DNA of 64,000 bases, taken from Clostridia bacterium (GTDB taxonomy: Bacteria; Bacillota; Clostridia; Monoglobales; Firm-18). This document shows positions 1 through 64,000 of the stretch, piece after piece. The DNA lies in assembly GCA_045660545.1 (NCBI GenBank), contig JAZREA010000005.1, positions 5,416-69,415 on the forward strand, read 5' to 3'. Each line of letters begins with the position of its first letter. The first letter of the stretch is position 1. The notes beneath the pieces are model-generated. The model searched no databases and was not told where the DNA came from. It saw only the letters and a program-made list of their open reading frames with translations. The position numbers were made by a program, and so were the translations under genes.

Positions 1-474
1 ATTGAAGCTATCACTGCTATTGACTTTGAAACAATTGGGCTTTTATTCGGCCTGTTTATTGTAATCGGAGGAATTACACATATGGGAATTATAGATGCTG
101 CCGCCACGATGTTGGCAAAAGTGGGTGGAGGCAATGTCTTTGTGTTATATACCGTTATTGTGTGGGCGTCGGTTGTCTTGTCCGCTTTTATTGACAACAT
201 TCCGTATGTTGCAACGATGCTTCCTGTTGTAAGCGGGCTTGCTGCGGAACTTGGGATTGAGCCTACGATTTTGTACTTTGGTCTTTTGTCGGGTGCTACC
301 CTTGGAGGTAACTGCACGCCTATTGGTGCGTCTGCCAACATCACAGGAATAGGCATTTTGAGAAAAGCGGGATATACTGTGAAAAACGGAGATTTTTTCA
401 GAATTGGGATTCCTTTTACCATTGCTGCTATTGTACCTGCGTACATTTACTTTTGGGTTATATATGGAATATAG
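1..474 (+). CDS. ArsB/NhaD-superfamily (CitMHS-like) permease, C-terminal part; 5' end lies outside the window
   Basis: Frame 1 is open from base 1 into listed ORF 82..474. TM-rich sequence with SAFIDNIP and GGNCTPIGASAN motifs typical of this permease superfamily. A terminator follows. Confidence 0.7.
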   Translation: MEAITAIDFETIGLLFGLFIVIGGITHMGIIDAAATMLAKVGGGNVFVLYTVIVWASVVLSAFIDNIPYVATMLPVVSGLAAELGIEPTILYFGLLSGATLGGNCTPIGASANITGIGILRKAGYTVKNGDFFRIGIPFTIAAIVPAYIYFWVIYGI

Positions 475-486
475 TTTTAAAAAAAG

Positions 487-519
487 AACGACCAGGCTTT
501 TTTGTCAGGTCGTTTTTTG
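487..519 (+). terminator. rho-independent terminator after the permease gene
   Basis: AACGACC(487-493) pairs with GGTCGTT(508-514) plus extra pairs, T-rich loop, T-tract 513-518. Confidence 0.7.
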
Positions 520-528
520 TTTATCATA

Positions 529-608
529 CTATTTAGAAAAAAATCTAAATAGGTGTTGACAACGGAAGAGGGTTGTAATATAATCTATTTAGAAATATTT
601 CTAAATAG
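529..608 (+). promoter_or_regulatory. sdpR-like promoter flanked by two palindromic operators (ATTTAGA-N6-TCTAAAT)
   Basis: -35 TTGACA 556-561, 17-nt spacer, -10 TATAAT 579-584. Operator 1 is CTATTTAGA-N6-TCTAAATAG at 529-552. Operator 2 is a perfect 24-bp palindrome CTATTTAGAAATATTTCTAAATAG at 585-608. Confidence 0.75.
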
Positions 609-619
609 GAAGTGGTATT

Positions 620-886
620 ATGGGTATGAGCGAAACGTTAAAAGCTATATCGGACCCTGTAAGAAGAGATATATTATCTTTGCTTAAGGAGGGTAAAAAG
701 TCGGCAGGGGAAATAGGAGAACATTTTGATTTGACGGGGGCGACTGTTTCGTACCATTTGACAAAACTAAAAAAGGCAGACCTTATTGCGGAAGAAAAGT
801 ACAAAAATTTTATATACTACGAGCTTAATACATCTGTATTTGAAGACGTGATTAAATGGATTTATGCGTTAGGGGGGAATAAATAA
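620..886 (+). CDS. sdpR: ArsR-family winged-helix repressor, SdpR-like autorepressor
   Basis: 88 aa; LKAISDPVRRDILSLL...GEIGEHFDLTGATVSYHLTKLKKADLI is the ArsR/SdpR HTH signature. Stop overlaps the start of an SdpI-like gene. Confidence 0.8.
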   Translation: MGMSETLKAISDPVRRDILSLLKEGKKSAGEIGEHFDLTGATVSYHLTKLKKADLIAEEKYKNFIYYELNTSVFEDVIKWIYALGGNK

Positions 887-1497
887 TGAAATTTTTTAAA
901 TGGAAAGTATTTGCTGTTACAAGTGCCGTTTGCTTATTGCCTATAATATTAGGAATATCGCTTTGGAACGAGCTTCCTGACACGATGGCTATACACTTTA
1001 ACATTTACGGGGTTGCGGACAACTTTGCGTCAAAGGGGTTTGTCGTTTTCGGGCTACCTGTGTTGATGGTGTTATTACAGGCGTTTAGCTGTTTTGTAAA
1101 CGACATAAACGCATATAAGCATGGGGAAAGAAAGAAGTTTGAAACTGTGACTAAATGGATTATTCCCTGTTTGACGGTTGTTTTACAAGTAATAACGTTG
1201 GGATACGGACTTGGTTGGAATATAAACATAACAAAGGCGGCTGCTTTAATTGTAGGGGTGCTTTTCCTTGTAACAGGGAACTATCTGCCGAAGTTTGACC
1301 GTATTAAAAATTATGATGTAGATGCTGAAAAAGCCAGAAAAATTAACAGATTCGTTGGTTACGAAACGGTTGTTATGGGGATTTTGTTTATAATTACTGC
1401 GTTTCTGCCGCCTGTAAGCACGGCTATTTGCTTGCTTCTTATGATACCGTACGCTATTATAGCTGTGGTTTACGGAATAAAGGTGGGGCGAAAATAG
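886..1497 (+). CDS. sdpI: SdpI-family membrane immunity/signal-transduction protein (DUF1648 N-terminus)
   Basis: 203 aa polytopic membrane protein translationally coupled (ATGA overlap at 886) to the SdpR-like gene; LPDTMAIHFNIYGVADNFASK N-terminal motif. Confidence 0.7.
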   Translation: MKFFKWKVFAVTSAVCLLPIILGISLWNELPDTMAIHFNIYGVADNFASKGFVVFGLPVLMVLLQAFSCFVNDINAYKHGERKKFETVTKWIIPCLTVVLQVITLGYGLGWNINITKAAALIVGVLFLVTGNYLPKFDRIKNYDVDAEKARKINRFVGYETVVMGILFIITAFLPPVSTAICLLLMIPYAIIAVVYGIKVGRK

Positions 1498-1509
1498 AGT
1501 TTTGGATAC

Positions 1510-1546
1510 AAAAAAGACAGTATGATAAAAACATACTGTCTTTTTA
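1510..1546. terminator. bidirectional rho-independent terminator between convergent sdpI and ymdB
   Basis: GACAGTATG(1516-1524)/CATACTGTC(1532-1540) stem flanked by an A-tract and a T-tract. Confidence 0.8.
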
Positions 1547-1549
1547 TTT

Positions 1550-2326
1550 TTATAAAATTTGAAGTCTTTCGACGGAAATTGCCTTGCCGGTTGATTCGTC
1601 GACGTCTACTATCAGGGCGTTTAGTGTAACCGGGCCTGATTGTATTTCGTGCCTTTGGTGTGTGCAGGTGAGGAATTTTTTAATAATAATTTCCTTCTTT
1701 ACACCAAGCACGCTGTCGTGGCACCCTGTCATACCGACATCGGTAATATACGCTGTGCCGTTTGGCAAAATCTTTTCGTCTGCGGTCTGGACGTGCGTAT
1801 GTGTGCCGAAAACGGCAGAGACCTTACCGTCCAGGTAAAAACCCATCGCGAGCTTTTCACTCGTCGCTTCCGCGTGGAAGTCAACGATTATGACATCGGA
1901 TTCGTCCTTTATTTTAGATACAACCTCGTCTGCCTTTGCAAAGGGACAGTCGCAAGATTCCATAAAAACTCTGCCGATAAGGCTTATTACGCCGACGCGG
2001 ACGCCGCATATATCGCAAACGGTATATCCCGCCCCTTCGTTAGATGAGGGGAGGTTAGCCGGGCGAAGTACGGGGAAGTCGTTGTCAAACAATTCGTAAA
2101 TATCCTTATGGTTATAGGTATGGTTACCCATGGTGATTACATCCACACCGCAGCCGTACAGGGTCTTGGCAGTTTCGATATTTATGCCCTTGCCTACGGG
2201 GGTGGAGTTTTCGCCATTTGCAACAACAAAGTCGATTTTATTTAAATTTTTGAGCGTTCCTAAGTGGCTGCGAAGATACTCTACGCCATCGCTTCCAACT
2301 ATGTCGCCGATTAGCATTATTCTCAT
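1550..2326 (-). CDS. ymdB: YmdB-type metallophosphoesterase (TIGR00282 family, 2',3'-cyclic-nucleotide phosphodiesterase)
   Basis: 258 aa; MRIMLIGDIVG...ANGEN...GNHT...DFHAEATSEK...GTHTHVQTAD metallophosphoesterase motif series. Confidence 0.85.
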   Translation of the reverse strand: MRIMLIGDIVGSDGVEYLRSHLGTLKNLNKIDFVVANGENSTPVGKGINIETAKTLYGCGVDVITMGNHTYNHKDIYELFDNDFPVLRPANLPSSNEGAGYTVCDICGVRVGVISLIGRVFMESCDCPFAKADEVVSKIKDESDVIIVDFHAEATSEKLAMGFYLDGKVSAVFGTHTHVQTADEKILPNGTAYITDVGMTGCHDSVLGVKKEIIIKKFLTCTHQRHEIQSGPVTLNALIVDVDESTGKAISVERLQIL

Positions 2327-2349
2327 TAAAAATAGTCCTTTATATAACT

Positions 2350-3663
2350 TTATTCGCGGGTAATTCCGAACTTTTCCTTGTTTTCGTCGCGCGTCTTTAA
2401 CATTACCCTTATTCCGCCAACTGCTGCCAAAACAAGCATTATGTCAAAAAGTGTGTTGAACGTGTAGGTCGCGGCACGTATCTCGCAGTTGCCGTTTAGC
2501 ACCACAGCGGACACAAGCGCCAAAAGCCACATAACAACAAGACCGACGGAAAATTCACCGACGTATTTAAGGGCAGGGTATTTCTTGCGTACAAACAGTG
2601 CTACAAGAACGTACACAAGCGCTATTACCATAAAGCTTGTAAGGCCTGTTGGGATATAGAGCTTTTTTACAGTGCCGTACAGGTTAAAGGGCATGGTTGA
2701 CTCAAAGTAGAACGCCGCCTTTGCCTCGTTGTTTAAAAGCTTTATAAAATTAACCGGGTGGGTGATGTAATAGCCGATGATTTTTTTGTAACTGATTTTG
2801 CTATAAAAAGTGTTTTCGAGGTCGTAGCTTTCGGCGTCTTCTTTCATACCGTAGTAGACTTCTTTAAAGTCATTAAGCTTAGGGTCGAGGCCTAAAACTT
2901 CTACGCTATCGAACTTGGCTACGCCGTAGAAAACGGAGTTATAAAGGCTTTGCTTATAGTCGGCACTCTTATAGTTAAATGTAAAAGCTACGCTTTGTAC
3001 AAGCAAAACTGCACCTAAAACGACAGCCAAAACAGAAGCTGATTTGGAGGACGAAAGTCTATAAAGCCTGATTAGCAAAAAGCCGAGAACCAAAGACGTT
3101 ACAGCCTGCGCTGTTCCTAAGCAGCTATACGCCAAAACCGCTAAAAACGCAAGTATTATACCCGATAAGCCGACCTTTTCCCTTTTATAAAAATATGCAA
3201 ACATTGAGCATATTAAAAGTAAAAGTATCAAAATCAGCGGGTAAATGTGAAGAGTTTTAAAGTATGCGAGGTTTGAAAAGTCGCAAAAGACAAACAGCAA
3301 AAGACCTGCGCAAAGATATGTTGTCCAACTATGCGAAGTTTTAGACGCAGAAGTTATGGCAAGGCACAGGACCAGAACAAGAAAAATCCCCAGCAAAGCT
3401 ATTGGAAGCATAGCGGGTATAGTGCCGTTTATCGCCATCTTCTTCATAACAGACACAAGCGTCTCTTGCGTTCCGTCAAGCGAAACAGAGCTATTAAGAA
3501 CTCCGTATGCATAACCGCTGTCGGAAGAATACAGCCCCATCTTTTCCATAAAGGATATGGGGACGGTGTCTACACCGACAGAGGAGGATATGATTGCAAA
3601 AACAAGCAAAACAGTCGCAGTAGTCGCAACTATAAGGAGAGGCCAATTTTCCTTTGATTTCAT
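2350..3663 (-). CDS. polytopic integral membrane protein of unknown function
   Basis: 437 aa, at least 9 hydrophobic segments, in the operon between folC and ymdB; no family recognised. Confidence 0.5.
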   Translation of the reverse strand: MKSKENWPLLIVATTATVLLVFAIISSSVGVDTVPISFMEKMGLYSSDSGYAYGVLNSSVSLDGTQETLVSVMKKMAINGTIPAMLPIALLGIFLVLVLCLAITSASKTSHSWTTYLCAGLLLFVFCDFSNLAYFKTLHIYPLILILLLLICSMFAYFYKREKVGLSGIILAFLAVLAYSCLGTAQAVTSLVLGFLLIRLYRLSSSKSASVLAVVLGAVLLVQSVAFTFNYKSADYKQSLYNSVFYGVAKFDSVEVLGLDPKLNDFKEVYYGMKEDAESYDLENTFYSKISYKKIIGYYITHPVNFIKLLNNEAKAAFYFESTMPFNLYGTVKKLYIPTGLTSFMVIALVYVLVALFVRKKYPALKYVGEFSVGLVVMWLLALVSAVVLNGNCEIRAATYTFNTLFDIMLVLAAVGGIRVMLKTRDENKEKFGITRE

Positions 3664-3677
3664 ATTAAAACCTCCAA

Positions 3678-4925
3678 TTACAAAAGTTCGCGGTCTATAA
3701 GACCAAGCAGATACAAAGAGCCGCAGACACAGATAACGCCGTTTGGACCCGTTAACGTCTTTGCAAGTGCTATTGCTTTATTAACGTCAGGCTCGGCGTA
3801 AACAGAGGAAAAAGAGCCTTTCGCCGCAGAAGCTAACTCCTCGGCAGTCGTTTTTCTCGGGTTGTCTGTTTCGGTTGCGACAAATGTGTCGGCAACGGTC
3901 GACAAAAGCTCTATACATTTTTGATACTCTTTGTCTTTTAACATAGCTGTTACAAGAGTGACTTTTTTATCAGGGAAGTATGTTTTAAGAGCGTCAGTAA
4001 GCTCGGTAACTCCTGATAAGTTGTGTGCGCCGTCCTGTATTATAAGCGGGTTTTCGGATAAAAGCTCGAGCCTTCCTCTAAAACGTGTTGTGCCAAGACC
4101 TTCCCTTATAGCTTCGTCGCTGACGCCGATAAGGCGGGAAGCCTCTATTGCGGACACTGCGTTATAGACCTGATGCTTGCCAAGCATATTTATATGGTAT
4201 GGCTCTTCTTTGTACAAAAAGTCTGTACCCCAAATATCCTGTTTTATGATTTTAACCGAGCTTTTATCGGGTATAACAAGGCTAACGCCCGTCTTTTCAC
4301 AAGCGCTTTTAATGACTTCGTCTGCCTCGGCAGGGTTGTTGGCGTAGGAAATAACGGAGGAGCCGCTTTTTATAATACCGCACTTTTCGAACGCTATTTT
4401 TGCAACCGTGTCGCCAAGGTATTCTGTATGGTCTAAGCTTATGCTTGTGATTATTGCAAGAACGGGTGGTGGGATGACGTTTGTGGCGTCGAACCTGCCG
4501 CCCATACCGACCTCGAGAACTACGTAGTCGCAGCCCTGGTCATAAAAATACAAAAATCCGATTGCAGTAACAAGCTCAAACTCGGTAGGCTCAATACCGC
4601 TGTCTTGCAACGCATCTTTTACTTGGCTTGTGTACTTTGCAAGGTCTTCCTTTGAAATTTCGGCATTGTTAATCTGGATGCGCTCTGTAAACGAATAGAC
4701 GTAGGGGGAGATATACTTTCCCACCTTGTAGCCGTCTTTGATTAACATATCTGAAATATACGAAGTGGTGGAGCCCTTGCCGTTTGTGCCTGCTATGTGT
4801 ATGAATTTTAGCTTTTTATGAGGATTACCGAGGCGGTTTAAAAGCGCCTCGGTAGTATCAAGACCAAGCTTTATTCCAAACTTATTTTTTGAATGGATAT
4901 ATTCTATGCTTTGTTGGTAATTCAT
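3678..4925 (-). CDS. folC: bifunctional folylpolyglutamate synthase / dihydrofolate synthase
   Basis: 415 aa; [12 protein letters not shown]-loop of Mur-ligase fold, FolC-like N-terminus; start overlaps valS stop. Confidence 0.9.
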
Positions 4926-7534
4926 TTTAATTTTTCTATACCTTCCAGGACTTTGTCAAGCATTTCGCGGTACATATCGCCCTTTGCCTTTTCCTTTTCA
5001 ACAACTGCGGCAGGAGCCTTGGCAACGAAAGATTCGTTGGAAAGCTTGTTTTCTACGCGGCTGATTTCGTCTTCAAGACGCTTTTTCTCGGCGCTTAGAC
5101 GTTCGAGCTCTTTGTCTTTGTCTACAAGGTCGCCTTGTGGCATAAATATCTCAGCCTTGTTTACTACAACACAAACGGAGTTTTCGGGTATTTCGGATTT
5201 GTCCGAAGTAACTACAACTTCGTTTGCGCCGGCAAGCTTGATGTAGAAAGCGGCGCCTGCTTCAAAGAGGTCTTTATCTTCTGTTACTATTACAAGCTTT
5301 GCCTTCTTTGAAGGCGGAACATTCATTTCTGCACGAAGGTTTCTTACAGCCTTAATAGCTTCCTTGATAGTTTCGAGGCTTTCCTCCTCGTTGGAGAAGT
5401 TAAGCTTTTCGTCCGCTACGCTCCAGTCTGAAATCATGATGCTCTTTTTATCAGACACCGGTAGATAGCTGTATATCTCCTCGGTTATAAACGGCATAAA
5501 AGGATGAAGAAGCTTTAATATGTTGGAAAGAACATATATAAGCACGTTCTGTGGGTTTTTGTCTGTGCCGAGCCTTGGCTTTACAAGCTCGATATACCAG
5601 TCGCAGAATTCATCCCAGATAAAATCATAAAGGTTCTGGACAGCGATTCCGAGCTCGTATTTATCGAGGTTGTCCGTAACGCGCTCGATTAGCTTATTGA
5701 GCTTACTCAAAATCCACTTGTCTTCAAGCTCCAAAGAGGAGGGGAGAACGTCGCTTGCGCTTTCGTCCGCGTTCATAAGAACGAACCTTGATGCGTTCCA
5801 GATTTTGTTAGCGAAGTTTCTGCTTGCCTCAACCCTTTCGTCATAAAAACGCATATCGTTACCCGGAGAGTTACCGGTAGCGAGAGTGAATCTTAGCGCG
5901 TCTGCACCGTATTTGTCTATAACTTCGAGCGGGTCGATACCGTTGCCGAGAGATTTACTCATCTTTCTGCCCTGGCTATCACGAACGATACCGTGTATCA
6001 AGACGGTGTCAAACGGGCTTTTGCCCATATGCTCAACGCCGCTGAATATCATACGTGCTACCCAGAAGAAGATGATGTCATAGCCTGTAACGAGAACGCT
6101 TGTGGGATAGAAGTAGTCAAGCTCTTCTGTCTTGTCCGGCCATCCCAAAGTGGCAAACGGCCAAAGAGCCGACGAGAACCATGTGTCCAAAACGTCGTTG
6201 TCTTGTCTTACGTTTGCGCCGCACTTGGGGCAAGTGGTGATATCTGTTTTGGAAACAGTAGTCTCGCCACATTCGTCGCAGTAGAAAGCGGGGATTCTGT
6301 GACCCCACCAGAGCTGACGGGAAATACACCAGTCGTGTACGTTTTCCATCCAGTTTGTGTATGTCTTGGTAAAGCGTTCAGGAACAAAGCGGGTAGTACC
6401 GTTTTTAACAACTTCGAGCGCAGGCTCTGCAAGAGGCTGCATTTTAACAAACCACTGCTTTGAAGTCATAGGTTCTACGGTTGTTCCGCACCTGTAACAC
6501 TGGCCAACATTGTGTGAGTGGTCCTCAACTTTAAGCAGGAGGCCAAGCTTTTCCAAATCTGCTACAACGGCCTTTCTTGCCTCGTATCTGTCCATTCCCT
6601 CGTATTTGCCGCCGTTTGCGTTGATTGTTGCGTCGTCGTTCATAACCTTGATTTGTTCGAGGTTATGTCTAAGGCCAACTTCAAAGTCGTTAGGGTCGTG
6701 AGCAGGAGTAATTTTAACGCAACCTGTTCCGAACTCCTTGTCGACGTAGTCGTCTGCGATAACGGGGATTTCTCTATCCATAAGAGGAAGCATAAGTGTC
6801 TTGCCTACAAGGTCTTTATACCTTTCGTCTTCCGGATTAACCGCTACGGCAGTATCGCCCATCAAGGTCTCCGGACGGGTTGTAGCGATTATTACATAGC
6901 CGTCTGAGCCTACGATTGGGTACTTAATGTGCCAGAAATGTCCCGGCTGGTCTGCGTACTCAACCTCTGCGTCAGAAAGCGCAGTAGTACAGTGAGGACA
7001 CCAGTTTATAATTCTGTTGCCCTGATATATAAGGCCCTTGTTGTATAGGTTTACAAACACTTCGCGGACTGCCTTTGAGCACTTTTCGTCCATTGTGAAG
7101 CGCTCTCTGTCCCAGTCGCACGAGCTTCCGAGCTTTTTAAGCTGGTTTATGATGTTGCTGCCGTACTGGTGCTTCCATTCCCACACTCTTTCTAAGAACT
7201 TTTCACGGCCGAGGTCGTATCTTGTCAGGCCTTCCTCGTTCCTTAAAACTTCTTCAACCTTTATCTGTGTGGCTATACCTGCGTGGTCTGTACCAGGCAG
7301 CCAAAGAGCTTCTTCGCCCTTCATTCTGTGGTATCTGATAAGTATATCCTGCAAGGTTTCGTCAAGCGCGTGGCCCATATGGAGCTTGCCTGTTACGTTT
7401 GGCGGCGGGATTACTATGGTAAAAGGCTTTTTGTCCGGGTTGGGCTTTGCGTGGAAATAGCCTTTTGACACCCATTCGTTATAGAGTCGGTCTTCAACCT
7501 TTTTCGGGTCGTACTTAGTTTCTAAGTTTTTCAT
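4922..7534 (-). CDS. valS: valine--tRNA ligase
   Basis: 870 aa; [15 protein letters not shown] (HIGH) and KMSKSLGN (KMSKS) motifs, C-terminal coiled coil. Confidence 0.97.
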
Positions 7535-9432
7535 TGGTCTTCTCCTCTTTCTACTTGGTAGTCCTTGATATTTCGATATTGCAATAATTTATATTTGTTT
7601 ATTACTTCGTTTTGTTCCTCTGTTAAAGTTTCCTCCAGCGTTCCGGGGTAGCCGTTATGGTTCCTCGAAAGCAGAGGTGCAAAGTTAGACATTTCGTCAC
7701 AAAACGCAAAGAACGGCGGAAGCTCTAAATCCATATATTTAAACATTTTAACAGCAAGATAGTTTGCTGAAATGAGCTCTTGCTCGCCCTTTAACTGAGG
7801 CTTGGTGCTTCTTAAAAATGCCTTATTGCCGATTATAAGATAGTCGGTTGAGTACATATTTAAAAGATTCTGTGCATCCTTACTTTCGCCGCCTATGTCG
7901 AGCCCTAACTTTTTGAACATAGTCTGCTCGTCGTCAAGGTAGGGAAGGTGGTCACCGAAGAACACTAAAACTGTGGGCTCATCTATGGTATTTATATAGT
8001 CATAGATTGTTTCCAGCAAGACGTCTGCCGCCTTTATTCCGCCCAGGTAGTTGTTGATTATATAATATTCGTTTTCTGCAAGCTCGGGCGTTTTGGCAAC
8101 GTATTCCTTGCCGTAGGTGAGCCTTTTTTCGTTATACGGACCGTGGTTTTGTATCGTGATTGTGAAGCTGAAGTGGCCGCCCTCTTCACCGCTTTCGATA
8201 TGCTTTTGAAAGTCGGATATTATCATATCCGAAGCCAGAGTGTCGTCGGCGTAATAACCTGTGGACAGGGGTATCTCTACGCCTTGTGCCTCTAAGTCAT
8301 CTCTGGACGTAAAGCTGTCGAAGCCAAGCCTTGGATAAACGTTTTGCCTGTTATAAAACCAGGCGTTACCCGGGTGCATGGCGCTTGTTGTAAAGCCTGC
8401 TTCCTTAAAAAGCTGCACTATGGAGTAGGCGTCCTGGGTAATAAGCGTTTTGTATGCCGTAGGCATTGTGGGGCTGATTGCCGACGTGTTACAGCCCGTT
8501 AAAAACTCAAACTCGGTGCTTGATGTGGCCCCGCCAAAGCCCGGGACGTATATTTGTCCGTAGCAGGCTTTTTTTCTGAGATTGTTCATATATGAATAAG
8601 GGTTTTCGTCGACAAATTCGATATTTCCCCAATCCTGAACATCGGTGTAAGCTTCGCACATTATGGCTATAACATTTGGGGCGTCGGACGGGATTTTATT
8701 GTCCGGATACGCGGACAGTATTTCGTCCGTATTTTCACCTGAGTAACTGTCGGGCTTGTCATAGCGCATGACAGACGTATTGTTTATAAGAGAGTATACA
8801 AGGCCTTTGCTTGAAACGATTGTAGTTTCGTGGAAAATACCAAGATCCGCCAAAAGAGCGTTGTATATTCTGGTGTTTTGATATATCAGGCTATATGCTC
8901 CTGCGCTGAGCGCGAGGGTTACGACAATTCCTATAAGCGAGGTGAGAAGCCCCGGCCTTTTGTTTTTAACCCTTTTGGCAACAAACCAAAAGGACAAGGC
9001 ACACACGACGACTACCAGTATGACGATGCCGTCAACAGTAATGTCGTAGTTTTGGATAATATTTTTAGCCTCTTTTGCAAGAGAGAAATCTGTCGGATTA
9101 AGGGGCTCATCACGAAACTTGATTTTAAAGTGGTTGATGAGCAACAACACAGAGAGAACTATGTTTGTTATAATAAATGACCATGATATTTTGCCTATTG
9201 TGAAATACAAAAACAGCAAAAGTAAAAATATGGGGATTATGTTAAACAGCATAATGGGCCCATAAAGCTGAAGAACGTTGAAGTTTTGCGCAACCATCTG
9301 GTACAAAACTGTCCAGATTGCCATGACAAAAAGCAAAATAAGGGAACGGTGCAGAGAAAAATCTCCGTTATCGTTAAACGTTTTTTTGATGTAATTGAAA
9401 ATAGATTTAAAAAAAGATTTAACCTTTTGCAT
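7531..9432 (-). CDS. LTA synthase family protein (N-terminal TM bundle + sulfatase-like domain)
   Basis: 633 aa; five N-terminal TM segments then an alkaline-phosphatase/sulfatase-like domain ([18 protein letters not shown]); stop overlaps valS start. Confidence 0.75.
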
Positions 9433-9441
9433 AAATTAACC

Positions 9442-10086
9442 TCATTTTATTTTCAATATCTCCAATGGGTGAGAAACAATCGCCTGCGGACCGCCGCTTT
9501 GTAACTCTTTTTCGTCTCTGAATCCCCAGAGCGCACCTATTGTAAACAGGCCTGTGTTTTTACCTGTTTTCATATCTGTTAAGGTGTCTCCCGTGTATAT
9601 GCAGTCGCTCTTTGTAACGCCGAGGGATTTGATTACGGCCTCGGGCATATCGGGAGCGGGCTTTACGGGCACGCCTTCTTTTTGCCCCAGGCAGACGTCT
9701 ATAAGGTCGCCGAAAAGCTCGTCACAAATCTTTTTGACAGTGGAGTGGGGCTTGTTGGAGACAACGCCTGTTTTGCATCCGTTTTTCTTAAGATTTTGTA
9801 AAAGCTCTACAATTCCATCGTAGGGCTCGGTCAGATACATAAAGTCGTCGTCATATGTAGAGTTGTATTCGGGATAGACTTTGTCAAAAAACAGTTCCTC
9901 GTCCGCGCCGACCTCTGCGAGCATACGCTTTACAAGGGTTACCGCGCCGTCGCCTACCAAAAGCTTGTAACGCTCGGTTGGTATGGTGTCAAGACCATAT
10001 TTTGCAAGCGCGCGGTTTGCAAAGTAAGCTATTGAATTTAACGAGTTTACCAAAGTGCCATCCAAATCAAATAAATAAGTTCTCAT
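9442..10086 (-). CDS. HAD-superfamily hydrolase (phosphoglycolate phosphatase / PpaX-like)
   Basis: 214 aa; FDLDGTLVNS motif I, VSNK motif II, GDTLTD motif IV. Confidence 0.8.
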   Translation of the reverse strand: MRTYLFDLDGTLVNSLNSIAYFANRALAKYGLDTIPTERYKLLVGDGAVTLVKRMLAEVGADEELFFDKVYPEYNSTYDDDFMYLTEPYDGIVELLQNLKKNGCKTGVVSNKPHSTVKKICDELFGDLIDVCLGQKEGVPVKPAPDMPEAVIKSLGVTKSDCIYTGDTLTDMKTGKNTGLFTIGALWGFRDEKELQSGGPQAIVSHPLEILKIK

Positions 10087-10249
10087 TAGTATTTCTCCTT
10101 ATTAATTATATGCTTTTCTATTTTACTACAAAAGGCCTAAATAGTCAATAAATTTAGGAAAAAATCTGTCGTTTGCATATATAATGAAGAAAAAATTATA
10201 TATGATATTGAAAAATGCTAAAAAAAGGGCATAAATTTTTAAAAAAGTA

Positions 10250-10278
10250 TTGCTTTTGGAACAAAAGTATGTTAAAAT
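10250..10278 (+). promoter_or_regulatory. sigma-A-type promoter of the rimP-nusA-infB operon
   Basis: -35 TTGCTT 10250-10255, 17-nt spacer, TGT-TAAAAT extended -10 at 10270-10278. Confidence 0.6.
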
Positions 10279-10309
10279 ATGACACAGAAGGTATATTGGA
10301 TAAGTCAAG

Positions 10310-10340
10310 GAGTGGGGTTTCCCACTCTTTGTTTATTGTT
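10310..10340 (+). terminator. leader terminator/attenuator hairpin upstream of rimP
   Basis: GAGTGGG(10310-10316)/CCCACTC(10321-10327), 4-nt loop, then TTTGTTTATTGTTT; lies between the predicted promoter and the rimP SD. Confidence 0.55.
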
Positions 10341-10354
10341 TGGAGGTGTAAATT

Positions 10355-10816
10355 GTGATATTTTCAAAGACGGAAAAGCTTACTTACGATATGGCTTTGC
10401 CTATTGTTAACTCCAATGGTTACGAGATTTATGACGTTGAGTACGTTAAGGAAGGACCGCACTGGTTTTTGAGAGTTTTTATCGACCGTGAAGAAGGGGT
10501 TAATATCGATGACTGCGAGGTTATAAGCAGAAGCCTTGGTGCTTTGCTCGACGAGAAGGACTGCATCGGAAGTAATTACTTTTTAGAAGTATCCTCCCCG
10601 GGAATTGAGAGGAACCTGCGCCACGACGAGCACTTCCAAAGTGCAGTTGGGCAATCGGTAAAAATCAAGCTTTACAAGCAGGTGGGCGACCTAAAAGAGG
10701 TCGAGGGTGAGCTTATCGCCGCAGAACACGACAAGCTGACGGTTGACGCACAAAACGGCCCGATTGATGTGGAAAAGAAAAATATTGCAAAGGCTAATAT
10801 ATTATTTGAGTTTTAA
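10355..10816 (+). CDS. rimP: ribosome maturation factor RimP
   Basis: 153 aa, GTG start 9 nt after GGAGG; conserved position upstream of nusA; LEVSSPGIER motif. Confidence 0.9.
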   Translation: MIFSKTEKLTYDMALPIVNSNGYEIYDVEYVKEGPHWFLRVFIDREEGVNIDDCEVISRSLGALLDEKDCIGSNYFLEVSSPGIERNLRHDEHFQSAVGQSVKIKLYKQVGDLKEVEGELIAAEHDKLTVDAQNGPIDVEKKNIAKANILFEF

Positions 10817-10840
10817 TAAAACAGGAGGATTTTGGAAAAA

Positions 10841-11878
10841 ATGAGTGAAGATTTTGTAACATTACTTGAAGAGTTTGAAAAAGAAAAAGGCATAAGCCGC
10901 GACATTCTTATCGAAGCCCTGGAGACCGCACTTGTTTCTGCTTACAAAAGAAACTACGGAAGCAACCAGGACGTAAAGGTTGAAATCGACAGACAAAACG
11001 GCAGTATGAGAGTGTTTATAAAAAAGATTGTTGTTGCAGTTGTTGAGGATGCCGACACACAGATTTCGCTTGACGAGGCAAAGGAAATCAGCCCTTCTTA
11101 TTCCGAGGGGGATGTGGTTGAAATTGCTACTGCTCCACGTACATTCGGCCGTATTGCGGCACAGACTGCAAGACAGGTTGTTACACAAAGAATCAGGGAA
11201 GCAGAAAGAGGCATGTTCTACAACCAGTTTGCCGACAAGCTAAACGACATTGTTAGCGGTACTGTTCAGAGAGTTGAAAAGAGAAGTGTTATTTTAAGAG
11301 TTGGAAGCGCTGACGCAATGCTTATGCAACAGGAACAGGTGGAGGCAGACAACTATCATCCGGGCCAGCGTCTTAAACTTTACGTTGTAGACGTACAGAG
11401 AACTACAAAGGGTCCACAGGTTATTATTTCGAGAACTCACAGCGGGCTTGTAAGAAAGCTCTTTGAACTTGAAGTTCCTGAAATTGCAACAGGTGTTGTT
11501 GAGATTAAAGGCGTTTCGAGAGAAGCCGGTTCGAGAACGAAGATTGCTGTTTTTGCCGCTGATTCCAACGTCGACCCGATTGGCGCATGCGTAGGTCCTA
11601 AGGGCGCTCGTGTTCAGGCGATTGTTGACGAGCTTATGGGAGAGAAAATAGACATCATCAAGTACAGCGAAGACCCGGCTGAGTATGTTTCGGCTGCACT
11701 TGCTCCGACAACTGTCCTAAAATGCGACGTTAACGAGGCTGAAAAGTGCTGTACCGTTACCGTTAACGCAGACCAGCTTTCGCTCGCTATCGGTAAAGAG
11801 GGACAAAACGTACGCCTTGCAGCTAAGCTTACCGGTTGGAAAATCGACATAGTAAAAGCAGAAGGCGATGATGCTTAA
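10841..11878 (+). CDS. nusA: transcription termination/antitermination factor NusA
   Basis: N-terminus MSEDFVTLLEEFEKEKGISRDILIEALETALVSAYKRNY matches the NusA N-terminal domain. S1 and KH regions follow. The ATG at 10841 is preferred over the track TTG at 10832, which sits only 2 nt from the SD. Confidence 0.95.
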   Translation: MSEDFVTLLEEFEKEKGISRDILIEALETALVSAYKRNYGSNQDVKVEIDRQNGSMRVFIKKIVVAVVEDADTQISLDEAKEISPSYSEGDVVEIATAPRTFGRIAAQTARQVVTQRIREAERGMFYNQFADKLNDIVSGTVQRVEKRSVILRVGSADAMLMQQEQVEADNYHPGQRLKLYVVDVQRTTKGPQVIISRTHSGLVRKLFELEVPEIATGVVEIKGVSREAGSRTKIAVFAADSNVDPIGACVGPKGARVQAIVDELMGEKIDIIKYSEDPAEYVSAALAPTTVLKCDVNEAEKCCTVTVNADQLSLAIGKEGQNVRLAAKLTGWKIDIVKAEGDDA

Positions 11879-12150
11879 TGAAGCACAAAAAGATTTTTGA
11901 AGACGGCAAATATGTTCCGCAGCGTATGTGTGTCGCTTGTCGGTGTGTCAGGCCAAAGGCGGAGCTTATACGGGTTGCCCGTATGGGTGAGGGCGTAAGT
12001 GTTTCTGACGGCGGCGGACGCGGAGCGTATGTTTGCAAAAACAAGGAATGTATCTTAAAGGCCCAGAAAACCGAAGCGTTAAAAAGAGGGCTTGGGACAT
12101 TCGTTTCTTCTGAAATTTATGAGGAGTGTATGAATATTGACGGAAAGTAA
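11878..12150 (+). CDS. ylxR: YlxR/RnpM family (DUF448) RNA-binding protein
   Basis: 90 aa; RMCVACRCVRPKAELIRV motif; canonical position after nusA. Confidence 0.85.
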   Translation: MKHKKIFEDGKYVPQRMCVACRCVRPKAELIRVARMGEGVSVSDGGGRGAYVCKNKECILKAQKTEALKRGLGTFVSSEIYEECMNIDGK

Positions 12151-12472
12151 ATTTTACGGTATGTTGGGGCTTGCACGTCGTTCGGGCAATTTGGCTTTTG
12201 GCACCGACGCTGTACTTAACGCGGTAAGGGGAGGCAAGGCAGAGCTTGTAGTTATATCCTGCGACTGCTCCAAGAACACTGCGAAAAAGCTTGTGGACAA
12301 ATGCAGCTTTTACAAAACAGAGCACATCACTTTCGCCACAAGCGAAAAGCTTGGTAAGGCTACGGGAAACGACAACAGTGTCGCGCTTGCAATTACTGAT
12401 AAAAATTTTGCTGACGCAATTTTAGATATATACAATAATTTAACGGAGGTGGCTGAAAATGGCAGCTGTTAA
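12137..12472 (+). CDS. L7Ae-family RNA-binding protein (YlxQ-like)
   Basis: [13 protein letters not shown]...[14 protein letters not shown] pattern. TTG start lies 10 nt after GAGGAG; an alternative ATG is at 12161. Confidence 0.8.
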
Positions 12473-14714
12473 AATTAAAATTAGCGCTGTGGCTAAGGAT
12501 TTAGCCGTTGACAAGAACGAGGTACTTGAGCTTTTGCAGACTTTTGGAAGCAAGGCGAAGAGTGCGCAGAGTTCTATTGAATCTAACGAGCTTGACATAG
12601 TTTTTGAGCATTTTACACAAAAATATCAGGTCGAGGACTTTGGCTTCGAAAAGCTTTTGGAGGCAAAAAAGGAAGAAGAAAAGCCCGCAAAGGAAGAGAA
12701 GAAGGTTGAGGAGACCGAGGCCTTGGAAGATATTGTGGACGACGCTCCTATACAGAAAAAGTCGAGATATGTTGATACGCGTACTGTTAGTGTAGACCTT
12801 GAAAAGTATGACACTGAAAAGATTGAGGAGCTTGTTCCCCAAAACATTGATGAGAGCAAGACCGCTAAAAAGCAGAAAATCAAAAAGAAAACAGGCGGAA
12901 CAATTGAAGGCAAGAACGAAAAGCTTGTAAAAGAGAAAAAGGAAAAGGAAGCTGAGGCAGAAAACGTTGTTGTTTATATGGGCGACGAGATTTCTGTCGG
13001 CGAGTTTGCTGAAAAGCTTGGCAGACCTTCAAACGAAGTTGTTAAGTGCCTTATGATGATTGGTGTTATGGCGTCTGTTAGCCAGAGCATCGATTTTGAC
13101 ACGGCGGCGTTGATTGCAACAGAATTTAACGCTACGGTTGAAAAAGAGGTTATTGTAACGGAAGAAGATGTACTCTTCAACGACGTTGAGGACAGCGAGG
13201 ATTCGTTAGTTCCGCGCCCACCTGTTGTTGTTATTATGGGACACGTTGACCACGGTAAGACAAAGACTCTTGACTACATCAGAAAAACGCACGTTATCGA
13301 CACAGAAGCGGGCGGTATTACTCAGCACATCGGTGCTTACAGAGTGCACATTAAAGACAGAGACATCACGTTTTTGGATACCCCAGGACACGAAGCGTTT
13401 ACCGCTATGCGTATGAGGGGTGCGCAGGTTACTGATATTGCAATACTGGTAGTTGCGGCGGACGACGGTATTATGCCGCAGACTGTTGAGGCTATTAACC
13501 ACGCCAAGGCTGCGAACGTAAGCATAATTGTTGCTATTAACAAAATCGACAAGGAGACTGCAAACCCAGACCTTGTTAAGCAGCAGCTTACAGAACACGG
13601 GCTTGTTCCTGAAGAATGGGGCGGAGATACTATCTGCGTTCCGATTTCAGCTTTGCGCGGCGACAACATAGACACATTGCTTGAAATGGTACTTTTGGTT
13701 GCAGATATGAAGGAGTTAAAAGCTAACCCAGACAGAATGGCAAAGGGTACTGTTATCGAGGCTAAGCTTGATAAGGGCAGAGGTCCTGTTTCGACTGTTT
13801 TGGTACAAAACGGTACGCTAAACGTCGGAGACGTTGTTGTAGCAGGTACTGCAGTTGGTAAGGTCCGTGCTATGATTGACGATATGGGCAGAAGAATTAA
13901 AAAGGCGGGCCCGAGTATGCCTGTTGAGATTTTGGGTCTTAGCGAAGTTCCTGAGGGCGGTGACGCTTTCTACGCTGTTACTGACGAAAGAAAGGCACGC
14001 GAAGTAGTTGAAAAAAGAAGACAGAAAATCAAGGACGAATACAACAAGTCGACACAACAGGTTGTTTCGCTTGATGCTTTGTTTACACAGATTGAACAGG
14101 GACAGATAAAAGACCTTAACATCATCATAAAAGCAGACGTACAAGGCTCTGTTGAGGCTATTAAGCAGTCGCTTGAAAAGCTTACAAACGACGAGGTAAG
14201 AATCAGAATAATTCACGGCGGCGCAGGAACAATAAGTGAGTCGGATGTTATGCTGGCTTCTGCTTCAAACGCGATTATTGTCGGATTTAACGTAAGACCT
14301 GACGCGGCTACTATGGAGTCTGCTGCACGTCAGAACGTTGAAATCAGGCTTTACCGTGTAATTTATCAGGCAATCGAGGAAATTGAAGCCGCTATGAAGG
14401 GTATGCTTGAACCTACATTTAAGGAAAATGTTATTGGTCACGCAGAGATTCGTCAGACATACAAGATTTCCGGTGTCGGAACAATCGGCGGTTGCTACGT
14501 TACTGACGGTAAAATCCAGAGAAACTGCGAAGTGCGTATCGTTCGTGACGGTATTGTTGTTCACGAGGGTACTATGAACTCGTTAAAGAGATTTAAAGAC
14601 GACGCAAAAGAAGTTACAACGGGCTACGAGTGTGGTATTGGCATCGAAAGATTTAACGATATCAAAGAGCGCGACGTTGTAGAATGCTTTGTTATGGAGG
14701 AAATCCCAAGATAA
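12459..14714 (+). CDS. infB: translation initiation factor IF-2
   Basis: 751 aa; [13 protein letters not shown]1 motif, DTPGH, NKID; Lys/Glu-rich N-terminal region. Confidence 0.97.
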
Positions 14715-14726
14715 AGGGGCGATAAT

Positions 14727-15071
14727 ATGGCAAACAGAATTGACAGAATTAACGAAGAAGCTAAAAAAGAGATTAGCGCCATAATACGAGAGCTTAAAGA
14801 CCCTCGTGTTGTGGGCGGTCTTTGCAGTATTGTTTCGGTTGATGTTACAAAAGACCTTCGTTGGTGCAAGGCGTATGTAAGCGTACTGGGCGACGAAGAA
14901 AAGCAAAAGGCGGCTATAAAGGGGCTTAAAAATGCGGCAGGCTTTGTCAGAAAAGAGCTTGCAGGCAGGCTTGGGCTTAGGTACACGCCTGAAATATTGT
15001 TTGTGCTTGACAACTCAATCGAACACGGCGCACACATTAACAAGCTGCTTAACGATATTAACAACAAGTAA
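14727..15071 (+). CDS. rbfA: ribosome-binding factor A
   Basis: 114 aa; position after infB and RbfA-like KH fold sequence (VSVDVTKDLRWCKAYVS). Confidence 0.9.
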   Translation: MANRIDRINEEAKKEISAIIRELKDPRVVGGLCSIVSVDVTKDLRWCKAYVSVLGDEEKQKAAIKGLKNAAGFVRKELAGRLGLRYTPEILFVLDNSIEHGAHINKLLNDINNK

Positions 15072-15083
15072 GGAGCGGTAAAT

Positions 15084-16049
15084 ATGTTTACTGATATTTG
15101 CAACGCTATTGAAAACAGCGCTAATATTTTGATTTTGCCGCACATCAGCGCCGACGGCGATGCGCTTGGTTCTTCCTTTGCGCTTAAGCTTATGCTGGAA
15201 GAAATGGGCAAGAGGGCAGACGTTGCGCTGGACGCGGCCGATATGGACAACCGCATTCTAAAAATACTGGACGGTACACAACAAAGGAACGAGCCTTTTG
15301 TACCGGACCTTGTTATAGCAGTAGACTGTGCAGACCACAGCAGAATGGGTACAAGAGCAACTGCCTTTGACGGATGCAGACAGACTATTTGCATAGACCA
15401 TCACGGCACTAACAACAGGTACGCAAAGTACAACTTTGTAAACCCTGATGCAGCAGCTACGGGCGAGATAATCTACGAGCTTGCGCAGTTTATGAACATT
15501 GAGCTTACAACCCAGATGGCTAACAACATCTATATCGCAATTGTTTCTGATACCGGTGGCTTTGCGTATTCAAACACAAAGCCGCACACGCACAGTATTG
15601 CGGCACAGCTTTTACAGTTTGGGGTGAACTCTGCATTTATAAACAGTTATCTGTTTGAAATGAACACGAAAAAGAGGATTGAGATTATCAGGCTCGCCTA
15701 CAATTCGCTCGAAACATTCTGTGATGACAGAATTGCGGTGGTTTCGGTAAAAGAATCACAGATTCAAAAAATCGGTGCATCCGAAAGCGACAGCGGAGAT
15801 ATGGTTACTATCCCAAGGTCGTTGGAGGGCGTTGTGATTGCGATGAGCTTTAAGGAAATGGACCCTGAAACAATAAAGGTCAGCCTACGCTCCGAGCTTG
15901 TCAACGTCGCAAAGCTTGCTCAACAGTTTGGCGGCGGTGGCCACGAAAAGGCAGCAGGCTGCACTGTTAAGGGCACGATGGACGAGGTTAAGAAAAAGCT
16001 GATTGCTGAGGCGGAAAGAAGGATTAAACTGGAGGTCAGACTAAGGTAG
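15084..16049 (+). CDS. nrnA: DHH-family phosphoesterase, NrnA-like oligoribonuclease/pAp phosphatase
   Basis: 321 aa; PHISADGDALGS, IDHH, GGGH motifs of DHH/DHHA1. Confidence 0.85.
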   Translation: MFTDICNAIENSANILILPHISADGDALGSSFALKLMLEEMGKRADVALDAADMDNRILKILDGTQQRNEPFVPDLVIAVDCADHSRMGTRATAFDGCRQTICIDHHGTNNRYAKYNFVNPDAAATGEIIYELAQFMNIELTTQMANNIYIAIVSDTGGFAYSNTKPHTHSIAAQLLQFGVNSAFINSYLFEMNTKKRIEIIRLAYNSLETFCDDRIAVVSVKESQIQKIGASESDSGDMVTIPRSLEGVVIAMSFKEMDPETIKVSLRSELVNVAKLAQQFGGGGHEKAAGCTVKGTMDEVKKKLIAEAERRIKLEVRLR

Positions 16050-16052
16050 CTT

Positions 16053-16916
16053 ATGGATGGTGTAATTAATGTTTACAAGCCTAAGGGTATGACTTCGCAC
16101 GATGTTGTAAACCGCATAAGAAAAATAGCAGGCACTAAAAAGGTGGGGCACACGGGAACTCTTGACCCTGACGCAGAGGGCGTTTTGCCTATTTGCATAA
16201 ACAGAGGAACCAAGGCGGCTGATATGCTGACCTTTTCCGACAAGCGGTACACTGCGAAGTTTCAGCTTGGTCTTGTTACTGATACCCTCGATATCGGCGG
16301 AGAGGTGGTAAGGGAATGTGCCGTAGATATCAGTGAGCAGCAGATAAAAGACGCTGCTATTAGCTTTGTCGGTGAAATCGAGCAGATACCGCCAATGTAT
16401 TCTGCTATTAAAATCGGCGGAAAGAAGCTTTGCGACCTGGCGAGAAAGGGCATTGAGGTGGAAAGGAAGCCGAGATGCGTTACTATCTACGAAATATCGG
16501 TGCTTGATATAACAAAAGACACCTTTGAAATTGACGTCTCGTGTTCTAAGGGGACGTACATACGCACCCTAGGATACGATATAGGTGAAAAACTCGGCTG
16601 CGGTGCAACGATGACCGATTTGATAAGAACGCAAAGCTCAATATTTAAGGTGAGTGACTCTGTAAAGTTAGAAGACCTTACGCCCGATAACTACACTGAG
16701 TACGTTACTCCTGTGGACAGCCTCTTTGACTACGAAAAGCTGACATTTAGCGGGGAAACGCTGCGTAAAGTATTAAACGGCAACGCTGTTTTATGGGACG
16801 GTGCAGAGGAGGGAACGATGTACAGAGTTTACGACGACAAAGGTCGGTTTTTGTGCGTTTCGCGTTTTGAGGACGGAATGCTAAGAGTGGAAAAAATGTT
16901 TTACGTTGGTGAATAG
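16053..16916 (+). CDS. truB: tRNA pseudouridine(55) synthase
   Basis: 287 aa; GHTGTLDPDAEGVLPI catalytic Asp motif. Confidence 0.93.
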   Translation: MDGVINVYKPKGMTSHDVVNRIRKIAGTKKVGHTGTLDPDAEGVLPICINRGTKAADMLTFSDKRYTAKFQLGLVTDTLDIGGEVVRECAVDISEQQIKDAAISFVGEIEQIPPMYSAIKIGGKKLCDLARKGIEVERKPRCVTIYEISVLDITKDTFEIDVSCSKGTYIRTLGYDIGEKLGCGATMTDLIRTQSSIFKVSDSVKLEDLTPDNYTEYVTPVDSLFDYEKLTFSGETLRKVLNGNAVLWDGAEEGTMYRVYDDKGRFLCVSRFEDGMLRVEKMFYVGE

Positions 16917-16918
16917 AT

Positions 16919-17836
16919 TTGAAAATTATAAACGAATACTGCGAGTTTCCAATCGGTGCAGCAGTGGCGCTTGGAGCGTTTGACGGCATACACGCCGGGC
17001 ATAAAAAGTTAATAAATAATGCGGTGGAATATGCAAAGGCTAACGGATGTAAGTCTTGTGTGTTCACTTTTGACACCCTGCCATCAGGCGCAAAACAGAT
17101 AAACAGCGAGGCAAAAAGAAACCGGATTTTAGAGGAGATGGGTGTTGACTATTTGTATATTCAGCACTTTGACAATGAATTTAAATCTATTGAAGCCGAT
17201 GACTTTATGGACAGATTTTTGCTGCAAGCAAAATATATAAGCGTTGGATTTAACTACCGCTTTGGCTGCGGCAGAGCGGGAGATGTTGATACATTAGCCG
17301 ATTTTGGAAAAGCTAATGGTATACAGATACACGTTGAGCCGCCCGTTATGTATGACGGCGACACGATTAGCAGCACCAGAATAAGGTCGTGTATAGAAAA
17401 CGCAGAGTTTGACAAAGTCTTTGATATGCTCGGCAGGAGCTATGGCGTTAGCGGTGTAGTACAGCGTGGGCACGAAGTGGGAAGGAAGCTTGGGTTTCCT
17501 ACTGCTAATGTTTTGCCTGACGAGAGGATGGTGCTTCCGAACGACGGCGTGTACGCAACGCTTGTGTTAATTGACGGCGTAAAGTATAAGGCCTTTACAA
17601 ACTGTGGCGCAAGGCCGACGTTTGGAGACGGCAAAAAGCTTTTAGAGACAAACGTGTTTGATTTTGAGGGCGATTTGTACGGAAAGGAAATTGAAATTTT
17701 CTTTTTAAAAAGGCTCAGAGATGTGCGCACTTTTGCTTCTGAAAAGGAACTTGTAGAGCAGATTTTTAAAGATAAAGAAGTGAGTTTGGAATTTTTTTCA
17801 AAAAAAGGTTTACAAACAGAAAGTTTTATAGTATAA
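16919..17836 (+). CDS. ribF: bifunctional riboflavin kinase / FAD synthetase
   Basis: 305 aa, TTG start; GAFDGIHAGH nucleotidyltransferase motif, C-terminal riboflavin kinase (GFPTAN). Confidence 0.92.
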   Translation: MKIINEYCEFPIGAAVALGAFDGIHAGHKKLINNAVEYAKANGCKSCVFTFDTLPSGAKQINSEAKRNRILEEMGVDYLYIQHFDNEFKSIEADDFMDRFLLQAKYISVGFNYRFGCGRAGDVDTLADFGKANGIQIHVEPPVMYDGDTISSTRIRSCIENAEFDKVFDMLGRSYGVSGVVQRGHEVGRKLGFPTANVLPDERMVLPNDGVYATLVLIDGVKYKAFTNCGARPTFGDGKKLLETNVFDFEGDLYGKEIEIFFLKRLRDVRTFASEKELVEQIFKDKEVSLEFFSKKGLQTESFIV

Positions 17837-17924
17837 TAATTAGGCTAACACTGGGTTTGGGGAAAAAGTTCCACTTGCCTCATGCTCGGGTTAAGCATAT
17901 ATAATCTAAGTGGAGGTAAAAATT

Positions 17925-18188
17925 ATGTTGAAAGAAGTAAAAACAGAAATCATTGCAAACAACAAATTGCATGAGACAGACACAGGTTCTCCTGAGGTAC
18001 AGATTGCTATTCTTACTGAGAGAATCAACCACCTTAACGAACATCTTAAAATCTACAAGAAGGACCATCATTCAAGAAGAGGTCTTTTGAAAATGGTTGG
18101 TAAGAGACGTGGTCTTTTGAACTATCTCATGAAAAAGGATATCGAAAGATACAGAGCAATTGTTGCTAAATGTAACTTGAGAAAGTAG
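17925..18188 (+). CDS. rpsO: 30S ribosomal protein S15
   Basis: 87 aa from the ATG at 17925, 7 nt after GGAGG. The track GTG at 17910 lies inside the [24 protein letters not shown]...HHSRRGLL is the S15 signature. Confidence 0.95.
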
Positions 18189-18200
18189 TTTGTAAAAAAA

Positions 18201-18236
18201 CGGGTGGTACTTTGTACCACTCGTTTGATTGCTTTT
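18201..18236 (+). terminator. rho-independent terminator after rpsO
   Basis: CGGGTGGTAC(18201-18210)/GTACCACTCG(18214-18223) stem, then a T-rich run. Confidence 0.8.
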
Positions 18237-18239
18237 TAC

Positions 18240-18287
18240 GCGCAAACTTGGGGCGTTGGTTAGCAGTTAATTTTGCGCATCGTTTTT
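18240..18287 (+). promoter_or_regulatory. second hairpin plus T-run in the rpsO-pnp spacer (tandem terminator or pnp leader structure)
   Basis: GCGCAAA(18240-18246)/TTTGCGC(18272-18278) followed by ATCGTTTTT. Confidence 0.4.
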
Positions 18288-18355
18288 GGTACGTAAAATT
18301 AAGTGCTAAATGATGCCTCGAAAAAATATTTATCTAAATTTTAGGAGGTATTAAA

Positions 18356-20440
18356 ATGGCATTTGAAAAATTTGAAACTGCCGTTGCAGGCAGAAAGCTT
18401 GTCGTTGAAACAGGTAAGATGGCTCAACTTTCTAACGGTTCTTGTGTGGTAAGATACGGCGACACTGTTGTTATGACTAACGTTACCGCGTCCGACAAGC
18501 CAAGAGACGGAATCGACTTTTTCCCTCTCAGCGTTGACTACGAGGAAAAGTTGTACTCGGTAGGTAAAATCCCCGGTGGATTTACAAAGCGTGAGGGTAA
18601 GCCTTCGGACAAGGCTGTACTTACAAGCCGTGTTATCGACAGACCTATCAGACCTTTGTTCCCTAAGGATTTGAGAAACGACGTTTCTATCGTTTCTACC
18701 GTACTTAGCGTTGAGCAGGACAACCTTCCGGAGTTTTGTGCTATGATGGGTACAGCTATTGCTATCGCAATTTCTGACATTCCGTTTAACGGTCCTGTTG
18801 CAAGCATTTTTGTTGGTTATGTTGACGGACAGTTTGTTATCAACCCTACTGCTGAACAAAGAGAAGTAAGCCAGATGAACCTTACTGTTTCCGGTACAAG
18901 AAACAAGGTTTGCATGATTGAAGCCGGCGCTAAGGAAGTTCCGGACGACGTTATGTTTGACGCTATTATGCTTGCTCACGAGGAAATCAAAAAGCTTTGT
19001 GATTTTGTTGATGAAATCGCCGATGCAGTTGGTAAAAAAGAAAAGATTAAGTACGAGGCGTTTGACATCAACCACGAACTTTATGACGATGTTGAAGCTT
19101 TCGCACTTGACGATATTAAGCACGCTCTTGACACAGACGACAAGAAGGTGCGCGATGCAAGAATGTTGGTTGTTGAAGAAAAGCTTGCAGAAGAGTTTGC
19201 TGAAAAGTACGAAAACTACGACGCTGAAATCGGCGACGTTTTGTACAAGATGCAAAAGAACGTTGTAAGAAGCTGGTTAAAGGACGAGCACAAGCGTGTT
19301 GACGGAAGAGGAATTGACGATATAAGACCTCTTAGCGCTGAGGTTGGTCTGCTTCCGAGAGTTCACGGAAGCGGTATGTTTACAAGAGGTCAGACACAGG
19401 TTTTGACTGTTGCTACTCTTGGTGCTTTGGGCGATGCACAAAAGCTCGACGGACTTGACGAATCTGAACAGTCTAAGAGATACATCCACCACTACAACTT
19501 TCCTTCGTACAGCGTAGGTGAGACTAAGCCTTCAAGAGGCCCGGGAAGACGTGAGGTAGGTCACGGCGCTTTGGCAGAAAGAGCTTTGGAGCCTGTTATT
19601 CCTAACGAGGAAGAGTTCCCTTATGCTATAAGGCTTGTTTCTGAAGTTTTGTCTTCTAACGGTTCTACATCGCAGGCTTCTGTTTGCGGAAGTACGCTTG
19701 CTCTTATGGACGCAGGTGTGCCGATTAAGGCTCCTGTTGCAGGTATCTCTGTTGGTCTTATCGACGAGGGCGACAGCTTTATGACTATGCTTGACATTCA
19801 GGGTCTTGAAGACTTCCACGGTGACATGGACTTTAAGGTTGCAGGTACTAAGGAAGGTATCACAGCTATTCAGATGGACCTTAAAATAGACGGACTTACT
19901 CCTGAAATAATTAAAGAAGCTTTTGCAAAGACTAAGGCTGCACGTATTAAGATTATTGATGAAGTATTACTTAAAGCTATTGACGCTCCGCGCGCTGAGC
20001 TTTCTGCTTATGCACCAAGAGTTGAGACAATGCAGATTGACACAGACAAGATCAGAGACGTTATAGGTTCCGGCGGAAAGACTATACAGAAGATTATCGC
20101 TGACACAGGCGTTAAGATTGATATAGACGACACAGGCAAGGTACTTATTATGTCCAACAACGCAGCGTCTTTGGCTATGGCTAAGGATATTATCTCAGGC
20201 ATCGTTAAGGAGCCTGAGCCGGGCGAAATTTACACCGGTACTGTTACAAGAATTATGCAGTTTGGTGCTTTTGTTGAAATCTTGCCGGGCAAGGAAGGTC
20301 TTGTTCATATCTCAAAACTTGACCAAAAGAGAGTGGAAAAGGTAGAGGATGTTGTTAACGTTGGTGATGTAATTACCGTTAAGGTTATTGAAATCGACGA
20401 AAAGGGCAGAATTAACCTTTCTAAGAAAGACGCAGAATAA
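18356..20440 (+). CDS. pnp: polyribonucleotide nucleotidyltransferase (PNPase)
   Basis: 694 aa; two RNase PH domains, KH and S1 C-terminal domains ([31 protein letters not shown]). Confidence 0.97.
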
Positions 20441-20449
20441 TGTAATTTT

Positions 20450-20480
20450 AAAAATCCGGCTTTAAAAGTCGGATTTTTAT
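20450..20480 (+). terminator. rho-independent terminator after pnp
   Basis: AAAATCCG(20451-20458)/CGGATTTT(20470-20477) hairpin with trailing Ts. Confidence 0.7.
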
Positions 20481-20518
20481 TAATAATTTTATAATAATAA
20501 ATGTAGGAGGTATGGCTT

Positions 20519-21058
20519 ATGAATCCATGGCACGACTTTGAAAAAGAAAGAGTAACTACTGATAAATTTGTAAGTGTAATCGAAATTCCCAAAAGATGCC
20601 ACAAAAAGTATGAGCTGGATAAAAAGTCCGGACTTATACGGCTTGACAGGATTTTGTTTACATCGACTCACTATCCGGAAAACTATGGCTTTATACCGCT
20701 TACGCTTTCTGAGGATGGAGACCCTTTGGACGTTTTGGTTCTCTGTCAGGAAGAACTTGACATTTTAACAATCGTTGACTGCTATCCGATTGGAGTTTTG
20801 AAGATGATAGACGACGACGAAACCGATGAGAAAATTATCGCTATACCATGTACTGACCCTTCGCTTAATATGTATAGAGATATATCTGAGCTTCCTAAGC
20901 ATAACTTTGAAGAGATAAAGCACTTTTTCGAGGTTTACAAGAACCTGGAGAAAAAGGTGACCGTTGTGGAAGAAATCGGCGGTCGCGAAGAGGCGATAGA
21001 GGTTATACAAAAGAGCATAGACGCCTACGACAAAAACGTAAGGAAGTATTTAAAATAA
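20519..21058 (+). CDS. ppa: family I inorganic pyrophosphatase
   Basis: 179 aa; YPENYGFIP, DGDPLDVLVL, MIDDDETDEKIIA motifs. Confidence 0.92.
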   Translation: MNPWHDFEKERVTTDKFVSVIEIPKRCHKKYELDKKSGLIRLDRILFTSTHYPENYGFIPLTLSEDGDPLDVLVLCQEELDILTIVDCYPIGVLKMIDDDETDEKIIAIPCTDPSLNMYRDISELPKHNFEEIKHFFEVYKNLEKKVTVVEEIGGREEAIEVIQKSIDAYDKNVRKYLK

Positions 21059-21059
21059 T

Positions 21060-21866
21060 ATGTTTATAGATTTTCACACACATATTTTCCCTGATAAAAT
21101 TGCACAGAGGGTAATAAGAATATTAAAGGGCAACGCGCAAAAGCAGGGGCACGTTGAGCAAAGGTCCTTTGCTGACGGTACTTTGGGCGGGCTTCGTGCG
21201 TCTATGGAGAGGTGCAAAATAAGCAAAAGTGTTGCGCTTCCGATTGCTACTAAGCCGACGCAGGCGGATAGCATTAATTCCTTTGCGATGGAGGTTAATT
21301 CCCCGGACGTAATTTCGTTTGGAAGTGTTCATCCTATGCAAAGCGACTGGGAAGACGTGATTGATAGGCTTTACGAAAGTGGAATTAAAGGAATAAAGCT
21401 TCATCCGCAATATCAGCAGGTGAGGGTTGACAGTCCTGAGACTATAAGGGTTTTGAAAAAAGCGGAGTCTCTTAAAATGTACACAACCTTGCATGCCGGG
21501 GTGGATATTGGCGTTCCGCCGCCTCTTATGTGCACGCCGAAGATGCTTTCTGACGTGCTCACAGAAGTAAGCGGAGAATACATTATAGCCGCTCATCTGG
21601 GCGGGTTTGATATGTGGGACGAGGTGGAAAAAGAGCTTGTCGGCAAGCCGATTTACTTTGACACCGCGGTTATAAGCTCGTTTATTGAAAAAGAGCAATA
21701 TAAAAGGATTGTGAAAAATCATGGGTCGAAAAAGGTTTTGTTCGCAAGCGACCTGCCTTGGGAGGACCCGTTGGACACGATTAGAGGACTTGATTCTCTC
21801 GGGCTTTCGACAGAGGAATACGAAGATATAGCTTATAAGAACGCTAAAAGGATTTTGGGGATTTGA
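21060..21866 (+). CDS. amidohydrolase-family (TIM-barrel metal-dependent hydrolase) protein
   Basis: 268 aa; MFIDFHTHIFP N-terminal His-x-His, later HLGG and SDLPW motifs. Confidence 0.75.
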   Translation: MFIDFHTHIFPDKIAQRVIRILKGNAQKQGHVEQRSFADGTLGGLRASMERCKISKSVALPIATKPTQADSINSFAMEVNSPDVISFGSVHPMQSDWEDVIDRLYESGIKGIKLHPQYQQVRVDSPETIRVLKKAESLKMYTTLHAGVDIGVPPPLMCTPKMLSDVLTEVSGEYIIAAHLGGFDMWDEVEKELVGKPIYFDTAVISSFIEKEQYKRIVKNHGSKKVLFASDLPWEDPLDTIRGLDSLGLSTEEYEDIAYKNAKRILGI

Positions 21867-21894
21867 ACTTGGGTTTGAATCCCCTTGTTTTTTT
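21857..21894 (+). terminator. rho-independent terminator overlapping the amidohydrolase stop codon
   Basis: GGGGATT(21857-21863)/AATCCCC(21878-21884), then TTGTTTTTTT. Confidence 0.7.
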
Positions 21895-21910
21895 GGGGAA
21901 AGTGTATTAT

Positions 21911-22270
21911 AATTGACACATACGGGATTTTATTTTTAAAATCCCTAAAGCCTTTCGGCTTTTGCGGTCTTTGACCGCTGTGTCAATTGACGGCGTCGTA
22001 AAAATGCCCTTGCAAGCAAGCATTTTTACTTCCTGGTAGAATTTGTACACATGTGTTAATTGACGGCGTCGCGAAAATCTCCTTGCAAGCAAAGATTTTC
22101 GCTTCCTGGTAAAATTTATACATATGTATCAATTGACTGTGTCGTGATTAGTGACACCTGAAATCTTTGATTTCATTGGTGGAACTTATCCATGCGACCG
22201 AAGGTAGCAGGGGAAATGCCCTTGCAAGCAAGTATTTTTACTTCCTGGTAGAATTTTTATATACGTGATT
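21911..22270 (+). repeat. phased tandem array: four AATTGAC boxes at 73-74 bp spacing, each followed by an A/T-rich hairpin; units 1-3 share the loop CCTTGCAAGCAA and a TGGTA(G/A)AAT box
   Basis: AATTGAC at 21911, 21985, 22058, 22131. Hairpins at 21924-21945, 21999-22028, 22071-22102, 22213-22238. TGGTAGAAT/TGGTAAAAT at 22034, 22107, 22246. Unit 3 carries a ~66-bp insertion. Confidence 0.85.
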
Positions 22271-22349
22271 TGAAAGCGATGATGCTACATATTCAAAGTC
22301 GGGAAGTGCGGATGAGTTTGTTTGGCTGCACATAAGATGAATGAGTTTT

Positions 22350-22372
22350 TTGTCCCAGACTTGACACGAGTA
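22350..22372 (+). repeat. junction element copy E (right end only: CTTGACACGAGTA)
   Basis: 22360-22372 is the exact reverse complement of the left end of copy B (24440-24452). Confidence 0.6.
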
Positions 22373-22424
22373 ACAATAGTTGGAAATAAAGCGTTTTAAA
22401 TTGATACAAATTGTAAGGAGATAA

Positions 22425-23186
22425 ATGGTTATGGCACTTATAGAATTAAAGTTTTTTAGTCAGACATTAGGAATGCAGACACAAGCATATGTCGTTATTC
22501 CTCAAAAATCCACGAAAGGTGAAATTGGAATTAAAGGAAAAAGCAAAGATAAAGAGTATAAATGCGTGTATTTGTTGCACGGTTTAAGCGATGATCACAG
22601 CATATGGCTTCGCAGAACATCTATTGAACGATACGCTGCTGATTATGGTGCTTGTATAGTTATGCCGTGTGGAGCAAGAAGTTTTTATACGGATATGAAG
22701 TATGGCATGAAATATTTTTCTTATATAACCGAGGAACTTCCGAGTATTGTAAGTGAATTTCTTAAAGTTTCAAATAAAAGAGAGGACACTTATATAGCGG
22801 GTCTTTCTATGGGTGGTTATGGAGCACTTAAGGCAGCTCTGAAAAAACCAGAAGTGTTTTGTGCAGCTGCGGGGCTATCGTCGGTTGCAGATATTAAGAA
22901 TGGTATGTTTAATGATACTCTTGTGCCTGTGTTTGGGGAAGATTTGAATATTCCTGATGAAGAGGATTTGTTTTTCCTTGCTGAAAAAACCAACTTAAAT
23001 CCACTTAAGCCCAGAATTTTTATGGGTGTAGGAACGGAAGATTTTTTATATGATTCAAATACCAGACTAAAAGAGCATTTTGAACAGCTTGATTATGACT
23101 TTACATATCGTGAATCAGCTGGCGTACATAGTTGGGAATTTTGGGATGAATACATAAGGTATGTGCTGGAATGGATGTTTGGATAA
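22425..23186 (+). CDS. esterase D-family alpha/beta hydrolase (putative carbohydrate/tributyrin esterase)
   Basis: 253 aa; YLLHGLSDDHSIW and the GLSMGGYGA nucleophile elbow. Confidence 0.8.
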   Translation: MVMALIELKFFSQTLGMQTQAYVVIPQKSTKGEIGIKGKSKDKEYKCVYLLHGLSDDHSIWLRRTSIERYAADYGACIVMPCGARSFYTDMKYGMKYFSYITEELPSIVSEFLKVSNKREDTYIAGLSMGGYGALKAALKKPEVFCAAAGLSSVADIKNGMFNDTLVPVFGEDLNIPDEEDLFFLAEKTNLNPLKPRIFMGVGTEDFLYDSNTRLKEHFEQLDYDFTYRESAGVHSWEFWDEYIRYVLEWMFG

Positions 23187-23213
23187 TTAAAACACAGACT
23201 CACTCCATTTGCA

Positions 23214-23406
23214 TTTTACTCGTGACAAGTTTATAAAATTCAAAACATTAGTTTGCCGATTTCAAATATTTACATATACTATCGGAGCAGGAAAATCCAG
23301 TGTTCCTGCGGGTTCTAATGAAAAATGTTCAAGAAAAAATCAGTGAAAAATTAAGGATAAAAATAGTAGGTCCTATTATTCACTGTTCTCCTGTCTTGAC
23401 ACGAAC
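23214..23406 (+). repeat. junction element copy A (~193 bp, TIR-bounded, structured)
   Basis: Left TACTCGTG-ACAAG 23217-23229, right CTTGACACGAAC 23395-23406; internal hairpin GCAGGAA(23287-23293)/TTCCTGC(23303-23309). Confidence 0.85.
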
Positions 23407-23446
23407 TTATTGAATATAATTAGCAAATATAAAAGAGGTAGAAATA

Positions 23447-24415
23447 ATGATAATAAAGTGTAATAACGATAAAATCCGTTATACGGGAAGATGGAATATC
23501 AACGAATCTTCAGCAACATCAACTGCAAATGGAAATTATTTTGAATTTATGTATTCGGGAGAATGTGCAGTAATCGGATTTGACACATCCTATGTACGAG
23601 TTCCATTTCCCCACGTTTATATAAGTGTTGATGGCGGTGCCAATGTCGAGGTTTCGCTTGATCGGTTTGTAAGGATTTCCGCAGAAGAAGGCGAGCACAA
23701 GGTTTGTGTTATTTTAAAAGGGTCAGTAGAAATTCAACACAGATGGTTTGCTCCTATTGAAGCTAAAGTTTCGCTTCTTGAAATTGAAGCCGATGAATTT
23801 TTAGACTTGCCTGAGGATACACGCCCTGTAATAGAATTTATAGGTGATTCGATAACAGAGGGGATTTCTATTGATGTAGGATATTCAAATTACGGAAATA
23901 GTAGGGATATGGTTTATTGGGATGATTCGACAGCGGGGTACGCCTGGCTTACTGCAAGGACATTAAATTTTAGACCGGTTATCATGGGATATGGATGCCT
24001 TGGCACAACAAAGGGGGGTGCAGGTGGAATTCCTCCTGTTGCAGAGTCCTATAAATATTATAGCGATGGATATGCAATGGAAAGTCAACAAGCTGATTTT
24101 ATTGTAATAAATCATGGTACTAATGACCGTAGAGCAGATAAGGAAATCTTTAAAAAAAGATATTTTGAGTTTTTGTGTGTTGTAAGAGAACGAAATCCAA
24201 AAGCAAAAATAATTTCTTTAACTCCTTTTTCGGGGTGCCTCGCAAAAGAAATAAAAGAAGTGGTTGAAAAGTACAATAAAGAAAAAGATGATACGATTTT
24301 CTATATAGATACTACAGGATGGATAGAACCAGAGCCTATTCATCCGCTTAGAATCGGACACAAAACAGTGAGTGAAAAATTATCAAAAATAATAAAAGAA
24401 CACTTACTGAAATAA
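23447..24415 (+). CDS. SGNH/GDSL hydrolase with N-terminal beta-sandwich (CE2-like carbohydrate esterase architecture)
   Basis: 322 aa; FIGDSITEG block I, INHGTNDR block III/V-like, ~130-aa N-terminal non-catalytic domain. Confidence 0.75.
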   Translation: MIIKCNNDKIRYTGRWNINESSATSTANGNYFEFMYSGECAVIGFDTSYVRVPFPHVYISVDGGANVEVSLDRFVRISAEEGEHKVCVILKGSVEIQHRWFAPIEAKVSLLEIEADEFLDLPEDTRPVIEFIGDSITEGISIDVGYSNYGNSRDMVYWDDSTAGYAWLTARTLNFRPVIMGYGCLGTTKGGAGGIPPVAESYKYYSDGYAMESQQADFIVINHGTNDRRADKEIFKKRYFEFLCVVRERNPKAKIISLTPFSGCLAKEIKEVVEKYNKEKDDTIFYIDTTGWIEPEPIHPLRIGHKTVSEKLSKIIKEHLLK

Positions 24416-24435
24416 GATAAGACAATTTCGTTGTA

Positions 24436-24630
24436 TTTTTACTCGTGTCAAGTTTATAAAATTTAAAACATTAGTTTGCCGATTTAAAATATTTACATAT
24501 ATCATCGGGAGCGAGAAAATCCAGTATTCTCGCGGGTTCTAATGGAATATTGTTTGGAAAAGAGCAGTGAAAAAATTGACTGAAAAATAGTAGGTCCTAT
24601 TATTCACTGTTCTCCTAACTTGACAAAATC
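24436..24630 (+). repeat. junction element copy B (~195 bp)
   Basis: Left TACTCGTGTCAAG 24440-24452, right CTTGACAAAATC 24619-24630; hairpin GCGAGAA(24511-24517)/TTCTCGC(24527-24533) compensated relative to copies A and C. Confidence 0.85.
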
Positions 24631-24664
24631 ATATAATAAACTATTTTTTTGTGAGGTGATAAAA

Positions 24665-25144
24665 ATGACAAGCTATCCATTTCTACCTTTATATAATAAA
24701 GATTCTAAAATATTAATTTTGGGAAGCTTTCCATCTGTAAAATCACGTGAGCAAAAGTTTTTTTATGGGCATCCGCAAAACCGCTTTTGGAAAGTTATTT
24801 CCTCTGTGTTTGAATGTAATGAGCCTAAGAACATTGAAGAAAAAAAGCACCTTTTGCTTGAAAACGGCATTGCACTTTGGGATGTTATAGCATCTTGTGA
24901 AATAATTGGAAGTGCTGACAGTACCATTAAAAATGTAAAAGTAAATGATATTTCAAAAATTTTGAAAGAAACAAATATAAATAAGATTTTTGTTAATGGT
25001 AAAACGGCAGAAAAATATTTTAAAAGGTATACAAAAAATCAAATAAATATAGATGCGTCATATTTGCCATCTACATCACCTGCGAATGCTGCCTGGACAC
25101 TAGAACGACTCGTTGATGAGTGGAAAGTTATTAAAGGCATTTGA
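24665..25144 (+). CDS. DNA-deoxyinosine (hypoxanthine) glycosylase, UDG-superfamily
   Basis: 159 aa from the ATG at 24665, 6 nt after GAGGTG. The track TTG at 24620 is the TTGACA box of the repeat. ILILGSFPSVKSREQKFFYGHPQNRFW and LPSTSPANA motifs. Confidence 0.8.
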   Translation: MTSYPFLPLYNKDSKILILGSFPSVKSREQKFFYGHPQNRFWKVISSVFECNEPKNIEEKKHLLLENGIALWDVIASCEIIGSADSTIKNVKVNDISKILKETNINKIFVNGKTAEKYFKRYTKNQINIDASYLPSTSPANAAWTLERLVDEWKVIKGI

Positions 25145-25195
25145 AAGGAATTGTTTTGAAGAAACAATTTAGCTATGGTGCAAATCGAAATAATT

Positions 25196-25324
25196 TGGCT
25201 TTGAACGTTAGTTTGAAATTCAGCTTAAAAGATTGGCATCTAAATTATACAGTCTTTATAAAGTTTGAAATGTTAGGGACAAAATTTTTGTGCCGAATAA
25301 TAGTGAAAAAATCTTGACAAAATT
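25196..25324 (+). repeat. junction element copy D (diverged and internally deleted)
   Basis: AACGTTAGTTTGAAATT resembles AACATTAGTTTGCCGATTT, and AGTGAAAAAATCTTGACAAAAT matches the 3' part and right end of copies B and C. Confidence 0.5.
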
Positions 25325-25368
25325 TATAAAATCGTGTATTCTATAACGATTTAGATTCAAATCTAAAT
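25314..25368 (+). promoter_or_regulatory. promoter plus ATTTAGA-N6-TCTAAAT palindrome in front of the NTase operon
   Basis: -35 TTGACA 25314-25319, 17-nt spacer, -10 TATTCT 25337-25342. Palindrome ATTTAGATTCAAATCTAAAT at 25349-25368 has the same half-sites and spacing as the two sdpR operators. Confidence 0.6.
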
Positions 25369-25397
25369 GGTAGGTATGGGAACGAAAGGAGAAAAAT

Positions 25398-26051
25398 ATG
25401 TATCACTATTTAGATGACAAAGAGTTTGTTAGTAAGATGAGAACTTTGTGCGGAGAGATTATGCAGGATTTATGTCATATTTTGAAAGAAGAGTATGATA
25501 TAGGTTCTACATTTTATTTGGTCGGTAGCGGTGCACGAAATCTTATTATGCAAAACAATAATGAACCTGTGGACTTAGATTACAATTTAGAAATTATCAG
25601 GTGTGAAGATTTTGAAGATCGTCGTTACATAAAAGAATGTGTGCGTAAGGCATTTAATAAGGCTTTAAATTTGAATGATTTAAATGATTGTGAGGACTCG
25701 ACATCTTCGTTGACATCAAAACCAATATATTTTACAGATGGAAATGATACAGAATTCAAAATTGATGTGTGCATAACTGTAAGGGATGAGGATGATATTT
25801 ATTACAGATTGATTCATAATAAAACAGGTTTTGTTTTTTATGATGAATATGCTTGGAATATTGCACCTAATTCAAAAAGAATAAATGAAAAGGTTGATTA
25901 TATTAAAAAATGCGGTAAATGGATATTGTTAAGGCAGCAGTATGAAAAAATCAAAAATATGTATTTGACTCGCAACGATTATAATCACCCATCATTTATT
26001 TGTTATGTGGAAGCAGTAAATAATGTATATGACTCAAGAAAAAGCTGGTAG
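25398..26051 (+). CDS. minimal Pol-beta-superfamily nucleotidyltransferase, SMODS/CD-NTase-like
   Basis: 217 aa; G43-S44...D59-L-D61 and D123 (KIDVCI) triad. The C-terminal WNIAPNS...GKWILLRQQY...PSFICYVEAV resembles the helical lobe of SMODS/OAS-like enzymes. Confidence 0.55.
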   Translation: MYHYLDDKEFVSKMRTLCGEIMQDLCHILKEEYDIGSTFYLVGSGARNLIMQNNNEPVDLDYNLEIIRCEDFEDRRYIKECVRKAFNKALNLNDLNDCEDSTSSLTSKPIYFTDGNDTEFKIDVCITVRDEDDIYYRLIHNKTGFVFYDEYAWNIAPNSKRINEKVDYIKKCGKWILLRQQYEKIKNMYLTRNDYNHPSFICYVEAVNNVYDSRKSW

Positions 26052-26064
26052 GAGGAAATAAAAT

Positions 26065-26715
26065 ATGTACTGTAAATATTGTGGAAGAATCATAGATGAT
26101 GATTCAAAATACTGTGTGAATTGCGGTAATAATATGAATAATGATAATTCTGGAACAGTGTCTGAGGATGCACCGAGTAGGGGTTTTGCTATTTTGGGAT
26201 TTTTTGTACCAATAATCGGACTTATACTTTATTTGATTTATGAACGCAAACAACCTAAAAGAGCAAAATCAGCTGGAAAAGGTGCTTTGGTTGGTTTTAT
26301 AACTAAAATAGTTATATATATAGTAATTGTAATCCTTTATGTAATTTTTGCATCTTCGATGATAAAAAGTACAATGGGCAATATTGATATTAACACTTAT
26401 AATATTGACTCTATGGAAGAAACAGCAGATTTTGATGTTGAGTTTGGCGAGTTTAAGGTGACGAACAATGGATATACATATGATACATCTTTGGAAGTAA
26501 CTGTCACAAATACAAGCGACAAACAAAAATCATTTTATATAACAGTTGAGGCAGTTGACGAGGATGGAACAAGACTTGATACTGATATGATAATGGCTGA
26601 TCGTTTGAATTCGAATCAAAAAGTTAAATTAGAAGCTTTTAAATATGTGCCACAAGAAAAGATTGAACAATACAAATCTGCTACATTTAAAGTGTTAGAA
26701 GTGCAAAAATACTAA
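26065..26715 (+). CDS. Zn-ribbon / two-TM membrane protein with C-terminal beta-rich domain
   Basis: 216 aa; CKYCGRIIDDDSKYCVNCG zinc ribbon, two TM helices separated by a Lys/Arg-rich loop, DUF4352-like beta domain; 13 bp downstream of the NTase gene. Confidence 0.6.
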   Translation: MYCKYCGRIIDDDSKYCVNCGNNMNNDNSGTVSEDAPSRGFAILGFFVPIIGLILYLIYERKQPKRAKSAGKGALVGFITKIVIYIVIVILYVIFASSMIKSTMGNIDINTYNIDSMEETADFDVEFGEFKVTNNGYTYDTSLEVTVTNTSDKQKSFYITVEAVDEDGTRLDTDMIMADRLNSNQKVKLEAFKYVPQEKIEQYKSATFKVLEVQKY

Positions 26716-26737
26716 CTATTTCATTGTGGAATATGGT

Positions 26738-26921
26738 TTGTGTCAAGTCCATACAATTTAAAACATTAGTTTGCCGATGTTGATATTTACATATACTATC
26801 GGGCAGGAAAATCTAATATTCCTGCGGATTCTAAGGAAAAGTGCAAAAGGAAAATTCAGTGAAAAAATCAGGAAAGGTTAGTAGGTCATATTATTGGCTG
26901 TTCTCCTAACTTGACAAAATC
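26738..26921 (+). repeat. junction element copy C (~184 bp)
   Basis: Left GTGTCAAG 26740-26747, right CTTGACAAAATC 26910-26921; hairpin GCAGGAA(26803-26809)/TTCCTGC(26819-26825). Confidence 0.85.
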
Positions 26922-26954
26922 TTATAAGTGTTTTGTAGTAACTTAAAAAAACGG

Positions 26955-27683
26955 ATGGAATTTATGAAAAGGAAAAGCGGTTTTATAAAAGGAATAATAG
27001 ACGGAATGCCGATTTGTCTTGGGTACTTATCGGTGGCGTTTGCGTTTGGAATATTTGCTACTGAGAGCGGTCTTAGCGTTTGGGAAACGTTGTTTATATC
27101 AATGACCAACGTAACGTCGGCAGGTCAGCTTGCGGCAGTCCCGATAATTACCGGCGGAGGGTCTTTAGCTGAACTTGCGCTATGTCAGATTATAATAAAC
27201 CTGAGGTATGCGCTTATGTCGACTTCGTTGTCGCAGAAGATGGACAAGTCTATAAGACTGATTGACAGGTTTGTAATTGCGTTTGTAAATACCGACGAGG
27301 TGTTTGCGGTTGCGTCGGGAAACAGCCATAATGTAAAAAGAAACTATATGTACGGGCTGATACTTACGCCGTATCTGGGTTGGAGTGTCGGCACGCTTTT
27401 GGGTTCTCTTGCGGGGAATGTTCTTCCGTCGTCAGTGGTGTCGGCGCTGGGTATTGCGATATACGGAATGTTTGTGGCTATTGTTGTACCCGAAATGAGA
27501 GCGAACACAAAGACGGCTTTGGCGGTTGCTTTATCAATTGTGCTAAGCTGTGCCTTTGAATTTCTGCCGTTTTTAAACAAAGTACCTGATGGGTTTACGG
27601 TGATAATATGTGCAGCGGCGGCAAGTCTTTTGTTCGCCTTTGTCTTCCCTATCGAAGTAAAGGAGGAATGTGAAAATGAATAA
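26955..27683 (+). CDS. azlC: AzlC-family branched-chain amino acid export permease
   Basis: AzlC-like TM pattern. ATG at 26955 or 26964 is preferred over the track GTG at 26928. Overlaps the azlD start. Confidence 0.8.
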   Translation: MEFMKRKSGFIKGIIDGMPICLGYLSVAFAFGIFATESGLSVWETLFISMTNVTSAGQLAAVPIITGGGSLAELALCQIIINLRYALMSTSLSQKMDKSIRLIDRFVIAFVNTDEVFAVASGNSHNVKRNYMYGLILTPYLGWSVGTLLGSLAGNVLPSSVVSALGIAIYGMFVAIVVPEMRANTKTALAVALSIVLSCAFEFLPFLNKVPDGFTVIICAAAASLLFAFVFPIEVKEECENE

Positions 27684-27993
27684 TACTCCGTTCTTTCTTT
27701 ACCTTTTGGTTATGGCGGGGATAACATATCTTATAAGAATGGTTCCGCTTGTGCTTATTAAGAAAAAAATAACAAACAGGGTAATACTGTCGTTTTTACA
27801 TTACATACCGTTTACGGTTCTTGCAGTGATGACGGTGCCTGCGATTTTTAGCTCGACGGCTTCTGTTTGGTCTGCAACATGCGGGTTTGTAGTTGCGATT
27901 GCGCTTGCACTTGGCAAGAAAAGTCTGTTGACGGTTGCGGCGTTTTCATCCTTGACGGTCTTTGTGGCAGAGTGGATGATAGGCCTTTTATAA
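27670..27993 (+). CDS. azlD: AzlD-family small membrane protein
   Basis: 107 aa, 3-4 TM segments, overlaps the azlC stop; alternative ATG at 27676. Confidence 0.8.
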   Translation: MKMNNTPFFLYLLVMAGITYLIRMVPLVLIKKKITNRVILSFLHYIPFTVLAVMTVPAIFSSTASVWSATCGFVVAIALALGKKSLLTVAAFSSLTVFVAEWMIGLL

Positions 27994-28038
27994 ATGATTT
28001 TAATGTTACATAATTTTTGGTAAATGGAGGTGGGGAAA

Positions 28039-28917
28039 ATGTCGTTCGCTTCTGAAGTGAAAGAAGAAATATGTACTGTGGAAATTGAACAGGTATGCTG
28101 CGCCAGAGCGGAGCTTGCGGGTATGATTGCCTTTGGAACTACGGTGAGGAAAGACGAAATAAGGCTTCGTACGGAGAGCGAGAGTACGGCAAAAAGGTTT
28201 TGTGAGCTTTTGGAATTTTTATACAAAATCAGGCTGGAAACGACGACAACTGATTCTAAAATCCATTATGTTGTACTGACGGGTGCAGATGTTATAAAGG
28301 TTTTAAGAGATACCAGGCTTTCGGGTGTTCCTATACGAATAGACAGAGAAATTGTGCGAAACGAATGCTGCAAGGCGGCACTTCTCAGCGGGATTTTCCT
28401 CGGCGGCGGCAGCATGATAGACCCCGAAAAGAGCTACCATGCGGAGCTTGTTTCCAACCACTATTCGCTGGAGAAGGACCTTAGGGTTGTATTTGAATAC
28501 TTTGAGCTTTATCCGAAAATGATTAACAGAAACGGGAATTATGTTTTTTACATAAAAGAGAGCCAGCAAATTGAGAACTTGCTTGCGGCTGTCGGCGCAC
28601 ACATGAAGCTTATGGAATTTTTAAATGTAGTTATTGAGCGAGACATAAAGAACTCGACAAACAGAAGGGTTAACTTTGAAATCGCCAACGACACTAAGAT
28701 TTTTAAAACTGCTATAAAGCAGCAGAACGCGATTAAAAAAATTGTGCTTGAAAACGGATGGCAAAGCCTGTCTCCCGAGCTTACAGAGGTGGCAAAGCTA
28801 AGGATGAACGACGTGCATATGCCGCTTTCGGAAATGGCGAGGAGAATTGGGATTACAAAGTCGGGAGTTAACCACAGAATGAAGAAGATTATGCAACTTG
28901 CTGAAATGGAAAAGTAG
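28039..28917 (+). CDS. whiA: DNA-binding protein WhiA
   Basis: MSFASEVKEEI N-terminus, LAGLIDADG-like repeats, C-terminal HTH; ATG at 28039 follows GGAGGTGGGG. Confidence 0.9.
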   Translation: MSFASEVKEEICTVEIEQVCCARAELAGMIAFGTTVRKDEIRLRTESESTAKRFCELLEFLYKIRLETTTTDSKIHYVVLTGADVIKVLRDTRLSGVPIRIDREIVRNECCKAALLSGIFLGGGSMIDPEKSYHAELVSNHYSLEKDLRVVFEYFELYPKMINRNGNYVFYIKESQQIENLLAAVGAHMKLMEFLNVVIERDIKNSTNRRVNFEIANDTKIFKTAIKQQNAIKKIVLENGWQSLSPELTEVAKLRMNDVHMPLSEMARRIGITKSGVNHRMKKIMQLAEMEK

Positions 28918-28930
28918 GAGGAATTTCAAG

Positions 28931-31900
28931 ATGGGCGGTTTTGTTCACCTTCACACTCATACTGCGTATAGTCTTTTGGACGGTGCGTGCAGAATCGACA
29001 AGTTAATAAAGCAGGCAAAGGAGCACGGACAAGATGCCCTTGCTATTACCGACCACGGCGTTATGTACGGCGTGGTAGACTTTTATAAAGAGGCTAAAAA
29101 GAACGGAATAAAGCCTATTATAGGATGCGAGATGTACGTCGCCCCAAGGAGCCTTTTTGACAAGACGTATGAGCTCGATTACAAGAGATACCACCTTGTG
29201 CTGCTTGCGAAAAACAACGTGGGGTACAAAAACCTGGTAAAGCTTGTAAGCATTGCGCATATTGACGGATTTTATGTAAAGCCGAGGATTGACAAGACAA
29301 CACTGCTTCGTTACAGCGAAGGGTTGATTTGTCTTTCTGCGTGTGTTGCGGGCGAAATCCCTCAGCTGATACTCCAGGACGACATAGAAGGAGCAAAGCA
29401 GGCGGTTAAAGAGTACATCAGTATTTTCGGCAAAGAAAACTTTTACCTCGAGCTTCAAAACCACGGCTTACAGGAGGAAGCGAAGGTTAACAACCATCTT
29501 ATTAACTTTGCGCGTGAGTTTGGCGTGGGGCTTGTTGCAACAAACGATGTACACTATATACAAAAGCGCGACGCGAGGTACCAGGACGTTTTAATGTGTA
29601 TTCAAACGGGTAAAAAGCTGTCTGATTCGGACAGGATGAAGTTTGAAACAGATGAAATGTACTTAAAATCGACAGAGGAAATGACAAAAATATTTGAAAC
29701 TCTGCCGCAGGCTATCGAAAACACTAAGAAGATTGCGGACATGTGCAACGTGGAGCTGGAGTTTGGGAACTATCATTTACCTAAATTTGACTTGCCTTTT
29801 GGCACAGACCATTTTGAATATTTAAAGGAGATTTGTCTAAAAGGTTTAAGCGAGCGTTACAAAAACCCGGGCGAGCACATAAAACGACTTGAATATGAGC
29901 TTGGAATTATTAACAAAATGGGCTTTGTTGACTATTTTTTAATAGTCTGGGACTTTATAGATTACGCAAAGAAAAACGGAATATATGTGGGCCCGGGAAG
30001 AGGCAGTGCTGCGGGAAGCTTAGTTTCCTACTGTCTTAACATAACCTCGGTAGACCCTATTAAATACAGCCTTATTTTTGAACGATTTTTGAACCCATAC
30101 AGGATTACTATGCCTGATATAGATATGGACTTTTGCATCGAGCGCAGGGGCGAAGTCATAAAGTATGTAAAGGACAAGTACGGCGTAAACAATGTCGCGC
30201 AGATTACAACCTTTGGTACTTTGTCTGCACGCTCGGTAATACGAGACGTGGGAAGAGTTATGGACGTGCCGTATGCAGACACAGACGCGATTGCAAAGAT
30301 GATACCTATGGGGGTAGGGCAGACTATTGACAACGCGCTAAATACCAACCCTCAGCTTAAAAAGAGGTACGAACAAGAGGACGGCATAAGGCAAATGATA
30401 GACGCGGCGCGGGAACTTGAAGGGCTTCCGAGGCATGCTTCCACGCACGCGGCGGGCGTTGTTATAACAGAGGAGGAAGTGAGCGACTACGTTCCGCTTG
30501 CGCTTGCCGACGACCAGCCTGTTACACAGTATGTTATGACGGACTTAGAAGAACTCGGGCTTTTGAAAATGGATTTTCTGGGTCTTAGAAACCTTACGGT
30601 AATCAGGGACGCTGTCGAAAATGTAAAAAGGTGCAGAGGCATACAGATAGACATAAACAACATAGACTTTGAACGTCGCGAGGTGTATGCTCTTCTTTCG
30701 GCGGGGAACACCGACGGGGTTTTCCAGCTGGAGAGCGCAGGTATGAGAAACTTTATGCGCGAACTAAAGCCCGGGTGTATTGAAGACGTAATTGCAGGAA
30801 TATCGCTTTACCGTCCCGGACCTGCTGACTCTATACCCAGGTATGTGAAAAACAAAAACAATCCCAAAAACATTACTTACAAGCATCCGCTTTTAGAGCC
30901 GATTTTAAAGCCGACCTACGGATGTATTGTATATCAGGAACAGGTTATGCAGATTGTTCAGGACCTTGCGGGATATTCGCTCGGCAGAGCTGACATATTA
31001 AGAAAGGCTATGGGTAAGAAAAAACCCGAAGTGTTGCAACGTGAAAAACACGCCTTTATATACGGAGACGACGAGGTTGCAGGCGCAGTTAAAAACGGTG
31101 TGCCGGAGGACGTGGCGGAGTCGGTATTTAACGAGATGGCTGAATTTGGAAAATATGCCTTTAACAAGTCACACGCAGCAGCTTATGCGGTAGTTGCCTA
31201 CCAGACTGCATATCTTAAAGCGTTTTACCGCGAGGAGTTTATGGCTGCGCTAATGTCATCTGTGATAAACAACACGCCAAAGCTTAATGAGTATATTGCA
31301 GAGCTTCCGCATATGGGTATTAAGCTTTTGCCTGTTGATATTAACGAAAGTTTTGCAGACTTTACGCCCGTTAATGAAAACATACGTTTTGGAATGACTG
31401 CGGTTAAGAATGTGGGAAGAAGCTTTGTTGAGAACATAGTTTCAAACAGGGGAAAGGGATACACTTCGTTAAAAGACTTTTGCCGTAAAAACAGCCAGAG
31501 TGGTATGAACAAGAGGGCGTTAGAATGCCTGATTAAAGCAGGAGCCTTTGATTCTCTGGGAGGAAACAGGCCCCAGTATCTTGCTGTCTTTGAGAGGGTT
31601 GTGGATGAAGAGTCTAACATTTCAAAGAGCAACTTACACGGGCAGATATCGCTCCTTGGTGAAGAAATTGTAGTGGATGAACTGCCGAAAATGGATGACT
31701 TTGAAACAAACACCAAGTTGAAGTTTGAAAAAGAGGTTGTCGGGATGTATATTTCCGGACATCCGCTCGACGAATACAGAGAGTCGATTGAACAAAACTC
31801 AACTGTCAGTGTAGCACAGATTATCAGGTCGTTTGATGCCGACGGTCAGGGCGCCGTAGCTGACGGCACAAGCGTAAGGATTTGCGGAATGGTCGTGTCG

Positions 31901-32347
31901 TACGTTGGCAAAAAAACGAAAAGCGGACAGAGGATGGCGTTTGTTGAATTTGAGGACCTTGGCGGAAACATTGAGCTTATTTTATTCCCCAACGTATTTG
32001 TTAAGTTCGAGAAGCATATTTTTGAGAACAGCATTATACGATTAGAGGGTAAGGTAAGCGTCAGGGAGGATGAACCGCCTAAGATAGTGGTGGAGTCGGT
32101 TGCACCGCTTAAAAAGACTGCAAGTGAGAAGATGTATATAAAAATTCCTGACGGTACGGAAGGTAAGATTGATGTTATAAAAGAGGTGCTGAGGATTTTT
32201 GGCGGGGACGTGCCTGTATATTTGTACATCGAGTCACAAAAGAAATATCTTGCTGCGGACAGTTCGCTTTGGGTAACACCGACTGATGAACTGACAAGGC
32301 AGATTAAAAAAACTCTTGGCGACAGTTGTGAGGTTGTTATTAAATAA
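28931..32347 (+). CDS. dnaE: DNA polymerase III alpha subunit (DnaE type)
   Basis: FVHLHTHTAYSLLDGA PHP domain, pol III alpha core, OB fold; ATG at 28931 lies 9 nt after GGAGG. Confidence 0.96.
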   Translation: MGGFVHLHTHTAYSLLDGACRIDKLIKQAKEHGQDALAITDHGVMYGVVDFYKEAKKNGIKPIIGCEMYVAPRSLFDKTYELDYKRYHLVLLAKNNVGYKNLVKLVSIAHIDGFYVKPRIDKTTLLRYSEGLICLSACVAGEIPQLILQDDIEGAKQAVKEYISIFGKENFYLELQNHGLQEEAKVNNHLINFAREFGVGLVATNDVHYIQKRDARYQDVLMCIQTGKKLSDSDRMKFETDEMYLKSTEEMTKIFETLPQAIENTKKIADMCNVELEFGNYHLPKFDLPFGTDHFEYLKEICLKGLSERYKNPGEHIKRLEYELGIINKMGFVDYFLIVWDFIDYAKKNGIYVGPGRGSAAGSLVSYCLNITSVDPIKYSLIFERFLNPYRITMPDIDMDFCIERRGEVIKYVKDKYGVNNVAQITTFGTLSARSVIRDVGRVMDVPYADTDAIAKMIPMGVGQTIDNALNTNPQLKKRYEQEDGIRQMIDAARELEGLPRHASTHAAGVVITEEEVSDYVPLALADDQPVTQYVMTDLEELGLLKMDFLGLRNLTVIRDAVENVKRCRGIQIDINNIDFERREVYALLSAGNTDGVFQLESAGMRNFMRELKPGCIEDVIAGISLYRPGPADSIPRYVKNKNNPKNITYKHPLLEPILKPTYGCIVYQEQVMQIVQDLAGYSLGRADILRKAMGKKKPEVLQREKHAFIYGDDEVAGAVKNGVPEDVAESVFNEMAEFGKYAFNKSHAAAYAVVAYQTAYLKAFYREEFMAALMSSVINNTPKLNEYIAELPHMGIKLLPVDINESFADFTPVNENIRFGMTAVKNVGRSFVENIVSNRGKGYTSLKDFCRKNSQSGMNKRALECLIKAGAFDSLGGNRPQYLAVFERVVDEESNISKSNLHGQISLLGEEIVVDELPKMDDFETNTKLKFEKEVVGMYISGHPLDEYRESIEQNSTVSVAQIIRSFDADGQGAVADGTSVRICGMVVSYVGKKTKSGQRMAFVEFEDLGGNIELILFPNVFVKFEKHIFENSIIRLEGKVSVREDEPPKIVVESVAPLKKTASEKMYIKIPDGTEGKIDVIKEVLRIFGGDVPVYLYIESQKKYLAADSSLWVTPTDELTRQIKKTLGDSCEVVIK

Positions 32348-32361
32348 ATGTAAAATAGGTG

Positions 32362-32390
32362 TTGCTTTTTAGAAAAAAGTGTTGTAAAAT
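32362..32390 (+). promoter_or_regulatory. sigma-A-type promoter upstream of the small ORF and pfkA
   Basis: -35 TTGCTT 32362-32367, 17-nt spacer, -10 TAAAAT 32385-32390. Confidence 0.5.
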
Positions 32391-32462
32391 AATGTATTGT
32401 AGGGGTAATTTGGCATTTGTATAAGCCATTTACTCATATCGCACAGACAATTGGAGGTTAAT

Positions 32463-32645
32463 ATGTGGACGATAGTTTACACGGCACAGGAGAAAAACGA
32501 TACTGACATTATTTGCGACGCTCTTAGAAAGAGCAACATATTGGTCAAGACAATCAGTGCCGAAGGAGAAAACAAATACAACGTGCTTGTTCCTTCTACG
32601 GAAGTGGCACAGGCGCATGACGTTATGATTGACGTTACATTTTAA
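32463..32645 (+). CDS. small DUF2007-like protein
   Basis: 60 aa from the ATG at 32463 after GGAGG; conserved-looking small ORF immediately upstream of pfkA. Confidence 0.5.
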   Translation: MWTIVYTAQEKNDTDIICDALRKSNILVKTISAEGENKYNVLVPSTEVAQAHDVMIDVTF

Positions 32646-32657
32646 GGGGGATTGGAT

Positions 32658-33632
32658 ATGTCTAACATACATTGCATTGGAGTACTGACAAGCGGAGGGG
32701 ACGCTCCCGGTATGAACGCTGCTATAAGAGCTGTTGTTCGTTCTGCAAAATACTATGGGATGCGCGTTATGGGTGTTAAGAACGGTTACGAAGGTCTTTT
32801 GCATGGGGATATTTTCGAGATGGATGCTCGTTTTGTTTCTGACACGATGCACAGGGGAGGGACTATCCTTAGGACTGCAAGAAGTTCTGTGTTCAATACT
32901 CCCGAGGGTGTAAAGCGTGCTGTTGCAGAAGCGGGGTACTTCGGCATCGACGGTATGGTTGTTATCGGCGGAGACGGTTCGTTCCGTGGTGCGCGCGACC
33001 TTTGTCTTGCAGGACTACCTACAATCGGAATCCCGGGTACTATTGACAACGATATTCCCTATACTGAATATACGATAGGCTTTGACACTGCGATAAACAC
33101 AGCAAAAGAGGCTGTCGATAAGATCAGGGATACGGCCAACAGCCACAGCCGTTGTAGCATTATAAAGGTTATGGGCAGAAATTCGGGTAACATCGCCCTT
33201 AATGTAGGTATTGCCGCAGGTGCTGAGTCGATTTTGATCCCTGAAAAGGAAATAGACTTTGAAGCCGATATCTTAAAGCCTATTGAACAGGGCCGAGACA
33301 GAAACAAAAAACACTTTATTATAATTGTTGCTGAGGGCGTAAAGACAGATACAGGCAAGCTCGAAAAACAGATTGAAAAGGAAACCGGTATCGAAACGAG
33401 AACTACTATACTTGGATATCTCCAAAGAGGTGGCAGCCCCACAGTACTTGACCGTGTACGTGCCAGTGAGATGGGTTGTCGTGCGGTTCAGCTTTTGAAA
33501 GAGGGAACTGCAAACAGAATAATCGGTGTTAGAAACAACGAATTGTTCGATATGGACATACTCGAGGGACTGGACCTTCCCAACAAGCCTCGTGAAGACT
33601 TGATTGAGCTTTATCAGATTTTGTCAATTTAA
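32658..33632 (+). CDS. pfkA: ATP-dependent 6-phosphofructokinase
   Basis: IGVLTSGGDAPGMNAAIRAV, GGDGS, PGTIDND motifs. Confidence 0.96.
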   Translation: MSNIHCIGVLTSGGDAPGMNAAIRAVVRSAKYYGMRVMGVKNGYEGLLHGDIFEMDARFVSDTMHRGGTILRTARSSVFNTPEGVKRAVAEAGYFGIDGMVVIGGDGSFRGARDLCLAGLPTIGIPGTIDNDIPYTEYTIGFDTAINTAKEAVDKIRDTANSHSRCSIIKVMGRNSGNIALNVGIAAGAESILIPEKEIDFEADILKPIEQGRDRNKKHFIIIVAEGVKTDTGKLEKQIEKETGIETRTTILGYLQRGGSPTVLDRVRASEMGCRAVQLLKEGTANRIIGVRNNELFDMDILEGLDLPNKPREDLIELYQILSI

Positions 33633-33652
33633 TATAAGTTAGGGGTAATTTT

Positions 33653-34189
33653 TTGAATATTCCAAATTTATTATCTTTGTTCAGAATAATATTGGTTCCG
33701 GTTTTTGCCTACGAATTTTTGGCGAACGACAACTTTGTGCTGGCGGGTATATTCCTGCTGGTGTCCGGAATAACTGACTGTCTGGACGGATTTATTGCAA
33801 GAAAATTTAATATGATAACAGACCTTGGGAAACTGCTTGACCCTCTTGCAGACAAGCTGACACAAATTACAGCTGTTTTGTGCCTGGCGCTTAAAGGCTT
33901 TGACATGATGTGGTTTTTGTTTGGTGTGTTTTTGGTTAAGGATATCGCTTTGATTGTCGGAGGGATTACCATATATAAAAAGAAAGACTTGGTTGTTTCT
34001 TCTAACTGGTACGGCAAAATCGCGACGATAATATTTTATGTGGCTGTTATCTTTATGTCGTTATTTTACGATTCGATTGGAGAATCGATTAAAAACGGTA
34101 TTGCAGGCTTTATGATTTTGGCGTTTATTGTAGCTTTTGTGGCTTATGTTTTATATTATTTTTCAATTAGGTCAAAAAAAATTGAATAA
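33653..34189 (+). CDS. CDP-alcohol phosphatidyltransferase family protein (PgsA-like)
   Basis: 178 aa; DCLDGFIARKF...GKLLDPLADK = D-x2-DG-x2-AR...G-x3-D-x3-D motif; TTG start. Confidence 0.8.
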   Translation: MNIPNLLSLFRIILVPVFAYEFLANDNFVLAGIFLLVSGITDCLDGFIARKFNMITDLGKLLDPLADKLTQITAVLCLALKGFDMMWFLFGVFLVKDIALIVGGITIYKKKDLVVSSNWYGKIATIIFYVAVIFMSLFYDSIGESIKNGIAGFMILAFIVAFVAYVLYYFSIRSKKIE

Positions 34190-34194
34190 AGTAC

Positions 34195-34223
34195 TTGCAA
34201 AATGCTTTTTTATTTGTTATAAT
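34195..34223 (+). promoter_or_regulatory. sigma-A-type promoter of rpmB
   Basis: -35 TTGCAA 34195-34200, 17-nt spacer, TGT-TATAAT extended -10 at 34215-34223. Confidence 0.65.
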
Positions 34224-34290
34224 ATGATATGTTGTATAAAATTTGTTAATTTGAAATCCTTTTTTGTGATTATATAAGGAGGTGCGTAGC

Positions 34291-34524
34291 GTGGCTAAGT
34301 GTGAAATTTGCGGTAAGGGTGTTGCCTTTGGTATTAAGGTCAGCCACTCTCACAGAAGAAGCAACAGAATGTGGAAGCCAAACATCAAAAGAGTTAGAGC
34401 GATTGTTGAAGGCGAACATAAGAAAGTATATGTTTGCACTCGTTGTTTGCGTTCGGGAAAGGTAGAACGTAATTACGGTAGTACTGCTCCTGTAGCAGCT
34501 GAGGCAATTGAAGCAGCTGAATAA
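34291..34524 (+). CDS. rpmB: 50S ribosomal protein L28 with a C-terminal Ala/Glu-rich extension
   Basis: (V)AKCEICGKGVAFGIKVSHSHRRSNRMWKPNI is the L28 signature; GTG at 34291 lies 7 nt after AAGGAGG. Confidence 0.9.
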   Translation: MAKCEICGKGVAFGIKVSHSHRRSNRMWKPNIKRVRAIVEGEHKKVYVCTRCLRSGKVERNYGSTAPVAAEAIEAAE

Positions 34525-34548
34525 TAATGATGTATTTATGACACATAT

Positions 34549-34581
34549 AACCGCCGAACTGTTTCGGCGGTTTTTGCTTTT
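34549..34581 (+). terminator. rho-independent terminator after rpmB
   Basis: CCGCCGAA(34551-34558)/TTCGGCGG(34563-34570) then TTTTT. Confidence 0.85.
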
Positions 34582-34660
34582 TGTGTGACATTTTTTTGAA
34601 ACCTTCATATTATGTATTGAACGAAACAACTCAAATACTTATATGGGAGGTTAACGGTTT

Positions 34661-35476
34661 ATGAACGAGATTTCAAGACCAAACTGCGACTTTAAAGACG
34701 GCGTTTGCATACACACAGACCAAGTGTACGATTCTTGCAAAGAAAAGGACTGTCTTGAAGACTTGCAGGTTATTCTTACTGCTGAGGGCCAATGTATTGT
34801 TGACCAGGCTATTAACGTAAAGGTGAGAAGTGCAGAAGTTATCTGGGTGTTTACGGACTTAGAACCCGTTCCATTTAACAAAGGCTTTTACACTGTTGAT
34901 ATAAAATATTTCTTTAAGGTTGTACTTGATGTATTCCGTGGCGTTGGACACCCGACACAAGTAGAAGGACTTGCGACATACGACAAAAAGGTTATTCTAT
35001 TTGGATCTGAGGGAAGCTCTAAGATGTATTCTTCATCTTACAACCCCGGCAACCAGATGCCTGTAATCTGGAAGAAGAACAATCTTCCCAAGGCGATTGT
35101 TGAGGTTGTAGACCCGATTGCTCTTTCTGCAAGGATTGTTGACTCTAACGAAAAGTGCTGCTGTTGCTGTTGTGATGTTTCAAGCATTCCTGACTCGATT
35201 TGCAGCTGCTTTAACCAGGAACTTGTTGTGCCTTCTGACAACAGGAAGGTTTTGGTTACCTTGGGTATATTCACAATCATCAAGATTGAGCGTAACGTAC
35301 AGCTTTTGATTCCTGCGATTGACTTTTGCGTTCCGACAAAGGAGTGCACAGCTGCTACTGAGCAAAACCCATGCGAGCTTTTTAACTCACTCAGGTTCCC
35401 TATGGATGAATTTTTCCCGCCACAAAGGGATGAATTCTCCGGAGACTGTGGCTGCGGCGGCACAAACGGTAAATAG
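34661..35476 (+). CDS. cysteine-rich protein of unknown function (CCCCCC run)
   Basis: 271 aa, about 18 Cys including six consecutive Cys codons and a C-terminal GDCGCGG; GGGAGG SD; own terminator. Confidence 0.7.
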   Translation: MNEISRPNCDFKDGVCIHTDQVYDSCKEKDCLEDLQVILTAEGQCIVDQAINVKVRSAEVIWVFTDLEPVPFNKGFYTVDIKYFFKVVLDVFRGVGHPTQVEGLATYDKKVILFGSEGSSKMYSSSYNPGNQMPVIWKKNNLPKAIVEVVDPIALSARIVDSNEKCCCCCCDVSSIPDSICSCFNQELVVPSDNRKVLVTLGIFTIIKIERNVQLLIPAIDFCVPTKECTAATEQNPCELFNSLRFPMDEFFPPQRDEFSGDCGCGGTNGK

Positions 35477-35482
35477 AATAAT

Positions 35483-35522
35483 AAAAAGCGACAAGCAACC
35501 CAAACGGTTGTTGTCGCTTTTA
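35483..35522. terminator. bidirectional terminator between the Cys-rich gene and the araC-family gene
   Basis: AGCGACAAGCAACC(35487-35500)/GGTTGTTGTCGCT(35506-35518) flanked by A and T runs. Confidence 0.75.
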
Positions 35523-36365
35523 CTATTTTGAGAGGTTTTTGTACTTTGATGGAGACATACCTTCTTCGCGTCGGAACACTACGCTGAAATAGTTTTGGTT
35601 GCAAAAAGACAGCTTCTCGGCAATAGCCGAGATGGGAACGCCCTTTTTTATCATCTGCTTCGCTTCGGAAAGCTTTAATTTTAAAAAGTATTTATGTATT
35701 CCAAGCCCTGTGTATTTGCGGAAAACCTTTTTAAGATAGGCGGGGCTGACGTTACAAAGCGAGGCTGTTTCTTCTATTGAAATAGAGGTGTATTTGTGGT
35801 CGTTTAAAACATCAATAGCCTTTTTATAAATTTCGGTCTCTAAATTTGAAACGGAAGTTGTTTTTGCCAAAGGCTCGTTTTCGAGTGAAATGATAAATAA
35901 TTCAACAAGGGTTTTAAACTTTTGTCCTAAGGCGAGGTCTTTTTCCATTATTTGGAGAAGGTTGACGATATTTTGACTATTATGGTCAATAGGGGCGGGG
36001 AAAAACTCTGTGATTTTTCTTGCCTCTTCGATCTGGTTATCCGAGAGCTCTATTATGCGTTTTTCGAACTTTCTTATAAATTCGCCGGTAGCCATAAAGG
36101 TTATAACCAAAACCGTGGCCGGCTCGTCCCCGACAGAGCTAAGACTATGGAATTCGAGCGGCTTATGGAATATGACGCTGCCGCTTTGCAGCCTTATTAC
36201 GTCGTTGTCGGCTGAGACTATGACGTTTCCCTCTGTTACATAGACCATTTCCCAAAAATTATGTATCTCTCCCGAGAACCGGTAATCCTTGTAAATACGC
36301 CTTGTAAAGGCGGAGTAAAACTCTGTTATGTTAAAAATTGAGTTTAGCTTATATGGCTTAAACAT
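35523..36365 (-). CDS. AraC-family transcriptional regulator (cupin N-terminus + HTH)
   Basis: 280 aa; C-terminal AraC HTH (ISAIAEKLSFCNQNYFSVVFRREEGMSPSKY). Confidence 0.85.
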   Translation of the reverse strand: MFKPYKLNSIFNITEFYSAFTRRIYKDYRFSGEIHNFWEMVYVTEGNVIVSADNDVIRLQSGSVIFHKPLEFHSLSSVGDEPATVLVITFMATGEFIRKFEKRIIELSDNQIEEARKITEFFPAPIDHNSQNIVNLLQIMEKDLALGQKFKTLVELFIISLENEPLAKTTSVSNLETEIYKKAIDVLNDHKYTSISIEETASLCNVSPAYLKKVFRKYTGLGIHKYFLKLKLSEAKQMIKKGVPISAIAEKLSFCNQNYFSVVFRREEGMSPSKYKNLSK

Positions 36366-36523
36366 ATCTGTTGCCTCCGGTATCCAAAAACTAATATTTT
36401 GTAGCCAAAATTGTATAGAAATTATTAAAATAAGGGTGTATTATTAGCGTGTATGCTTATTTTAGCATAATAAATTTGTTTTGTAAATAACTATATTTAA
36501 ATATATTAAATTGGAGTGTGACT

Positions 36524-37369
36524 ATGAAGACAGGAGTTTTGGTTATGGCGGCCGGTATGGGCTCGCGTTTTGGTGGAATGAAGCAGATTGAGCCTGTTGG
36601 AGCTAACGGCAGAATAATACTTGACTACTCGATACACGACGCAGTTAAGGCCGGTTTTGACACTGCTGTAATAGTAATCAGAAAAGATACTGAGAAAGAC
36701 TTCCGTAACGCAGCGGGCAAGGCTATTGAAAAGATGATTGACGTAAAATACGTTTACCAGGAGCTCGAAAACTTACCTGACGGATACTCTGTTCCGGACG
36801 GCAGAACAAAGCCCTGGGGAACAGGACACGCGGTTTTAAGTGCTAAGGACGCTATCGACTTTCCGTTCATAATTATAAACGCTGACGACTACTACGGACA
36901 GTCTGTGTACAAAACCATGCACGACTACATAACAAACGACGGCGGAATGTGTATGGCAGGATACCGTCTTGGCAACACACTTTCTGAAAACGGTACGGTT
37001 GCAAGGGGTGTGTGCGAAGTAGAGGGCGGATACTTAAAAACCGTAGTTGAACACACGGCCATTTCGGCTTCTTCCGGAATATCGCTTGACAGCATCGTGT
37101 CGATGAATATGTGGGGACTTACTCCTGATATATTCGGCGTTTTGGACAGCGAATTTAAAGCATTTTTGGCTACTGACGGCGACCCGCTTAAAAAGGAATT
37201 CTTTATTCCTTCTGTTATAGACGGTTTGATTCACAACAATGGCGAAAAAGTAAAAGTTCTGACAACTGATGAAAAATGGTACGGTATGACGTACAGAGAG
37301 GACCTTGATTCTGTCAGAAAGGCTATTGCCGACCTTACAGAAAAAGGATTATATGAAAAGGATTTTTAA
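36524..37369 (+). CDS. sugar-1-phosphate nucleotidylyltransferase family protein
   Basis: VLVMAAGMGSRFGGMKQ N-terminal NTP-transferase motif; ATG at 36524 lies 7 nt after GGAG. Confidence 0.75.
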   Translation: MKTGVLVMAAGMGSRFGGMKQIEPVGANGRIILDYSIHDAVKAGFDTAVIVIRKDTEKDFRNAAGKAIEKMIDVKYVYQELENLPDGYSVPDGRTKPWGTGHAVLSAKDAIDFPFIIINADDYYGQSVYKTMHDYITNDGGMCMAGYRLGNTLSENGTVARGVCEVEGGYLKTVVEHTAISASSGISLDSIVSMNMWGLTPDIFGVLDSEFKAFLATDGDPLKKEFFIPSVIDGLIHNNGEKVKVLTTDEKWYGMTYREDLDSVRKAIADLTEKGLYEKDF

Positions 37370-37370
37370 T

Positions 37371-38444
37371 ATGAGAAGTAATTATAATATCGAAGAGGTT
37401 ATTAAACAATTTAATATTTCCTTTAATTACGGAAAGTACGGAAACGGACACATAAACGATACATTTTTAATTGAGCCCAAGAAGTACGTTCTTCAAAGAA
37501 TTAACAACGATATTTTTAAAAACGTTGAGGAACTGATGAAAAATATCGTATCTGTAACGGACTTTTTGCGCGAAAAGATTATTGCAAACGGCGGAGACCC
37601 CGACCGTGAAACAATGACAGTTCTAAAAACTGTTGACGGCAAAAACTATTGCGGTGACAACAACGGGAATTATTTTAGACTTTATAAGTTTATAGACGAT
37701 ACAAAGACTATTGACTCTAACCCGACACCGGAAGAATTTTACAGTGCTGCACGTGCCTTTGGTAAGTTCCAAAGGATGCTTGGCGACTTCCCGGCGGAGA
37801 ATATTTTTGAAGTTATTCCTGATTTCCACAACACGCCCGACAGGTTTGAAAAGCTTTTGGAAGCTATTAAAAACGACGTTGCTGGCCGTGCGAGCTCGGT
37901 TCAGGAGGAAATAGATTTTGCGCTTTCCTGCAAGGACTGGATATCTACTGTTTATGACGGAATTGTTGACAAGAGCATTCCTCTTAGAGTTACACATAAT
38001 GACACTAAAATCAACAACGTTTTGTTTGACAACAAGACTTCTGAGGCGATTTGTGTAATCGACCTTGATACAGTTATGCCGGGTTCTATGCTTTATGACT
38101 TTGGTGATGCGCTCAGAATTGGCGCTGCAACTGCTGACGAGGACGAAACTGACCTTTCTAAGGTAGAATTTGATCTTAACCTTTTCGAAAGCTTTGCAAA
38201 AGGCTTCTACGAAGAGGTAAAAGATATTATTACACAGCGTGAAAAGGAGCTTTTGGTCCTTTCTGCAAAGCTTTTGACTTATGAGTGTGGTATTCGTTTC
38301 TTGACAGACTACTTAAACGGCGACACATATTTTAAAATACACAGAGAACACCATAACTTAGACAGAACACGTACACAGTTTAAGCTCGTTCGTGATATAG
38401 AGAAAAAGACTAAGGAAATGGAAGATATTATAAATTCACTTTAA
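37371..38444 (+). CDS. nahK: N-acetylhexosamine 1-kinase-like (APH-fold) sugar kinase
   Basis: 357 aa from the ATG right after the upstream stop; GNGHINDTFLI...LQRINNDIFKN, HNDTKINNVLFD, VIDLDTVMPG motifs as in NahK/LnpB. Confidence 0.7.
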   Translation: MRSNYNIEEVIKQFNISFNYGKYGNGHINDTFLIEPKKYVLQRINNDIFKNVEELMKNIVSVTDFLREKIIANGGDPDRETMTVLKTVDGKNYCGDNNGNYFRLYKFIDDTKTIDSNPTPEEFYSAARAFGKFQRMLGDFPAENIFEVIPDFHNTPDRFEKLLEAIKNDVAGRASSVQEEIDFALSCKDWISTVYDGIVDKSIPLRVTHNDTKINNVLFDNKTSEAICVIDLDTVMPGSMLYDFGDALRIGAATADEDETDLSKVEFDLNLFESFAKGFYEEVKDIITQREKELLVLSAKLLTYECGIRFLTDYLNGDTYFKIHREHHNLDRTRTQFKLVRDIEKKTKEMEDIINSL

Positions 38445-38460
38445 TCCCGGGAGGAACAAC

Positions 38461-39186
38461 ATGAGAATTATTGTATGTGAAAACTATGAAGAGGTATCAA
38501 AGCAGGCTGCGAAGATTGTTGCCGCACAGATGACTCTAAAGCCTGACAGTATTTTAGGTCTTGCAACCGGTTCTACGCCGATTGGGCTTTACAACATACT
38601 TGCACAGATGAACAAGGACGGGGAAATAGACTTTTCGAAAATTACTACATTTAATCTTGATGAATATTATCCGATTAAACGTACAAACTCGCAAAGTTAT
38701 TACTACTTTATGAACGAAAATCTGTTTTCAAAGGTTAACATTGACCTTGCAAACACTCATATTCCTAACGGCGAAACAGAGGACCCGGCGCTTGAATGCG
38801 AAGCTTACGAAAAGAGCATCGACGAAAGTGCGGGAGTGGATTTGCAGATACTCGGAATAGGTCAAAACGGTCACATCGGATTTAACGAGCCTGATGAAAA
38901 CCTTTGCACTGTTACACATATGACAGGGCTTACACAAAACACGATTGATGCAAACGCAAGGTTCTTTGAAAAAAGAGAGGATGTTCCGACAAAGGCTTTG
39001 ACTATGGGTATCCATACGATTTTAAAGTCTAAAAAGATTTTGCTTTTGGCAAGTGGAGAGGCAAAGAGAGAGGCTGTAAGCAAACTTTTGAACGAGGATA
39101 TCACTACAAAGAATCCTGCGACTATGCTTAAAGTTCACAGCGACGTAGTGTTAATCTGCGACAAGGCTGCTTATCCTGCTGAGTAA
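38461..39186 (+). CDS. nagB: glucosamine-6-phosphate deaminase
   Basis: 241 aa; LGLATGSTPIGLY, FNLDEY, GIGQNGHIGFNEP motifs. Confidence 0.93.
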   Translation: MRIIVCENYEEVSKQAAKIVAAQMTLKPDSILGLATGSTPIGLYNILAQMNKDGEIDFSKITTFNLDEYYPIKRTNSQSYYYFMNENLFSKVNIDLANTHIPNGETEDPALECEAYEKSIDESAGVDLQILGIGQNGHIGFNEPDENLCTVTHMTGLTQNTIDANARFFEKREDVPTKALTMGIHTILKSKKILLLASGEAKREAVSKLLNEDITTKNPATMLKVHSDVVLICDKAAYPAE

Positions 39187-39202
39187 TTTGATTATTAAAA
39201 TT

Positions 39203-39239
39203 AAAAGCGTGTACCATATTACGGTACACGCTTTTTTTA
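39203..39239. terminator. bidirectional terminator between nagB and the glycosyltransferase gene
   Basis: AGCGTGTACC(39206-39215)/GGTACACGCT(39223-39232) flanked by A and T tracts. Confidence 0.85.
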
Positions 39240-39301
39240 CGCCTTTGTGCTGTGAGGTTAATACACTTTACAGCTGTAAAACGCAGTAGAAACAAGCATT
39301 T

Positions 39302-40399
39302 TTACTTTTTAAGAAGTGCGTTATATATTGCATCGAGGTTTTTAGCCATAGAGGAGGCAGAGAACTTTTCCTCAACGATTTTTGCCCCTTCATTACCCAT
39401 CGCTGACCTTTTTGACGGACTTTTTGAAAGCTCGACAATCTTTTTGGCCATAGCCTTTGCGTTGCCGTTTTCAACCACATAGCCGCTTACTCCGTCTGCA
39501 ACAACTTCCTTTGTTCCGCCGCTGTCTGTAACTACTACCGGCTTTTTAAGGCTCATAGCCTCAATTACGGAAAGAGCAAGAGCTTCTTTCTTAGAGGATA
39601 AAACGCTTATGTCTATTATATTGGTTATGTCGTTTATGTTTTCTGTATATCCTAAAAAGACCGTTTTGTCTCGAAGTGCTGACCTTTTAACCTTGGCCTT
39701 TAATTCCTTTTCGCGGCTACCTGTACCGACGATTAAAAACTTTAAGTTTTCGTTTTCCTTTACAGCGAGCTTCGCCGCGTTTAAGAAAACGTCGTGGTTT
39801 TTAACCGGTTCGAGCCTTGCTACCATTGCGGCTATTACGTCGTCCTTTGAAAAGCCCAGGCTTTCTTTAAGCTTCGCCTTTTTTTGTGCGGAGATGGGGG
39901 TTAACGGGAATATACCGTTGTAGACCAAAAAACGCTTTTTGTCTTTGATACCATCGTCTTTTAAGTTGTTGGTTACTGCCTCGGACACGCCGATTGACGC
40001 GTCGCTTAAACAGTTGTTAATTAACTTATAAACCAGGCTTTTGGGGAAGCTCTTTTTTTCTTCAAGACAATGGCGGGTATTAACCGTCTTTACACCTAAG
40101 TATTTTGCGGCTATTCTTCCGGACAAGCTCGAATGTGTGTGAACTATGTCGGGCTTTATACTGCGCATAATACGTACAAACGAAAGGACGCCTTTTACCG
40201 AAAACGACTTATCCTCAATTCCGTCAACCTCTACAACCTTGATGTCAAGCGACAAAACACGGTCCTTTAATATTGAATTGTGAGGCAGTGCTACGGTTAT
40301 GTCGTATTTTGTATTGTCGGCTGAACGCAGATAGTTTAAAAGCCAGGCGCCCGCGCCTCCGAAATTTGTATCTGTTATAACCTGAAGTATTTTAACCAT
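39302..40399 (-). CDS. GT4-family glycosyltransferase
   Basis: 365 aa; GT-B fold pattern with a C-terminal E-x7-E-like region (LALSVIEAMSLKKPVVVTDSGGTKEVV). Confidence 0.8.
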   Translation of the reverse strand: MVKILQVITDTNFGGAGAWLLNYLRSADNTKYDITVALPHNSILKDRVLSLDIKVVEVDGIEDKSFSVKGVLSFVRIMRSIKPDIVHTHSSLSGRIAAKYLGVKTVNTRHCLEEKKSFPKSLVYKLINNCLSDASIGVSEAVTNNLKDDGIKDKKRFLVYNGIFPLTPISAQKKAKLKESLGFSKDDVIAAMVARLEPVKNHDVFLNAAKLAVKENENLKFLIVGTGSREKELKAKVKRSALRDKTVFLGYTENINDITNIIDISVLSSKKEALALSVIEAMSLKKPVVVTDSGGTKEVVADGVSGYVVENGNAKAMAKKIVELSKSPSKRSAMGNEGAKIVEEKFSASSMAKNLDAIYNALLKK

Positions 40400-40697
40400 A
40401 AATTCCCTCCGCGGTCTTTATGAAAAGACTATATTATTATTCTAATCCAAAATAAAAGAATTTGCAAGCGCAAAATTAATCGGCATCATTTTATTGGCTT
40501 TTCCGATTATATATTGCGCTTTTTTTCGTATAAAAAAAGCGGAATGTGAGCCTTTTGTATGGAGAATACTCGCGATTTTACTGCATTTTTTGCCTTTTAA
40601 GTGCCTCAAAACAATGCCAATATTTGCGTAGCTTTAAGTGTTAGACTTATCAATGTACCGAGGCTCAGCAAATCGGTAAAAGAAAGGAGGTGTAAAA

Positions 40698-41324
40698 GTG
40701 AAAAAGAAGAACGAAGACTTTAAAACCGCATCCGAAATCATGACGGACATAACCGAGCAGGAGCCGGATGACAAACTGCAAAGTGAATCATACGAGGGCT
40801 ATTTGGGGATTGAATCTGAAAAGTCTGATGAGCTGGCAGAGATTGAACAGGCGGCTTCTGTTAATGACGACTTCGAGGCTTTGGACGACACGGAGCTTGA
40901 AGTGCTTTATGAAGAAGCTTTATCTGTACCGGTGGACATGAGAAACGAAAATCAGTCGGCCTTGTTGGAACAGACGAAGGAAAGGTACTTAAGGATAAAG
41001 TTTTACCGACAATTTGAAGATGCGGCCAAATGGTTTGAAACCGAGTATGATGATAAAAACTTTGAGGAAATTGTTACGAGCGATGGGTTTTTAAGGTTTG
41101 CATCGGGAGTAAAACTGCCGATAAGGGAGTTGATAAGAAGGTATATGGAAATGTATGAAAAAAACGAAGCTTATTTGGGAGCTAAAGGACCTGGCAGTGC
41201 TTCAAACGTTGGAGCAACCGCCGGGAAGGACTATTTTTCAAGAGCTGAGGTTGAAAAAATGTCCGCTGAAGAAGTAAGCAAAAATCTTGAAATTATTAAA
41301 AAATCTATGAAAAAATGGAAATAG
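40698..41324 (+). CDS. phage scaffolding-like protein (acidic N-terminus, helical C-terminus)
   Basis: 208 aa, GTG after AAGGAGG; Asp/Glu-rich; sits immediately upstream of the coat gene. Confidence 0.5.
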   Translation: MKKKNEDFKTASEIMTDITEQEPDDKLQSESYEGYLGIESEKSDELAEIEQAASVNDDFEALDDTELEVLYEEALSVPVDMRNENQSALLEQTKERYLRIKFYRQFEDAAKWFETEYDDKNFEEIVTSDGFLRFASGVKLPIRELIRRYMEMYEKNEAYLGAKGPGSASNVGATAGKDYFSRAEVEKMSAEEVSKNLEIIKKSMKKWK

Positions 41325-41338
41325 GAGGAAAATTAAAA

Positions 41339-42166
41339 ATGAGTATTAGAAATTTTGTGCCATTGGTATGGGCAAAGGAAATTGAACAAAACAGAGAAAA
41401 TATGATGGTGGCTACAAAGCTTTGTAACCGCGACTACGAAGGCGACATCAAGGAGCTGGGCGACAAGGTTAAAATCAACGGCGTTTCGCGTCCTACAATC
41501 ACCGATTATGACGATGTAAACGGTCTTGGCGACTTCGAAAGATTACAGGACCAGTCAACAATGCTTGAAATTACGGAGAGTAAGGCGTTCCACTTCTACG
41601 TTGGCGACATAGACAAGCGTCAGTCGGCAGGAAACATTATGAACGCAGAACTTAAAGAGGCGGCGGCAGCCTTGGCTGAGGTTATGGACTCTTATGTTTA
41701 TTCTCTTTATGATGAGGCGGGTATTGTTACTGAGGTTGATTCTTTGAACGAAGATAACGTTTTAAGCGTTATTAACGAAACACTGGGTAAGCTTTGGAAA
41801 AACAACGTACCTACTACGGAAACAGTTTCACTTGAAGTTACACCTGAGTTTCTTACAAAATTACAGATGGCTAAACTTTTGGTTGATACAGACAACAGCG
41901 GTGTGTTGGAGGGCGGTATTTCCCACAAATTAAAGACATTTAACATTGACGTTTACATGTCTAACAACCTTCCGAACGAAGACGGCACAGACATCTGTAT
42001 TTTAAGAACAAAGAAGGCTATTTCCTTCGCAGAGCAGCTTAAAGAAATTAAGGCTTACGAGCCGCAAAACTTCTTTGGCGAGGCTGTTAAGGGATTGCAG
42101 GTTTACGGTGCTAAGGTTATAAGACCTGATGAATTGGCGGTTATTAAAGTTGCCGCATACAACTAA
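41339..42166 (+). CDS. phage major capsid protein (P22 coat-like family)
   Basis: 275 aa from the ATG after GGAGG. The N-terminus FVPLVWAKEI...NRDYEGDIKELGDKVKING matches, from memory, the pattern of P22-coat-type capsid proteins. Confidence 0.65.
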   Translation: MSIRNFVPLVWAKEIEQNRENMMVATKLCNRDYEGDIKELGDKVKINGVSRPTITDYDDVNGLGDFERLQDQSTMLEITESKAFHFYVGDIDKRQSAGNIMNAELKEAAAALAEVMDSYVYSLYDEAGIVTEVDSLNEDNVLSVINETLGKLWKNNVPTTETVSLEVTPEFLTKLQMAKLLVDTDNSGVLEGGISHKLKTFNIDVYMSNNLPNEDGTDICILRTKKAISFAEQLKEIKAYEPQNFFGEAVKGLQVYGAKVIRPDELAVIKVAAYN

Positions 42167-42180
42167 GGAGGAGAAAAAGA

Positions 42181-42516
42181 ATGGCTAATATTACAAAGAC
42201 TTATGCTAAAAGAGACAACGCAGTTGTACTTAACAAAACAGCGGGTGTTGCAACACAGACTATTGCATGCGACACAGCTGACGAGAGAACAGCAATTATT
42301 ATAGAAAACACATCCGCAAGCGAAGCTGCTACTGTAACAGTAGTTGCGGGCAACGGTATGAGAAGCTCTATCGGTGATTTGGAAGTGGAGGTTGCTCCTT
42401 CTTCCGAAGTTGTTGTGGGTCCGCTTGACAGTATGAGGTTTAAAAATCTTGACGACGGCACAATTACAGTAAGAATAAGCGGCGGCGAAACAAAGATTAA
42501 GCCTTTTGCTCTTTAA
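42181..42516 (+). CDS. small beta-rich phage structural protein (possible decoration protein)
   Basis: 111 aa, strong SD, position after the coat gene; no family recognised. Confidence 0.4.
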   Translation: MANITKTYAKRDNAVVLNKTAGVATQTIACDTADERTAIIIENTSASEAATVTVVAGNGMRSSIGDLEVEVAPSSEVVVGPLDSMRFKNLDDGTITVRISGGETKIKPFAL

Positions 42517-42535
42517 AAATTAAACAGCTTTAATT

Positions 42536-42568
42536 CGGCCGTTCCCGTAAGTTGACGGGAACGGCTTT
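42536..42568 (+). terminator. strong rho-independent terminator inside the phage-like module
   Basis: GCCGTTCCCGT(42536-42546)/ACGGGAACGGC(42553-42563) then TTTT. Confidence 0.85.
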
Positions 42569-42604
42569 TAAAAACAGTATTTTAAAAATTGCGGAGGTGA
42601 ATTT

Positions 42605-43150
42605 ATGACATACAAAGAGAGTATAAAACAGGCGCTTTTAAAGACGGACTCGGAAGAGACGGAGTATGATGCGGCGATATTTCCTGTACTTGCAAACGAG
42701 GCGCAAATGTACATAGCAAAGTATGGAACTCATATTTGCAGGCAGGCGGAGTATGTTGTCACATCGCCATTTTGCAAGGTGGCTCTACCAAAAGATTTTT
42801 ACAGAGTTTCGCCGCCCGGGCTTGTTCACAAGGCGGACAGGCAGACTGGTGCGGAGTATTCCATTTTGGGTGATGAAATTGAGCTTTGCGAGTGCGGAGA
42901 GTTTGTTTTACATTATTACGCCCTACCTACAGACCTTACTTTGGATGACGCAGACCTTGAAACTTACGAATACGAGGTAAGGGGAGACGCCCATATTGCT
43001 ATTCCCTCGTACATAGGGTATCAGCTTGTTAAGACGGACGACGTACAGCTTGCACAGATTTTAAAAAACGAGTGGGACAAATATATGATGCTTTTCGACG
43101 ATGACAAAAAAGCTGTGCAAAAGAAAATTAAGAACGTTGTGAGGTGGTAG
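42605..43150 (+). CDS. phage head-completion/adaptor-like protein (positional call)
   Basis: 181 aa, SD GGAGGTG; occupies the slot of P22 gp4-type adaptors after the coat gene; no sequence motif recognised. Confidence 0.35.
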   Translation: MTYKESIKQALLKTDSEETEYDAAIFPVLANEAQMYIAKYGTHICRQAEYVVTSPFCKVALPKDFYRVSPPGLVHKADRQTGAEYSILGDEIELCECGEFVLHYYALPTDLTLDDADLETYEYEVRGDAHIAIPSYIGYQLVKTDDVQLAQILKNEWDKYMMLFDDDKKAVQKKIKNVVRW

Positions 43151-43152
43151 TT

Positions 43153-45111
43153 ATGGGAATAAAGTTTAAAGAGGCAGCGTTGCCTGATGTTTCTGCACTG
43201 GACTTTCGGGTTGATTACTGGGACGGCGTAAACCAAACTCGGGCGGCACAAAAAAACAGCGAGATGGCGAACTGCCAAAATATGTCGATTGACAACTTTC
43301 CTTATGCGTCGCCGAGAAAGCCGCGACAAAAACTTGTAGACGAGCAGGGAATAAAGAGGATATATAAGATAGAGGACGGCAAGATATACTGCATAGACAG
43401 TTCGGACAGGCTTTGCTATTTTAAAGACGGAGTAAAGACTATGCTTACGCCAAAGAACTTAAACGATGAGGAAGAAGAGGCCTTTGTTTACAACTGTTTT
43501 TGTACAAACAACTATGACAAAAGCTCAATATTTTATCCGCAAATGGTCTATACGGACTCGGATGGTGTTTATAGAGAAATAGGGCACAAGGTTAATTATA
43601 CTAAACAATTTTTAACCTCTGATGAATCGGATTACAAATACCATAAGGAAACGTACTTTTGGGAGCTTGAAAAACCACCGTGGGACCTTAGCGTGTACGA
43701 GGTTATGGATTTTAAGTCTGACAACATACCAATTGAAAACCTTGATGCGAGAACCTTTGGGCTTGTTTTTATTCTTGCGGACGGAGAAGAGAGCTTGCCT
43801 ATAACCGGAAACGACTGGGACCGGCCAAAGGTGAGGGCAAGAGTGTTCGACAAAAACGGAAAAATAAAGTCCTACTCAAAGCCAGGCGGATACGGAAGTA
43901 CTAAAAACGAAGACGAAACATACCAGGCGGAATGTTTTAGCGGACGGTTTGAATCTTTTAAAAATTATAACAAATGCGTTATGACAATACCGGAGGATAT
44001 AACTCTTGAAAAAGGAGATTACCTGGTATTGACTGTCGGTTTTTACGAAAGAGAAACGTTTTCGGAATCCGATACTGCGATGAGCCGCGCTGGCAGGAAC
44101 CTTAAAGCTATGCTTGAGGATGGAACACACAGCTACATCGCTGTCGGAGAACCAAAAGAGCTGAATATGTGCAACGGCAGTATGATAGATTACGGAGTAA
44201 TTTACAACAACAGAATTGTTGGTGTAAGAGGAAGTAAAATTTGTGCATCGGCTCTGGGTGATTTTTCAAACTTCTGGGAATATGTTGATGCGACAGGTAA
44301 CCCGTCTGCCACGGGTGCATACGCTACCGACGTGGGCAGTCAGGGAGACTTTACCGGTATATGTGTTTATCAGAACATGCTGCTTTTGTTTAAGAAAAAT
44401 ATTGTATATGAGATGTACGGCTCTATGCCTTATACAATTAATGAGCTTTGCTCGACAGGGTGTGTTGACAACGACAGCGTGTGCGAGATAGACGGGGTGC
44501 TTTACTGGGCTTCGCCAAAAGGGGTGGTCCGTTACAGCGGCGGTGTGCCAAGTGTGGTTTCTACAAACGTCAATATTGATACGAAAGGTCCGTGCAAGGC
44601 GGGAACGGACGGAAGAAAATACTACCTATATAATGGAGAGAAAATATATGTTTATGACACACGCTATAACGTATGGCATGCAGAGGACTCGATTAAAGTA
44701 AAGATGTTTTACGGGGATTCGACCGACCTTTACATTCTGACTGACGACGGGATTTACAAAACGTACGGTGGATTAGAGACAGTTGAATGGGAGTTTGAGA
44801 CAAAAGACTTTACATTTTCGACACAGATGAGGAAAAATCTGTCTAAGATATGGGTGAGGGCACATATGAGTTCTAACACAAGGCTTGAAGTTTACGTAAG
44901 ACAAGACGGCGGAGAGTGGAGGAGGACGGCTGTTAAGACTGCGGAAAAGGACGAGATGTTTAACTTTAAGCTGAGGGTTAAAAAGTGCGACAGTTTTGCG
45001 ATGAAGTTTGTTGGCAAAGGGGACGTTAAAATTTTGGACGTTCACGGCAGGGTGACGGTCGGAACAAACAGACACAAGGCGGGAAACAGCCTTAATATTT
45101 ACAGGAGGTAG
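43153..45111 (+). CDS. large phage structural protein with beta-propeller-like repeats (positional analogue of P22 gp10-type neck/stabilisation proteins)
   Basis: 652 aa from the ATG at 43153 after GAGGTGG; recurring YxxDG/KIYxxD and VLYWASPKGVVRYSGG-type motifs. Confidence 0.4.
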   Translation: MGIKFKEAALPDVSALDFRVDYWDGVNQTRAAQKNSEMANCQNMSIDNFPYASPRKPRQKLVDEQGIKRIYKIEDGKIYCIDSSDRLCYFKDGVKTMLTPKNLNDEEEEAFVYNCFCTNNYDKSSIFYPQMVYTDSDGVYREIGHKVNYTKQFLTSDESDYKYHKETYFWELEKPPWDLSVYEVMDFKSDNIPIENLDARTFGLVFILADGEESLPITGNDWDRPKVRARVFDKNGKIKSYSKPGGYGSTKNEDETYQAECFSGRFESFKNYNKCVMTIPEDITLEKGDYLVLTVGFYERETFSESDTAMSRAGRNLKAMLEDGTHSYIAVGEPKELNMCNGSMIDYGVIYNNRIVGVRGSKICASALGDFSNFWEYVDATGNPSATGAYATDVGSQGDFTGICVYQNMLLLFKKNIVYEMYGSMPYTINELCSTGCVDNDSVCEIDGVLYWASPKGVVRYSGGVPSVVSTNVNIDTKGPCKAGTDGRKYYLYNGEKIYVYDTRYNVWHAEDSIKVKMFYGDSTDLYILTDDGIYKTYGGLETVEWEFETKDFTFSTQMRKNLSKIWVRAHMSSNTRLEVYVRQDGGEWRRTAVKTAEKDEMFNFKLRVKKCDSFAMKFVGKGDVKILDVHGRVTVGTNRHKAGNSLNIYRR

Positions 45112-45113
45112 AT

Positions 45114-45332
45114 ATGAATATTGAAAACATTGATGTAGGTGGTATAACAGACATCGAGGGAGTAAGGAGGGTTATCGAAAAGCTTGTGGACTGCATTTTC
45201 GAGATGAACCGTGAGATTAAAAGAGAACTGGGCAATTTGACAAGCCAAAATGTGAAAAGTCTTGATTTTAATATTACAAGAGTTGAAAATGCGGACAGAG
45301 TATTTCCTGATAACGCCAAAGAGGAGGAGTGA
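45114..45332 (+). CDS. small phage-module protein
   Basis: 72 aa, SD AGGAGG, translationally coupled on both sides. Confidence 0.4.
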   Translation: MNIENIDVGGITDIEGVRRVIEKLVDCIFEMNREIKRELGNLTSQNVKSLDFNITRVENADRVFPDNAKEEE

Positions 45333-45334
45333 AT

Positions 45335-46153
45335 ATGGAAGATACATTAAGAAAATACGCAAAAAACAAATATATCTGGGAGAACGAAACGGATAAAAAC
45401 AGTGCGGTTGCCAAACAGGCTAACGCCGAAAACAAAGCTATAAGACAGCAGCTTGGAATTGCTGAGGACACTATGAATTACAAGGAGTTTGTAAGTAACT
45501 ACGTTAATACCAGCCCATATTATTCGCAGGCCTCGAAGGTAAGCGTTGACCCGAAATTCAAAAGGGAGAGCGACAGACTCTACGACGCTATTAACAATTT
45601 TAGTTACAACGCGGACAAGGACCCGACGTATAAGGCGTATTCAGACGCTGCCAAGAGGGAAAGCGATTCGGCACAAAAGCAGACGTACGCAAACCTCGCT
45701 AAAATGTCGGGAGGAAGAAACAGCTCTTATGCATCTGCGGCTATGGGACAGGTGGGGCAGGCTTATGCAAATAAGACCGCGGAGTACGCAAACACTCTTG
45801 CAAAAGAAGCGTATGATAAGCTTGTTAAGAGATACGAAATGAGCCTTCAACGTCAGAAGCAGGCAGTCGACGAGGCAAACAGTGAATACAAAAAACTTGT
45901 TGAACTGGGCGATAAAGATGTAGAGAACAAGAGGAAAGAACTTGACTACTACTACAAGATTGACGACTACCAGACAAAGCTTATTGAAAACGGTATTTTA
46001 AACCAAAAGAATATGTACGAATTTAAGCGTTGGCAAGAGGATCCGAATTATGAAATTAAGGACAAGGAACTTGCGAAGGCTATCGGCGAATATTCTGCGT
46101 ATAACTGGCTTAAAAATAACGGAACTGATTATTTTTATAACAAGTACTATTAA
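45335..46153 (+). CDS. coiled-coil-rich phage-module protein
   Basis: 272 aa from the ATG after GAGGAGGAG; Ala/Lys/Glu/Gln heptad-like central region, Tyr-rich C-terminus. Confidence 0.4.
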   Translation: MEDTLRKYAKNKYIWENETDKNSAVAKQANAENKAIRQQLGIAEDTMNYKEFVSNYVNTSPYYSQASKVSVDPKFKRESDRLYDAINNFSYNADKDPTYKAYSDAAKRESDSAQKQTYANLAKMSGGRNSSYASAAMGQVGQAYANKTAEYANTLAKEAYDKLVKRYEMSLQRQKQAVDEANSEYKKLVELGDKDVENKRKELDYYYKIDDYQTKLIENGILNQKNMYEFKRWQEDPNYEIKDKELAKAIGEYSAYNWLKNNGTDYFYNKYY

Positions 46154-46193
46154 AAAAGAGGACGGTGCGGATTAAATCCGCACCGTTTTTTTA
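46153..46193. terminator. bidirectional terminator between the phage-like module and the hydrolase gene
   Basis: ACGGTGCGGAT(46162-46172)/ATCCGCACCGT(46176-46186) with flanking A and T tracts. Confidence 0.85.
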
Positions 46194-46847
46194 TTATTTT
46201 GCAAAGACGTGCTTGCCTATTGTGGTTATAACCGGGCGTGAGTAAATCCAGCTGTTTGTCGTCTTTGCGGGGTTGTAGTAGTATATTGCGCCGCCAGTCG
46301 GGTCCCATCCGTTTAAGGCGTCCTGGGCGGCTTTGTAAGGGGTCTGGTACATTTCGGCGTCCCACTGGCCGTCACTTATGGCGGTAAAAGCACCTTCCTG
46401 GAATATAACGCCTGCTATGGTGTTGGGAAAAGAGGGGTGAGCCACGCGATTTAGCACCACCGCACCGACAGAAACCTGTCCGACGTACGACTCTCCACGT
46501 GCCTCTGCATTAATTATTCGTGCAAGGAGCCTTGCGTTGTTGTCGGAGGAGTAGTCGGAATTTGACTGAATGCCCATAGCCCTGAGCGTTTGAGAACCGG
46601 CGATTCCGTCAACTTTAAGACCGTTTTTAGACTGGAAGCTTCTTACAGCAGTGCGTGTTTTAGAACCGTAAATGCCGTCAACGTCTCCGTTGTAATAGCC
46701 CCACTGTTTAAGCTTTTTTTGAATCTGTACGACTTCGTTTCCGGAAGAACCGAACTTTGAAAGTACGCTGTCGCTTTGCATATTGAAATTTACCGCAACG
46801 TATGTGATGACTGCCAGAGAAAATATTATAAAACAAACCTTTTTCAC
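46194..46847 (-). CDS. sleB: SleB-type cell wall hydrolase (signal anchor + PG_binding_1 + Hydrolase_2)
   Basis: GTG at 46847 lies 8 nt after GGGAG and is preferred over the ATG at 46865. VVQIQKKLKQWGYYNGDVDGIYGSKTRTAVRSFQ PG-binding repeat; ARIINAEARGESYVGQVSVGAVVLNR catalytic-domain motif. Confidence 0.8.
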   Translation of the reverse strand: MKKVCFIIFSLAVITYVAVNFNMQSDSVLSKFGSSGNEVVQIQKKLKQWGYYNGDVDGIYGSKTRTAVRSFQSKNGLKVDGIAGSQTLRAMGIQSNSDYSSDNNARLLARIINAEARGESYVGQVSVGAVVLNRVAHPSFPNTIAGVIFQEGAFTAISDGQWDAEMYQTPYKAAQDALNGWDPTGGAIYYYNPAKTTNSWIYSRPVITTIGKHVFAK

Positions 46848-46973
46848 AAAAAAGTCTCCCTTCATTTTTACAAATTATGCTTGTATTTATGCGCAACTTT
46901 TATCAAAAAATACATAAGCGGTCGATATAGAGTAAAAAATACAAAATATCAATGAAAAGTTTTGTAAAAAAGG

Positions 46974-47002
46974 TTGAAATATTCGCTAAAAAATATTATA
47001 AT
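46974..47002 (+). promoter_or_regulatory. sigma-A-type promoter of lon
   Basis: -35 TTGAAA 46974-46979, 17-nt spacer, -10 TATAAT 46997-47002. Confidence 0.65.
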
Positions 47003-47035
47003 AATAGGATAGTTAAGAAATTGGGGTGAAATGCT

Positions 47036-49447
47036 TTGCCGGAGGGTAAAAGGAACAGAGTTACAACTAAAAAGATGGTTTTGCCTTTGCTCCCGCTTAG
47101 GGGTCTGGCGGTGTTTCCGTTTATGGTTATACACTTTGACGTAGGCAGGGAAAAGTCTATTAAGGCTGTTGAAGAAGCTATGCTTGGAGAACAGCTTATA
47201 TTCCTTGCTGCACAAAAGGATGTAAAGATTGATGACCCTGCACCGGAAGATGTGTACACTTATGGTACAGTATCTAAGATAAAGCAGGTTATGAAGCTCC
47301 AAAACGGCAACATCCGTATCCTTGTTGAGGGACTTGCAAGAGGTAAGATTGTAGATATAATTGACGAAAAGACACACCTTGTTTCCGAGATACGCAAGTA
47401 TCCTGTCGGAAAATACGAGCGTACAGACGAGCTTGAAGCGTACCTTCGTGCTGCCAAGGGGATGTTTGAGGATTATTTGAAGCTACTCCCGAAAATTCCG
47501 CAGGAGTCTGTCGCTACGATTATGAATATTACAGACCCTGAGGAGTTTATAGACGTTATTGCGGGTAATGTGTTTGTTAAGATGGAGAACAAAATTGAGA
47601 TTTTGTCCGAGTGTAACATTTACCGCAGGATGGAAAAGCTTATTGACATTATGAACGACGAGCACCAGATTATGAAGCTCGAGTACGATATAGCAGGCCG
47701 CGTCAAGGAAGAAATGGACAGACACCAAAAGGAATATTACCTTCGTGAGCAGATTAAGGCAATTAACGAGGAGCTTGGAGATTCGTACGGTGGCGCCGCA
47801 GAATGCGACGAATATCGAGAGAAGATTATCAAGCTTCCATTTGCCGAAGAAGTGAAGGAAAAGCTTTTAAAAGATGTGGACAGGCTGTCTAAAATGCAGC
47901 CGATGTCTTCTGACAGCACGGTTATGCGTAACTATCTTGACATTGTTCTTGAAATGCCCTGGGGTGTTTACACCAAGGACAGAAGCTCTGTAAAACAGGC
48001 TAAGAGCATACTCGACGCCGACCACTACGGGCTTGGCGATGTTAAGGAACGAATAGTAGAATTTTTGGCTGTAAAGCATATGACAAAGACCTTTAACGGA
48101 ACGATTCTTTGTCTTGCAGGTCCTCCGGGAGTAGGTAAGACATCCGTAGCAAGAAGTCTTGCAAAGGCGCTTAACAGAAAATACGTCAGGATTTCGCTTG
48201 GCGGTATTCGCGATGAAGCGGAAATCAGAGGACACCGCAAAACTTATGTGGGAGCTATGCCCGGCAGGATTGTTTCTGCGATAAGGCAGGCGGGAAGCAT
48301 GAACGCATTTGTTTTGCTTGACGAAATAGACAAGCTTGGTATGGACTACAAGGGAGACCCGGCGTCTGCGCTTTTGGAAGTTTTGGACGCGGAGCAAAAC
48401 TCCACGTTCAGAGACAACTTCTTAGAAATCCCGCTTGACTTGTCCAAGGTTATGTTTGTAACCACTGCCAACAGCATAGAAAACATACCCCATCCGCTAC
48501 TGGACAGGATGGAGGTTATAGAAATTTCGAGCTATACTATGGCCGAAAAGACGCAGATAGCTCTTAACCATCTGATTCCTAAGCAGAGGGAAAAGCACGG
48601 CCTTGACCACAAGACGCTTCGTATCACAAAAGACGCTGTACAGGACATAATCAGCTATTACACCCGCGAGGCAGGGGTGCGTAATTTAGAGAGAACTATC
48701 GCACAAATTTGCAGAAAAACGGCGAAGGATATAGTAGAAAACGGTGTTAAATCCGTTACTGTTACGCCGATTAACCTTGAAAAGATGCTCGGTAAACGTA
48801 AGTTTTTATACTCCGATATAGACCAGTCAGACTGCGTAGGTGTTGCAAACGGACTTGCATGGACAAGCGTCGGTGGAGACACGTTGCAGATCGAAACAAA
48901 CGTTATGTCGGGTAGCGGCAAAGTAGAGCTTACGGGTAAGCTTGGGGATGTAATGAAAGAGTCGGCGCTTGCTGCAATCAGTTACATCAGGGCTAACAGC
49001 GAAAAGCTTGGAATAGACTCCGATTTTTACAAAAACAAAGACATACACGTTCACGTTCCGGAAGGTGCTGTTCCAAAGGATGGGCCGTCCGCAGGCATTA
49101 CGATTGCGACATCTGTCATTTCTGCCCTGACAGCAAGGGCGGTACGCCACGACGTTGCAATGACTGGCGAGATAACAATAAGAGGCAGAGTTTTGGCAAT
49201 CGGTGGCCTTAAAGAAAAGGCAATAGCCGCACACAGGGCGGGTATTAAGACTGTTATAATTCCTAAACAAAACGAGCCTGACGTGTCTGACATTCCGGAA
49301 AATGTACGGGCTGAGCTTAGGTTCGTTGCGGTTGAAAGCATTGAGGAAGTTTTGGGCCTTGCAATTTACGGAGATGACGGAAAGGAAAGCTTCTCCTTTG
49401 TGGACGTAGCGCCCATAAAGAGAGAGGACACGAGGATAAAACAATGA
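47036..49447 (+). CDS. lon: ATP-dependent Lon protease (LonA)
   Basis: 803 aa; LPLLPLRG N-domain, GPPGVGKTS Walker A, DGPSAGIT protease motif. TTG start; alternative ATG at 47075. Confidence 0.96.
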   Translation: MPEGKRNRVTTKKMVLPLLPLRGLAVFPFMVIHFDVGREKSIKAVEEAMLGEQLIFLAAQKDVKIDDPAPEDVYTYGTVSKIKQVMKLQNGNIRILVEGLARGKIVDIIDEKTHLVSEIRKYPVGKYERTDELEAYLRAAKGMFEDYLKLLPKIPQESVATIMNITDPEEFIDVIAGNVFVKMENKIEILSECNIYRRMEKLIDIMNDEHQIMKLEYDIAGRVKEEMDRHQKEYYLREQIKAINEELGDSYGGAAECDEYREKIIKLPFAEEVKEKLLKDVDRLSKMQPMSSDSTVMRNYLDIVLEMPWGVYTKDRSSVKQAKSILDADHYGLGDVKERIVEFLAVKHMTKTFNGTILCLAGPPGVGKTSVARSLAKALNRKYVRISLGGIRDEAEIRGHRKTYVGAMPGRIVSAIRQAGSMNAFVLLDEIDKLGMDYKGDPASALLEVLDAEQNSTFRDNFLEIPLDLSKVMFVTTANSIENIPHPLLDRMEVIEISSYTMAEKTQIALNHLIPKQREKHGLDHKTLRITKDAVQDIISYYTREAGVRNLERTIAQICRKTAKDIVENGVKSVTVTPINLEKMLGKRKFLYSDIDQSDCVGVANGLAWTSVGGDTLQIETNVMSGSGKVELTGKLGDVMKESALAAISYIRANSEKLGIDSDFYKNKDIHVHVPEGAVPKDGPSAGITIATSVISALTARAVRHDVAMTGEITIRGRVLAIGGLKEKAIAAHRAGIKTVIIPKQNEPDVSDIPENVRAELRFVAVESIEEVLGLAIYGDDGKESFSFVDVAPIKREDTRIKQ

Positions 49448-50037
49448 ACTTAAACAACGTTAATCTTATGGTGTCTGCGGTTAATAAAAAGCAGCATCCT
49501 GCAACAGAACTTCCGGAAATCGCTTTTGCCGGAAGGTCGAATGTGGGAAAGTCTTCGCTTATTAACAAGATGCTTAACCGTAAAAAGCTTGCGCGCGTCA
49601 GCGCAAGCCCCGGTAAGACAGCGACAATTAATTTTTACAACATAGACCAGAGGCTTATCTTTGTCGACCTCCCCGGCTACGGCTTTGCAAAGGTTTCCAA
49701 GCAGGAAAGAGAAAGATGGGGCAGGATGATCGAGGAGTATCTAAACGGCAGAGAACAGCTTTTACGTGTTGTTTTGCTTGTGGATATGCGCCACAAGCCA
49801 ACGGCTGACGACGTTATGATGTACAACTGGATTATAGAGAGCGGGTTTACGCCTTTTGTAATAGCTACGAAAAAGGACAAGGTAAAACCCAGCCAGCGAG
49901 AGGACGCTCTAAGGCTTATTAAAGACACACTTGGAGAGGAAAATGTAATACCGTTTTCGTCCGAAAAAGGCGACGGAGTACAAGAGGTGTGGCACGAATT
50001 TAAAATTATGATTGGAGAGGAAGAAGATGATAACTAA
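49444..50037 (+). CDS. engB: ribosome biogenesis GTPase YsxC/EngB
   Basis: 197 aa; GRSNVGKSSLIN G1, DLPGYG G3, TKKD G4; ATGA overlap with the lon stop. Confidence 0.93.
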   Translation: MNLNNVNLMVSAVNKKQHPATELPEIAFAGRSNVGKSSLINKMLNRKKLARVSASPGKTATINFYNIDQRLIFVDLPGYGFAKVSKQERERWGRMIEEYLNGREQLLRVVLLVDMRHKPTADDVMMYNWIIESGFTPFVIATKKDKVKPSQREDALRLIKDTLGEENVIPFSSEKGDGVQEVWHEFKIMIGEEEDDN

Positions 50038-51274
50038 AGCTCCAAGAGGTACAAAGGACGTTGTGCCTCAGGAAAGTTATAAATGGCAATACATAGAAGG
50101 CAAGATTCACGACCTTTGCAGACGCTTTGGCTACAAGGAGGTCAGGGTGCCTGTGTTTGAGCACACAGAGCTTTTTGAACGAGGCGTGGGCGACACAACA
50201 GACGTTGTTCAAAAGGAGATGTACACATTCGAAGACAAGGGAGGAAGAAGCATCACGCTTCGCCCTGAGGGTACGGCGGGTACTGCAAGGTGCTTTTTGG
50301 AGAACAATCTTTTTGCTGACGCTCAGCCAACCAAGATGTACTACCTTTTGTCCTGTTACAGGTATGAAAAGCCGCAGTCTGGCAGATTAAGAGAATTCCA
50401 TCAGTTTGGTATAGAGGCTTTTGGAAGTGCGGATTCGTCGATTGATGCAGAGGTAATTTCTCTTGCGATGATGCTGCTTGGTGAGCTTGGGGTCAAAGAC
50501 TTAAAGCTATATCTTAACAGTATCGGTTGCCCTTCTTGCAGAGCTAAGTACAACGAAAAGCTAAAAAGCTATTTTGAAGCACATATTGACGAGCTTTGTG
50601 AGACATGTAAGTCAAGGCTTGAAAAGAACCCTATGAGGATTATAGACTGCAAGGTGCCAAGCTGCGGAGAAATAGCCAAGGATGCTCCCAAGATTTTAAA
50701 CGAGCAGTGCGAAGAGTGCAGTGCACATTATAAAAAAGTGTGTGATTACCTTGACACTATGGGAATAGCGTATGAGATTGACGACTCCATAGTAAGAGGT
50801 CTTGACTACTACACAACAACTGTTTTTGAAATCAAGTCCGAAGGGCTTGTAATATGCGGAGGGGGACGCTACAACGGGCTGATTGAAGAGCTTGGCGGCA
50901 AGCCTTCGCCGGGTGTGGGCTTTGGACTTGGTCTTGAAAGGCTTATAATGGTGCTGGAAAATCAGGGACTTATTCCCGAGGACACATCAAGCGTTGACGT
51001 CTATTTCGCAAACATAGGTGAGAAGGCGGACATGTTCGCACAAAAGCTGGTTGGAGAGCTGAGGGCCAAGGGAGTAAGTGCTGAAAAAGACTTAATGTCA
51101 AGAAGCTTAAAGGCCCAGATGAAATATGCCGACAAAATCGGCGCTAAATACACAGCCGTAATCGGTGATGAAGAAATCGACAAAGGTGTTATAACCCTTA
51201 AAAATATGTTAAACGGCGAACAAAGAGAAATTAAAATCGAAGAATTACAAGGTTTTTTAGAGGAGGATATATAA
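50027..51274 (+). CDS. hisS: histidine--tRNA ligase
   Basis: ATG at 50027 after GGAGAGGAAG, 11 nt inside the engB 3' end; class II motifs (RYEKPQSGRLREFHQ, GGGRYNGL). Confidence 0.95.
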   Translation: MITKAPRGTKDVVPQESYKWQYIEGKIHDLCRRFGYKEVRVPVFEHTELFERGVGDTTDVVQKEMYTFEDKGGRSITLRPEGTAGTARCFLENNLFADAQPTKMYYLLSCYRYEKPQSGRLREFHQFGIEAFGSADSSIDAEVISLAMMLLGELGVKDLKLYLNSIGCPSCRAKYNEKLKSYFEAHIDELCETCKSRLEKNPMRIIDCKVPSCGEIAKDAPKILNEQCEECSAHYKKVCDYLDTMGIAYEIDDSIVRGLDYYTTTVFEIKSEGLVICGGGRYNGLIEELGGKPSPGVGFGLGLERLIMVLENQGLIPEDTSSVDVYFANIGEKADMFAQKLVGELRAKGVSAEKDLMSRSLKAQMKYADKIGAKYTAVIGDEEIDKGVITLKNMLNGEQREIKIEELQGFLEEDI

Positions 51275-51275
51275 T

Positions 51276-53063
51276 ATGCAAAAAGGTTTAGCAGGACTAA
51301 AAAGAACTAACTATTGTGGCGAAATCACAAAGGAAAATCTCGGACAGAAGGTAACCGTTATGGGCTGGGCCGCTAAGAACAGAGACTTAGGCGGCGTTTT
51401 GTTCATTGATTTGCGCGACAGAACAGGTATTGTACAGATAGTTTTCAACGACGAAATAAGCGAGGAGCTTTTCCACAACGCAGAAAAAATCCGCAGTGAA
51501 TTTGCAATAGGCGTAGAGGGCGTTGTAAGAGAAAGAGCCAAAGAGACAGTTAACACAAACTTAAAGACAGGTGAAATCGAAATTATCGCTTCTAACCTTG
51601 TTATATATTCCAAGGCTGAAACACCTCCGTTTTATATCGAGGACGGCATCGACACAAACGAGCAGGTAAGGCTTAAATACAGATATTTAGACCTTCGTCG
51701 TCCTGAGATGCTCAAAAACATTATGCTTCGTCACAAGGCTTGTATTATTGCCCGTGACTACTATGACAGAAACGGATTTTTGGAAATAGAGACACCTATG
51801 CTTGTAAAGAGTACTCCGGAAGGCGCAAGAGACTACCTTGTTCCAAGCAGAGTTCACAACGGCTCTTTTTACGCTTTGCCGCAGTCTCCTCAGCTTTATA
51901 AGCAGATATTGATGGTGTCGGGTGTTGACAGGTACTTCCAGATTGCACGTTGCTTCCGTGACGAGGACCTCCGTGCTGACAGACAGCCTGAGTTTACACA
52001 AATCGACCTTGAAATGTCCTTCGTAGACGAGGATGACGTTATGACAATCAACGAGGGTATGTTAAAAGAAATGTTCAAAAAGACCCTCGACATTGATATC
52101 GAAACTCCGTTTAAGAGACTGACATATGCAGAGGCTATGGACAGATTCGGCTCTGACAAGCCTGATACACGCTTTGGTATGGAGCTTGTAAATATGTCTG
52201 ACATATTTGAAACATGCGGCTTTAAGGTGTTTGCAGACGCGGTTAAAAACGGCGGCAGCGTAAGAGCTATTACCGTTAAAAACGGAAGCAACCTCCTTTC
52301 AAGAAGAGACCTTGACGGACTTAAAGACTTTGTTGCAATTTACAGAGCAAAGGGTCTTGCTTGGATTAACATTACAGAGGAAGAGTTAAAGTCTCCGATT
52401 ACCAAGTTCTTAACCGAGGACGAGATCAAGGCTATTTTAGAAAGAGCGCAGGCTGAAACGGGAGATATCATACTCTTCGTTGCAGACAAGAACAAGGTTG
52501 TGTTCGACGCTCTTGGTGCTTTGCGTATTCATATTGCTAAAAAGCTCGACCTTATTGACAAGAGCAAGTTCAACTTCCTTTGGGTTACACAGTTCCCGCT
52601 TTTAGAGTACAGCGAGGAGGATAAGAGATACGTTGCTATGCACCATCCTTTCACTGCTCCGATGGACGAGGATATTGAAAAGATGGACACAGACCCGGGC
52701 TCTGTACGTGCTAAGGCGTACGACGTTATATTAAACGGCGTAGAGCTTGGCGGCGGAAGTATCAGAATCTACGACCAGGACCTCCAGAAGAAGATGTTCG
52801 AGCTTATCGGCATCAGCTTAGAGGATGCGCAGGTTAAATTCGGCTTCTTACTTGATGCGTTTAAGTACGGTGTTCCGCCTCATGGTGGTATCGCGTACGG
52901 TCTTGACAGACTTATTATGCTTATGACAGGCAGCGAATCTATCCGTGACGTTATGGCGTTCCCGAAGGTACAGAACGCTTCCGAGCTTATGACTGAATGT
53001 CCGGCAGAAGTTGACCCGAAACAGCTTATGGAGCTTGGAATTAACATTGTTAAAATCGACTAA
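51276..53063 (+). CDS. aspS: aspartate--tRNA ligase
   Basis: 595 aa; OB anticodon domain, FYALPQSPQLYKQ, QIARCFRDEDLRADRQPEFTQ, GGGSIRI motifs. Confidence 0.96.
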   Translation: MQKGLAGLKRTNYCGEITKENLGQKVTVMGWAAKNRDLGGVLFIDLRDRTGIVQIVFNDEISEELFHNAEKIRSEFAIGVEGVVRERAKETVNTNLKTGEIEIIASNLVIYSKAETPPFYIEDGIDTNEQVRLKYRYLDLRRPEMLKNIMLRHKACIIARDYYDRNGFLEIETPMLVKSTPEGARDYLVPSRVHNGSFYALPQSPQLYKQILMVSGVDRYFQIARCFRDEDLRADRQPEFTQIDLEMSFVDEDDVMTINEGMLKEMFKKTLDIDIETPFKRLTYAEAMDRFGSDKPDTRFGMELVNMSDIFETCGFKVFADAVKNGGSVRAITVKNGSNLLSRRDLDGLKDFVAIYRAKGLAWINITEEELKSPITKFLTEDEIKAILERAQAETGDIILFVADKNKVVFDALGALRIHIAKKLDLIDKSKFNFLWVTQFPLLEYSEEDKRYVAMHHPFTAPMDEDIEKMDTDPGSVRAKAYDVILNGVELGGGSIRIYDQDLQKKMFELIGISLEDAQVKFGFLLDAFKYGVPPHGGIAYGLDRLIMLMTGSESIRDVMAFPKVQNASELMTECPAEVDPKQLMELGINIVKID

Positions 53064-53082
53064 CACGTTTTGAGGTGATGTT

Positions 53083-54051
53083 GTGATTGAACTTAAAAAT
53101 CTTACTAAAAAGTACGGTGCAATAACTGCTGTGAATAATATTTCCGTTACGATAAATGACGGGGAAATTGTAGGCTTTCTCGGCCCTAACGGTGCCGGAA
53201 AGTCCACAACCATGAATATTATGACCGGATACATTTCTGCAACGTCAGGATGCGTCGAAATCGACGGCCACGATATTTTAAAGGAGCCTGAAAAGGCAAA
53301 GGCAAAGATTGGATACCTGCCCGAGCTTCCTCCGCTTTATATGGATATGACGGTTTTAGAGTACCTCGGCTTTGTCTTCGATTTAAAGCGTGTTGCAGGG
53401 GATAAAAAGGAGCATATTGAAAATGTTATGTCAGTTGCTCAAATCGACAAGGTTCAGTCGCGACTTATTAAAAATCTTTCAAAGGGATACAGACAAAGGG
53501 TAGGAATCGCCCAGGCGCTTATCGGCAACCCGAAGGTGCTTATTTTAGACGAGCCTACCGTTGGACTGGACCCCAAGCAGATTCAGGAAATACGCAGTCT
53601 TATAAAGACCCTGGGCAAGGACAGAACTGTTATAGTAAGCTCTCACATTTTGTCGGAAATCAGCTCACTTTGTGATAAGGTGCTTATTATCAACGCAGGC
53701 AAGCTTGTTGTTTACGATACTCTTGAGAATATCAACAAAAAGCTTTCTAAAAGCTCGGCCTTTGTCGCTACGATAGGCGGAGTAAGGGATATCGTTATAA
53801 ACACGATTAACACAATACCAAACATCGAGTCTATCGCGGTTGAGCCTTCTGCTGAAAAGGGCGCCTTTGACTACGTTATTACTACAAAAGACGGCGAGGA
53901 TATAAGAAAGCAGCTTTTGGAAAAGCTCGAAAGCAACAACCTTTCTTTGCTTTCTTTAAACACAAAGAACCTTTCCCTGGAGGATGTTTTCTTAAAGGTT
54001 ACTGCAAAGAGAAAGAGGAAAAATGTTGTTTCCGAAAAGGAGGCTGATTAA
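53083..54051 (+). CDS. ABC transporter ATP-binding protein (ABC-2/GldA-like)
   Basis: 322 aa; GPNGAGKST Walker A, LSKGYRQRV signature, LILDEPT Walker B. Confidence 0.9.
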   Translation: MIELKNLTKKYGAITAVNNISVTINDGEIVGFLGPNGAGKSTTMNIMTGYISATSGCVEIDGHDILKEPEKAKAKIGYLPELPPLYMDMTVLEYLGFVFDLKRVAGDKKEHIENVMSVAQIDKVQSRLIKNLSKGYRQRVGIAQALIGNPKVLILDEPTVGLDPKQIQEIRSLIKTLGKDRTVIVSSHILSEISSLCDKVLIINAGKLVVYDTLENINKKLSKSSAFVATIGGVRDIVINTINTIPNIESIAVEPSAEKGAFDYVITTKDGEDIRKQLLEKLESNNLSLLSLNTKNLSLEDVFLKVTAKRKRKNVVSEKEAD

Positions 54052-54053
54052 TT

Positions 54054-54758
54054 ATGAAAGCAATTTATAAAAGAGAACTTTTGGCCTACTTTACTTCTCC
54101 TATGGGCTATGTTGTGCTTGCGGCAGCACTTTGCCTCAGCGGTGTTTTGTTTGGGATATTTAACCTTTCTGCAAAGAGTACTAATATGCTTTACTTCTTT
54201 TCTTATTTGTCTTTGGTTTTTATACTTTTAGTTCCGCTTATAACTATGCACCTTTGGGCAGAGGAAAGAAAAAACCGAACAGACCAGCTTATACTTACAT
54301 CCGGCGTTCCTGTAAAGGATGTTGTTTTAGGCAAGTATTTTGCGGCGGTTACGCTGTTTGCCGTGATGGTTGCAGTTATGCTTTTATACCCGGCTACAAT
54401 GGCTTTATACGGCGGTGTTATATGGTCGTATGTTTTAATGCTTTACCTTGGGTATTTCCTGATGGGATGCGCCCTTTTGGCAGTCGGGCTGTTTGTTTCC
54501 ACCGTTACTGAAAGCCAGATAGTTGCGGCTGTTGTATCGTTTGCAATTATTATGCTTTTAAAGCTGGTGGGTATGTTGACTTCTGCGATAAATGCAGAAT
54601 GGATTTCCAAAATAATTAAATGGTTTTCGCTGTTTTCGAGGTTTGATACATTTATATGGGGCGTTGTTGACGTTTCTACTTTGATTTACTACTTAACTTT
54701 TTCTGCTCTTTTTATCTTTTTGGCAGTTATGAGCATAGAAAAAAAGCGTTGGAGTTAG
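54054..54758 (+). CDS. ABC-2 type permease (GldF-like)
   Basis: 234 aa, six TM segments, directly after the ATPase gene. Confidence 0.75.
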   Translation: MKAIYKRELLAYFTSPMGYVVLAAALCLSGVLFGIFNLSAKSTNMLYFFSYLSLVFILLVPLITMHLWAEERKNRTDQLILTSGVPVKDVVLGKYFAAVTLFAVMVAVMLLYPATMALYGGVIWSYVLMLYLGYFLMGCALLAVGLFVSTVTESQIVAAVVSFAIIMLLKLVGMLTSAINAEWISKIIKWFSLFSRFDTFIWGVVDVSTLIYYLTFSALFIFLAVMSIEKKRWS

Positions 54759-54773
54759 GGGAGGTGCTGTAAA

Positions 54774-56126
54774 ATGAAAAAACTTAATAAAAGCTTCGTT
54801 TACGGCACAGGGTCTGTTGCGATGATTGCTTTTGCGGTTGTTGTGATAGTGCTCTTGAACTTAATTTCAGGAGTTTTGGCCGACAAGTTTGGCTGGAGAA
54901 TCGACGTTACCGAAACAAAGCTTTTGGACTTTTCTGACGAGTTTGTGGACATTATAGAGTCCGTAGACAAGCCTGTTGAGGCTTACTTTTTAGCAGACGA
55001 GCAGGAGATAGAGGAGATTGTTCAGCCGGATAACTATTTGATTATGGCAAAACAGATTCTGGAGAAAATGGGGTCAATTAATCCCAACATCAGCGTCATT
55101 GTTTCCGACCCTGATAAAAACCCGGAGTTTTCCAACAAGCTTGGTACAGTAAACTATGCTGATATTGTTTTCAAATGCGGCGACAAGCTAAGCTCTATGC
55201 CGTCGGCCGAGATCTGCTCTTATGACGAGCTTGGCAACCAGGCGATTATTGCTGAAAACAAGTTTGCCTCAATGATTGCAACTGTTACCAGAGAAGAGGC
55301 CATTAAGGTCGGTTTTGTAACGGGCCACAACGAAATGGACACTTCCTTTATTAAGAAGGCATATGACGAAGAGGGCATAGAATATGCTGACTTTAACATC
55401 CTGACTGACGGTATTTCTGACGAATATGACCTTATATTTATATATGCGCCTCAGGCTGATTATCTTGTTGAGGAAATAGAAGCTATCGACGCATATCTTA
55501 CATCGGGACATCATATGCAGATATATATTGACAAGGTTTCTTTATGCAAAAACCTTGTTTCATACATGAGTCTGCTCGGAATTGGGTACAACGACGGTTA
55601 CGTTCAGGAGAAGGATATGTCCCACTTAATATCCGAATACGCAGTTCCTGATATGAACAGACACACAATAACAAACACTATCGCTAACAAGCTGATTGTT
55701 CCTTATACTGTCAGCCTGGTTCCGCTTTGGGAGTCTAAGAATGGCATAGACACATTACCACTTCTTGCGACTTCTGAAAAGGCGACGCTTTACGCCGACC
55801 CTTCCGCTGTTGGGACATATTACCTTATGGCCGTTTCTGCGAGAGTAACAGAAAGCTCGCTGATTTCCAACGTTGTTGCGGGATGCAGCGCCTATATCTA
55901 TAACGAGGGTGTTATGGATATGAACAAGCCGCTCCTTATAAACAGTACTCTTTGGCTTGGCAAGGCTGACAGCGATATGTATATCGCTCCTAAGGCTATC
56001 AACAACGGCACTCTTGAGATTACAGAAGATGCTTGCGGAGCATGGCAGGCTATTTACGCATTTTTAATACCGATTATAATTATTGCAATAGGATTTATTG
56101 TTTGGTTTAAGAGGAGATATTCATGA
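54774..56126 (+). CDS. GldG-like auxiliary protein of ABC-2 systems
   Basis: 450 aa with N- and C-terminal TM anchors flanking a large extracytoplasmic domain. Confidence 0.6.
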   Translation: MKKLNKSFVYGTGSVAMIAFAVVVIVLLNLISGVLADKFGWRIDVTETKLLDFSDEFVDIIESVDKPVEAYFLADEQEIEEIVQPDNYLIMAKQILEKMGSINPNISVIVSDPDKNPEFSNKLGTVNYADIVFKCGDKLSSMPSAEICSYDELGNQAIIAENKFASMIATVTREEAIKVGFVTGHNEMDTSFIKKAYDEEGIEYADFNILTDGISDEYDLIFIYAPQADYLVEEIEAIDAYLTSGHHMQIYIDKVSLCKNLVSYMSLLGIGYNDGYVQEKDMSHLISEYAVPDMNRHTITNTIANKLIVPYTVSLVPLWESKNGIDTLPLLATSEKATLYADPSAVGTYYLMAVSARVTESSLISNVVAGCSAYIYNEGVMDMNKPLLINSTLWLGKADSDMYIAPKAINNGTLEITEDACGAWQAIYAFLIPIIIIAIGFIVWFKRRYS

Positions 56127-57454
56127 GCAGGAAACGCTTAATAATAGCTTTGGTTTCGATAGCGGTTTTGGCATCGGTGTTTGCTTTCCTTACGTTTTTT
56201 GGCGGAGAGGAAGCGAAGGTGGAGGAGGATTTTTCGTCTTCTATAAACATTATAGACCTTGATTACGCGATTAATGAGTATTCAGTAGAGAGACCGGACG
56301 GCAGCTTTACTTTTGTAAAGGATATGGGTACATGGAAAGAAAAGACTTTTCCTGACATTGTTTTAGAACAGGATTATATCACTACATCTGTTACAAAGGC
56401 GTCGTTTTTGTTCGCAGAAAGCCTTGTTAAAGAGGATGCTCAAAATTTAGAGGAGTATGGATTCGACGAGCCTTCTGCGGTAGTGCGTCTGAAAGGTGCG
56501 CAGGAGGAAAGTGTAATCCGCTTTGGTGCAAAGACTGCTACCGGCAGCGGATATTACGCTGTTGTTGATGATTCTGACGACGTTTATATTGTCAGAAGTG
56601 ATAATTTCGAAAAGGTTGCAGGTGCCTTCGAAACATTCAGGGTTCGTGAGCTTTTTACCGCACAGGCAGACAATGTTGAAGCCTTTACGCTAAAAAGCAC
56701 AAAACACAACATATCAATAAAGAGGAAGACCGAGAAAAGCCCCAATGAAAGCAACATATCCTCATGGGTTATGCAGACTCCTTATGTTAAGGACTTAAAC
56801 ACAAGGCTGTTTGAAGACAACGTTTTGAGCAAGCTTGCTTTTACTGTTGAAGATTTTGTTGACGACGGAGCAAAAAGCAGACTTGCAGACTATGGGCTTT
56901 TGTCTCCGCTATATACAATAAGCGTGAAAAATACAGACGGCACAACTTTTACATTCCATCTGGGCAACGAGCTTGAAGACGGCAAAATTTATGCACAGAT
57001 TGATGGAGGCAACAGCGTATATGCGATAAGTGCAGAATCTGTAAAGTACAGAGACTTTACACCTCTTTATCTTTTGGAGTCGTTGGTTTTTGTAAGAAAC
57101 GTCAGCGCTGTTGAAGGTATTGAATTTGCTGTACAGGGCAATACTTACGCCTTTTCAAACAGTGGTGAAAATTACTTTATAAACGGTAATAAAGTTGCCG
57201 AAAGTGACTACAAGCAGGCATATCGTGGTATGATTTCGCCTGTGGTTGCCGGCGAGGTTTTGGGCAATAGTGTGGGCAGGGAACTTTGTTCCTTTACGAT
57301 TAATTACAATACCAACACACCGTCGGAGACGGTCAGATATTATGAATTTGGCGATATGTACGCCGCAGCAAGTGTTAACGGAAAGACCGAATTTTATGTA
57401 CAGCGAAAGTATGTTGAAGATATGATTAACGGTGTCGCAGGGCTTATAAAATAA
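56123..57454 (+). CDS. DUF4340-like N-terminally anchored protein
   Basis: 443 aa, a single N-terminal TM, follows the GldG-like gene with a 4-nt overlap as in many ABC-2/GldG clusters. Confidence 0.5.
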   Translation: MSRKRLIIALVSIAVLASVFAFLTFFGGEEAKVEEDFSSSINIIDLDYAINEYSVERPDGSFTFVKDMGTWKEKTFPDIVLEQDYITTSVTKASFLFAESLVKEDAQNLEEYGFDEPSAVVRLKGAQEESVIRFGAKTATGSGYYAVVDDSDDVYIVRSDNFEKVAGAFETFRVRELFTAQADNVEAFTLKSTKHNISIKRKTEKSPNESNISSWVMQTPYVKDLNTRLFEDNVLSKLAFTVEDFVDDGAKSRLADYGLLSPLYTISVKNTDGTTFTFHLGNELEDGKIYAQIDGGNSVYAISAESVKYRDFTPLYLLESLVFVRNVSAVEGIEFAVQGNTYAFSNSGENYFINGNKVAESDYKQAYRGMISPVVAGEVLGNSVGRELCSFTINYNTNTPSETVRYYEFGDMYAAASVNGKTEFYVQRKYVEDMINGVAGLIK

Positions 57455-57473
57455 CCTCTTTTAAAGGAGTATT

Positions 57474-59171
57474 ATGAATAACAAAGTATGGATTAACAAA
57501 GAAATTGACAATTCCATAACCAAAAGCCTGTCGGACAGATACGGCTTTTCCGGTCTTTGCGCAAGTGTGTTACAAAACAGGCCCGAAATCGCAGACGGCA
57601 ATTATGACAACCTGTTTCGGCGTGTTTTGTATAACCTAAACAATCCGTTTTTGTTAAACGATATGGACAAGGCGGTCGAGAGAATAGAACGCGCAATTAT
57701 TCGCGGCGAGAAAATAACCATATTTGGCGACTACGACGCAGACGGCATTACAAGCACGTCGATTTTATATATGTTTTTACGTGAAAACGGTGCGGATGTT
57801 GCATATTTTGTGCCCAACAGATTTTCCGGCGGATATGGGATGAACAACGAAACTTTGTCCAATATTTCGAAAGACGGCACAAAGCTTATTATAACCGTCG
57901 ACAACGGGATATCGGCGTTGGAGGAAGTGGAGTACGCCAAAACTCTTGGGATGGACGTGGTAGTAACGGACCATCACGAGTGTGGAGACAAGCTTCCTGA
58001 CTGTTGTGCGGTTGTTAATCCCAAGCGTGCAGACAGCACATATCCGTATTCAAATCTTGCCGGAGTTGGTGTTACATTTAAGCTGATTTGTGCGCTTAAT
58101 AAAAACTCGCTTGAAAGTGCAGTCAAAAAATACATTCTGCTTACAGCAATCGGTACGCTGGCTGATGTTGTTCCCCTTACGGGAGAGAACAGAGCGATTG
58201 TAACCATGGGACTTAAAATGATTCCGTACAATAAAAACTGCGGTATAGACGCCTTGATTAAGACGTCGGGCATATCGCAAAACGCGTCCGTTTCTGACGT
58301 TTCGTTTGGACTCGTGCCGAGGATTAACGCGGCAGGCAGGATGGACGATGCTACTGTTTGTGTAAGACTTTTTTCGTCAGACAACGTGGCAGAGTGCAGC
58401 GCGATAGCGAACAGGCTAAACGACTTAAACGCCAAAAGGCAAGACGTTGAAAAGCAAATAACAGACGAGGCTTTTGCTATAATAGAAGAGCAAAGGCTAT
58501 ATAACAACAACATAATCTGTGTTTATCACGAGGGATGGAATCACGGCGTAATTGGAATAGTTGCGTCCAGAATTTGTGAGAAATATTACAAGCCGACGAT
58601 TGTTATGACTGATGATGATGGTTACATAAAGGGCTCAGGAAGAAGTGTAAAGGAATTTGACCTTTATGAAGCTCTTAGCGTGTGCAGGGATTGTCTTTAC
58701 AAGTTCGGCGGGCACAGTATGGCAGCAGGAGTGTTGCTGGAAAAGTGTAAATATGATGACTTTTGTGCAAAAATCAACGACTTCGCAGGGGAAAAGCTCG
58801 ATGGCGAAAGCTTTTTGCAAAAGATATATATAGACGCTAATTTAAACGATTATAATATAGATATAGAGCTTGCGAAGGGGCTTGAAATTTTAGAACCGTA
58901 CGGTACAGGCAATCCAAAGCCTGTATTTTCAATTCTAAACGTACGTGTTTTGGGCAAGTCGCTTCTTTCCGACGGCAAGCATATAAAGCTTGTGGCGGAG
59001 CACAACGGAAGGGAGCTTGAACTTATAGGCTTTTCTATGGGGGAATTTGCGGCTCTTATTTCGGAAAACGATTTAATTGATGTGGCGGGCTGTCTTGATA
59101 TTAACAGCTTCCGCGGAGTTTGTAAGGTACAAATTATTTTAAAGGATATAAAACGCATAAGGAAAAAGTGA
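57474..59171 (+). CDS. recJ: single-stranded-DNA-specific exonuclease RecJ
   Basis: 565 aa; FGDYDADGITS, VTDHHE DHH motifs, GGHSMAAG DHHA1. Confidence 0.94.
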   Translation: MNNKVWINKEIDNSITKSLSDRYGFSGLCASVLQNRPEIADGNYDNLFRRVLYNLNNPFLLNDMDKAVERIERAIIRGEKITIFGDYDADGITSTSILYMFLRENGADVAYFVPNRFSGGYGMNNETLSNISKDGTKLIITVDNGISALEEVEYAKTLGMDVVVTDHHECGDKLPDCCAVVNPKRADSTYPYSNLAGVGVTFKLICALNKNSLESAVKKYILLTAIGTLADVVPLTGENRAIVTMGLKMIPYNKNCGIDALIKTSGISQNASVSDVSFGLVPRINAAGRMDDATVCVRLFSSDNVAECSAIANRLNDLNAKRQDVEKQITDEAFAIIEEQRLYNNNIICVYHEGWNHGVIGIVASRICEKYYKPTIVMTDDDGYIKGSGRSVKEFDLYEALSVCRDCLYKFGGHSMAAGVLLEKCKYDDFCAKINDFAGEKLDGESFLQKIYIDANLNDYNIDIELAKGLEILEPYGTGNPKPVFSILNVRVLGKSLLSDGKHIKLVAEHNGRELELIGFSMGEFAALISENDLIDVAGCLDINSFRGVCKVQIILKDIKRIRKK

Positions 59172-59182
59172 GGTGAAACGCA

Positions 59183-61363
59183 GTGTTTGAATCACAGAGT
59201 TTTTATAAAACAATACAAGAAAACGTAGCAAAGTACAACCCACAAAGTGATATGGAATTTATTAAGAAAGCAGGGGACTTTGCAATTCGCGCTCACGGGG
59301 AGCAAACCCGCGTTTCAGGAGAGCCTTTTGTTGAACATCCGTTTAATGTAGCTATTATTCTGACAAATCTTGAAATGGACGACGAGGCGATTGTTGCGGG
59401 GCTACTCCACGATACCGTAGAGGATACAGACTGCACAATTGACGATATAAGAGAAAACTTCGGCGAGAACGTCGCTTTGCTTGTAGAGGGTGTAACCAAG
59501 CTCGGTAAAATCCCATACAGCACCAAGCAGGAGCAACAGGTAGAGAATTTGAGAAAGATGTTTTTGGCTATGGCAAAGGACATCAGGGTTATAATTATAA
59601 AGCTTGCCGACAGACTCCATAACCTTAGAACGTTAAAGAGTATGTCTCCCGAAAAGCAACTTGAAAAGGCGCACGAGACTATGGAGGTTTTTGCCCCATT
59701 AGCTAACCGACTCGGTATGCAAAAGATGAAGTGGGAGCTTGAAGACTTGTCTCTTTATTACCTCGACCCCATTGCGTACAAAGAAATTTCCGACCACATC
59801 AGCCTTAAAAGAGACGAGAGATTAGAGTACCTCGATAACGTACAACAGACCATCCAAAAAGGCCTTGACAATATGAATATTAAGGCAAAGATGAGCGGAA
59901 GGGCAAAGCATTTTTACAGTATATATAAAAAAATGTACACCAACAACATCTCTATCGACGAGATTTACGACCTTCTTGCGGTAAGGGTTATTGTTGACGA
60001 CATAAAGGACTGTTACGCTGTTTTGGGCATGGTGCACGAGATTTACAAGCCTATTCCGGGCAGGTTTAAAGACTATATAGCTATGCCTAAGAAGAATATG
60101 TATCAGTCTTTACATACCTCACTGATTGGGCCGGGAGGAAGGCCTTTTGAGGTGCAGATACGTACCTGGGAGATGCACAAAATCGCCGAGGTGGGTATTG
60201 CTGCACACTGGAAGTACAAAGAGGGTGTGTCAGGAGCTACCGATATAGACAACAAGCTCGAGTGGGTTCGTCAGCTTTTGGAAATTCATAAGGATATGAA
60301 CGACGCCGAGGAGTTTATACATAACCTGAAAATCGACCTTTTCGAAGACGAAGTATTTGTCTTTTCTCCAAAGGGCGACGTTATCAACCTGCCGGCAGGC
60401 TCTTGCCCTGTTGACTTTGCGTACGCAATTCACAGCGCGATAGGCAACAAGACGGTAGGTGCTAAGGTAAACGGTAAGATTGTAACACTCGACCACAACC
60501 TTGTAAACGGCGACATTGTAGAGATTATCACCAGTGCTAACCCCAAGGGACCAAGCCGCGACTGGATTAAAATAGTTAAGACCTCCCAGGCTAAAAAGAA
60601 GATTAACGACTGGTTTAAAAAGGAAAACAGAGAGGAAAACATTAATAAAGGCAAGGAAACCCTTGAAAAAGAGCTAAGACATCTTGGCATACCTGTCAGC
60701 GTGCTCTACGACGCGGAGTTTATGGAACCAATACTTAAAAAGATTTCTGTTTCTGTTGTGGAAGATATGTTCTCGGGAATCGGTTATGGCGGAATTAACA
60801 TTAACAAGGTTTTAACAAGAATAAAGGATATATACCACCAGCAAAACAAGTTTGAAGACAACGTTGTGCTGAGCGACCTTGTTAACGTCTCGTCAGAAAG
60901 GCGTCCGAGGTCTAACAGCGGTATAGTTGTAAAGGGTATTGATAATTGTCTTGTTAAGATTGCGCATTGTTGCAACCCTGTTCCCGGTGATGATATTGTA
61001 GGGTATATTACAAAGGGAAGAGGTGTGTCTGTTCACAGAACGGACTGTGTGAATATACAGAATTTTGACAACGAAGCAGAAAACAGGTTTATAGAGGTAA
61101 ACTGGGCGTTTGACGAAAAGCTTAGCTACACTATGGACATCAGGATTATATCCAACGACAGATTGGGGCTTGTGGTGGACATTATGAACTCTATTTCGTC
61201 TGCTAGGTCGACTGTTACCGCGATTAACACAAGACTTACAAAGGATGCTCTGGCTATAATAGATATGACTGTGCTTATTTCCTCGCAGGAACAGGTACAA
61301 AAGCTTATTAAAGTGCTCTCGAATGTAGCAGGTGTAACCTCGGTTGCAAGAGTTAAACATTAG
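59183..61363 (+). CDS. relA: bifunctional (p)ppGpp synthetase/hydrolase RelA/SpoT homologue
   Basis: 726 aa; HD domain (LLHDTVEDT), synthetase domain (YIAMPKKNMYQSLHT), TGS and ACT regions. Confidence 0.96.
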   Translation: MFESQSFYKTIQENVAKYNPQSDMEFIKKAGDFAIRAHGEQTRVSGEPFVEHPFNVAIILTNLEMDDEAIVAGLLHDTVEDTDCTIDDIRENFGENVALLVEGVTKLGKIPYSTKQEQQVENLRKMFLAMAKDIRVIIIKLADRLHNLRTLKSMSPEKQLEKAHETMEVFAPLANRLGMQKMKWELEDLSLYYLDPIAYKEISDHISLKRDERLEYLDNVQQTIQKGLDNMNIKAKMSGRAKHFYSIYKKMYTNNISIDEIYDLLAVRVIVDDIKDCYAVLGMVHEIYKPIPGRFKDYIAMPKKNMYQSLHTSLIGPGGRPFEVQIRTWEMHKIAEVGIAAHWKYKEGVSGATDIDNKLEWVRQLLEIHKDMNDAEEFIHNLKIDLFEDEVFVFSPKGDVINLPAGSCPVDFAYAIHSAIGNKTVGAKVNGKIVTLDHNLVNGDIVEIITSANPKGPSRDWIKIVKTSQAKKKINDWFKKENREENINKGKETLEKELRHLGIPVSVLYDAEFMEPILKKISVSVVEDMFSGIGYGGININKVLTRIKDIYHQQNKFEDNVVLSDLVNVSSERRPRSNSGIVVKGIDNCLVKIAHCCNPVPGDDIVGYITKGRGVSVHRTDCVNIQNFDNEAENRFIEVNWAFDEKLSYTMDIRIISNDRLGLVVDIMNSISSARSTVTAINTRLTKDALAIIDMTVLISSQEQVQKLIKVLSNVAGVTSVARVKH

Positions 61364-61365
61364 GA

Positions 61366-61995
61366 GTGGTTCTTTTGGTAATTAAAAAATATGTGATTGG
61401 GGCTTTTTCGGTTAATTGTTATCTCTTGGCAGACGAAGTTTCAAAAACCTGTGCGATTATAGACGCGGGCGACGTTTGCAAAGAGCTTGAAACGGAAATT
61501 GCACAGAATGGATATGATGTAAAGTATTTAATCTTTACACACGGTCATTTTGACCATATCGGAGGAGCGTATCACTATGCGAAAAAGTACGGTGCGAAGG
61601 TGCTTGTGCATTCTTCGGATGCGGCTTGCCTTAGCGATGAAAGGGCTAATTTTACTTATCCTGCCCCGTACGACTTTGTGCCATATCAGGCGGATGTGTT
61701 ATTGGAGGACGGGGATATAATAGAGATTGGTAACATCAAGTTAGAGGTTATCCATACTCCCGGGCACACAAGGGGCGGAGTTACGCTGTACGCAGACGGA
61801 GTGGCTTTTTCGGGGGATACGTTGTTTTATCGTTCGATTGGAAGGACGGATTTTGCAGGAGGCAGCTTCGACGAGCTGTCTTTGTCTGTAAAGAGGCTTT
61901 ACACCCTGCCGCAAAATACCGTTGTTTACCCGGGGCACGGGTGTCATACCACTATATCTGACGAAATGATTAAAAACCCGTATGTAAGACTGTAA
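61366..61995 (+). CDS. MBL-fold metallo-hydrolase (glyoxalase II-like)
   Basis: THGHFDHIGG metal motif, HTPGHT. The alternative TTG start at 61375 has better SD spacing. Confidence 0.85.
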   Translation: MVLLVIKKYVIGAFSVNCYLLADEVSKTCAIIDAGDVCKELETEIAQNGYDVKYLIFTHGHFDHIGGAYHYAKKYGAKVLVHSSDAACLSDERANFTYPAPYDFVPYQADVLLEDGDIIEIGNIKLEVIHTPGHTRGGVTLYADGVAFSGDTLFYRSIGRTDFAGGSFDELSLSVKRLYTLPQNTVVYPGHGCHTTISDEMIKNPYVRL

Positions 61996-62048
61996 ATTTT
62001 AAAGTTTATAAGAGATAGAGCTGTGGCACTGTTAAGGAGCGAATTTAA

Positions 62049-63422
62049 ATGAGAAAAACAGAAGTTAATATGTTGTCAGGTTCAATTATAAAGGGACTTT
62101 TAACTATGGCGATACCTATAATGATAATGAATGTGGCGCAAAACTCATTCAGCATTGCAGATATGGTCGTTTTGGGAAGGCTGGTTAACGATACCGCCGT
62201 AGGTGCGGTCGGTGCATGCGGAATGCTGATATATTTGATAACCGGTCTTGTAATAGGTGTTTCTGCAGGAGCAAATGTTCTTGTCGCAAGGTGCGTCGGA
62301 AAGGGCGATTATCACCGTGCGGAAAGAGCTATGGGTACTGCAATTTTGTTTTCACTTGTTGGTGGAATTGTGTTGGCGGTGTTAGCTGTAATTTTTGCAG
62401 AGCCGCTTCTTAGGCTGACAAACTGCCCCGAAGATTTGTTAAAACAGGCGGTTTTATATTTTAGAATATATTTTTGCGGCATTCCGGCGATTTTGTTATA
62501 CAACTTTTCCGCTTCTATATTAAGGGCGATAGGCGAAACTAAGAAGCCGATGTATTTCTTGCTGCTTGGCGGCGTTGTGAATGTTGTGCTCAACATATAT
62601 CTTATCAAAGCCTTTAATACTACGGTTGAAGGTGTTGCGATATCTACGATTATCGCTAACTTAATAGCAGGTCTTTTGTCGTTTTTTGTGCTTTTACGCA
62701 GCGAAAGGTACGTTCGCTTCCGTTTTAAATACTTTAAGTTTTATGCAAATGAGCTAAAAGAGATACTGTTTATAGGTATTCCTACGGGAGTACAAACTGC
62801 GCTTTGCTCTTTGGCTAATGTTATAATAACTGCCGCAGTAAACACATACGGGCCGAACGCTACTACGGGAATATCGATTGCCAACCAGTTTGACAGTATA
62901 CTTTATCAGATAAGCTGTGCAACTGCATTTATTACGATGCCTTATATCGCACAAAACATTGGAGCGGGTAAGGTGAACAGAATCAACAGTATAGTGTTAA
63001 AATCTATGATTCTTACGACTATATTTGGTGCGAGCTTTGGGTTTTTGTCTGCGTTTTTTTCGGCAGAGCTGTCGTCGCTTATGTCTTCTACGCCTGAGGT
63101 AATTAAGTATTCTCAGGAAAAGATGATTATTATATCGAGTACATATTTTATATGCGGTATTAACGACGTTATGTGTGCGACTATGAGGAGTATGGGCAAG
63201 CCGCTTATCCCAACCCTTTCTACCATGATGTTTATGTGCGTGTTCAGGTTTATATGGGTATATTTGATTTTCCCGCTTTGTCCGAATTTTACATTCTTAT
63301 ATCTTGTTTGGCCGCTTGGATGGATTATGTCCATTATCACTATGCTTTGCTTCTATTTCCCGACGCTGGCCAAGCTGAAAAAAGAAGCAGCCCAAAACGC
63401 CGAACCTGTAAAAATTGTGTAG
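62049..63422 (+). CDS. MATE-family efflux transporter
   Basis: 457 aa, 12 TM pattern, N-terminal GSIIKGLLTMAIPIMIMNVAQ typical of MatE. Confidence 0.88.
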   Translation: MRKTEVNMLSGSIIKGLLTMAIPIMIMNVAQNSFSIADMVVLGRLVNDTAVGAVGACGMLIYLITGLVIGVSAGANVLVARCVGKGDYHRAERAMGTAILFSLVGGIVLAVLAVIFAEPLLRLTNCPEDLLKQAVLYFRIYFCGIPAILLYNFSASILRAIGETKKPMYFLLLGGVVNVVLNIYLIKAFNTTVEGVAISTIIANLIAGLLSFFVLLRSERYVRFRFKYFKFYANELKEILFIGIPTGVQTALCSLANVIITAAVNTYGPNATTGISIANQFDSILYQISCATAFITMPYIAQNIGAGKVNRINSIVLKSMILTTIFGASFGFLSAFFSAELSSLMSSTPEVIKYSQEKMIIISSTYFICGINDVMCATMRSMGKPLIPTLSTMMFMCVFRFIWVYLIFPLCPNFTFLYLVWPLGWIMSIITMLCFYFPTLAKLKKEAAQNAEPVKIV

Positions 63423-63686
63423 GATTTAGGCTGTCTTTGTGTGGCGTTGTTAACAATAATATATGTTAAAGAATAATATGTGTATAAAAGAGTTTTACAC
63501 TTATCTTAAAAACCGAAATTCTGTCAATAATATATATTGCGGTAAGGTGATTGCTATATTATGTTATACTATCACGCTTTTAACTGTTGGCTTGGTCATT
63601 GATTGTGTAAAAATACTAATATAATTGCAGTTTTAATGGGGTTTTGCCTTTTTTTTAACAAAAAGTTAAAAAAAATTAAAAATTTG

Positions 63687-63715
63687 TTGACTTTGTCCCG
63701 AAAAATTGGTATTCT
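63687..63715 (+). promoter_or_regulatory. sigma-A-type promoter of ptsH
   Basis: -35 TTGACT 63687-63692, 17-nt spacer, TGG-TATTCT extended -10 at 63707-63715. Confidence 0.6.
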
Positions 63716-63781
63716 ATTACATATAGATACTGGAAGAGTATTTTTGTGAAGTTTATTCTCGATTAGTAGAGGAGAGTTGTT

Positions 63782-64000
63782 ATGTTTTCTAAAGAAGTTT
63801 TGGTTAGTAATCAAGTTGGCCTTCACGCAAGACCTGCTACCTTTTTTATTCAGAAAGCTAATGAGTTTAAGTCAAGCATCTGGGTTGAAAAGGACGAAAG
63901 AAAGGTTAATGCAAAGAGTCTTTTGGGTGTTTTGTCGCTTGGTATTACAAGAGGGGTTAACATCAATATCATAGCTGAGGGCGCTGATGAGGAAGAGGCA
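63782..64000 (+). CDS. ptsH: phosphocarrier protein HPr, 3' end cut by the window edge (absent from the ORF track)
   Basis: Manual translation from the ATG at 63782: MFSKEVLVSNQVGLHARPATFFIQKANEFKSSIWVEKDERKVNAKSLLGVLSLGITRGVNINIIAEGADEEEA. It has the His15 (GLHARPA) and Ser46 (KSLLGV) signatures, with no stop before 64000. Confidence 0.9.
   Translation, partial: MFSKEVLVSNQVGLHARPATFFIQKANEFKSSIWVEKDERKVNAKSLLGVLSLGITRGVNINIIAEGADEEEA

Follow-up and report, generated by a model that had tools for sequence, protein, structure and literature searches.

We conclude, with a probability of about 0.55, that a ~190-nt element found between genes of gut Clostridia is the long form of a joint between mobile cassettes of a non-integron system. 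The element was analyzed in a 64,000-nt stretch of DNA (the window) and in the genomes to which it could be traced. A cassette consists of a core site, S (CCTGA followed by CTTGACAC(G/A)A), a leader, a ribosome-binding site, one gene or a few, a stop codon, a T-run, and an optional body of ~175 nt. Cassettes follow one another head-to-tail, and the AT-rich islands that they form interrupt an otherwise conserved gene order. An earlier sequence-only reading of the window had offered three explanations, namely, junctions of a non-integron cassette system, a MITE, or invertible promoters; the first fits best, the second fits poorly, and the third was rejected.

The island and its insertion into conserved gene order

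The inserted segment spans 21.9-28.0 kb of the window, between the amidohydrolase gene and whiA. Two relatives (L153 and L155) have the gene order pnp-ppa-amidohydrolase-whiA-dnaE without the island, a third (L154) has one extra minus-strand gene between amidohydrolase and whiA, and azlCD is missing at the corresponding position in all three. Because the amidohydrolase gene and whiA are adjacent or nearly so in these relatives, the segment is an insertion. The sequence-only reading was correct in describing a cassette-array-like island, but the true right edge lies at 28.0 kb, with azlCD inside. An intrinsic terminator after the amidohydrolase gene (21857 to 21894, plus strand), identified by a terminator scan, marks the left edge of the insert. 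A terminator-like hairpin is found at this position in all three relatives, and in L153 and L155 it is directly followed by whiA. Based on window composition, the GC content of the island is 0.30-0.37 versus ~0.43 around it, in agreement with the AT richness previously judged by eye.

The insert starts with an array head (21900 to 22343, plus strand). It combines promoter-like TATAAT/TTGACA and small hairpins with three tandem units of 73 nt that contain the palindrome GTGTCAATTGAC. The array-head module is also present in L008 and L066, and it sits inside element bodies in L009, L035, L051, and L065. Several further repeat modules were noticed in passing.

Pfam analysis bore out the proposal of four unrelated units (Esterase, GDSL/SGNH, UDG, and zinc ribbon), all on the plus strand. 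Cassette 1 encodes an esterase (PF00756; 22431 to 23186, with the start codon taken from homologues), cassette 2 encodes a GDSL/SGNH hydrolase (23447 to 24415), and cassette 3 encodes a UDG-superfamily glycosylase (24665 to 25144), homologues of which are preceded by the element in L061. Two genes follow, predicted from open reading frames and Pfam (25398 to 26715), encoding a 217-aa protein and a 216-aa zinc-ribbon membrane protein. The 217-aa protein, previously called an NTase, had no Pfam match; in L044, a homologue of its gene is followed by the element. The last unit of the insert is azlC-azlD (26964 to 27993, plus strand; Pfam), with S before it and the whiA ribosome-binding site directly after it. 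A truncated body likewise stands before azlCD in L073.

Anatomy of the junctions

The three full, same-strand copies of ~190 nt noted earlier were confirmed by nhmmer, with E-values of 1e-52 to 1e-56 and pairwise identities of 74-83%. Copy A (23213 to 23407, plus strand) has its hairpin at 23287-23309, the left arm TACTCGTGACAAG, and the right arm, or core S, CTTGACACGAAC at 23395-23406. Copy B (24437 to 24630, plus strand) has its hairpin at 24511-24533 and core S CTTGACAAAATC at 24619-24630, while in copy C (26734 to 26921, plus strand) these lie at 26803-26825 and, again as CTTGACAAAATC, at 26912-26923. The 18-mer AAACATTAGTTTGCCGAT occurs 3 times, versus 0.1 expected, and is restricted to the island. 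The inverted ends proposed from the sequence are real, as CTTGACACGAGTA (22360-22372) in the short junction E, read on the opposite strand, is identical to the 13-nt end of B, TACTCGTGTCAAG (24440-24452). Across 52 aligned copies, the ends are ACTCGTGTCAAG and CTTGACAC(G/A)AGT. The body begins with an inverted copy of S (ACTCGTGTCAAG), and the left 115 nt are conserved between species at almost all positions.

Every junction has core S, made up of a T-run, CCTGA, and CTTGACAC; next come a leader, in which TGTCGAA boxes are repeated in tandem, and a ribosome-binding site. The universal joint is the right-end core S plus leader, and the body is an optional module tied to the upstream gene; the earlier statement that every junction carries a copy of the element holds for S but not for the body. 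Junction E, the 5' boundary of cassette 1 (22346 to 22372, plus strand), consists of a T-run, GTCCCAGA, and core S CTTGACACGAGTA. It had been described as a right end only, and while it is real, it belongs to a second junction type: across loci, we counted 45 short and 68 long junctions, with a median cassette length of 1.5 kb. Whether a junction is short or long matches the upstream gene family in 9/9 families and varies within 4/8 downstream families. Junction D (25145 to 25397, plus strand) was not borne out as a decayed copy. It has no element body, and the element model found nothing in the region 25145-25400 even at E<=100; only an S-type core, CTTGACAAAAT (25313-25323), is kept, together with a different, recurrent leader module, GCATCTAAAT (~25225-25262).

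On the element strand, 117 S motifs were counted, versus 2 on the opposite strand, and the right end of the body adjoins CTTGA(C/T)A in 117/117 S sites. Leaders carry one to four phased TGTCGAA-type boxes, in tandem with a 10-nt period in most of 116 leaders; TGTCGAA is the core of the Spo0A (0A) box (PMC3485338). The TTGACA box does lie 40-70 nt before each start codon, as first noted, but it is not a dependable promoter, since the distance from S to ATG is only 38-47 nt in many relatives, which leaves S no room to work as a promoter and rules out TTGACA as a -35 box there.

The 7-bp hairpin reads GCAGGAA/TTCCTGC in A and C and GCGAGAA/TTCTCGC in B, a fully compensated change that held when 115 copies were aligned (68 and 13 copies of the two haplotypes). 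Over these copies, hairpin cells comprised 749 Watson-Crick, 29 G.U, and 8 A.C combinations. The hairpin is selected on the gene-sense strand, with G.U exceeding A.C. The multi-helix junction suggested earlier gained no support: CATTAG/CTAATG and CAGTGAA/TTCACTG showed no covariation among copies, the second pair of the CATTAG/CTAATG helix was unpaired in 34/52 copies, and RNAalifold kept mainly the hairpin, plus a weak long-range helix (GGG.UUCUA/UAG.UAGGUCC) with a single compensated cell. The two arms of the element covary weakly. Rfam gave no credible match in window positions 21500-27500, where E<=10 returned five far-sub-threshold hits, none over an element copy, and nothing at gathering score in 13 loci (112 kb).

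Occurrence and mobility in gut Clostridia

We found ~160 element copies, often in arrays, in ~85 genomes of uncultured gut Clostridia, whose records bear names including Congzhengia, Ructibacterium, and Oscillospiraceae; all data outside the window come from metagenome-assembled genomes. The element was not found in plasmids or phages. All copies of one locus are on the same strand, the upstream open reading frame is co-directional with the element in 75/81 cases, and none of the ~160 assembled copies is inverted relative to flanking genes or neighboring copies. The 87 genes found after S fall into 70 Pfam families, and some, which weighs against mobile cassettes, are housekeeping-like (FBPase and glutamine synthetase). 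GC content between junctions is below that outside in 21/21 loci, with a mean difference of -8 points. No recombinase or transposase was detected by motif search in 8-kb loci or in 20-kb Pfam-annotated contexts, nor in the window by motif patterns and Pfam on 10 open reading frames. In particular, there was no tyrosine-recombinase motif in the open reading frames of ~90 loci or the window, and no PF00589 in seven Pfam-annotated contexts (~12-21 kb) or in shorter contigs.

The esterase cassette provides the clearest sign of movement. An identical esterase protein occurs in at least five gene contexts, with 0-2 DNA differences per 50 nt, and the identical cassette follows at least four different short-junction upstream contexts. 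Its 5' break falls exactly at S (CTTGACAC), and the match of other contigs starts exactly at CTTGACACGAGTAAC. The 3' breaks fall at several points within the body, which fits homologous recombination or assembly chimeras at 190-nt repeats as well, so a dedicated site is not proven by them. Two esterase junctions were recovered in independent assemblies. The esterase has non-self matches at 93, 92, and 92% and falls in a cluster of 50, while for the core neighbor amidohydrolase the best non-self match is 70% and the 90% cluster has 2 members. There is genetic linkage between the left body part and the upstream gene, and the rare body variant AAAAGATTAG travels with the esterase. Single-gene cassettes have moved in recent time among many gut Clostridia, apparently through a cassette system other than integrons. 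Together with the arrays, the low GC content, and the insertion into synteny, the identical cassette in several contexts strengthens the cassette-array-like reading.

In such a system, recombination at S would cut out and put in cassettes, and the body would serve as an extended recognition or homology module. The catalyst would be a trans-acting enzyme whose gene lies at another place in the genome. Transcription of the cassettes would start at a promoter upstream of them, in the window at one of the sites predicted at ~21885-21942. The chemistry may act on single-stranded DNA, perhaps in an HUH/IS91-like or attC-like manner, a speculation prompted by the strand specificity of the hairpin, by the CTTG/CTCG/GTTC at the arms, and by the pattern of one fixed and one variable end. 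We propose tentatively, at less than even odds, that this is an undescribed system of cassette capture and shuffling in gut Clostridia, with a core site of its own at the 5' end (CCTGA, CTTGACAC), a structured 3' module that may or may not be present, and a dedicated enzyme that works in trans on one DNA strand.

Alternative explanations and known systems

The body and S-leader could instead be purely regulatory or RNA modules that hitch-hike with horizontally moving genes, with shuffling as a by-product of homologous recombination. They might contain an internal promoter with a 5' stabilizing hairpin, direct processing or antitermination, or act as a leader under Spo0A control. Sense-strand selection on the hairpin fits this explanation, as do TTGCCG-16/18-TATACT-like sites just upstream of the hairpin, the Spo0A box core in the tandem boxes (PMC3485338), where binding is putative, and truncated bodies that end in TTTACATATA and run directly into a ribosome-binding site and gene (L003 and L166). 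Homology-driven exchange would also predict 3' breakpoints scattered along the body. However, the putative -10 is not conserved (TATACT, TATATC, or TAGAAA, and deleted in the short variant), conservation of the left 115 nt far exceeds promoter needs, and Rfam holds no matching family. Moreover, short junctions share ~20-25 nt, yet the identical cassette occurs in at least four such contexts, which is hard to explain by RecA-type exchange alone. We consider a purely regulatory role unlikely.

We give still less credence to the body being a non-autonomous transposable element (a MITE, perhaps of the IS91 or IS200/IS605 type) that inserts beside the CTTG of S, with cassette mobility a separate matter. 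The 12-13-nt inverted ends, the size of ~180 nt, the same downstream gene found with or without a body, and the other modules nested within bodies are all consistent with it. So are the strict orientation, the right end adjoining CTTG, and the left-end tetranucleotides CTCG, CTTG, or GTTC, which recall the ends and targets of the IS91 family (PMC13181058). The lack of direct target duplication in the junctions read cuts both ways, as it also goes against the expectation for a MITE. The right arm occurs in ~45 junctions without a body, and because it is present in every short junction, this "inverted repeat" is part of the target and not of the insert. Instead of many dispersed copies in both orientations, there are 1-4 exact-18-mer copies per genome with a one-sided orientation, and none was found at any other kind of site; the strict orientation and the always identical site likewise argue against local amplification. 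Neither an autonomous relative nor an HUH transposase was found in the contexts searched, nor a transposase in the loci, and the links of the left body part to the upstream gene and of AAAAGATTAG to the esterase also speak against this reading. The reading of each element as an invertible promoter segment, with an invertase encoded far away and a phase-variable downstream gene, was rejected as highly improbable. Although 13-nt inverted repeats surround ~165 nt with promoter-like hexamers on both strands, the inner segment was inverted relative to its flanks in 0 of ~160 assembled copies, no invertase lies nearby in the loci and contexts searched, the arms covary only weakly, and short junctions retain one arm.

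The cassette reading invites comparison with integron arrays and CALINs (attC clusters without integrase). As in those arrays, cassettes are co-directional (75/81) and head-to-tail, have unrelated functions, mostly carry one apparently promoterless gene, and are common to several species. The repeat is attached at the 3' end of the cassette gene, its form following the upstream family (9/9), and has inverted ends and single-strand hairpin potential; arrays without an adjacent recombinase have their parallel in CALINs. In contrast to integrons, no IntI-type tyrosine recombinase was found beside the present arrays in the loci and contexts searched, and the arms are ACTCGTGTCAAG/CTTGACACGAGT, with no RYYYAAC/GTTRRRY core sites in 52 copies. 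Here sequence rather than structure is conserved between species, the universal site is at the cassette 5' end with a conserved leader, and the 3' element may be missing. The host range differs as well: the present carriers are Clostridia, and to our knowledge integrons are essentially unreported in Clostridia or Firmicutes.

IS91/ISCR elements insert in a specific orientation next to CTTG or GTTC without target duplication, have two different ends with subterminal palindromes, and form single-stranded circle intermediates. They mobilize neighboring genes because only one of their ends is fixed, the other being variable; a ~170-bp mini-element of IS91 suffices for transposition (PMC13181058). 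The element resembles them in its tetranucleotide-adjacent orientation, lack of target duplication, different ends, and fixed/variable pattern. By the criterion of that study, one end adjoins a CTTG/GTTC-type tetranucleotide in 117/117 S sites, which at 4 nt is weak evidence, and the likeness comes down to such motifs and geometry. No HUH transposase was present in the 8-20-kb contexts examined, and regular single-gene arrays with a shared leader are not a described IS91/ISCR pattern. Promoter-bearing MITEs, of which Correia elements are an example, share inverted ends and promoter-like hexamers with the element. So do putative mobile promoters, near-identical non-coding stretches found before unrelated genes in different species (PMC3575422, on promoter reuse). 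Unlike these, the element is strictly co-directional, confined to one specific junction, arrayed in AT-rich islands, and tied to the upstream gene, and its putative -10 is not conserved.

A clade of uncultured Clostridia that are abundant in animal guts follows an integron-like logic with different sites: single-gene units stand head-to-tail in AT-rich islands, have a joint in common, and recur as identical cassettes across contexts. Integrons are the paradigm of modular gene capture, and a dedicated cassette system, if true, would be their Gram-positive counterpart with different chemistry. Should an enzyme be found, genes would be known to flow through gut microbiomes by a further, new route, and cassettes might be inserted at chosen sites with its help. 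If the role of the elements is only regulatory, they still make up, together with several of the further repeat modules mentioned above, a large family of non-coding sequences that are conserved, modular, and so far uncatalogued.

Anatomy of the junctions

We confirmed the three full copies of the repeat element with a model built from copies outside the window. All lie on the + strand (A, 23213-23407; B, 24437-24630; C, 26734-26921), with E values of 1e-52 to 1e-56 and pairwise identities of 74-83%. A conserved 18-mer and a conserved 28-mer occur three times each, against at most 0.1 expected, and are confined to the island between the amidohydrolase gene and whiA. The inverted ends are genuine, as TACTCGTGTCAAG (24440-24452) is the exact reverse complement of CTTGACACGAGTA (22360-22372). 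A fourth, decayed copy, D, had been claimed by the sequence-only reading, but the model found no match in 25145-25400 even at E<=100; at this junction, an S-type core, CTTGACAAAAT (25313-25323), is all that remains, beside a recurrent module of another kind. The supposed isolated right end, E (22346-22372), is one of about 45 short junctions. The impression that the island is AT-richer held up on counting (GC 0.30-0.37 versus ~0.43 in its surroundings). Pfam supported the assignments of an esterase, a GDSL/SGNH hydrolase, a UDG-family glycosylase, and a zinc-ribbon protein, and gave no match for the 217-aa protein named as an NTase. Exact look-up of the window proteins, using the initial start-codon choices, gave no match.

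In the short junctions, the upstream stop codon is followed by a T-run, 2-3 bases, and then CCTGACTTGACAC(G/A)AG. This core, here called S, stands at the right end of every junction and occurs four times in the window, always within the island; in the loci from other genomes, it was counted 117 times on the element strand versus twice on the opposite strand. The leader that follows consists of one to four phased ~10-nt units of the GTCGAAT type, the last of which merges into GAAAGGAG and the start codon. The TTGACA in S was considered as a -35 box for the downstream gene and rejected, because compact leaders leave only 38-47 nt from S to ATG, making the spacing to the ribosome-binding site too short, and because the number of 10-nt repeats varies.

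Long junctions have the short form plus a body of ~175 nt, placed between the T-run and CCTGA, whose initial 12-14 nt are an inverted copy of S. The body varies in a modular way: the left arm (arms being the inverted ends of the element) is missing from some copies, some stop at about position 70, directly after TTTACATATA, and some carry inserted hairpin modules. It has no conserved small open reading frame. Readings of GCCGAT, GAAT, and TTGC as SigD, SigH, and sigma-54 sites were dropped after a check by eye, as the spacing was wrong.

Of the proposed multi-helix fold, one hairpin came through. Over 115 copies, GCGAGAA/TTCTCGC has two haplotypes with full compensation, seen in 68 and 13 copies, and its pair cells comprise 749 Watson-Crick, 29 G.U, and 8 A.C combinations. 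Selection on the structure therefore acts through the gene-sense strand, either as RNA or as single-stranded DNA. The other proposed helices were not supported: CATTAG/CTAATG and CAGTGAA/TTCACTG have no covariation and many unpaired cells, and CCGAT/ATCGG is conserved, with four U.G cells. Beyond the hairpin, RNAalifold predicted only a long-range pairing of GGG.UUCUA with UAG.UAGGUCC, a weak helix in which one cell is compensated. We also rejected the idea that the two arms pair in a helix under selection; the effect was weak (11.94 versus 11.56 complementary positions of 16, p=0.013), and arm haplotypes were not tightly coupled.

Several further features recur in or near the bodies. An optional insert of ~65 nt after TAGTAGGTCC contains two hairpins and three flanking AGGTYCT repeats (L024, L025, L028, L033, L060, L062, L164, and other loci); its second stem is CCCAACA/TGTTGGG or GAAATAT/ATATTTC, wholly different sequences with complementarity kept. 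Downstream of the esterase in L161 and L165 is a variant in which a perfect 16-bp hairpin, TTATTTACACTCCTGA / TCAGGAGTGTAAATAA, holds the core S (CTTGACACGAA) in its loop. Each right arm in the window also carries a minus-strand promoter-like site, (T/G)TGTCA-16-AATAAT (23375-23402, 24599-24626, and 26890-26917), from which antisense transcripts would extend into the body and on into the gene upstream.

Gene contexts and distribution

The form of a junction, short or long, matches the upstream gene family in 9/9 recurrent families and differs within 4/8 downstream families. Downstream of one doc-type toxin gene, each of four species has a different gene, and the 87 genes found after S fall into 70 Pfam families. 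GC content between junctions was lower than outside the arrays in all 21 loci compared (means of ~0.32 and ~0.41; Wilcoxon p=6e-5). Genes preceded by S include some of metabolism (FBPase, glutamine synthetase), so the cassettes are not all obviously accessory.

Three relatives with amidohydrolases 61-70% identical share the order pnp-ppa-amidohydrolase-whiA-dnaE; whiA directly follows the amidohydrolase gene in two, and one extra minus-strand gene lies between them in the third. This order indicates that 21.9-28.0 kb of the window, azlCD included, is an insertion, with a terminator on one side and the whiA ribosome-binding site on the other. The genes azlCD (26964-28023) belong to the insert, as L153, L154, and L155 have none at this position. 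Window whiA has lost the promoter region present in those loci and starts 30 nt after azlD.

The esterase differs from its core neighbor in how closely it is shared. In a single protein database, the best non-self match of the amidohydrolase reaches 70% and its cluster at 90% comprises 2 members, against matches at 93, 92, and 92% and 50 cluster members for the esterase. One identical esterase protein occurs in at least five gene contexts. Across six contigs, the leader, gene, and 3' tail of this cassette differ by 0-2 per 50 nt. Its 5' break falls exactly at CTTGACACGAGTAAC, after context-specific variants of the T-run and GTCC(C)TGA or after a body, and two of these junctions were found again in independent assemblies. 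The 3' break varies within the body (about positions 55, 72, 115, and 168). Cassettes that are 96-99.9% identical and break at S are shared by other pairs of species. In L157 (~9330-9410), an array of esterase, SNIPE/T5orf172 nuclease, and body starts ~450 nt downstream of a tRNA-like sequence recognized by eye.

Scanning with the 18-mer, one genome for each species, we obtained 90 stretches, of which about 80 are true copies, nearly all in metagenome-assembled Clostridia of animal guts (labeled Congzhengia, Ructibacterium, Aphodoplasma, Oscillospiraceae, or "Clostridia bacterium"). The element is missing from the plasmid and phage collections searched. IMG/VR had no 18-mer match, and its seven S-motif matches were an unrelated GC-rich palindrome. 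A metagenome scan with the amidohydrolase found only relatives of at most 58% identity, with neither synteny nor element. Rfam searches identified no credible family in the window region (E<=10; five matches far below threshold, none over an element copy) and, over 112 kb of related loci, none that reached gathering score.

Leader modules and expression

The cassettes are probably expressed by read-through from a promoter that heads the array, where a promoter scan predicted TTGACA-18-TAAAAT (21913-21942) and a candidate TTGTTT-17-TATAAT (21885-21913) was seen by eye. TGTCGAA is the core of the Spo0A box (PMC3485338), and the identity of the leader units to this core suggests that cassette expression may be under stationary-phase control. 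One to four such boxes stand in tandem with a 10-nt period immediately 5' of the ribosome-binding site (for example, L072, 3691; L083, 3793), and a weak form is present at 23407-23446 of the window.

Other non-coding modules recur. At least 25 leaders in the loci (for example, L021 7195, L090 1029, and L073 3621) carry, after S and before the TGTCGAA boxes, the module GGTTTGCATCTAAACC...TCGCAAT, which forms a small hairpin with the loop GCAUCU and has no Rfam match; it is also present at window 25225-25262. Two adjacent GC-rich hairpins, GCCTTCCCCTTGAGGGGAAGGTGGGTTGC..GCAACTCGGATGAGGTG, form a repeated leader module in L001, L031, L042, L045, and L083. A second module consists of TATAAT and TGACACATAC, small hairpins, and then units with the palindrome GTGTCAATTGAC and the hairpin GTAAAAATGC..GCATTTTTAC. 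This module opens the window array (21900-22343), with three repeats of its unit at a 73-nt period; it lies 5' of a murQ-like gene in L008 (5277-5412), occurs in L066 (1286-1347), and is inserted directly 3' of TTTACATATA within the bodies of L009, L035, L051, and L065. Arrays of short hairpins of variable sequence with constant 7-9-mer spacers (CGATATG, ATGAATTG, or GCTAAATT) form non-coding stretches of up to 1.3 kb free of open reading frames (L159, 10900-12040; L066, 4608-4700; L006, 2800-2900; L009, 1623-1720).

Probable boundary of exchange and alternative explanations

The best-supported reading is that S is the boundary of cassette exchange and the body an optional 3' module of the cassette. 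Anatomically, the body contributes strand-specific structure and 190 nt of common sequence. Homologous exchange between similar repeats predicts variable 3' breakpoints, and assembly chimeras at the 190-nt repeat could likewise create them; the 5' junctions are hard to derive from either process, as only ~20-25 nt are in common there. An invertible promoter, proposed from the inverted ends, is ruled out by orientation. A profile search of 8-kb loci gave 162 matches, on a single strand within every locus (many with two to four copies spaced 0.6-4.7 kb); the upstream reading frame is co-directional with the element in 75/81 cases and the downstream one in 69/81, and no copy has both neighbors on the opposite strand. 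A classical MITE is unlikely because the right "inverted repeat" is part of the target, orientation is one-sided, and the junctions read contain no target duplication.

A dedicated enzyme would act at S, to judge from the near-zero divergence of one cassette across contexts that have so little sequence in common. No recombinase or transposase was found in the loci or Pfam-annotated contexts. The window itself was checked with motif patterns and with Pfam on ten open reading frames near the island. In the loci and the window, motif searches for tyrosine recombinases, serine recombinases, IS110, and HUH enzymes gave chance matches only. No neighboring protein family is conserved, the commonest occurring in only 8 of ~85 loci. 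The tetranucleotides in the arms, CTCG, CTTG, or GTTC, are those that IS91-family elements cleave or target; these elements make no target duplications, have two dissimilar ends that contain palindromes, and mobilize neighboring DNA from one fixed end (PMC13181058). By this analogy, single-strand (HUH-type) chemistry may be considered, only as a lead.

The logic resembles that of integron arrays and attC clusters. However, the element system has neither IntI nor R''/R' core sites, and sequence is conserved here rather than structure. Our literature search found no description of such a system. Cassette arrays are a known kind of organization, and we rate the system in these Clostridia as a variant of them; we put at roughly one in three the chance that it belongs to a categorically new type of capture system, served by an enzyme of its own.

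Follow-up and report, generated by a model that had tools for sequence, protein, structure and literature searches.

The closest described system to the locus analysed here is FpGTA of Faecalibacterium prausnitzii, a podovirus-like gene transfer agent (GTA) encoded by two operons that lie 125 kb apart (Borodovich et al., Nat Commun 2026, PMC12946183). FpGTA is backed by particles, proteomics and packaged host DNA of ~8.5 kb, and it is near-ubiquitous in its host genus (PMC12946183). GTA-like packaging of host DNA is reported to be common in gut Ruminococcaceae, Oscillospiraceae and Christensenellaceae, and the responsible genes have been identified only in Faecalibacterium (PMC12946183). In the literature we found no description of a system split into a head-neck operon and a terminase-portal operon, FpGTA being the nearest to one. 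Here we analyse a seven-gene operon within a 64,000-nucleotide stretch of DNA from a gut Clostridia bacterium (hereafter, the window). We propose, with a probability of roughly 0.6, that this operon is the head-neck part of a dispersed, domesticated podovirus-like element whose closest counterpart is FpGTA. Such an element is most likely a GTA-like "viriform" and not a prophage.

The initial annotation placed seven co-directional open reading frames (ORFs) between positions 40698 and 46153, with tight junctions at 43150/43153, 45111/45114 and 45332/45335, and reported neither frameshifts nor internal stops. All seven ORFs are indeed present there on the + strand, the junction coordinates match, and each ORF is full length relative to its homologues, with no decay. 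The genes and the signals predicted around them are collected in Table 1.

Table 1. Genes of the operon, with their assigned or candidate products, and associated predicted signals, in window coordinates.
Feature	Position	Strand	Basis or remarks
Promoter-like box TGCCAATATTTGCGTAGCTTTAAGTGTTAGACT (predicted)	40615-40647	+	TGCCAAY box, ~16 nt, then extended -10 TGnTAnnnT
5'-UTR hairpin	40656-40678	+	TACCGA/TCGGTA stem, 11-nt loop; followed by SD sequence AAGGAGGTG
Scaffolding protein, 208 aa	40698-41324	+	GTG start preceded by AAAGGAGGTG; acidic N-terminal half
Major capsid protein, 275 aa, HK97 fold	41339-42166	+	Phage_capsid_4 ("P22 coat protein" family), PHROG 267, PDB 8e16 gp6
All-beta protein beside capsid gene, 111 aa	42181-42516	+	PHROG 24894 match
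Head-tail adaptor, SU10-adaptor type, 181 aa	42605-43150	+	Pfam SU10_adaptor, PHROG 13046
Tail nozzle/hub, beta-propeller, 652 aa	43153-45111	+	AF2 model and Foldseek; PHROG 511
Protein without assigned role, directly after nozzle gene, 72 aa	45114-45332	+	Family HMM
Helical protein without assigned role, 272 aa	45335-46153	+	Homologues in related phages
Bidirectional intrinsic terminator, operon end	46156-46192	both	17-bp stem, T runs on both strands

The 275-aa product had been called a coat protein, and this call is borne out by PHROG 267 (major head protein; E = 2.7e-38), by Pfam Phage_capsid_4, which it matches with a score at the cut-off, and by the solved capsid protein gp6 of PDB entry 8e16, which the capsid family profile matches at E = 6.5e-40. 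The 208-aa protein has no match in Pfam or PHROG. However, a family HMM finds its homologues encoded between the portal gene and the capsid gene in dozens of phage loci, and its C-terminus resembles that of the scaffold at related locus L001; its predicted membership of the scaffold family, by conserved position, is secure. The scaffolds of such modules measure 203-226 aa (one is 240 aa) compared to 256-325 aa in related phages, and are ~90 aa shorter. The 111-aa protein matches PHROG 24894, a family of unknown function (E = 2.5e-8), and its homologues lie directly 3' of the capsid gene in most related loci. A single-sequence AF2 model of low confidence (pLDDT 60) gave no fold match below E = 0.01. 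The protein may serve as an accessory to the capsid or decorate it.

The 181-aa protein matches Pfam SU10_adaptor at E = 0.0023, as do 4 of the 14 members of its family (best E = 3.2e-7), PHROG 13046 at E = 7e-11 and, weakly, "Head to tail adaptor Gp50" in the PDB. On sequence criteria it is securely predicted to be an SU10-type head-tail adaptor, a functional analogue of P22 gp4 and T7 gp11. The AF2 model of the 652-aa protein (pLDDT 80) retrieves T7 gp12, the SU10 nozzle, P22 gp10 and Sf6 by Foldseek, with E values from 1e-16 to 1e-9 and a probability of 1.0, and its C-terminal half matches PHROG 511 at E = 1e-29; this modelled fold securely supports assignment as a nozzle or hub of the podovirus type, comparable to T7 gp12 and P22 gp10. 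Sequence-profile searches of the PDB were non-significant for the nozzle, 272-aa, 111-aa and scaffold proteins, and among PDB comparisons the nozzle was resolved by fold search only. A family HMM finds the 72-aa protein after the nozzle gene in head-only modules and related phages alike. The 272-aa protein has no significant match in Pfam, PHROG or the PDB; its homologues in related phages are 347-390 aa long, are encoded after the lysis genes and, wherever a MuF toxin gene was seen, lie directly 5' of it. The annotation had drawn a parallel between this gene order and that of the P22 late operon, a parallel which holds for the adaptor and the nozzle but is unsupported for the 272-aa protein as a gp26-type needle; the phage homologues follow the lysis genes instead of lying beside the nozzle gene.

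The operon sits among host genes. As had been reported, the upstream neighbour is a GT4/GT1 glycosyltransferase gene on the minus strand (39302-40399), 298 bp from the operon, and the terminator is followed by a convergent SleB-type hydrolase gene (Hydrolase_2 and PG_binding_1 domains), then by lon and engB; nagB is also among the flanking host genes. The SleB-type gene was rejected as a member of the module because it is absent from the other host contexts described below. The other large ORFs of the window resemble housekeeping genes when their translations are judged by eye, including valS, nusA-infB-pnp, dnaE, lon, hisS, aspS, recJ and relA, and the module has the same GC content (0.41-0.44) as the DNA around it, in agreement with the host-like composition noted earlier. 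The reported lack of terminase and portal genes also stands for the 64-kb window, where neither tblastn with the terminase and portal of phage MT836592.1 nor family HMMs found either gene in the 40 kb upstream or the 18 kb downstream of the module. No fibre, lysis, integrase or replication modules, nor decayed copies of them, are present in the window; tail fibre, receptor-binding and lysis genes for the window's element were not found, and the only att-like flanking matches are short chance ones inside ORFs. An intact or decaying SU10/P22-like prophage was rejected, given that the modules expected of one are missing from the window and that the seven ORFs are full length. An Rfam scan of the window returned no known RNA.

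At least four host contexts contain the same portal-less operon, which is always scaffold-first. This operon lies between the GT4 gene and SleB-lon in the window, beside LytR in L002-4, L014 and L015, between dnaG-HD-flavodoxin and yebC in L005-7, L017 and L019, and between polIV and AraC-malic enzyme in L177. No TerL or portal gene was found within 10 kb of the recurring scaffold-first operons. Within each host context the operon is syntenic across GTDB species, and amino acid identity across species is 84-98% for flanking host genes, 93-100% for the capsid protein and 69-93% for the other module proteins; the divergence of the module resembles that of the flanking host genes. The dN/dS values of all seven genes fall between 0.01 and 0.22 (0.01-0.06 for the capsid protein, 0.07-0.14 for the 72-aa protein and 0.05-0.07 for the 272-aa protein) at dS from 0.5 to saturated, and all seven are under purifying selection. 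The structural genes are thus resident at one chromosomal locus across species, which is the inheritance expected of a GTA, and no replication, integration or lysogeny genes or att sites lie beside them, which is likewise a GTA trait. A genome scan for relatives gave a best match of 86%. The head-neck operon is widespread, with a capsid search yielding dozens of clusters at the 90% level in gut samples of pig, yak, goat and sheep. Scans of IMG/VR found no capsid relative above 44% identity, and viral catalogues are therefore without this lineage.

In the nearest relatives, separate operons with the order (TerS-like)-TerL-~70 aa ORF-portal are found with housekeeping genes on both sides. These orphan operons lie between groESL and aroA, gltX (L094), between upp and galT (L174), between mfd-prsA and barstar, ispE (L178-181) and between his-nadE-hlyIII and eamA (L182). 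The portal dN/dS of 0.046 (L174 versus L182) indicates purifying selection. A mini-operon a few kb away in L174 comprises an XRE repressor gene and then, divergently, genes for a 63-aa ORF, an ArpU/RinA-like activator, TerS and a 327-aa ORF. Orphan portals measure 534-550 aa, as opposed to 571-656 aa in related true phages, and the candidate TerS proteins are without the HTH domain found in phage TerS. As features read from sequence, the short scaffold, the short orphan portals and the HTH-less TerS candidates would point the GTA way.

Several observations bear on whether head and packaging operons belong together. One orphan TerL-portal operon and a head module apparently lie on a single 121-kb contig, in that portal P0264 and nozzle P0158 are both listed on a contig of 121,433 bp, the link being the equal bp figure. 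The tetranucleotide correlation of the host flanks of L174 and L177 is 0.96, each being the other's best partner. Portal P0237 occurs in the same three JGI samples as head modules L002-4 (3300031555, 3300024268 and 3300018495), which is co-occurrence and not physical linkage. The partner TerL-portal operon was not seen within the 64 kb of the window, and we infer its presence in the window's own genome. Between two sister lineages, TerL is 28% identical and the portals 55%, whereas the head capsid proteins are 90% identical; their putative partner operons are non-orthologous, and the packaging cassette has therefore been replaced or is not a fixed partner. A single, vertically inherited TerL-portal operon accompanying all head modules was rejected because L178 and L174 have TerL proteins from different families. 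True phage L176 has a nozzle that is no more distant (54-62%) than those of sister modules, sequence relationships that fit ongoing exchange with phages.

The promoter-like box provides a further connection between the two kinds of operon. The TGCCAAY-extended -10 architecture is also found 5' of the scaffold gene in L002, L003, L004, L014, L015 and L177, and 5' of the orphan TerL gene in L174 and, with a TGATAT variant, L182. The arrangement TGCCAAY-N16-TGnTA is thus common to head operons, including that of the window, and to the TerL-portal operons of L174 and L182, such that 2 of the 4 TerL-portal loci examined carry a promoter of this type. The strict pattern, which was derived from these sequences, occurs nowhere else in the 2.46 Mb of loci analysed. 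The TGCCAAY box is absent from the L178 TerL operon, where ATGTCGY repeats are found, and one promoter box for all loci was rejected, as L178, L179 and the L005-type modules carry ATGTCGY repeats. A stem-loop occupies the place of the 5'-UTR hairpin in L002, L014, L015 and L177; because it has a single compensatory pair, which is weak support, we make no claim of a structured RNA.

An intact, conserved operon, together with a separate packaging and portal operon in relatives, makes a scattered GTA-like system the most likely explanation. In such a system, the operon's own promoter (TGCCAAY box and extended -10) would drive expression of the head-neck genes. The shortened scaffold and the capsid protein would build procapsids with which the small 111-aa protein may associate, and the adaptor and nozzle would close and extend the portal vertex once DNA had been packaged. 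The separate chromosomal (TerS-like)-TerL-small ORF-portal operon would provide the portal, on which the shell nucleates, and the terminase, which loads the shell with DNA, and regulators, TerS, fibre and lysis functions would be encoded at further loci. The element would presumably produce particles and, by analogy, these may carry host DNA as FpGTA does or have a killing function as PBSX does. The initial annotation had offered as separate options a satellite-like capsid module with partners elsewhere and a domesticated capsid-forming system; the "partners elsewhere" part of the former is supported and merges here with the latter.

Partners could instead be supplied by a related temperate podophage, which would provide portal, terminase, fibres and lysis to a helper-dependent, satellite-like cassette and so give rise to chimeric or remodelled particles of benefit to the host or the cassette. 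This is unlikely. In its favour, three MAGs, CALDNB01 (L018 and L020), JAZNGX01 (L021 and L022) and IJM94, contain a head-only module as well as the complete gene cluster of a related phage. L020 encodes DnaD, DnaB, integrase, tail fibre, amidase and holin and is a true temperate phage, and the nozzle and TerL show mosaic relationships with phages. The co-residence, however, may reflect no more than the hosts that the ancestral phage family could infect. Moreover, a mobile satellite is unsupported because the module is without integrase, replication genes and att sites; it also has no pac-like features, is non-mobile, staying at the same locus across species, and is accompanied by no second capsid locus in 5 of the 7 GTDB species that have it. 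A helper is also unnecessary, since the nearest relatives have TerL-portal operons that stand as orphans. A decidedly unlikely variant is that the same dispersed system makes a PBSX-like killing or toxin-delivery particle instead of one for gene transfer, a role that the FpGTA authors left open for their own system (PMC12946183). The L002-type module runs on into genes for an SLT-domain protein, a protein with PG_binding_1 and Ntox44 toxin domains and two small ORFs, a barstar immunity-type gene follows the portal gene in L178, and related phages encode giant MuF_C polymorphic toxins. These toxin genes, however, are lineage-specific additions, the window operon has no toxin or immunity gene and terminates after the 272-aa gene, and bacteriocins made of podovirus capsids are not known.

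We regard it as very unlikely that the module acts in anti-phage interference, with host-made capsid, scaffold, adaptor and nozzle poisoning the assembly of incoming related podophages. A predicted promoter-like box and extended -10 of its own, the co-occurrence of related phages in some MAGs and a faster evolution of tail-side proteins than of the capsid, as expected in an arms race, are compatible with such a role. Yet the capsid is extremely conserved and the seven genes keep a constant order, which is consistent with a need for self-assembly; interference would also leave unexplained why there are orphan TerL-portal operons that share the promoter box, and the module sits amid housekeeping genes. 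The suggestion of a very recent prophage deletion remnant, inert and still undecayed, is contradicted, and we regard it as extremely improbable. The gene order does correspond to the central part of the late operon in related phages, but the left boundary is the same in each of four or more host contexts, synteny extends across species, and seven intact ORFs persist under purifying selection at saturated synonymous divergence. The outcome that the initial annotation had named as pointing to a simple remnant did not come about: a full prophage at this site was not seen in closely related genomes, nor was decay of the present copy. It is also unlikely that the related loci are assembly chimeras, because independent assemblies agree.

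The scattered GTA-like system may have a modular side, with a stable chromosomal "capsid and neck chassis" paired with interchangeable packaging cassettes and its nozzle swapped with circulating phages, a tentative reading to which we give a small but appreciable chance. If it were true, the host would keep the particle core and swap motor and receptor-side parts by recombination with infecting podophages, a hitherto undescribed form of modular GTA evolution or host-phage commensalism. A possible reason why genes for host DNA packaging have been identified in a single genus is that particle genes in other Clostridia may be distributed over small operons, which escape prophage and GTA finders, with a head-neck operon at one place and terminase-portal, TerS-regulator, fibre and lysis genes at others. 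Search markers for such elements could be an operon that opens with a short scaffold gene, a TerL-~70 aa-portal operon standing as an orphan and the TGCCAAY box; these could connect the elements to observed DNA-packaging events. The locus also offers for study a natural case of how a phage late operon may be dismantled yet kept functional.

Among known systems, an encapsulin nanocompartment was rejected, since a portal-binding adaptor and a tail nozzle are among the products of the operon and its shell protein matches phage capsid families; the 275-aa protein has no encapsulin Pfam match. Capsid-forming PICIs and other satellites resemble the module in having their own capsid genes and lacking tail genes, but they also have an integrase, att sites, modules for replication and regulation and, in most cases, their own terminase and portal; the locus in the window has none of these. 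A PICI or cf-PICI satellite was rejected on the absence of these defining modules and on a locus that is syntenic and non-mobile. In P22, the segment gp8-gp5-gp4-gp10-gp26 presents analogues of the scaffold, coat, adaptor and hub in matching order, and gp10 is a structural match to the modelled window nozzle; the window operon differs in its additional 111-aa gene, and no sequence relationship is detectable beyond fold.

Temperate podophages of gut Clostridia with SU10/P22-type portals (L010, L020, L022, L176 and MT836592.1) are related to the module and encode, in the order found there, scaffold, capsid, small beta protein (in some loci), adaptor, nozzle and a ~70-aa protein. Capsid identity is 62-64% in L010, L020 and L022, and nozzle identity reaches 54-62% in L176. 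The initial annotation had expected terminase and portal genes upstream of the scaffold gene in such phages, and TerS(HTH)-TerL-~75 aa-portal does lie directly 5' of it in the related true phages. They further differ from the module in a tail fibre gene directly 3' of the ~70-aa gene, in holin, amidase and MuF toxins, and in the greater length of their scaffolds, at 280-304 aa, and of their portals, at 571-656 aa; L020, the phage checked for replication and integrase genes, has both.

The alphaproteobacterial RcGTA and CcGTA resemble the proposed element in that their phage structural genes have been domesticated, are passed on vertically, evolve under purifying selection and occupy several loci under host control. 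They are of unrelated ancestry, with siphovirus-like tails and a main cluster uniting terminase, portal, protease and capsid, whereas the window element has a scaffold and a podovirus adaptor and nozzle, and no protease was identified in it. No Faecalibacterium locus is among the best 80 genome matches, and no counterpart of the FpGTA II fibre and lysis operon was identified for the window element. Like FpGTA, the element would be a phage-derived podovirus-type particle system of gut Clostridia in separate chromosomal operons without replication or lysogeny genes. The content described for FpGTA, a TerS without DNA-binding domain, TerL, portal, scaffold, capsid and conserved short-tail proteins, is likewise similar to that proposed for the element. 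The two differ in where they divide, since FpGTA operon I is a contiguous 10.5-kb TerS-TerL-portal-scaffold-capsid unit, whereas the window operon breaks between portal and scaffold and TerL-portal forms an operon of its own in relatives of the window module.

All seven co-directional genes of the head-neck module that the initial annotation had described as P22-like are present on the forward strand of the window, with tight or overlapping junctions, at the coordinates listed in the table. Its observations of host-like base composition and of missing packaging genes were likewise borne out: the GC content of the module equals that of its surroundings, and neither tblastn nor family HMMs found a terminase or portal gene in the 64-kb window, which is part of a 75.7-kb contig. 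Upstream of the module, across a gap of 298 bp, lies a divergent GT4/GT1 glycosyltransferase gene. Beyond the terminator, a convergent gene for a Hydrolase_2 and PG_binding_1 (SleB-type) protein is followed by lon and engB. No att-like repeats were found flanking the module. The remaining window reads as core chromosome (valS, folC, nusA-infB-truB-pnp, whiA, dnaE, pfkA, hisS, aspS, recJ and relA; ORF translations judged by eye). It includes a low-GC island at 24600-26750 (0.30-0.31 versus about 0.43), probably of horizontal origin, that encodes a 174-aa UDG-superfamily protein, a 217-aa protein without a Pfam match and a 216-aa zinc-ribbon membrane protein. A 271-aa ORF with a cysteine-rich N-terminus and no Pfam match at E 0.001 lies at 34661-35476, between the pfkA-side genes and an AraC-type regulator.

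Features of the head-neck module in the window, and host surroundings of head-only modules and orphan terminase-portal operons in related loci (L-numbers)
Feature	Locus	Coordinates	Strand	Upstream side	Downstream side
Scaffold (208 aa)	window	40698-41324	+		
Capsid, by profile (275 aa)	window	41339-42166	+		
111-aa protein	window	42181-42516	+		
Adaptor family, by profile (181 aa)	window	42605-43150	+		
Nozzle-like, predicted (652 aa)	window	43153-45111	+		
72-aa protein	window	45114-45332	+		
272-aa protein	window	45335-46153	+		
Strong bidirectional terminator	window	46156-46192		module	
Head-only module, setting 1	window			GT4/GT1 glycosyltransferase	SleB-type, lon
Head-only module, setting 2	L002-4, L014, L015			LytR	
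Head-only module, setting 3	L005-7, L017, L019			dnaG-HD-flavodoxin	yebC
Head-only module, setting 4	L177			polIV	AraC-malic enzyme
Orphan operon	L094			groES-groEL	MBL, aroA, gltX
Orphan operon	L174			upp	galT, larA
Orphan operon	L178-181			mfd-dnaJ-prsA	barstar, ispE
Orphan operon	L182			his operon-nadE-hlyIII	eamA

The 275-aa protein matches PHROG 267 (E 2.7e-38) and, at the cut-off, Pfam Phage_capsid_4, and its family profile matches the solved capsid protein 8e16 gp6 with an E-value of 6.5e-40; by sequence profile, it is an HK97-fold major capsid protein. Profile matches also place the 181-aa protein in the SU10-type head-tail adaptor family (E 0.0023 for the window protein; of 14 family members, 4 match, the best at E 3.2e-7). 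A structure model of the 652-aa protein, built on a 33-sequence alignment (pLDDT 80), has Foldseek matches to nozzles or hubs from T7 (gp12), SU10, Kp9, P22 (gp10) and Sf6 with E-values of 1e-16 to 1e-9, so that its predicted structure resembles a podovirus nozzle or hub. The acidic 208-aa protein has no library match, and we call it the scaffold because its family holds the slot between the portal and capsid genes in dozens of phage loci. The 111-aa beta protein belongs to PHROG 24894 (unknown function), and in most relatives its gene comes after that of the capsid. Profile searches gave no assignment for the 72-aa and 272-aa proteins. Given the scaffold, capsid, adaptor and nozzle identities, the proposed analogy to P22 genes 8-5-4-10 holds functionally; the likening of the 272-aa protein to gp26 found no support.

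A longer version of this gene order occurs in the human-gut phage contig MT836592.1 (L001) and in the metagenomic loci L010/11, L020, L022 and L176. The phage late operon reads TerS(HTH)-TerL-~75 aa-portal (SU10/P22 type)-scaffold-capsid-(111)-adaptor-nozzle-~70 aa, followed by genes for a tail fibre, a holin, an amidase, a 272-like protein and a MuF-type toxin. Because its gene order equals that of the related phages, the window module corresponds to a contiguous middle block of such an operon. L020 additionally encodes DnaD, DnaB and an integrase, and giant MuF_C polymorphic toxins are encoded by the related phages, whose DNA is ~35-42 kb long.

A phage late operon broken between the portal and scaffold genes is unusual, and it is recurrent. 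Capsid homologues (61-100% identity) form many clusters, and the portal-less operon, whose first gene is always the scaffold, occurs in at least four host settings. Two further loci belong with the third setting: L021 has the upstream side in common with them but not yebC, and the contig of L016 is short and holds the module start alone. Between its adaptor and nozzle genes, this lineage (65% identity) carries two insertions, a Phage_holin_4_1 holin and a second adaptor paralogue (L005 11776-12695; also L017, L019, L021 and L016), whereas the window operon has neither. Within one setting, synteny of the module extends across GTDB species, with identities of 84-98% for flanking host proteins, 93-100% for the capsid and 69-93% for the other module proteins. 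All seven genes have dN/dS values of 0.01-0.22 at dS of 0.5 to saturation. In IMG/VR, no capsid relative exceeds 44% identity. The recurrence in at least four settings, the synteny across species and the low dN/dS refute the earlier suggestion of a recent deletion remnant; the module is a long-lived, selected chromosomal operon. In the L002 lineage (L002 14753-19562), the head-neck operon runs on into genes for an SLT-domain protein, a 297-aa protein and a PG_binding_1 and Ntox44 toxin-domain protein, and then into a pair of small ORFs, which could encode immunity proteins.

A portal-profile scan of metagenomes, together with a portal protein search, yielded operons of the form (TerS-like)-TerL-~70 aa-portal that end right after the portal gene and have housekeeping genes on both sides. 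In gene content, these orphan operons complement the head-neck operon exactly. They are tied to the nearest relatives of the window because portal P0264 (from L174) and nozzle P0158 (from an L177-type module, whose capsid is 89% identical to that of the window) each list a contig of 121,433 bp, the length of ERZ28657084 scaffold_13, because L174 and L177 have host flanks that are mutual best tetranucleotide matches (r = 0.96), and because portal P0237 and the head modules L002, L003 and L004 come from the same three JGI samples. The dN/dS of the L174-L182 portal pair is 0.046. Near the L174 orphan operon lies a mini-operon with an XRE repressor gene and, divergently, a 63-aa ORF, an ArpU/RinA-like activator, TerS (Terminase_2) and a 327-aa ORF. 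The orphan TerL of L182 apparently starts with ATT (position 8509; ATG in L174) behind the same GAAGGGAGGTG Shine-Dalgarno sequence, so that its 363-aa call is truncated by the gene caller. In L178, a barstar gene (11836-12159) lies directly 3' of the orphan portal gene.

Upstream of the window scaffold gene, TGCCAATATTTGCGTAGCTTTAAGTGTTAGACT at 40615-40647 comprises a TGCCAAY box and, 23-24 nt further on, an extended -10 element. Scaffold genes in L002-4, L014, L015 and L177 have this arrangement upstream as well, as do the orphan TerL genes of L174 and, as a TGATAT variant, of L182. The strict TGCCAAY pattern, derived from these same sequences, has no other occurrence in the 2.46 Mb of fetched loci. 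A promoter-like box common to head operons and two TerL-portal operons hints at their co-regulation. L005-type modules and the L178 TerL operon have ATGTCGY repeats, not TGCCAAY: repeated boxes (e.g. AAATGTCGTTTTATGTCGC) lie 5' of the scaffold gene in the 65%-identity lineage (L005 9120-9390, L017, L019, L016 and L021) and 5' of the orphan TerL-portal operon of another lineage (L178 7796-7960, L179). A shared regulator may use these boxes as operators.

Scaffolds are 203-226 aa long (one 240 aa) in head-only modules versus 256-325 aa in phages, and orphan portals are 534-550 aa long versus 571-656 aa. The small proteins encoded 5' of orphan TerL (66 and 113 aa) have a common C-terminal V(V/I)IKDDI tail and lack the HTH domain of phage TerS. 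The shorter proteins and HTH-less TerS candidates resemble reported GTA traits, namely smaller heads and a non-specific TerS, and the differences from phages point to domestication, a functional meaning that we infer. The TerL proteins of L178 and L174 share 28% identity and come from different families, and portal identity between the two loci is 55%, whereas the capsids of their presumed partner head operons are 90% identical; the nozzles of the window, L002 and L177 are 54-62% identical to that of phage L176, as close as the three are to each other. This mismatch and this closeness suggest that the packaging cassette and the tail side were exchanged with phages. More than one event may have produced or renewed the split between head and packaging genes.

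Helper-dependent use of the head-only module, with a related phage as the helper, is a live alternative, favored by three MAGs in which such a module occurs together with a complete related phage. Membership tests of defining features led us to reject a prophage, a satellite and an encapsulin as descriptions of the window's element. The initial annotation had also proposed that the missing partners lie elsewhere and that the capsid system is domesticated, and both proposals gained support. With a probability of about 0.58, we favor reading the module as the head-neck operon belonging to a dispersed, domesticated podovirus-like (GTA-like) element. For this element, no genes for a fibre, for receptor binding or for lysis were found.

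Many Streptomyces chromosomes (L037, L043-L066, L071 and L087) encode a capsid homologue with 36-38% identity, at about 10001-10860 of each locus, and after it a 111-aa-type protein; a second copy often lies 1.5-3 kb downstream. In most of these loci, family HMMs built from the Clostridia phage relatives detected neither TerL nor portal within 10 kb, and this may be another portal-less capsid locus. A rearranged phage-like cluster in L008/L027 (Acidaminobacterium chupaoyuni / Oscillospiraceae LBM23126, CP176394.1), L024 (Intestinimonas butyriciproducens), L023, L028 and L029 encodes TerL, a very short scaffold (135-149 aa), a capsid and a 124-aa protein, with a DUF722 activator and a PAS-GerE regulator upstream. 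In L008/L027, the 124-aa gene is followed by host-type genes (coaX, ECF transporter) and then by the adaptor, a 616-aa protein and more, with the portal some 9 kb 3' of the capsid. The cluster may represent a second type of domesticated element.

The closest known system to the window's element is FpGTA, the podovirus-like gene transfer agent of Faecalibacterium, which is encoded by two operons 125 kb apart (PMC12946183). Operon I comprises TerS-TerL-portal-scaffold-capsid and conserved genes, operon II encodes a fibre, a receptor-binding protein, a holin and an endolysin, and support for FpGTA comes, among other things, from particles of 40 nm, proteomics and packaged host DNA of ~8.5 kb (PMC12946183). 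By comparison with the published description, the window's element would work like FpGTA; it lacks the contiguous operon I that defines FpGTA. GTA-like packaging has also been reported in other Ruminococcaceae, Oscillospiraceae and Christensenellaceae, without genes found (PMC12946183), and the module is a concrete, testable genetic candidate for such unexplained packaging in gut Clostridia.
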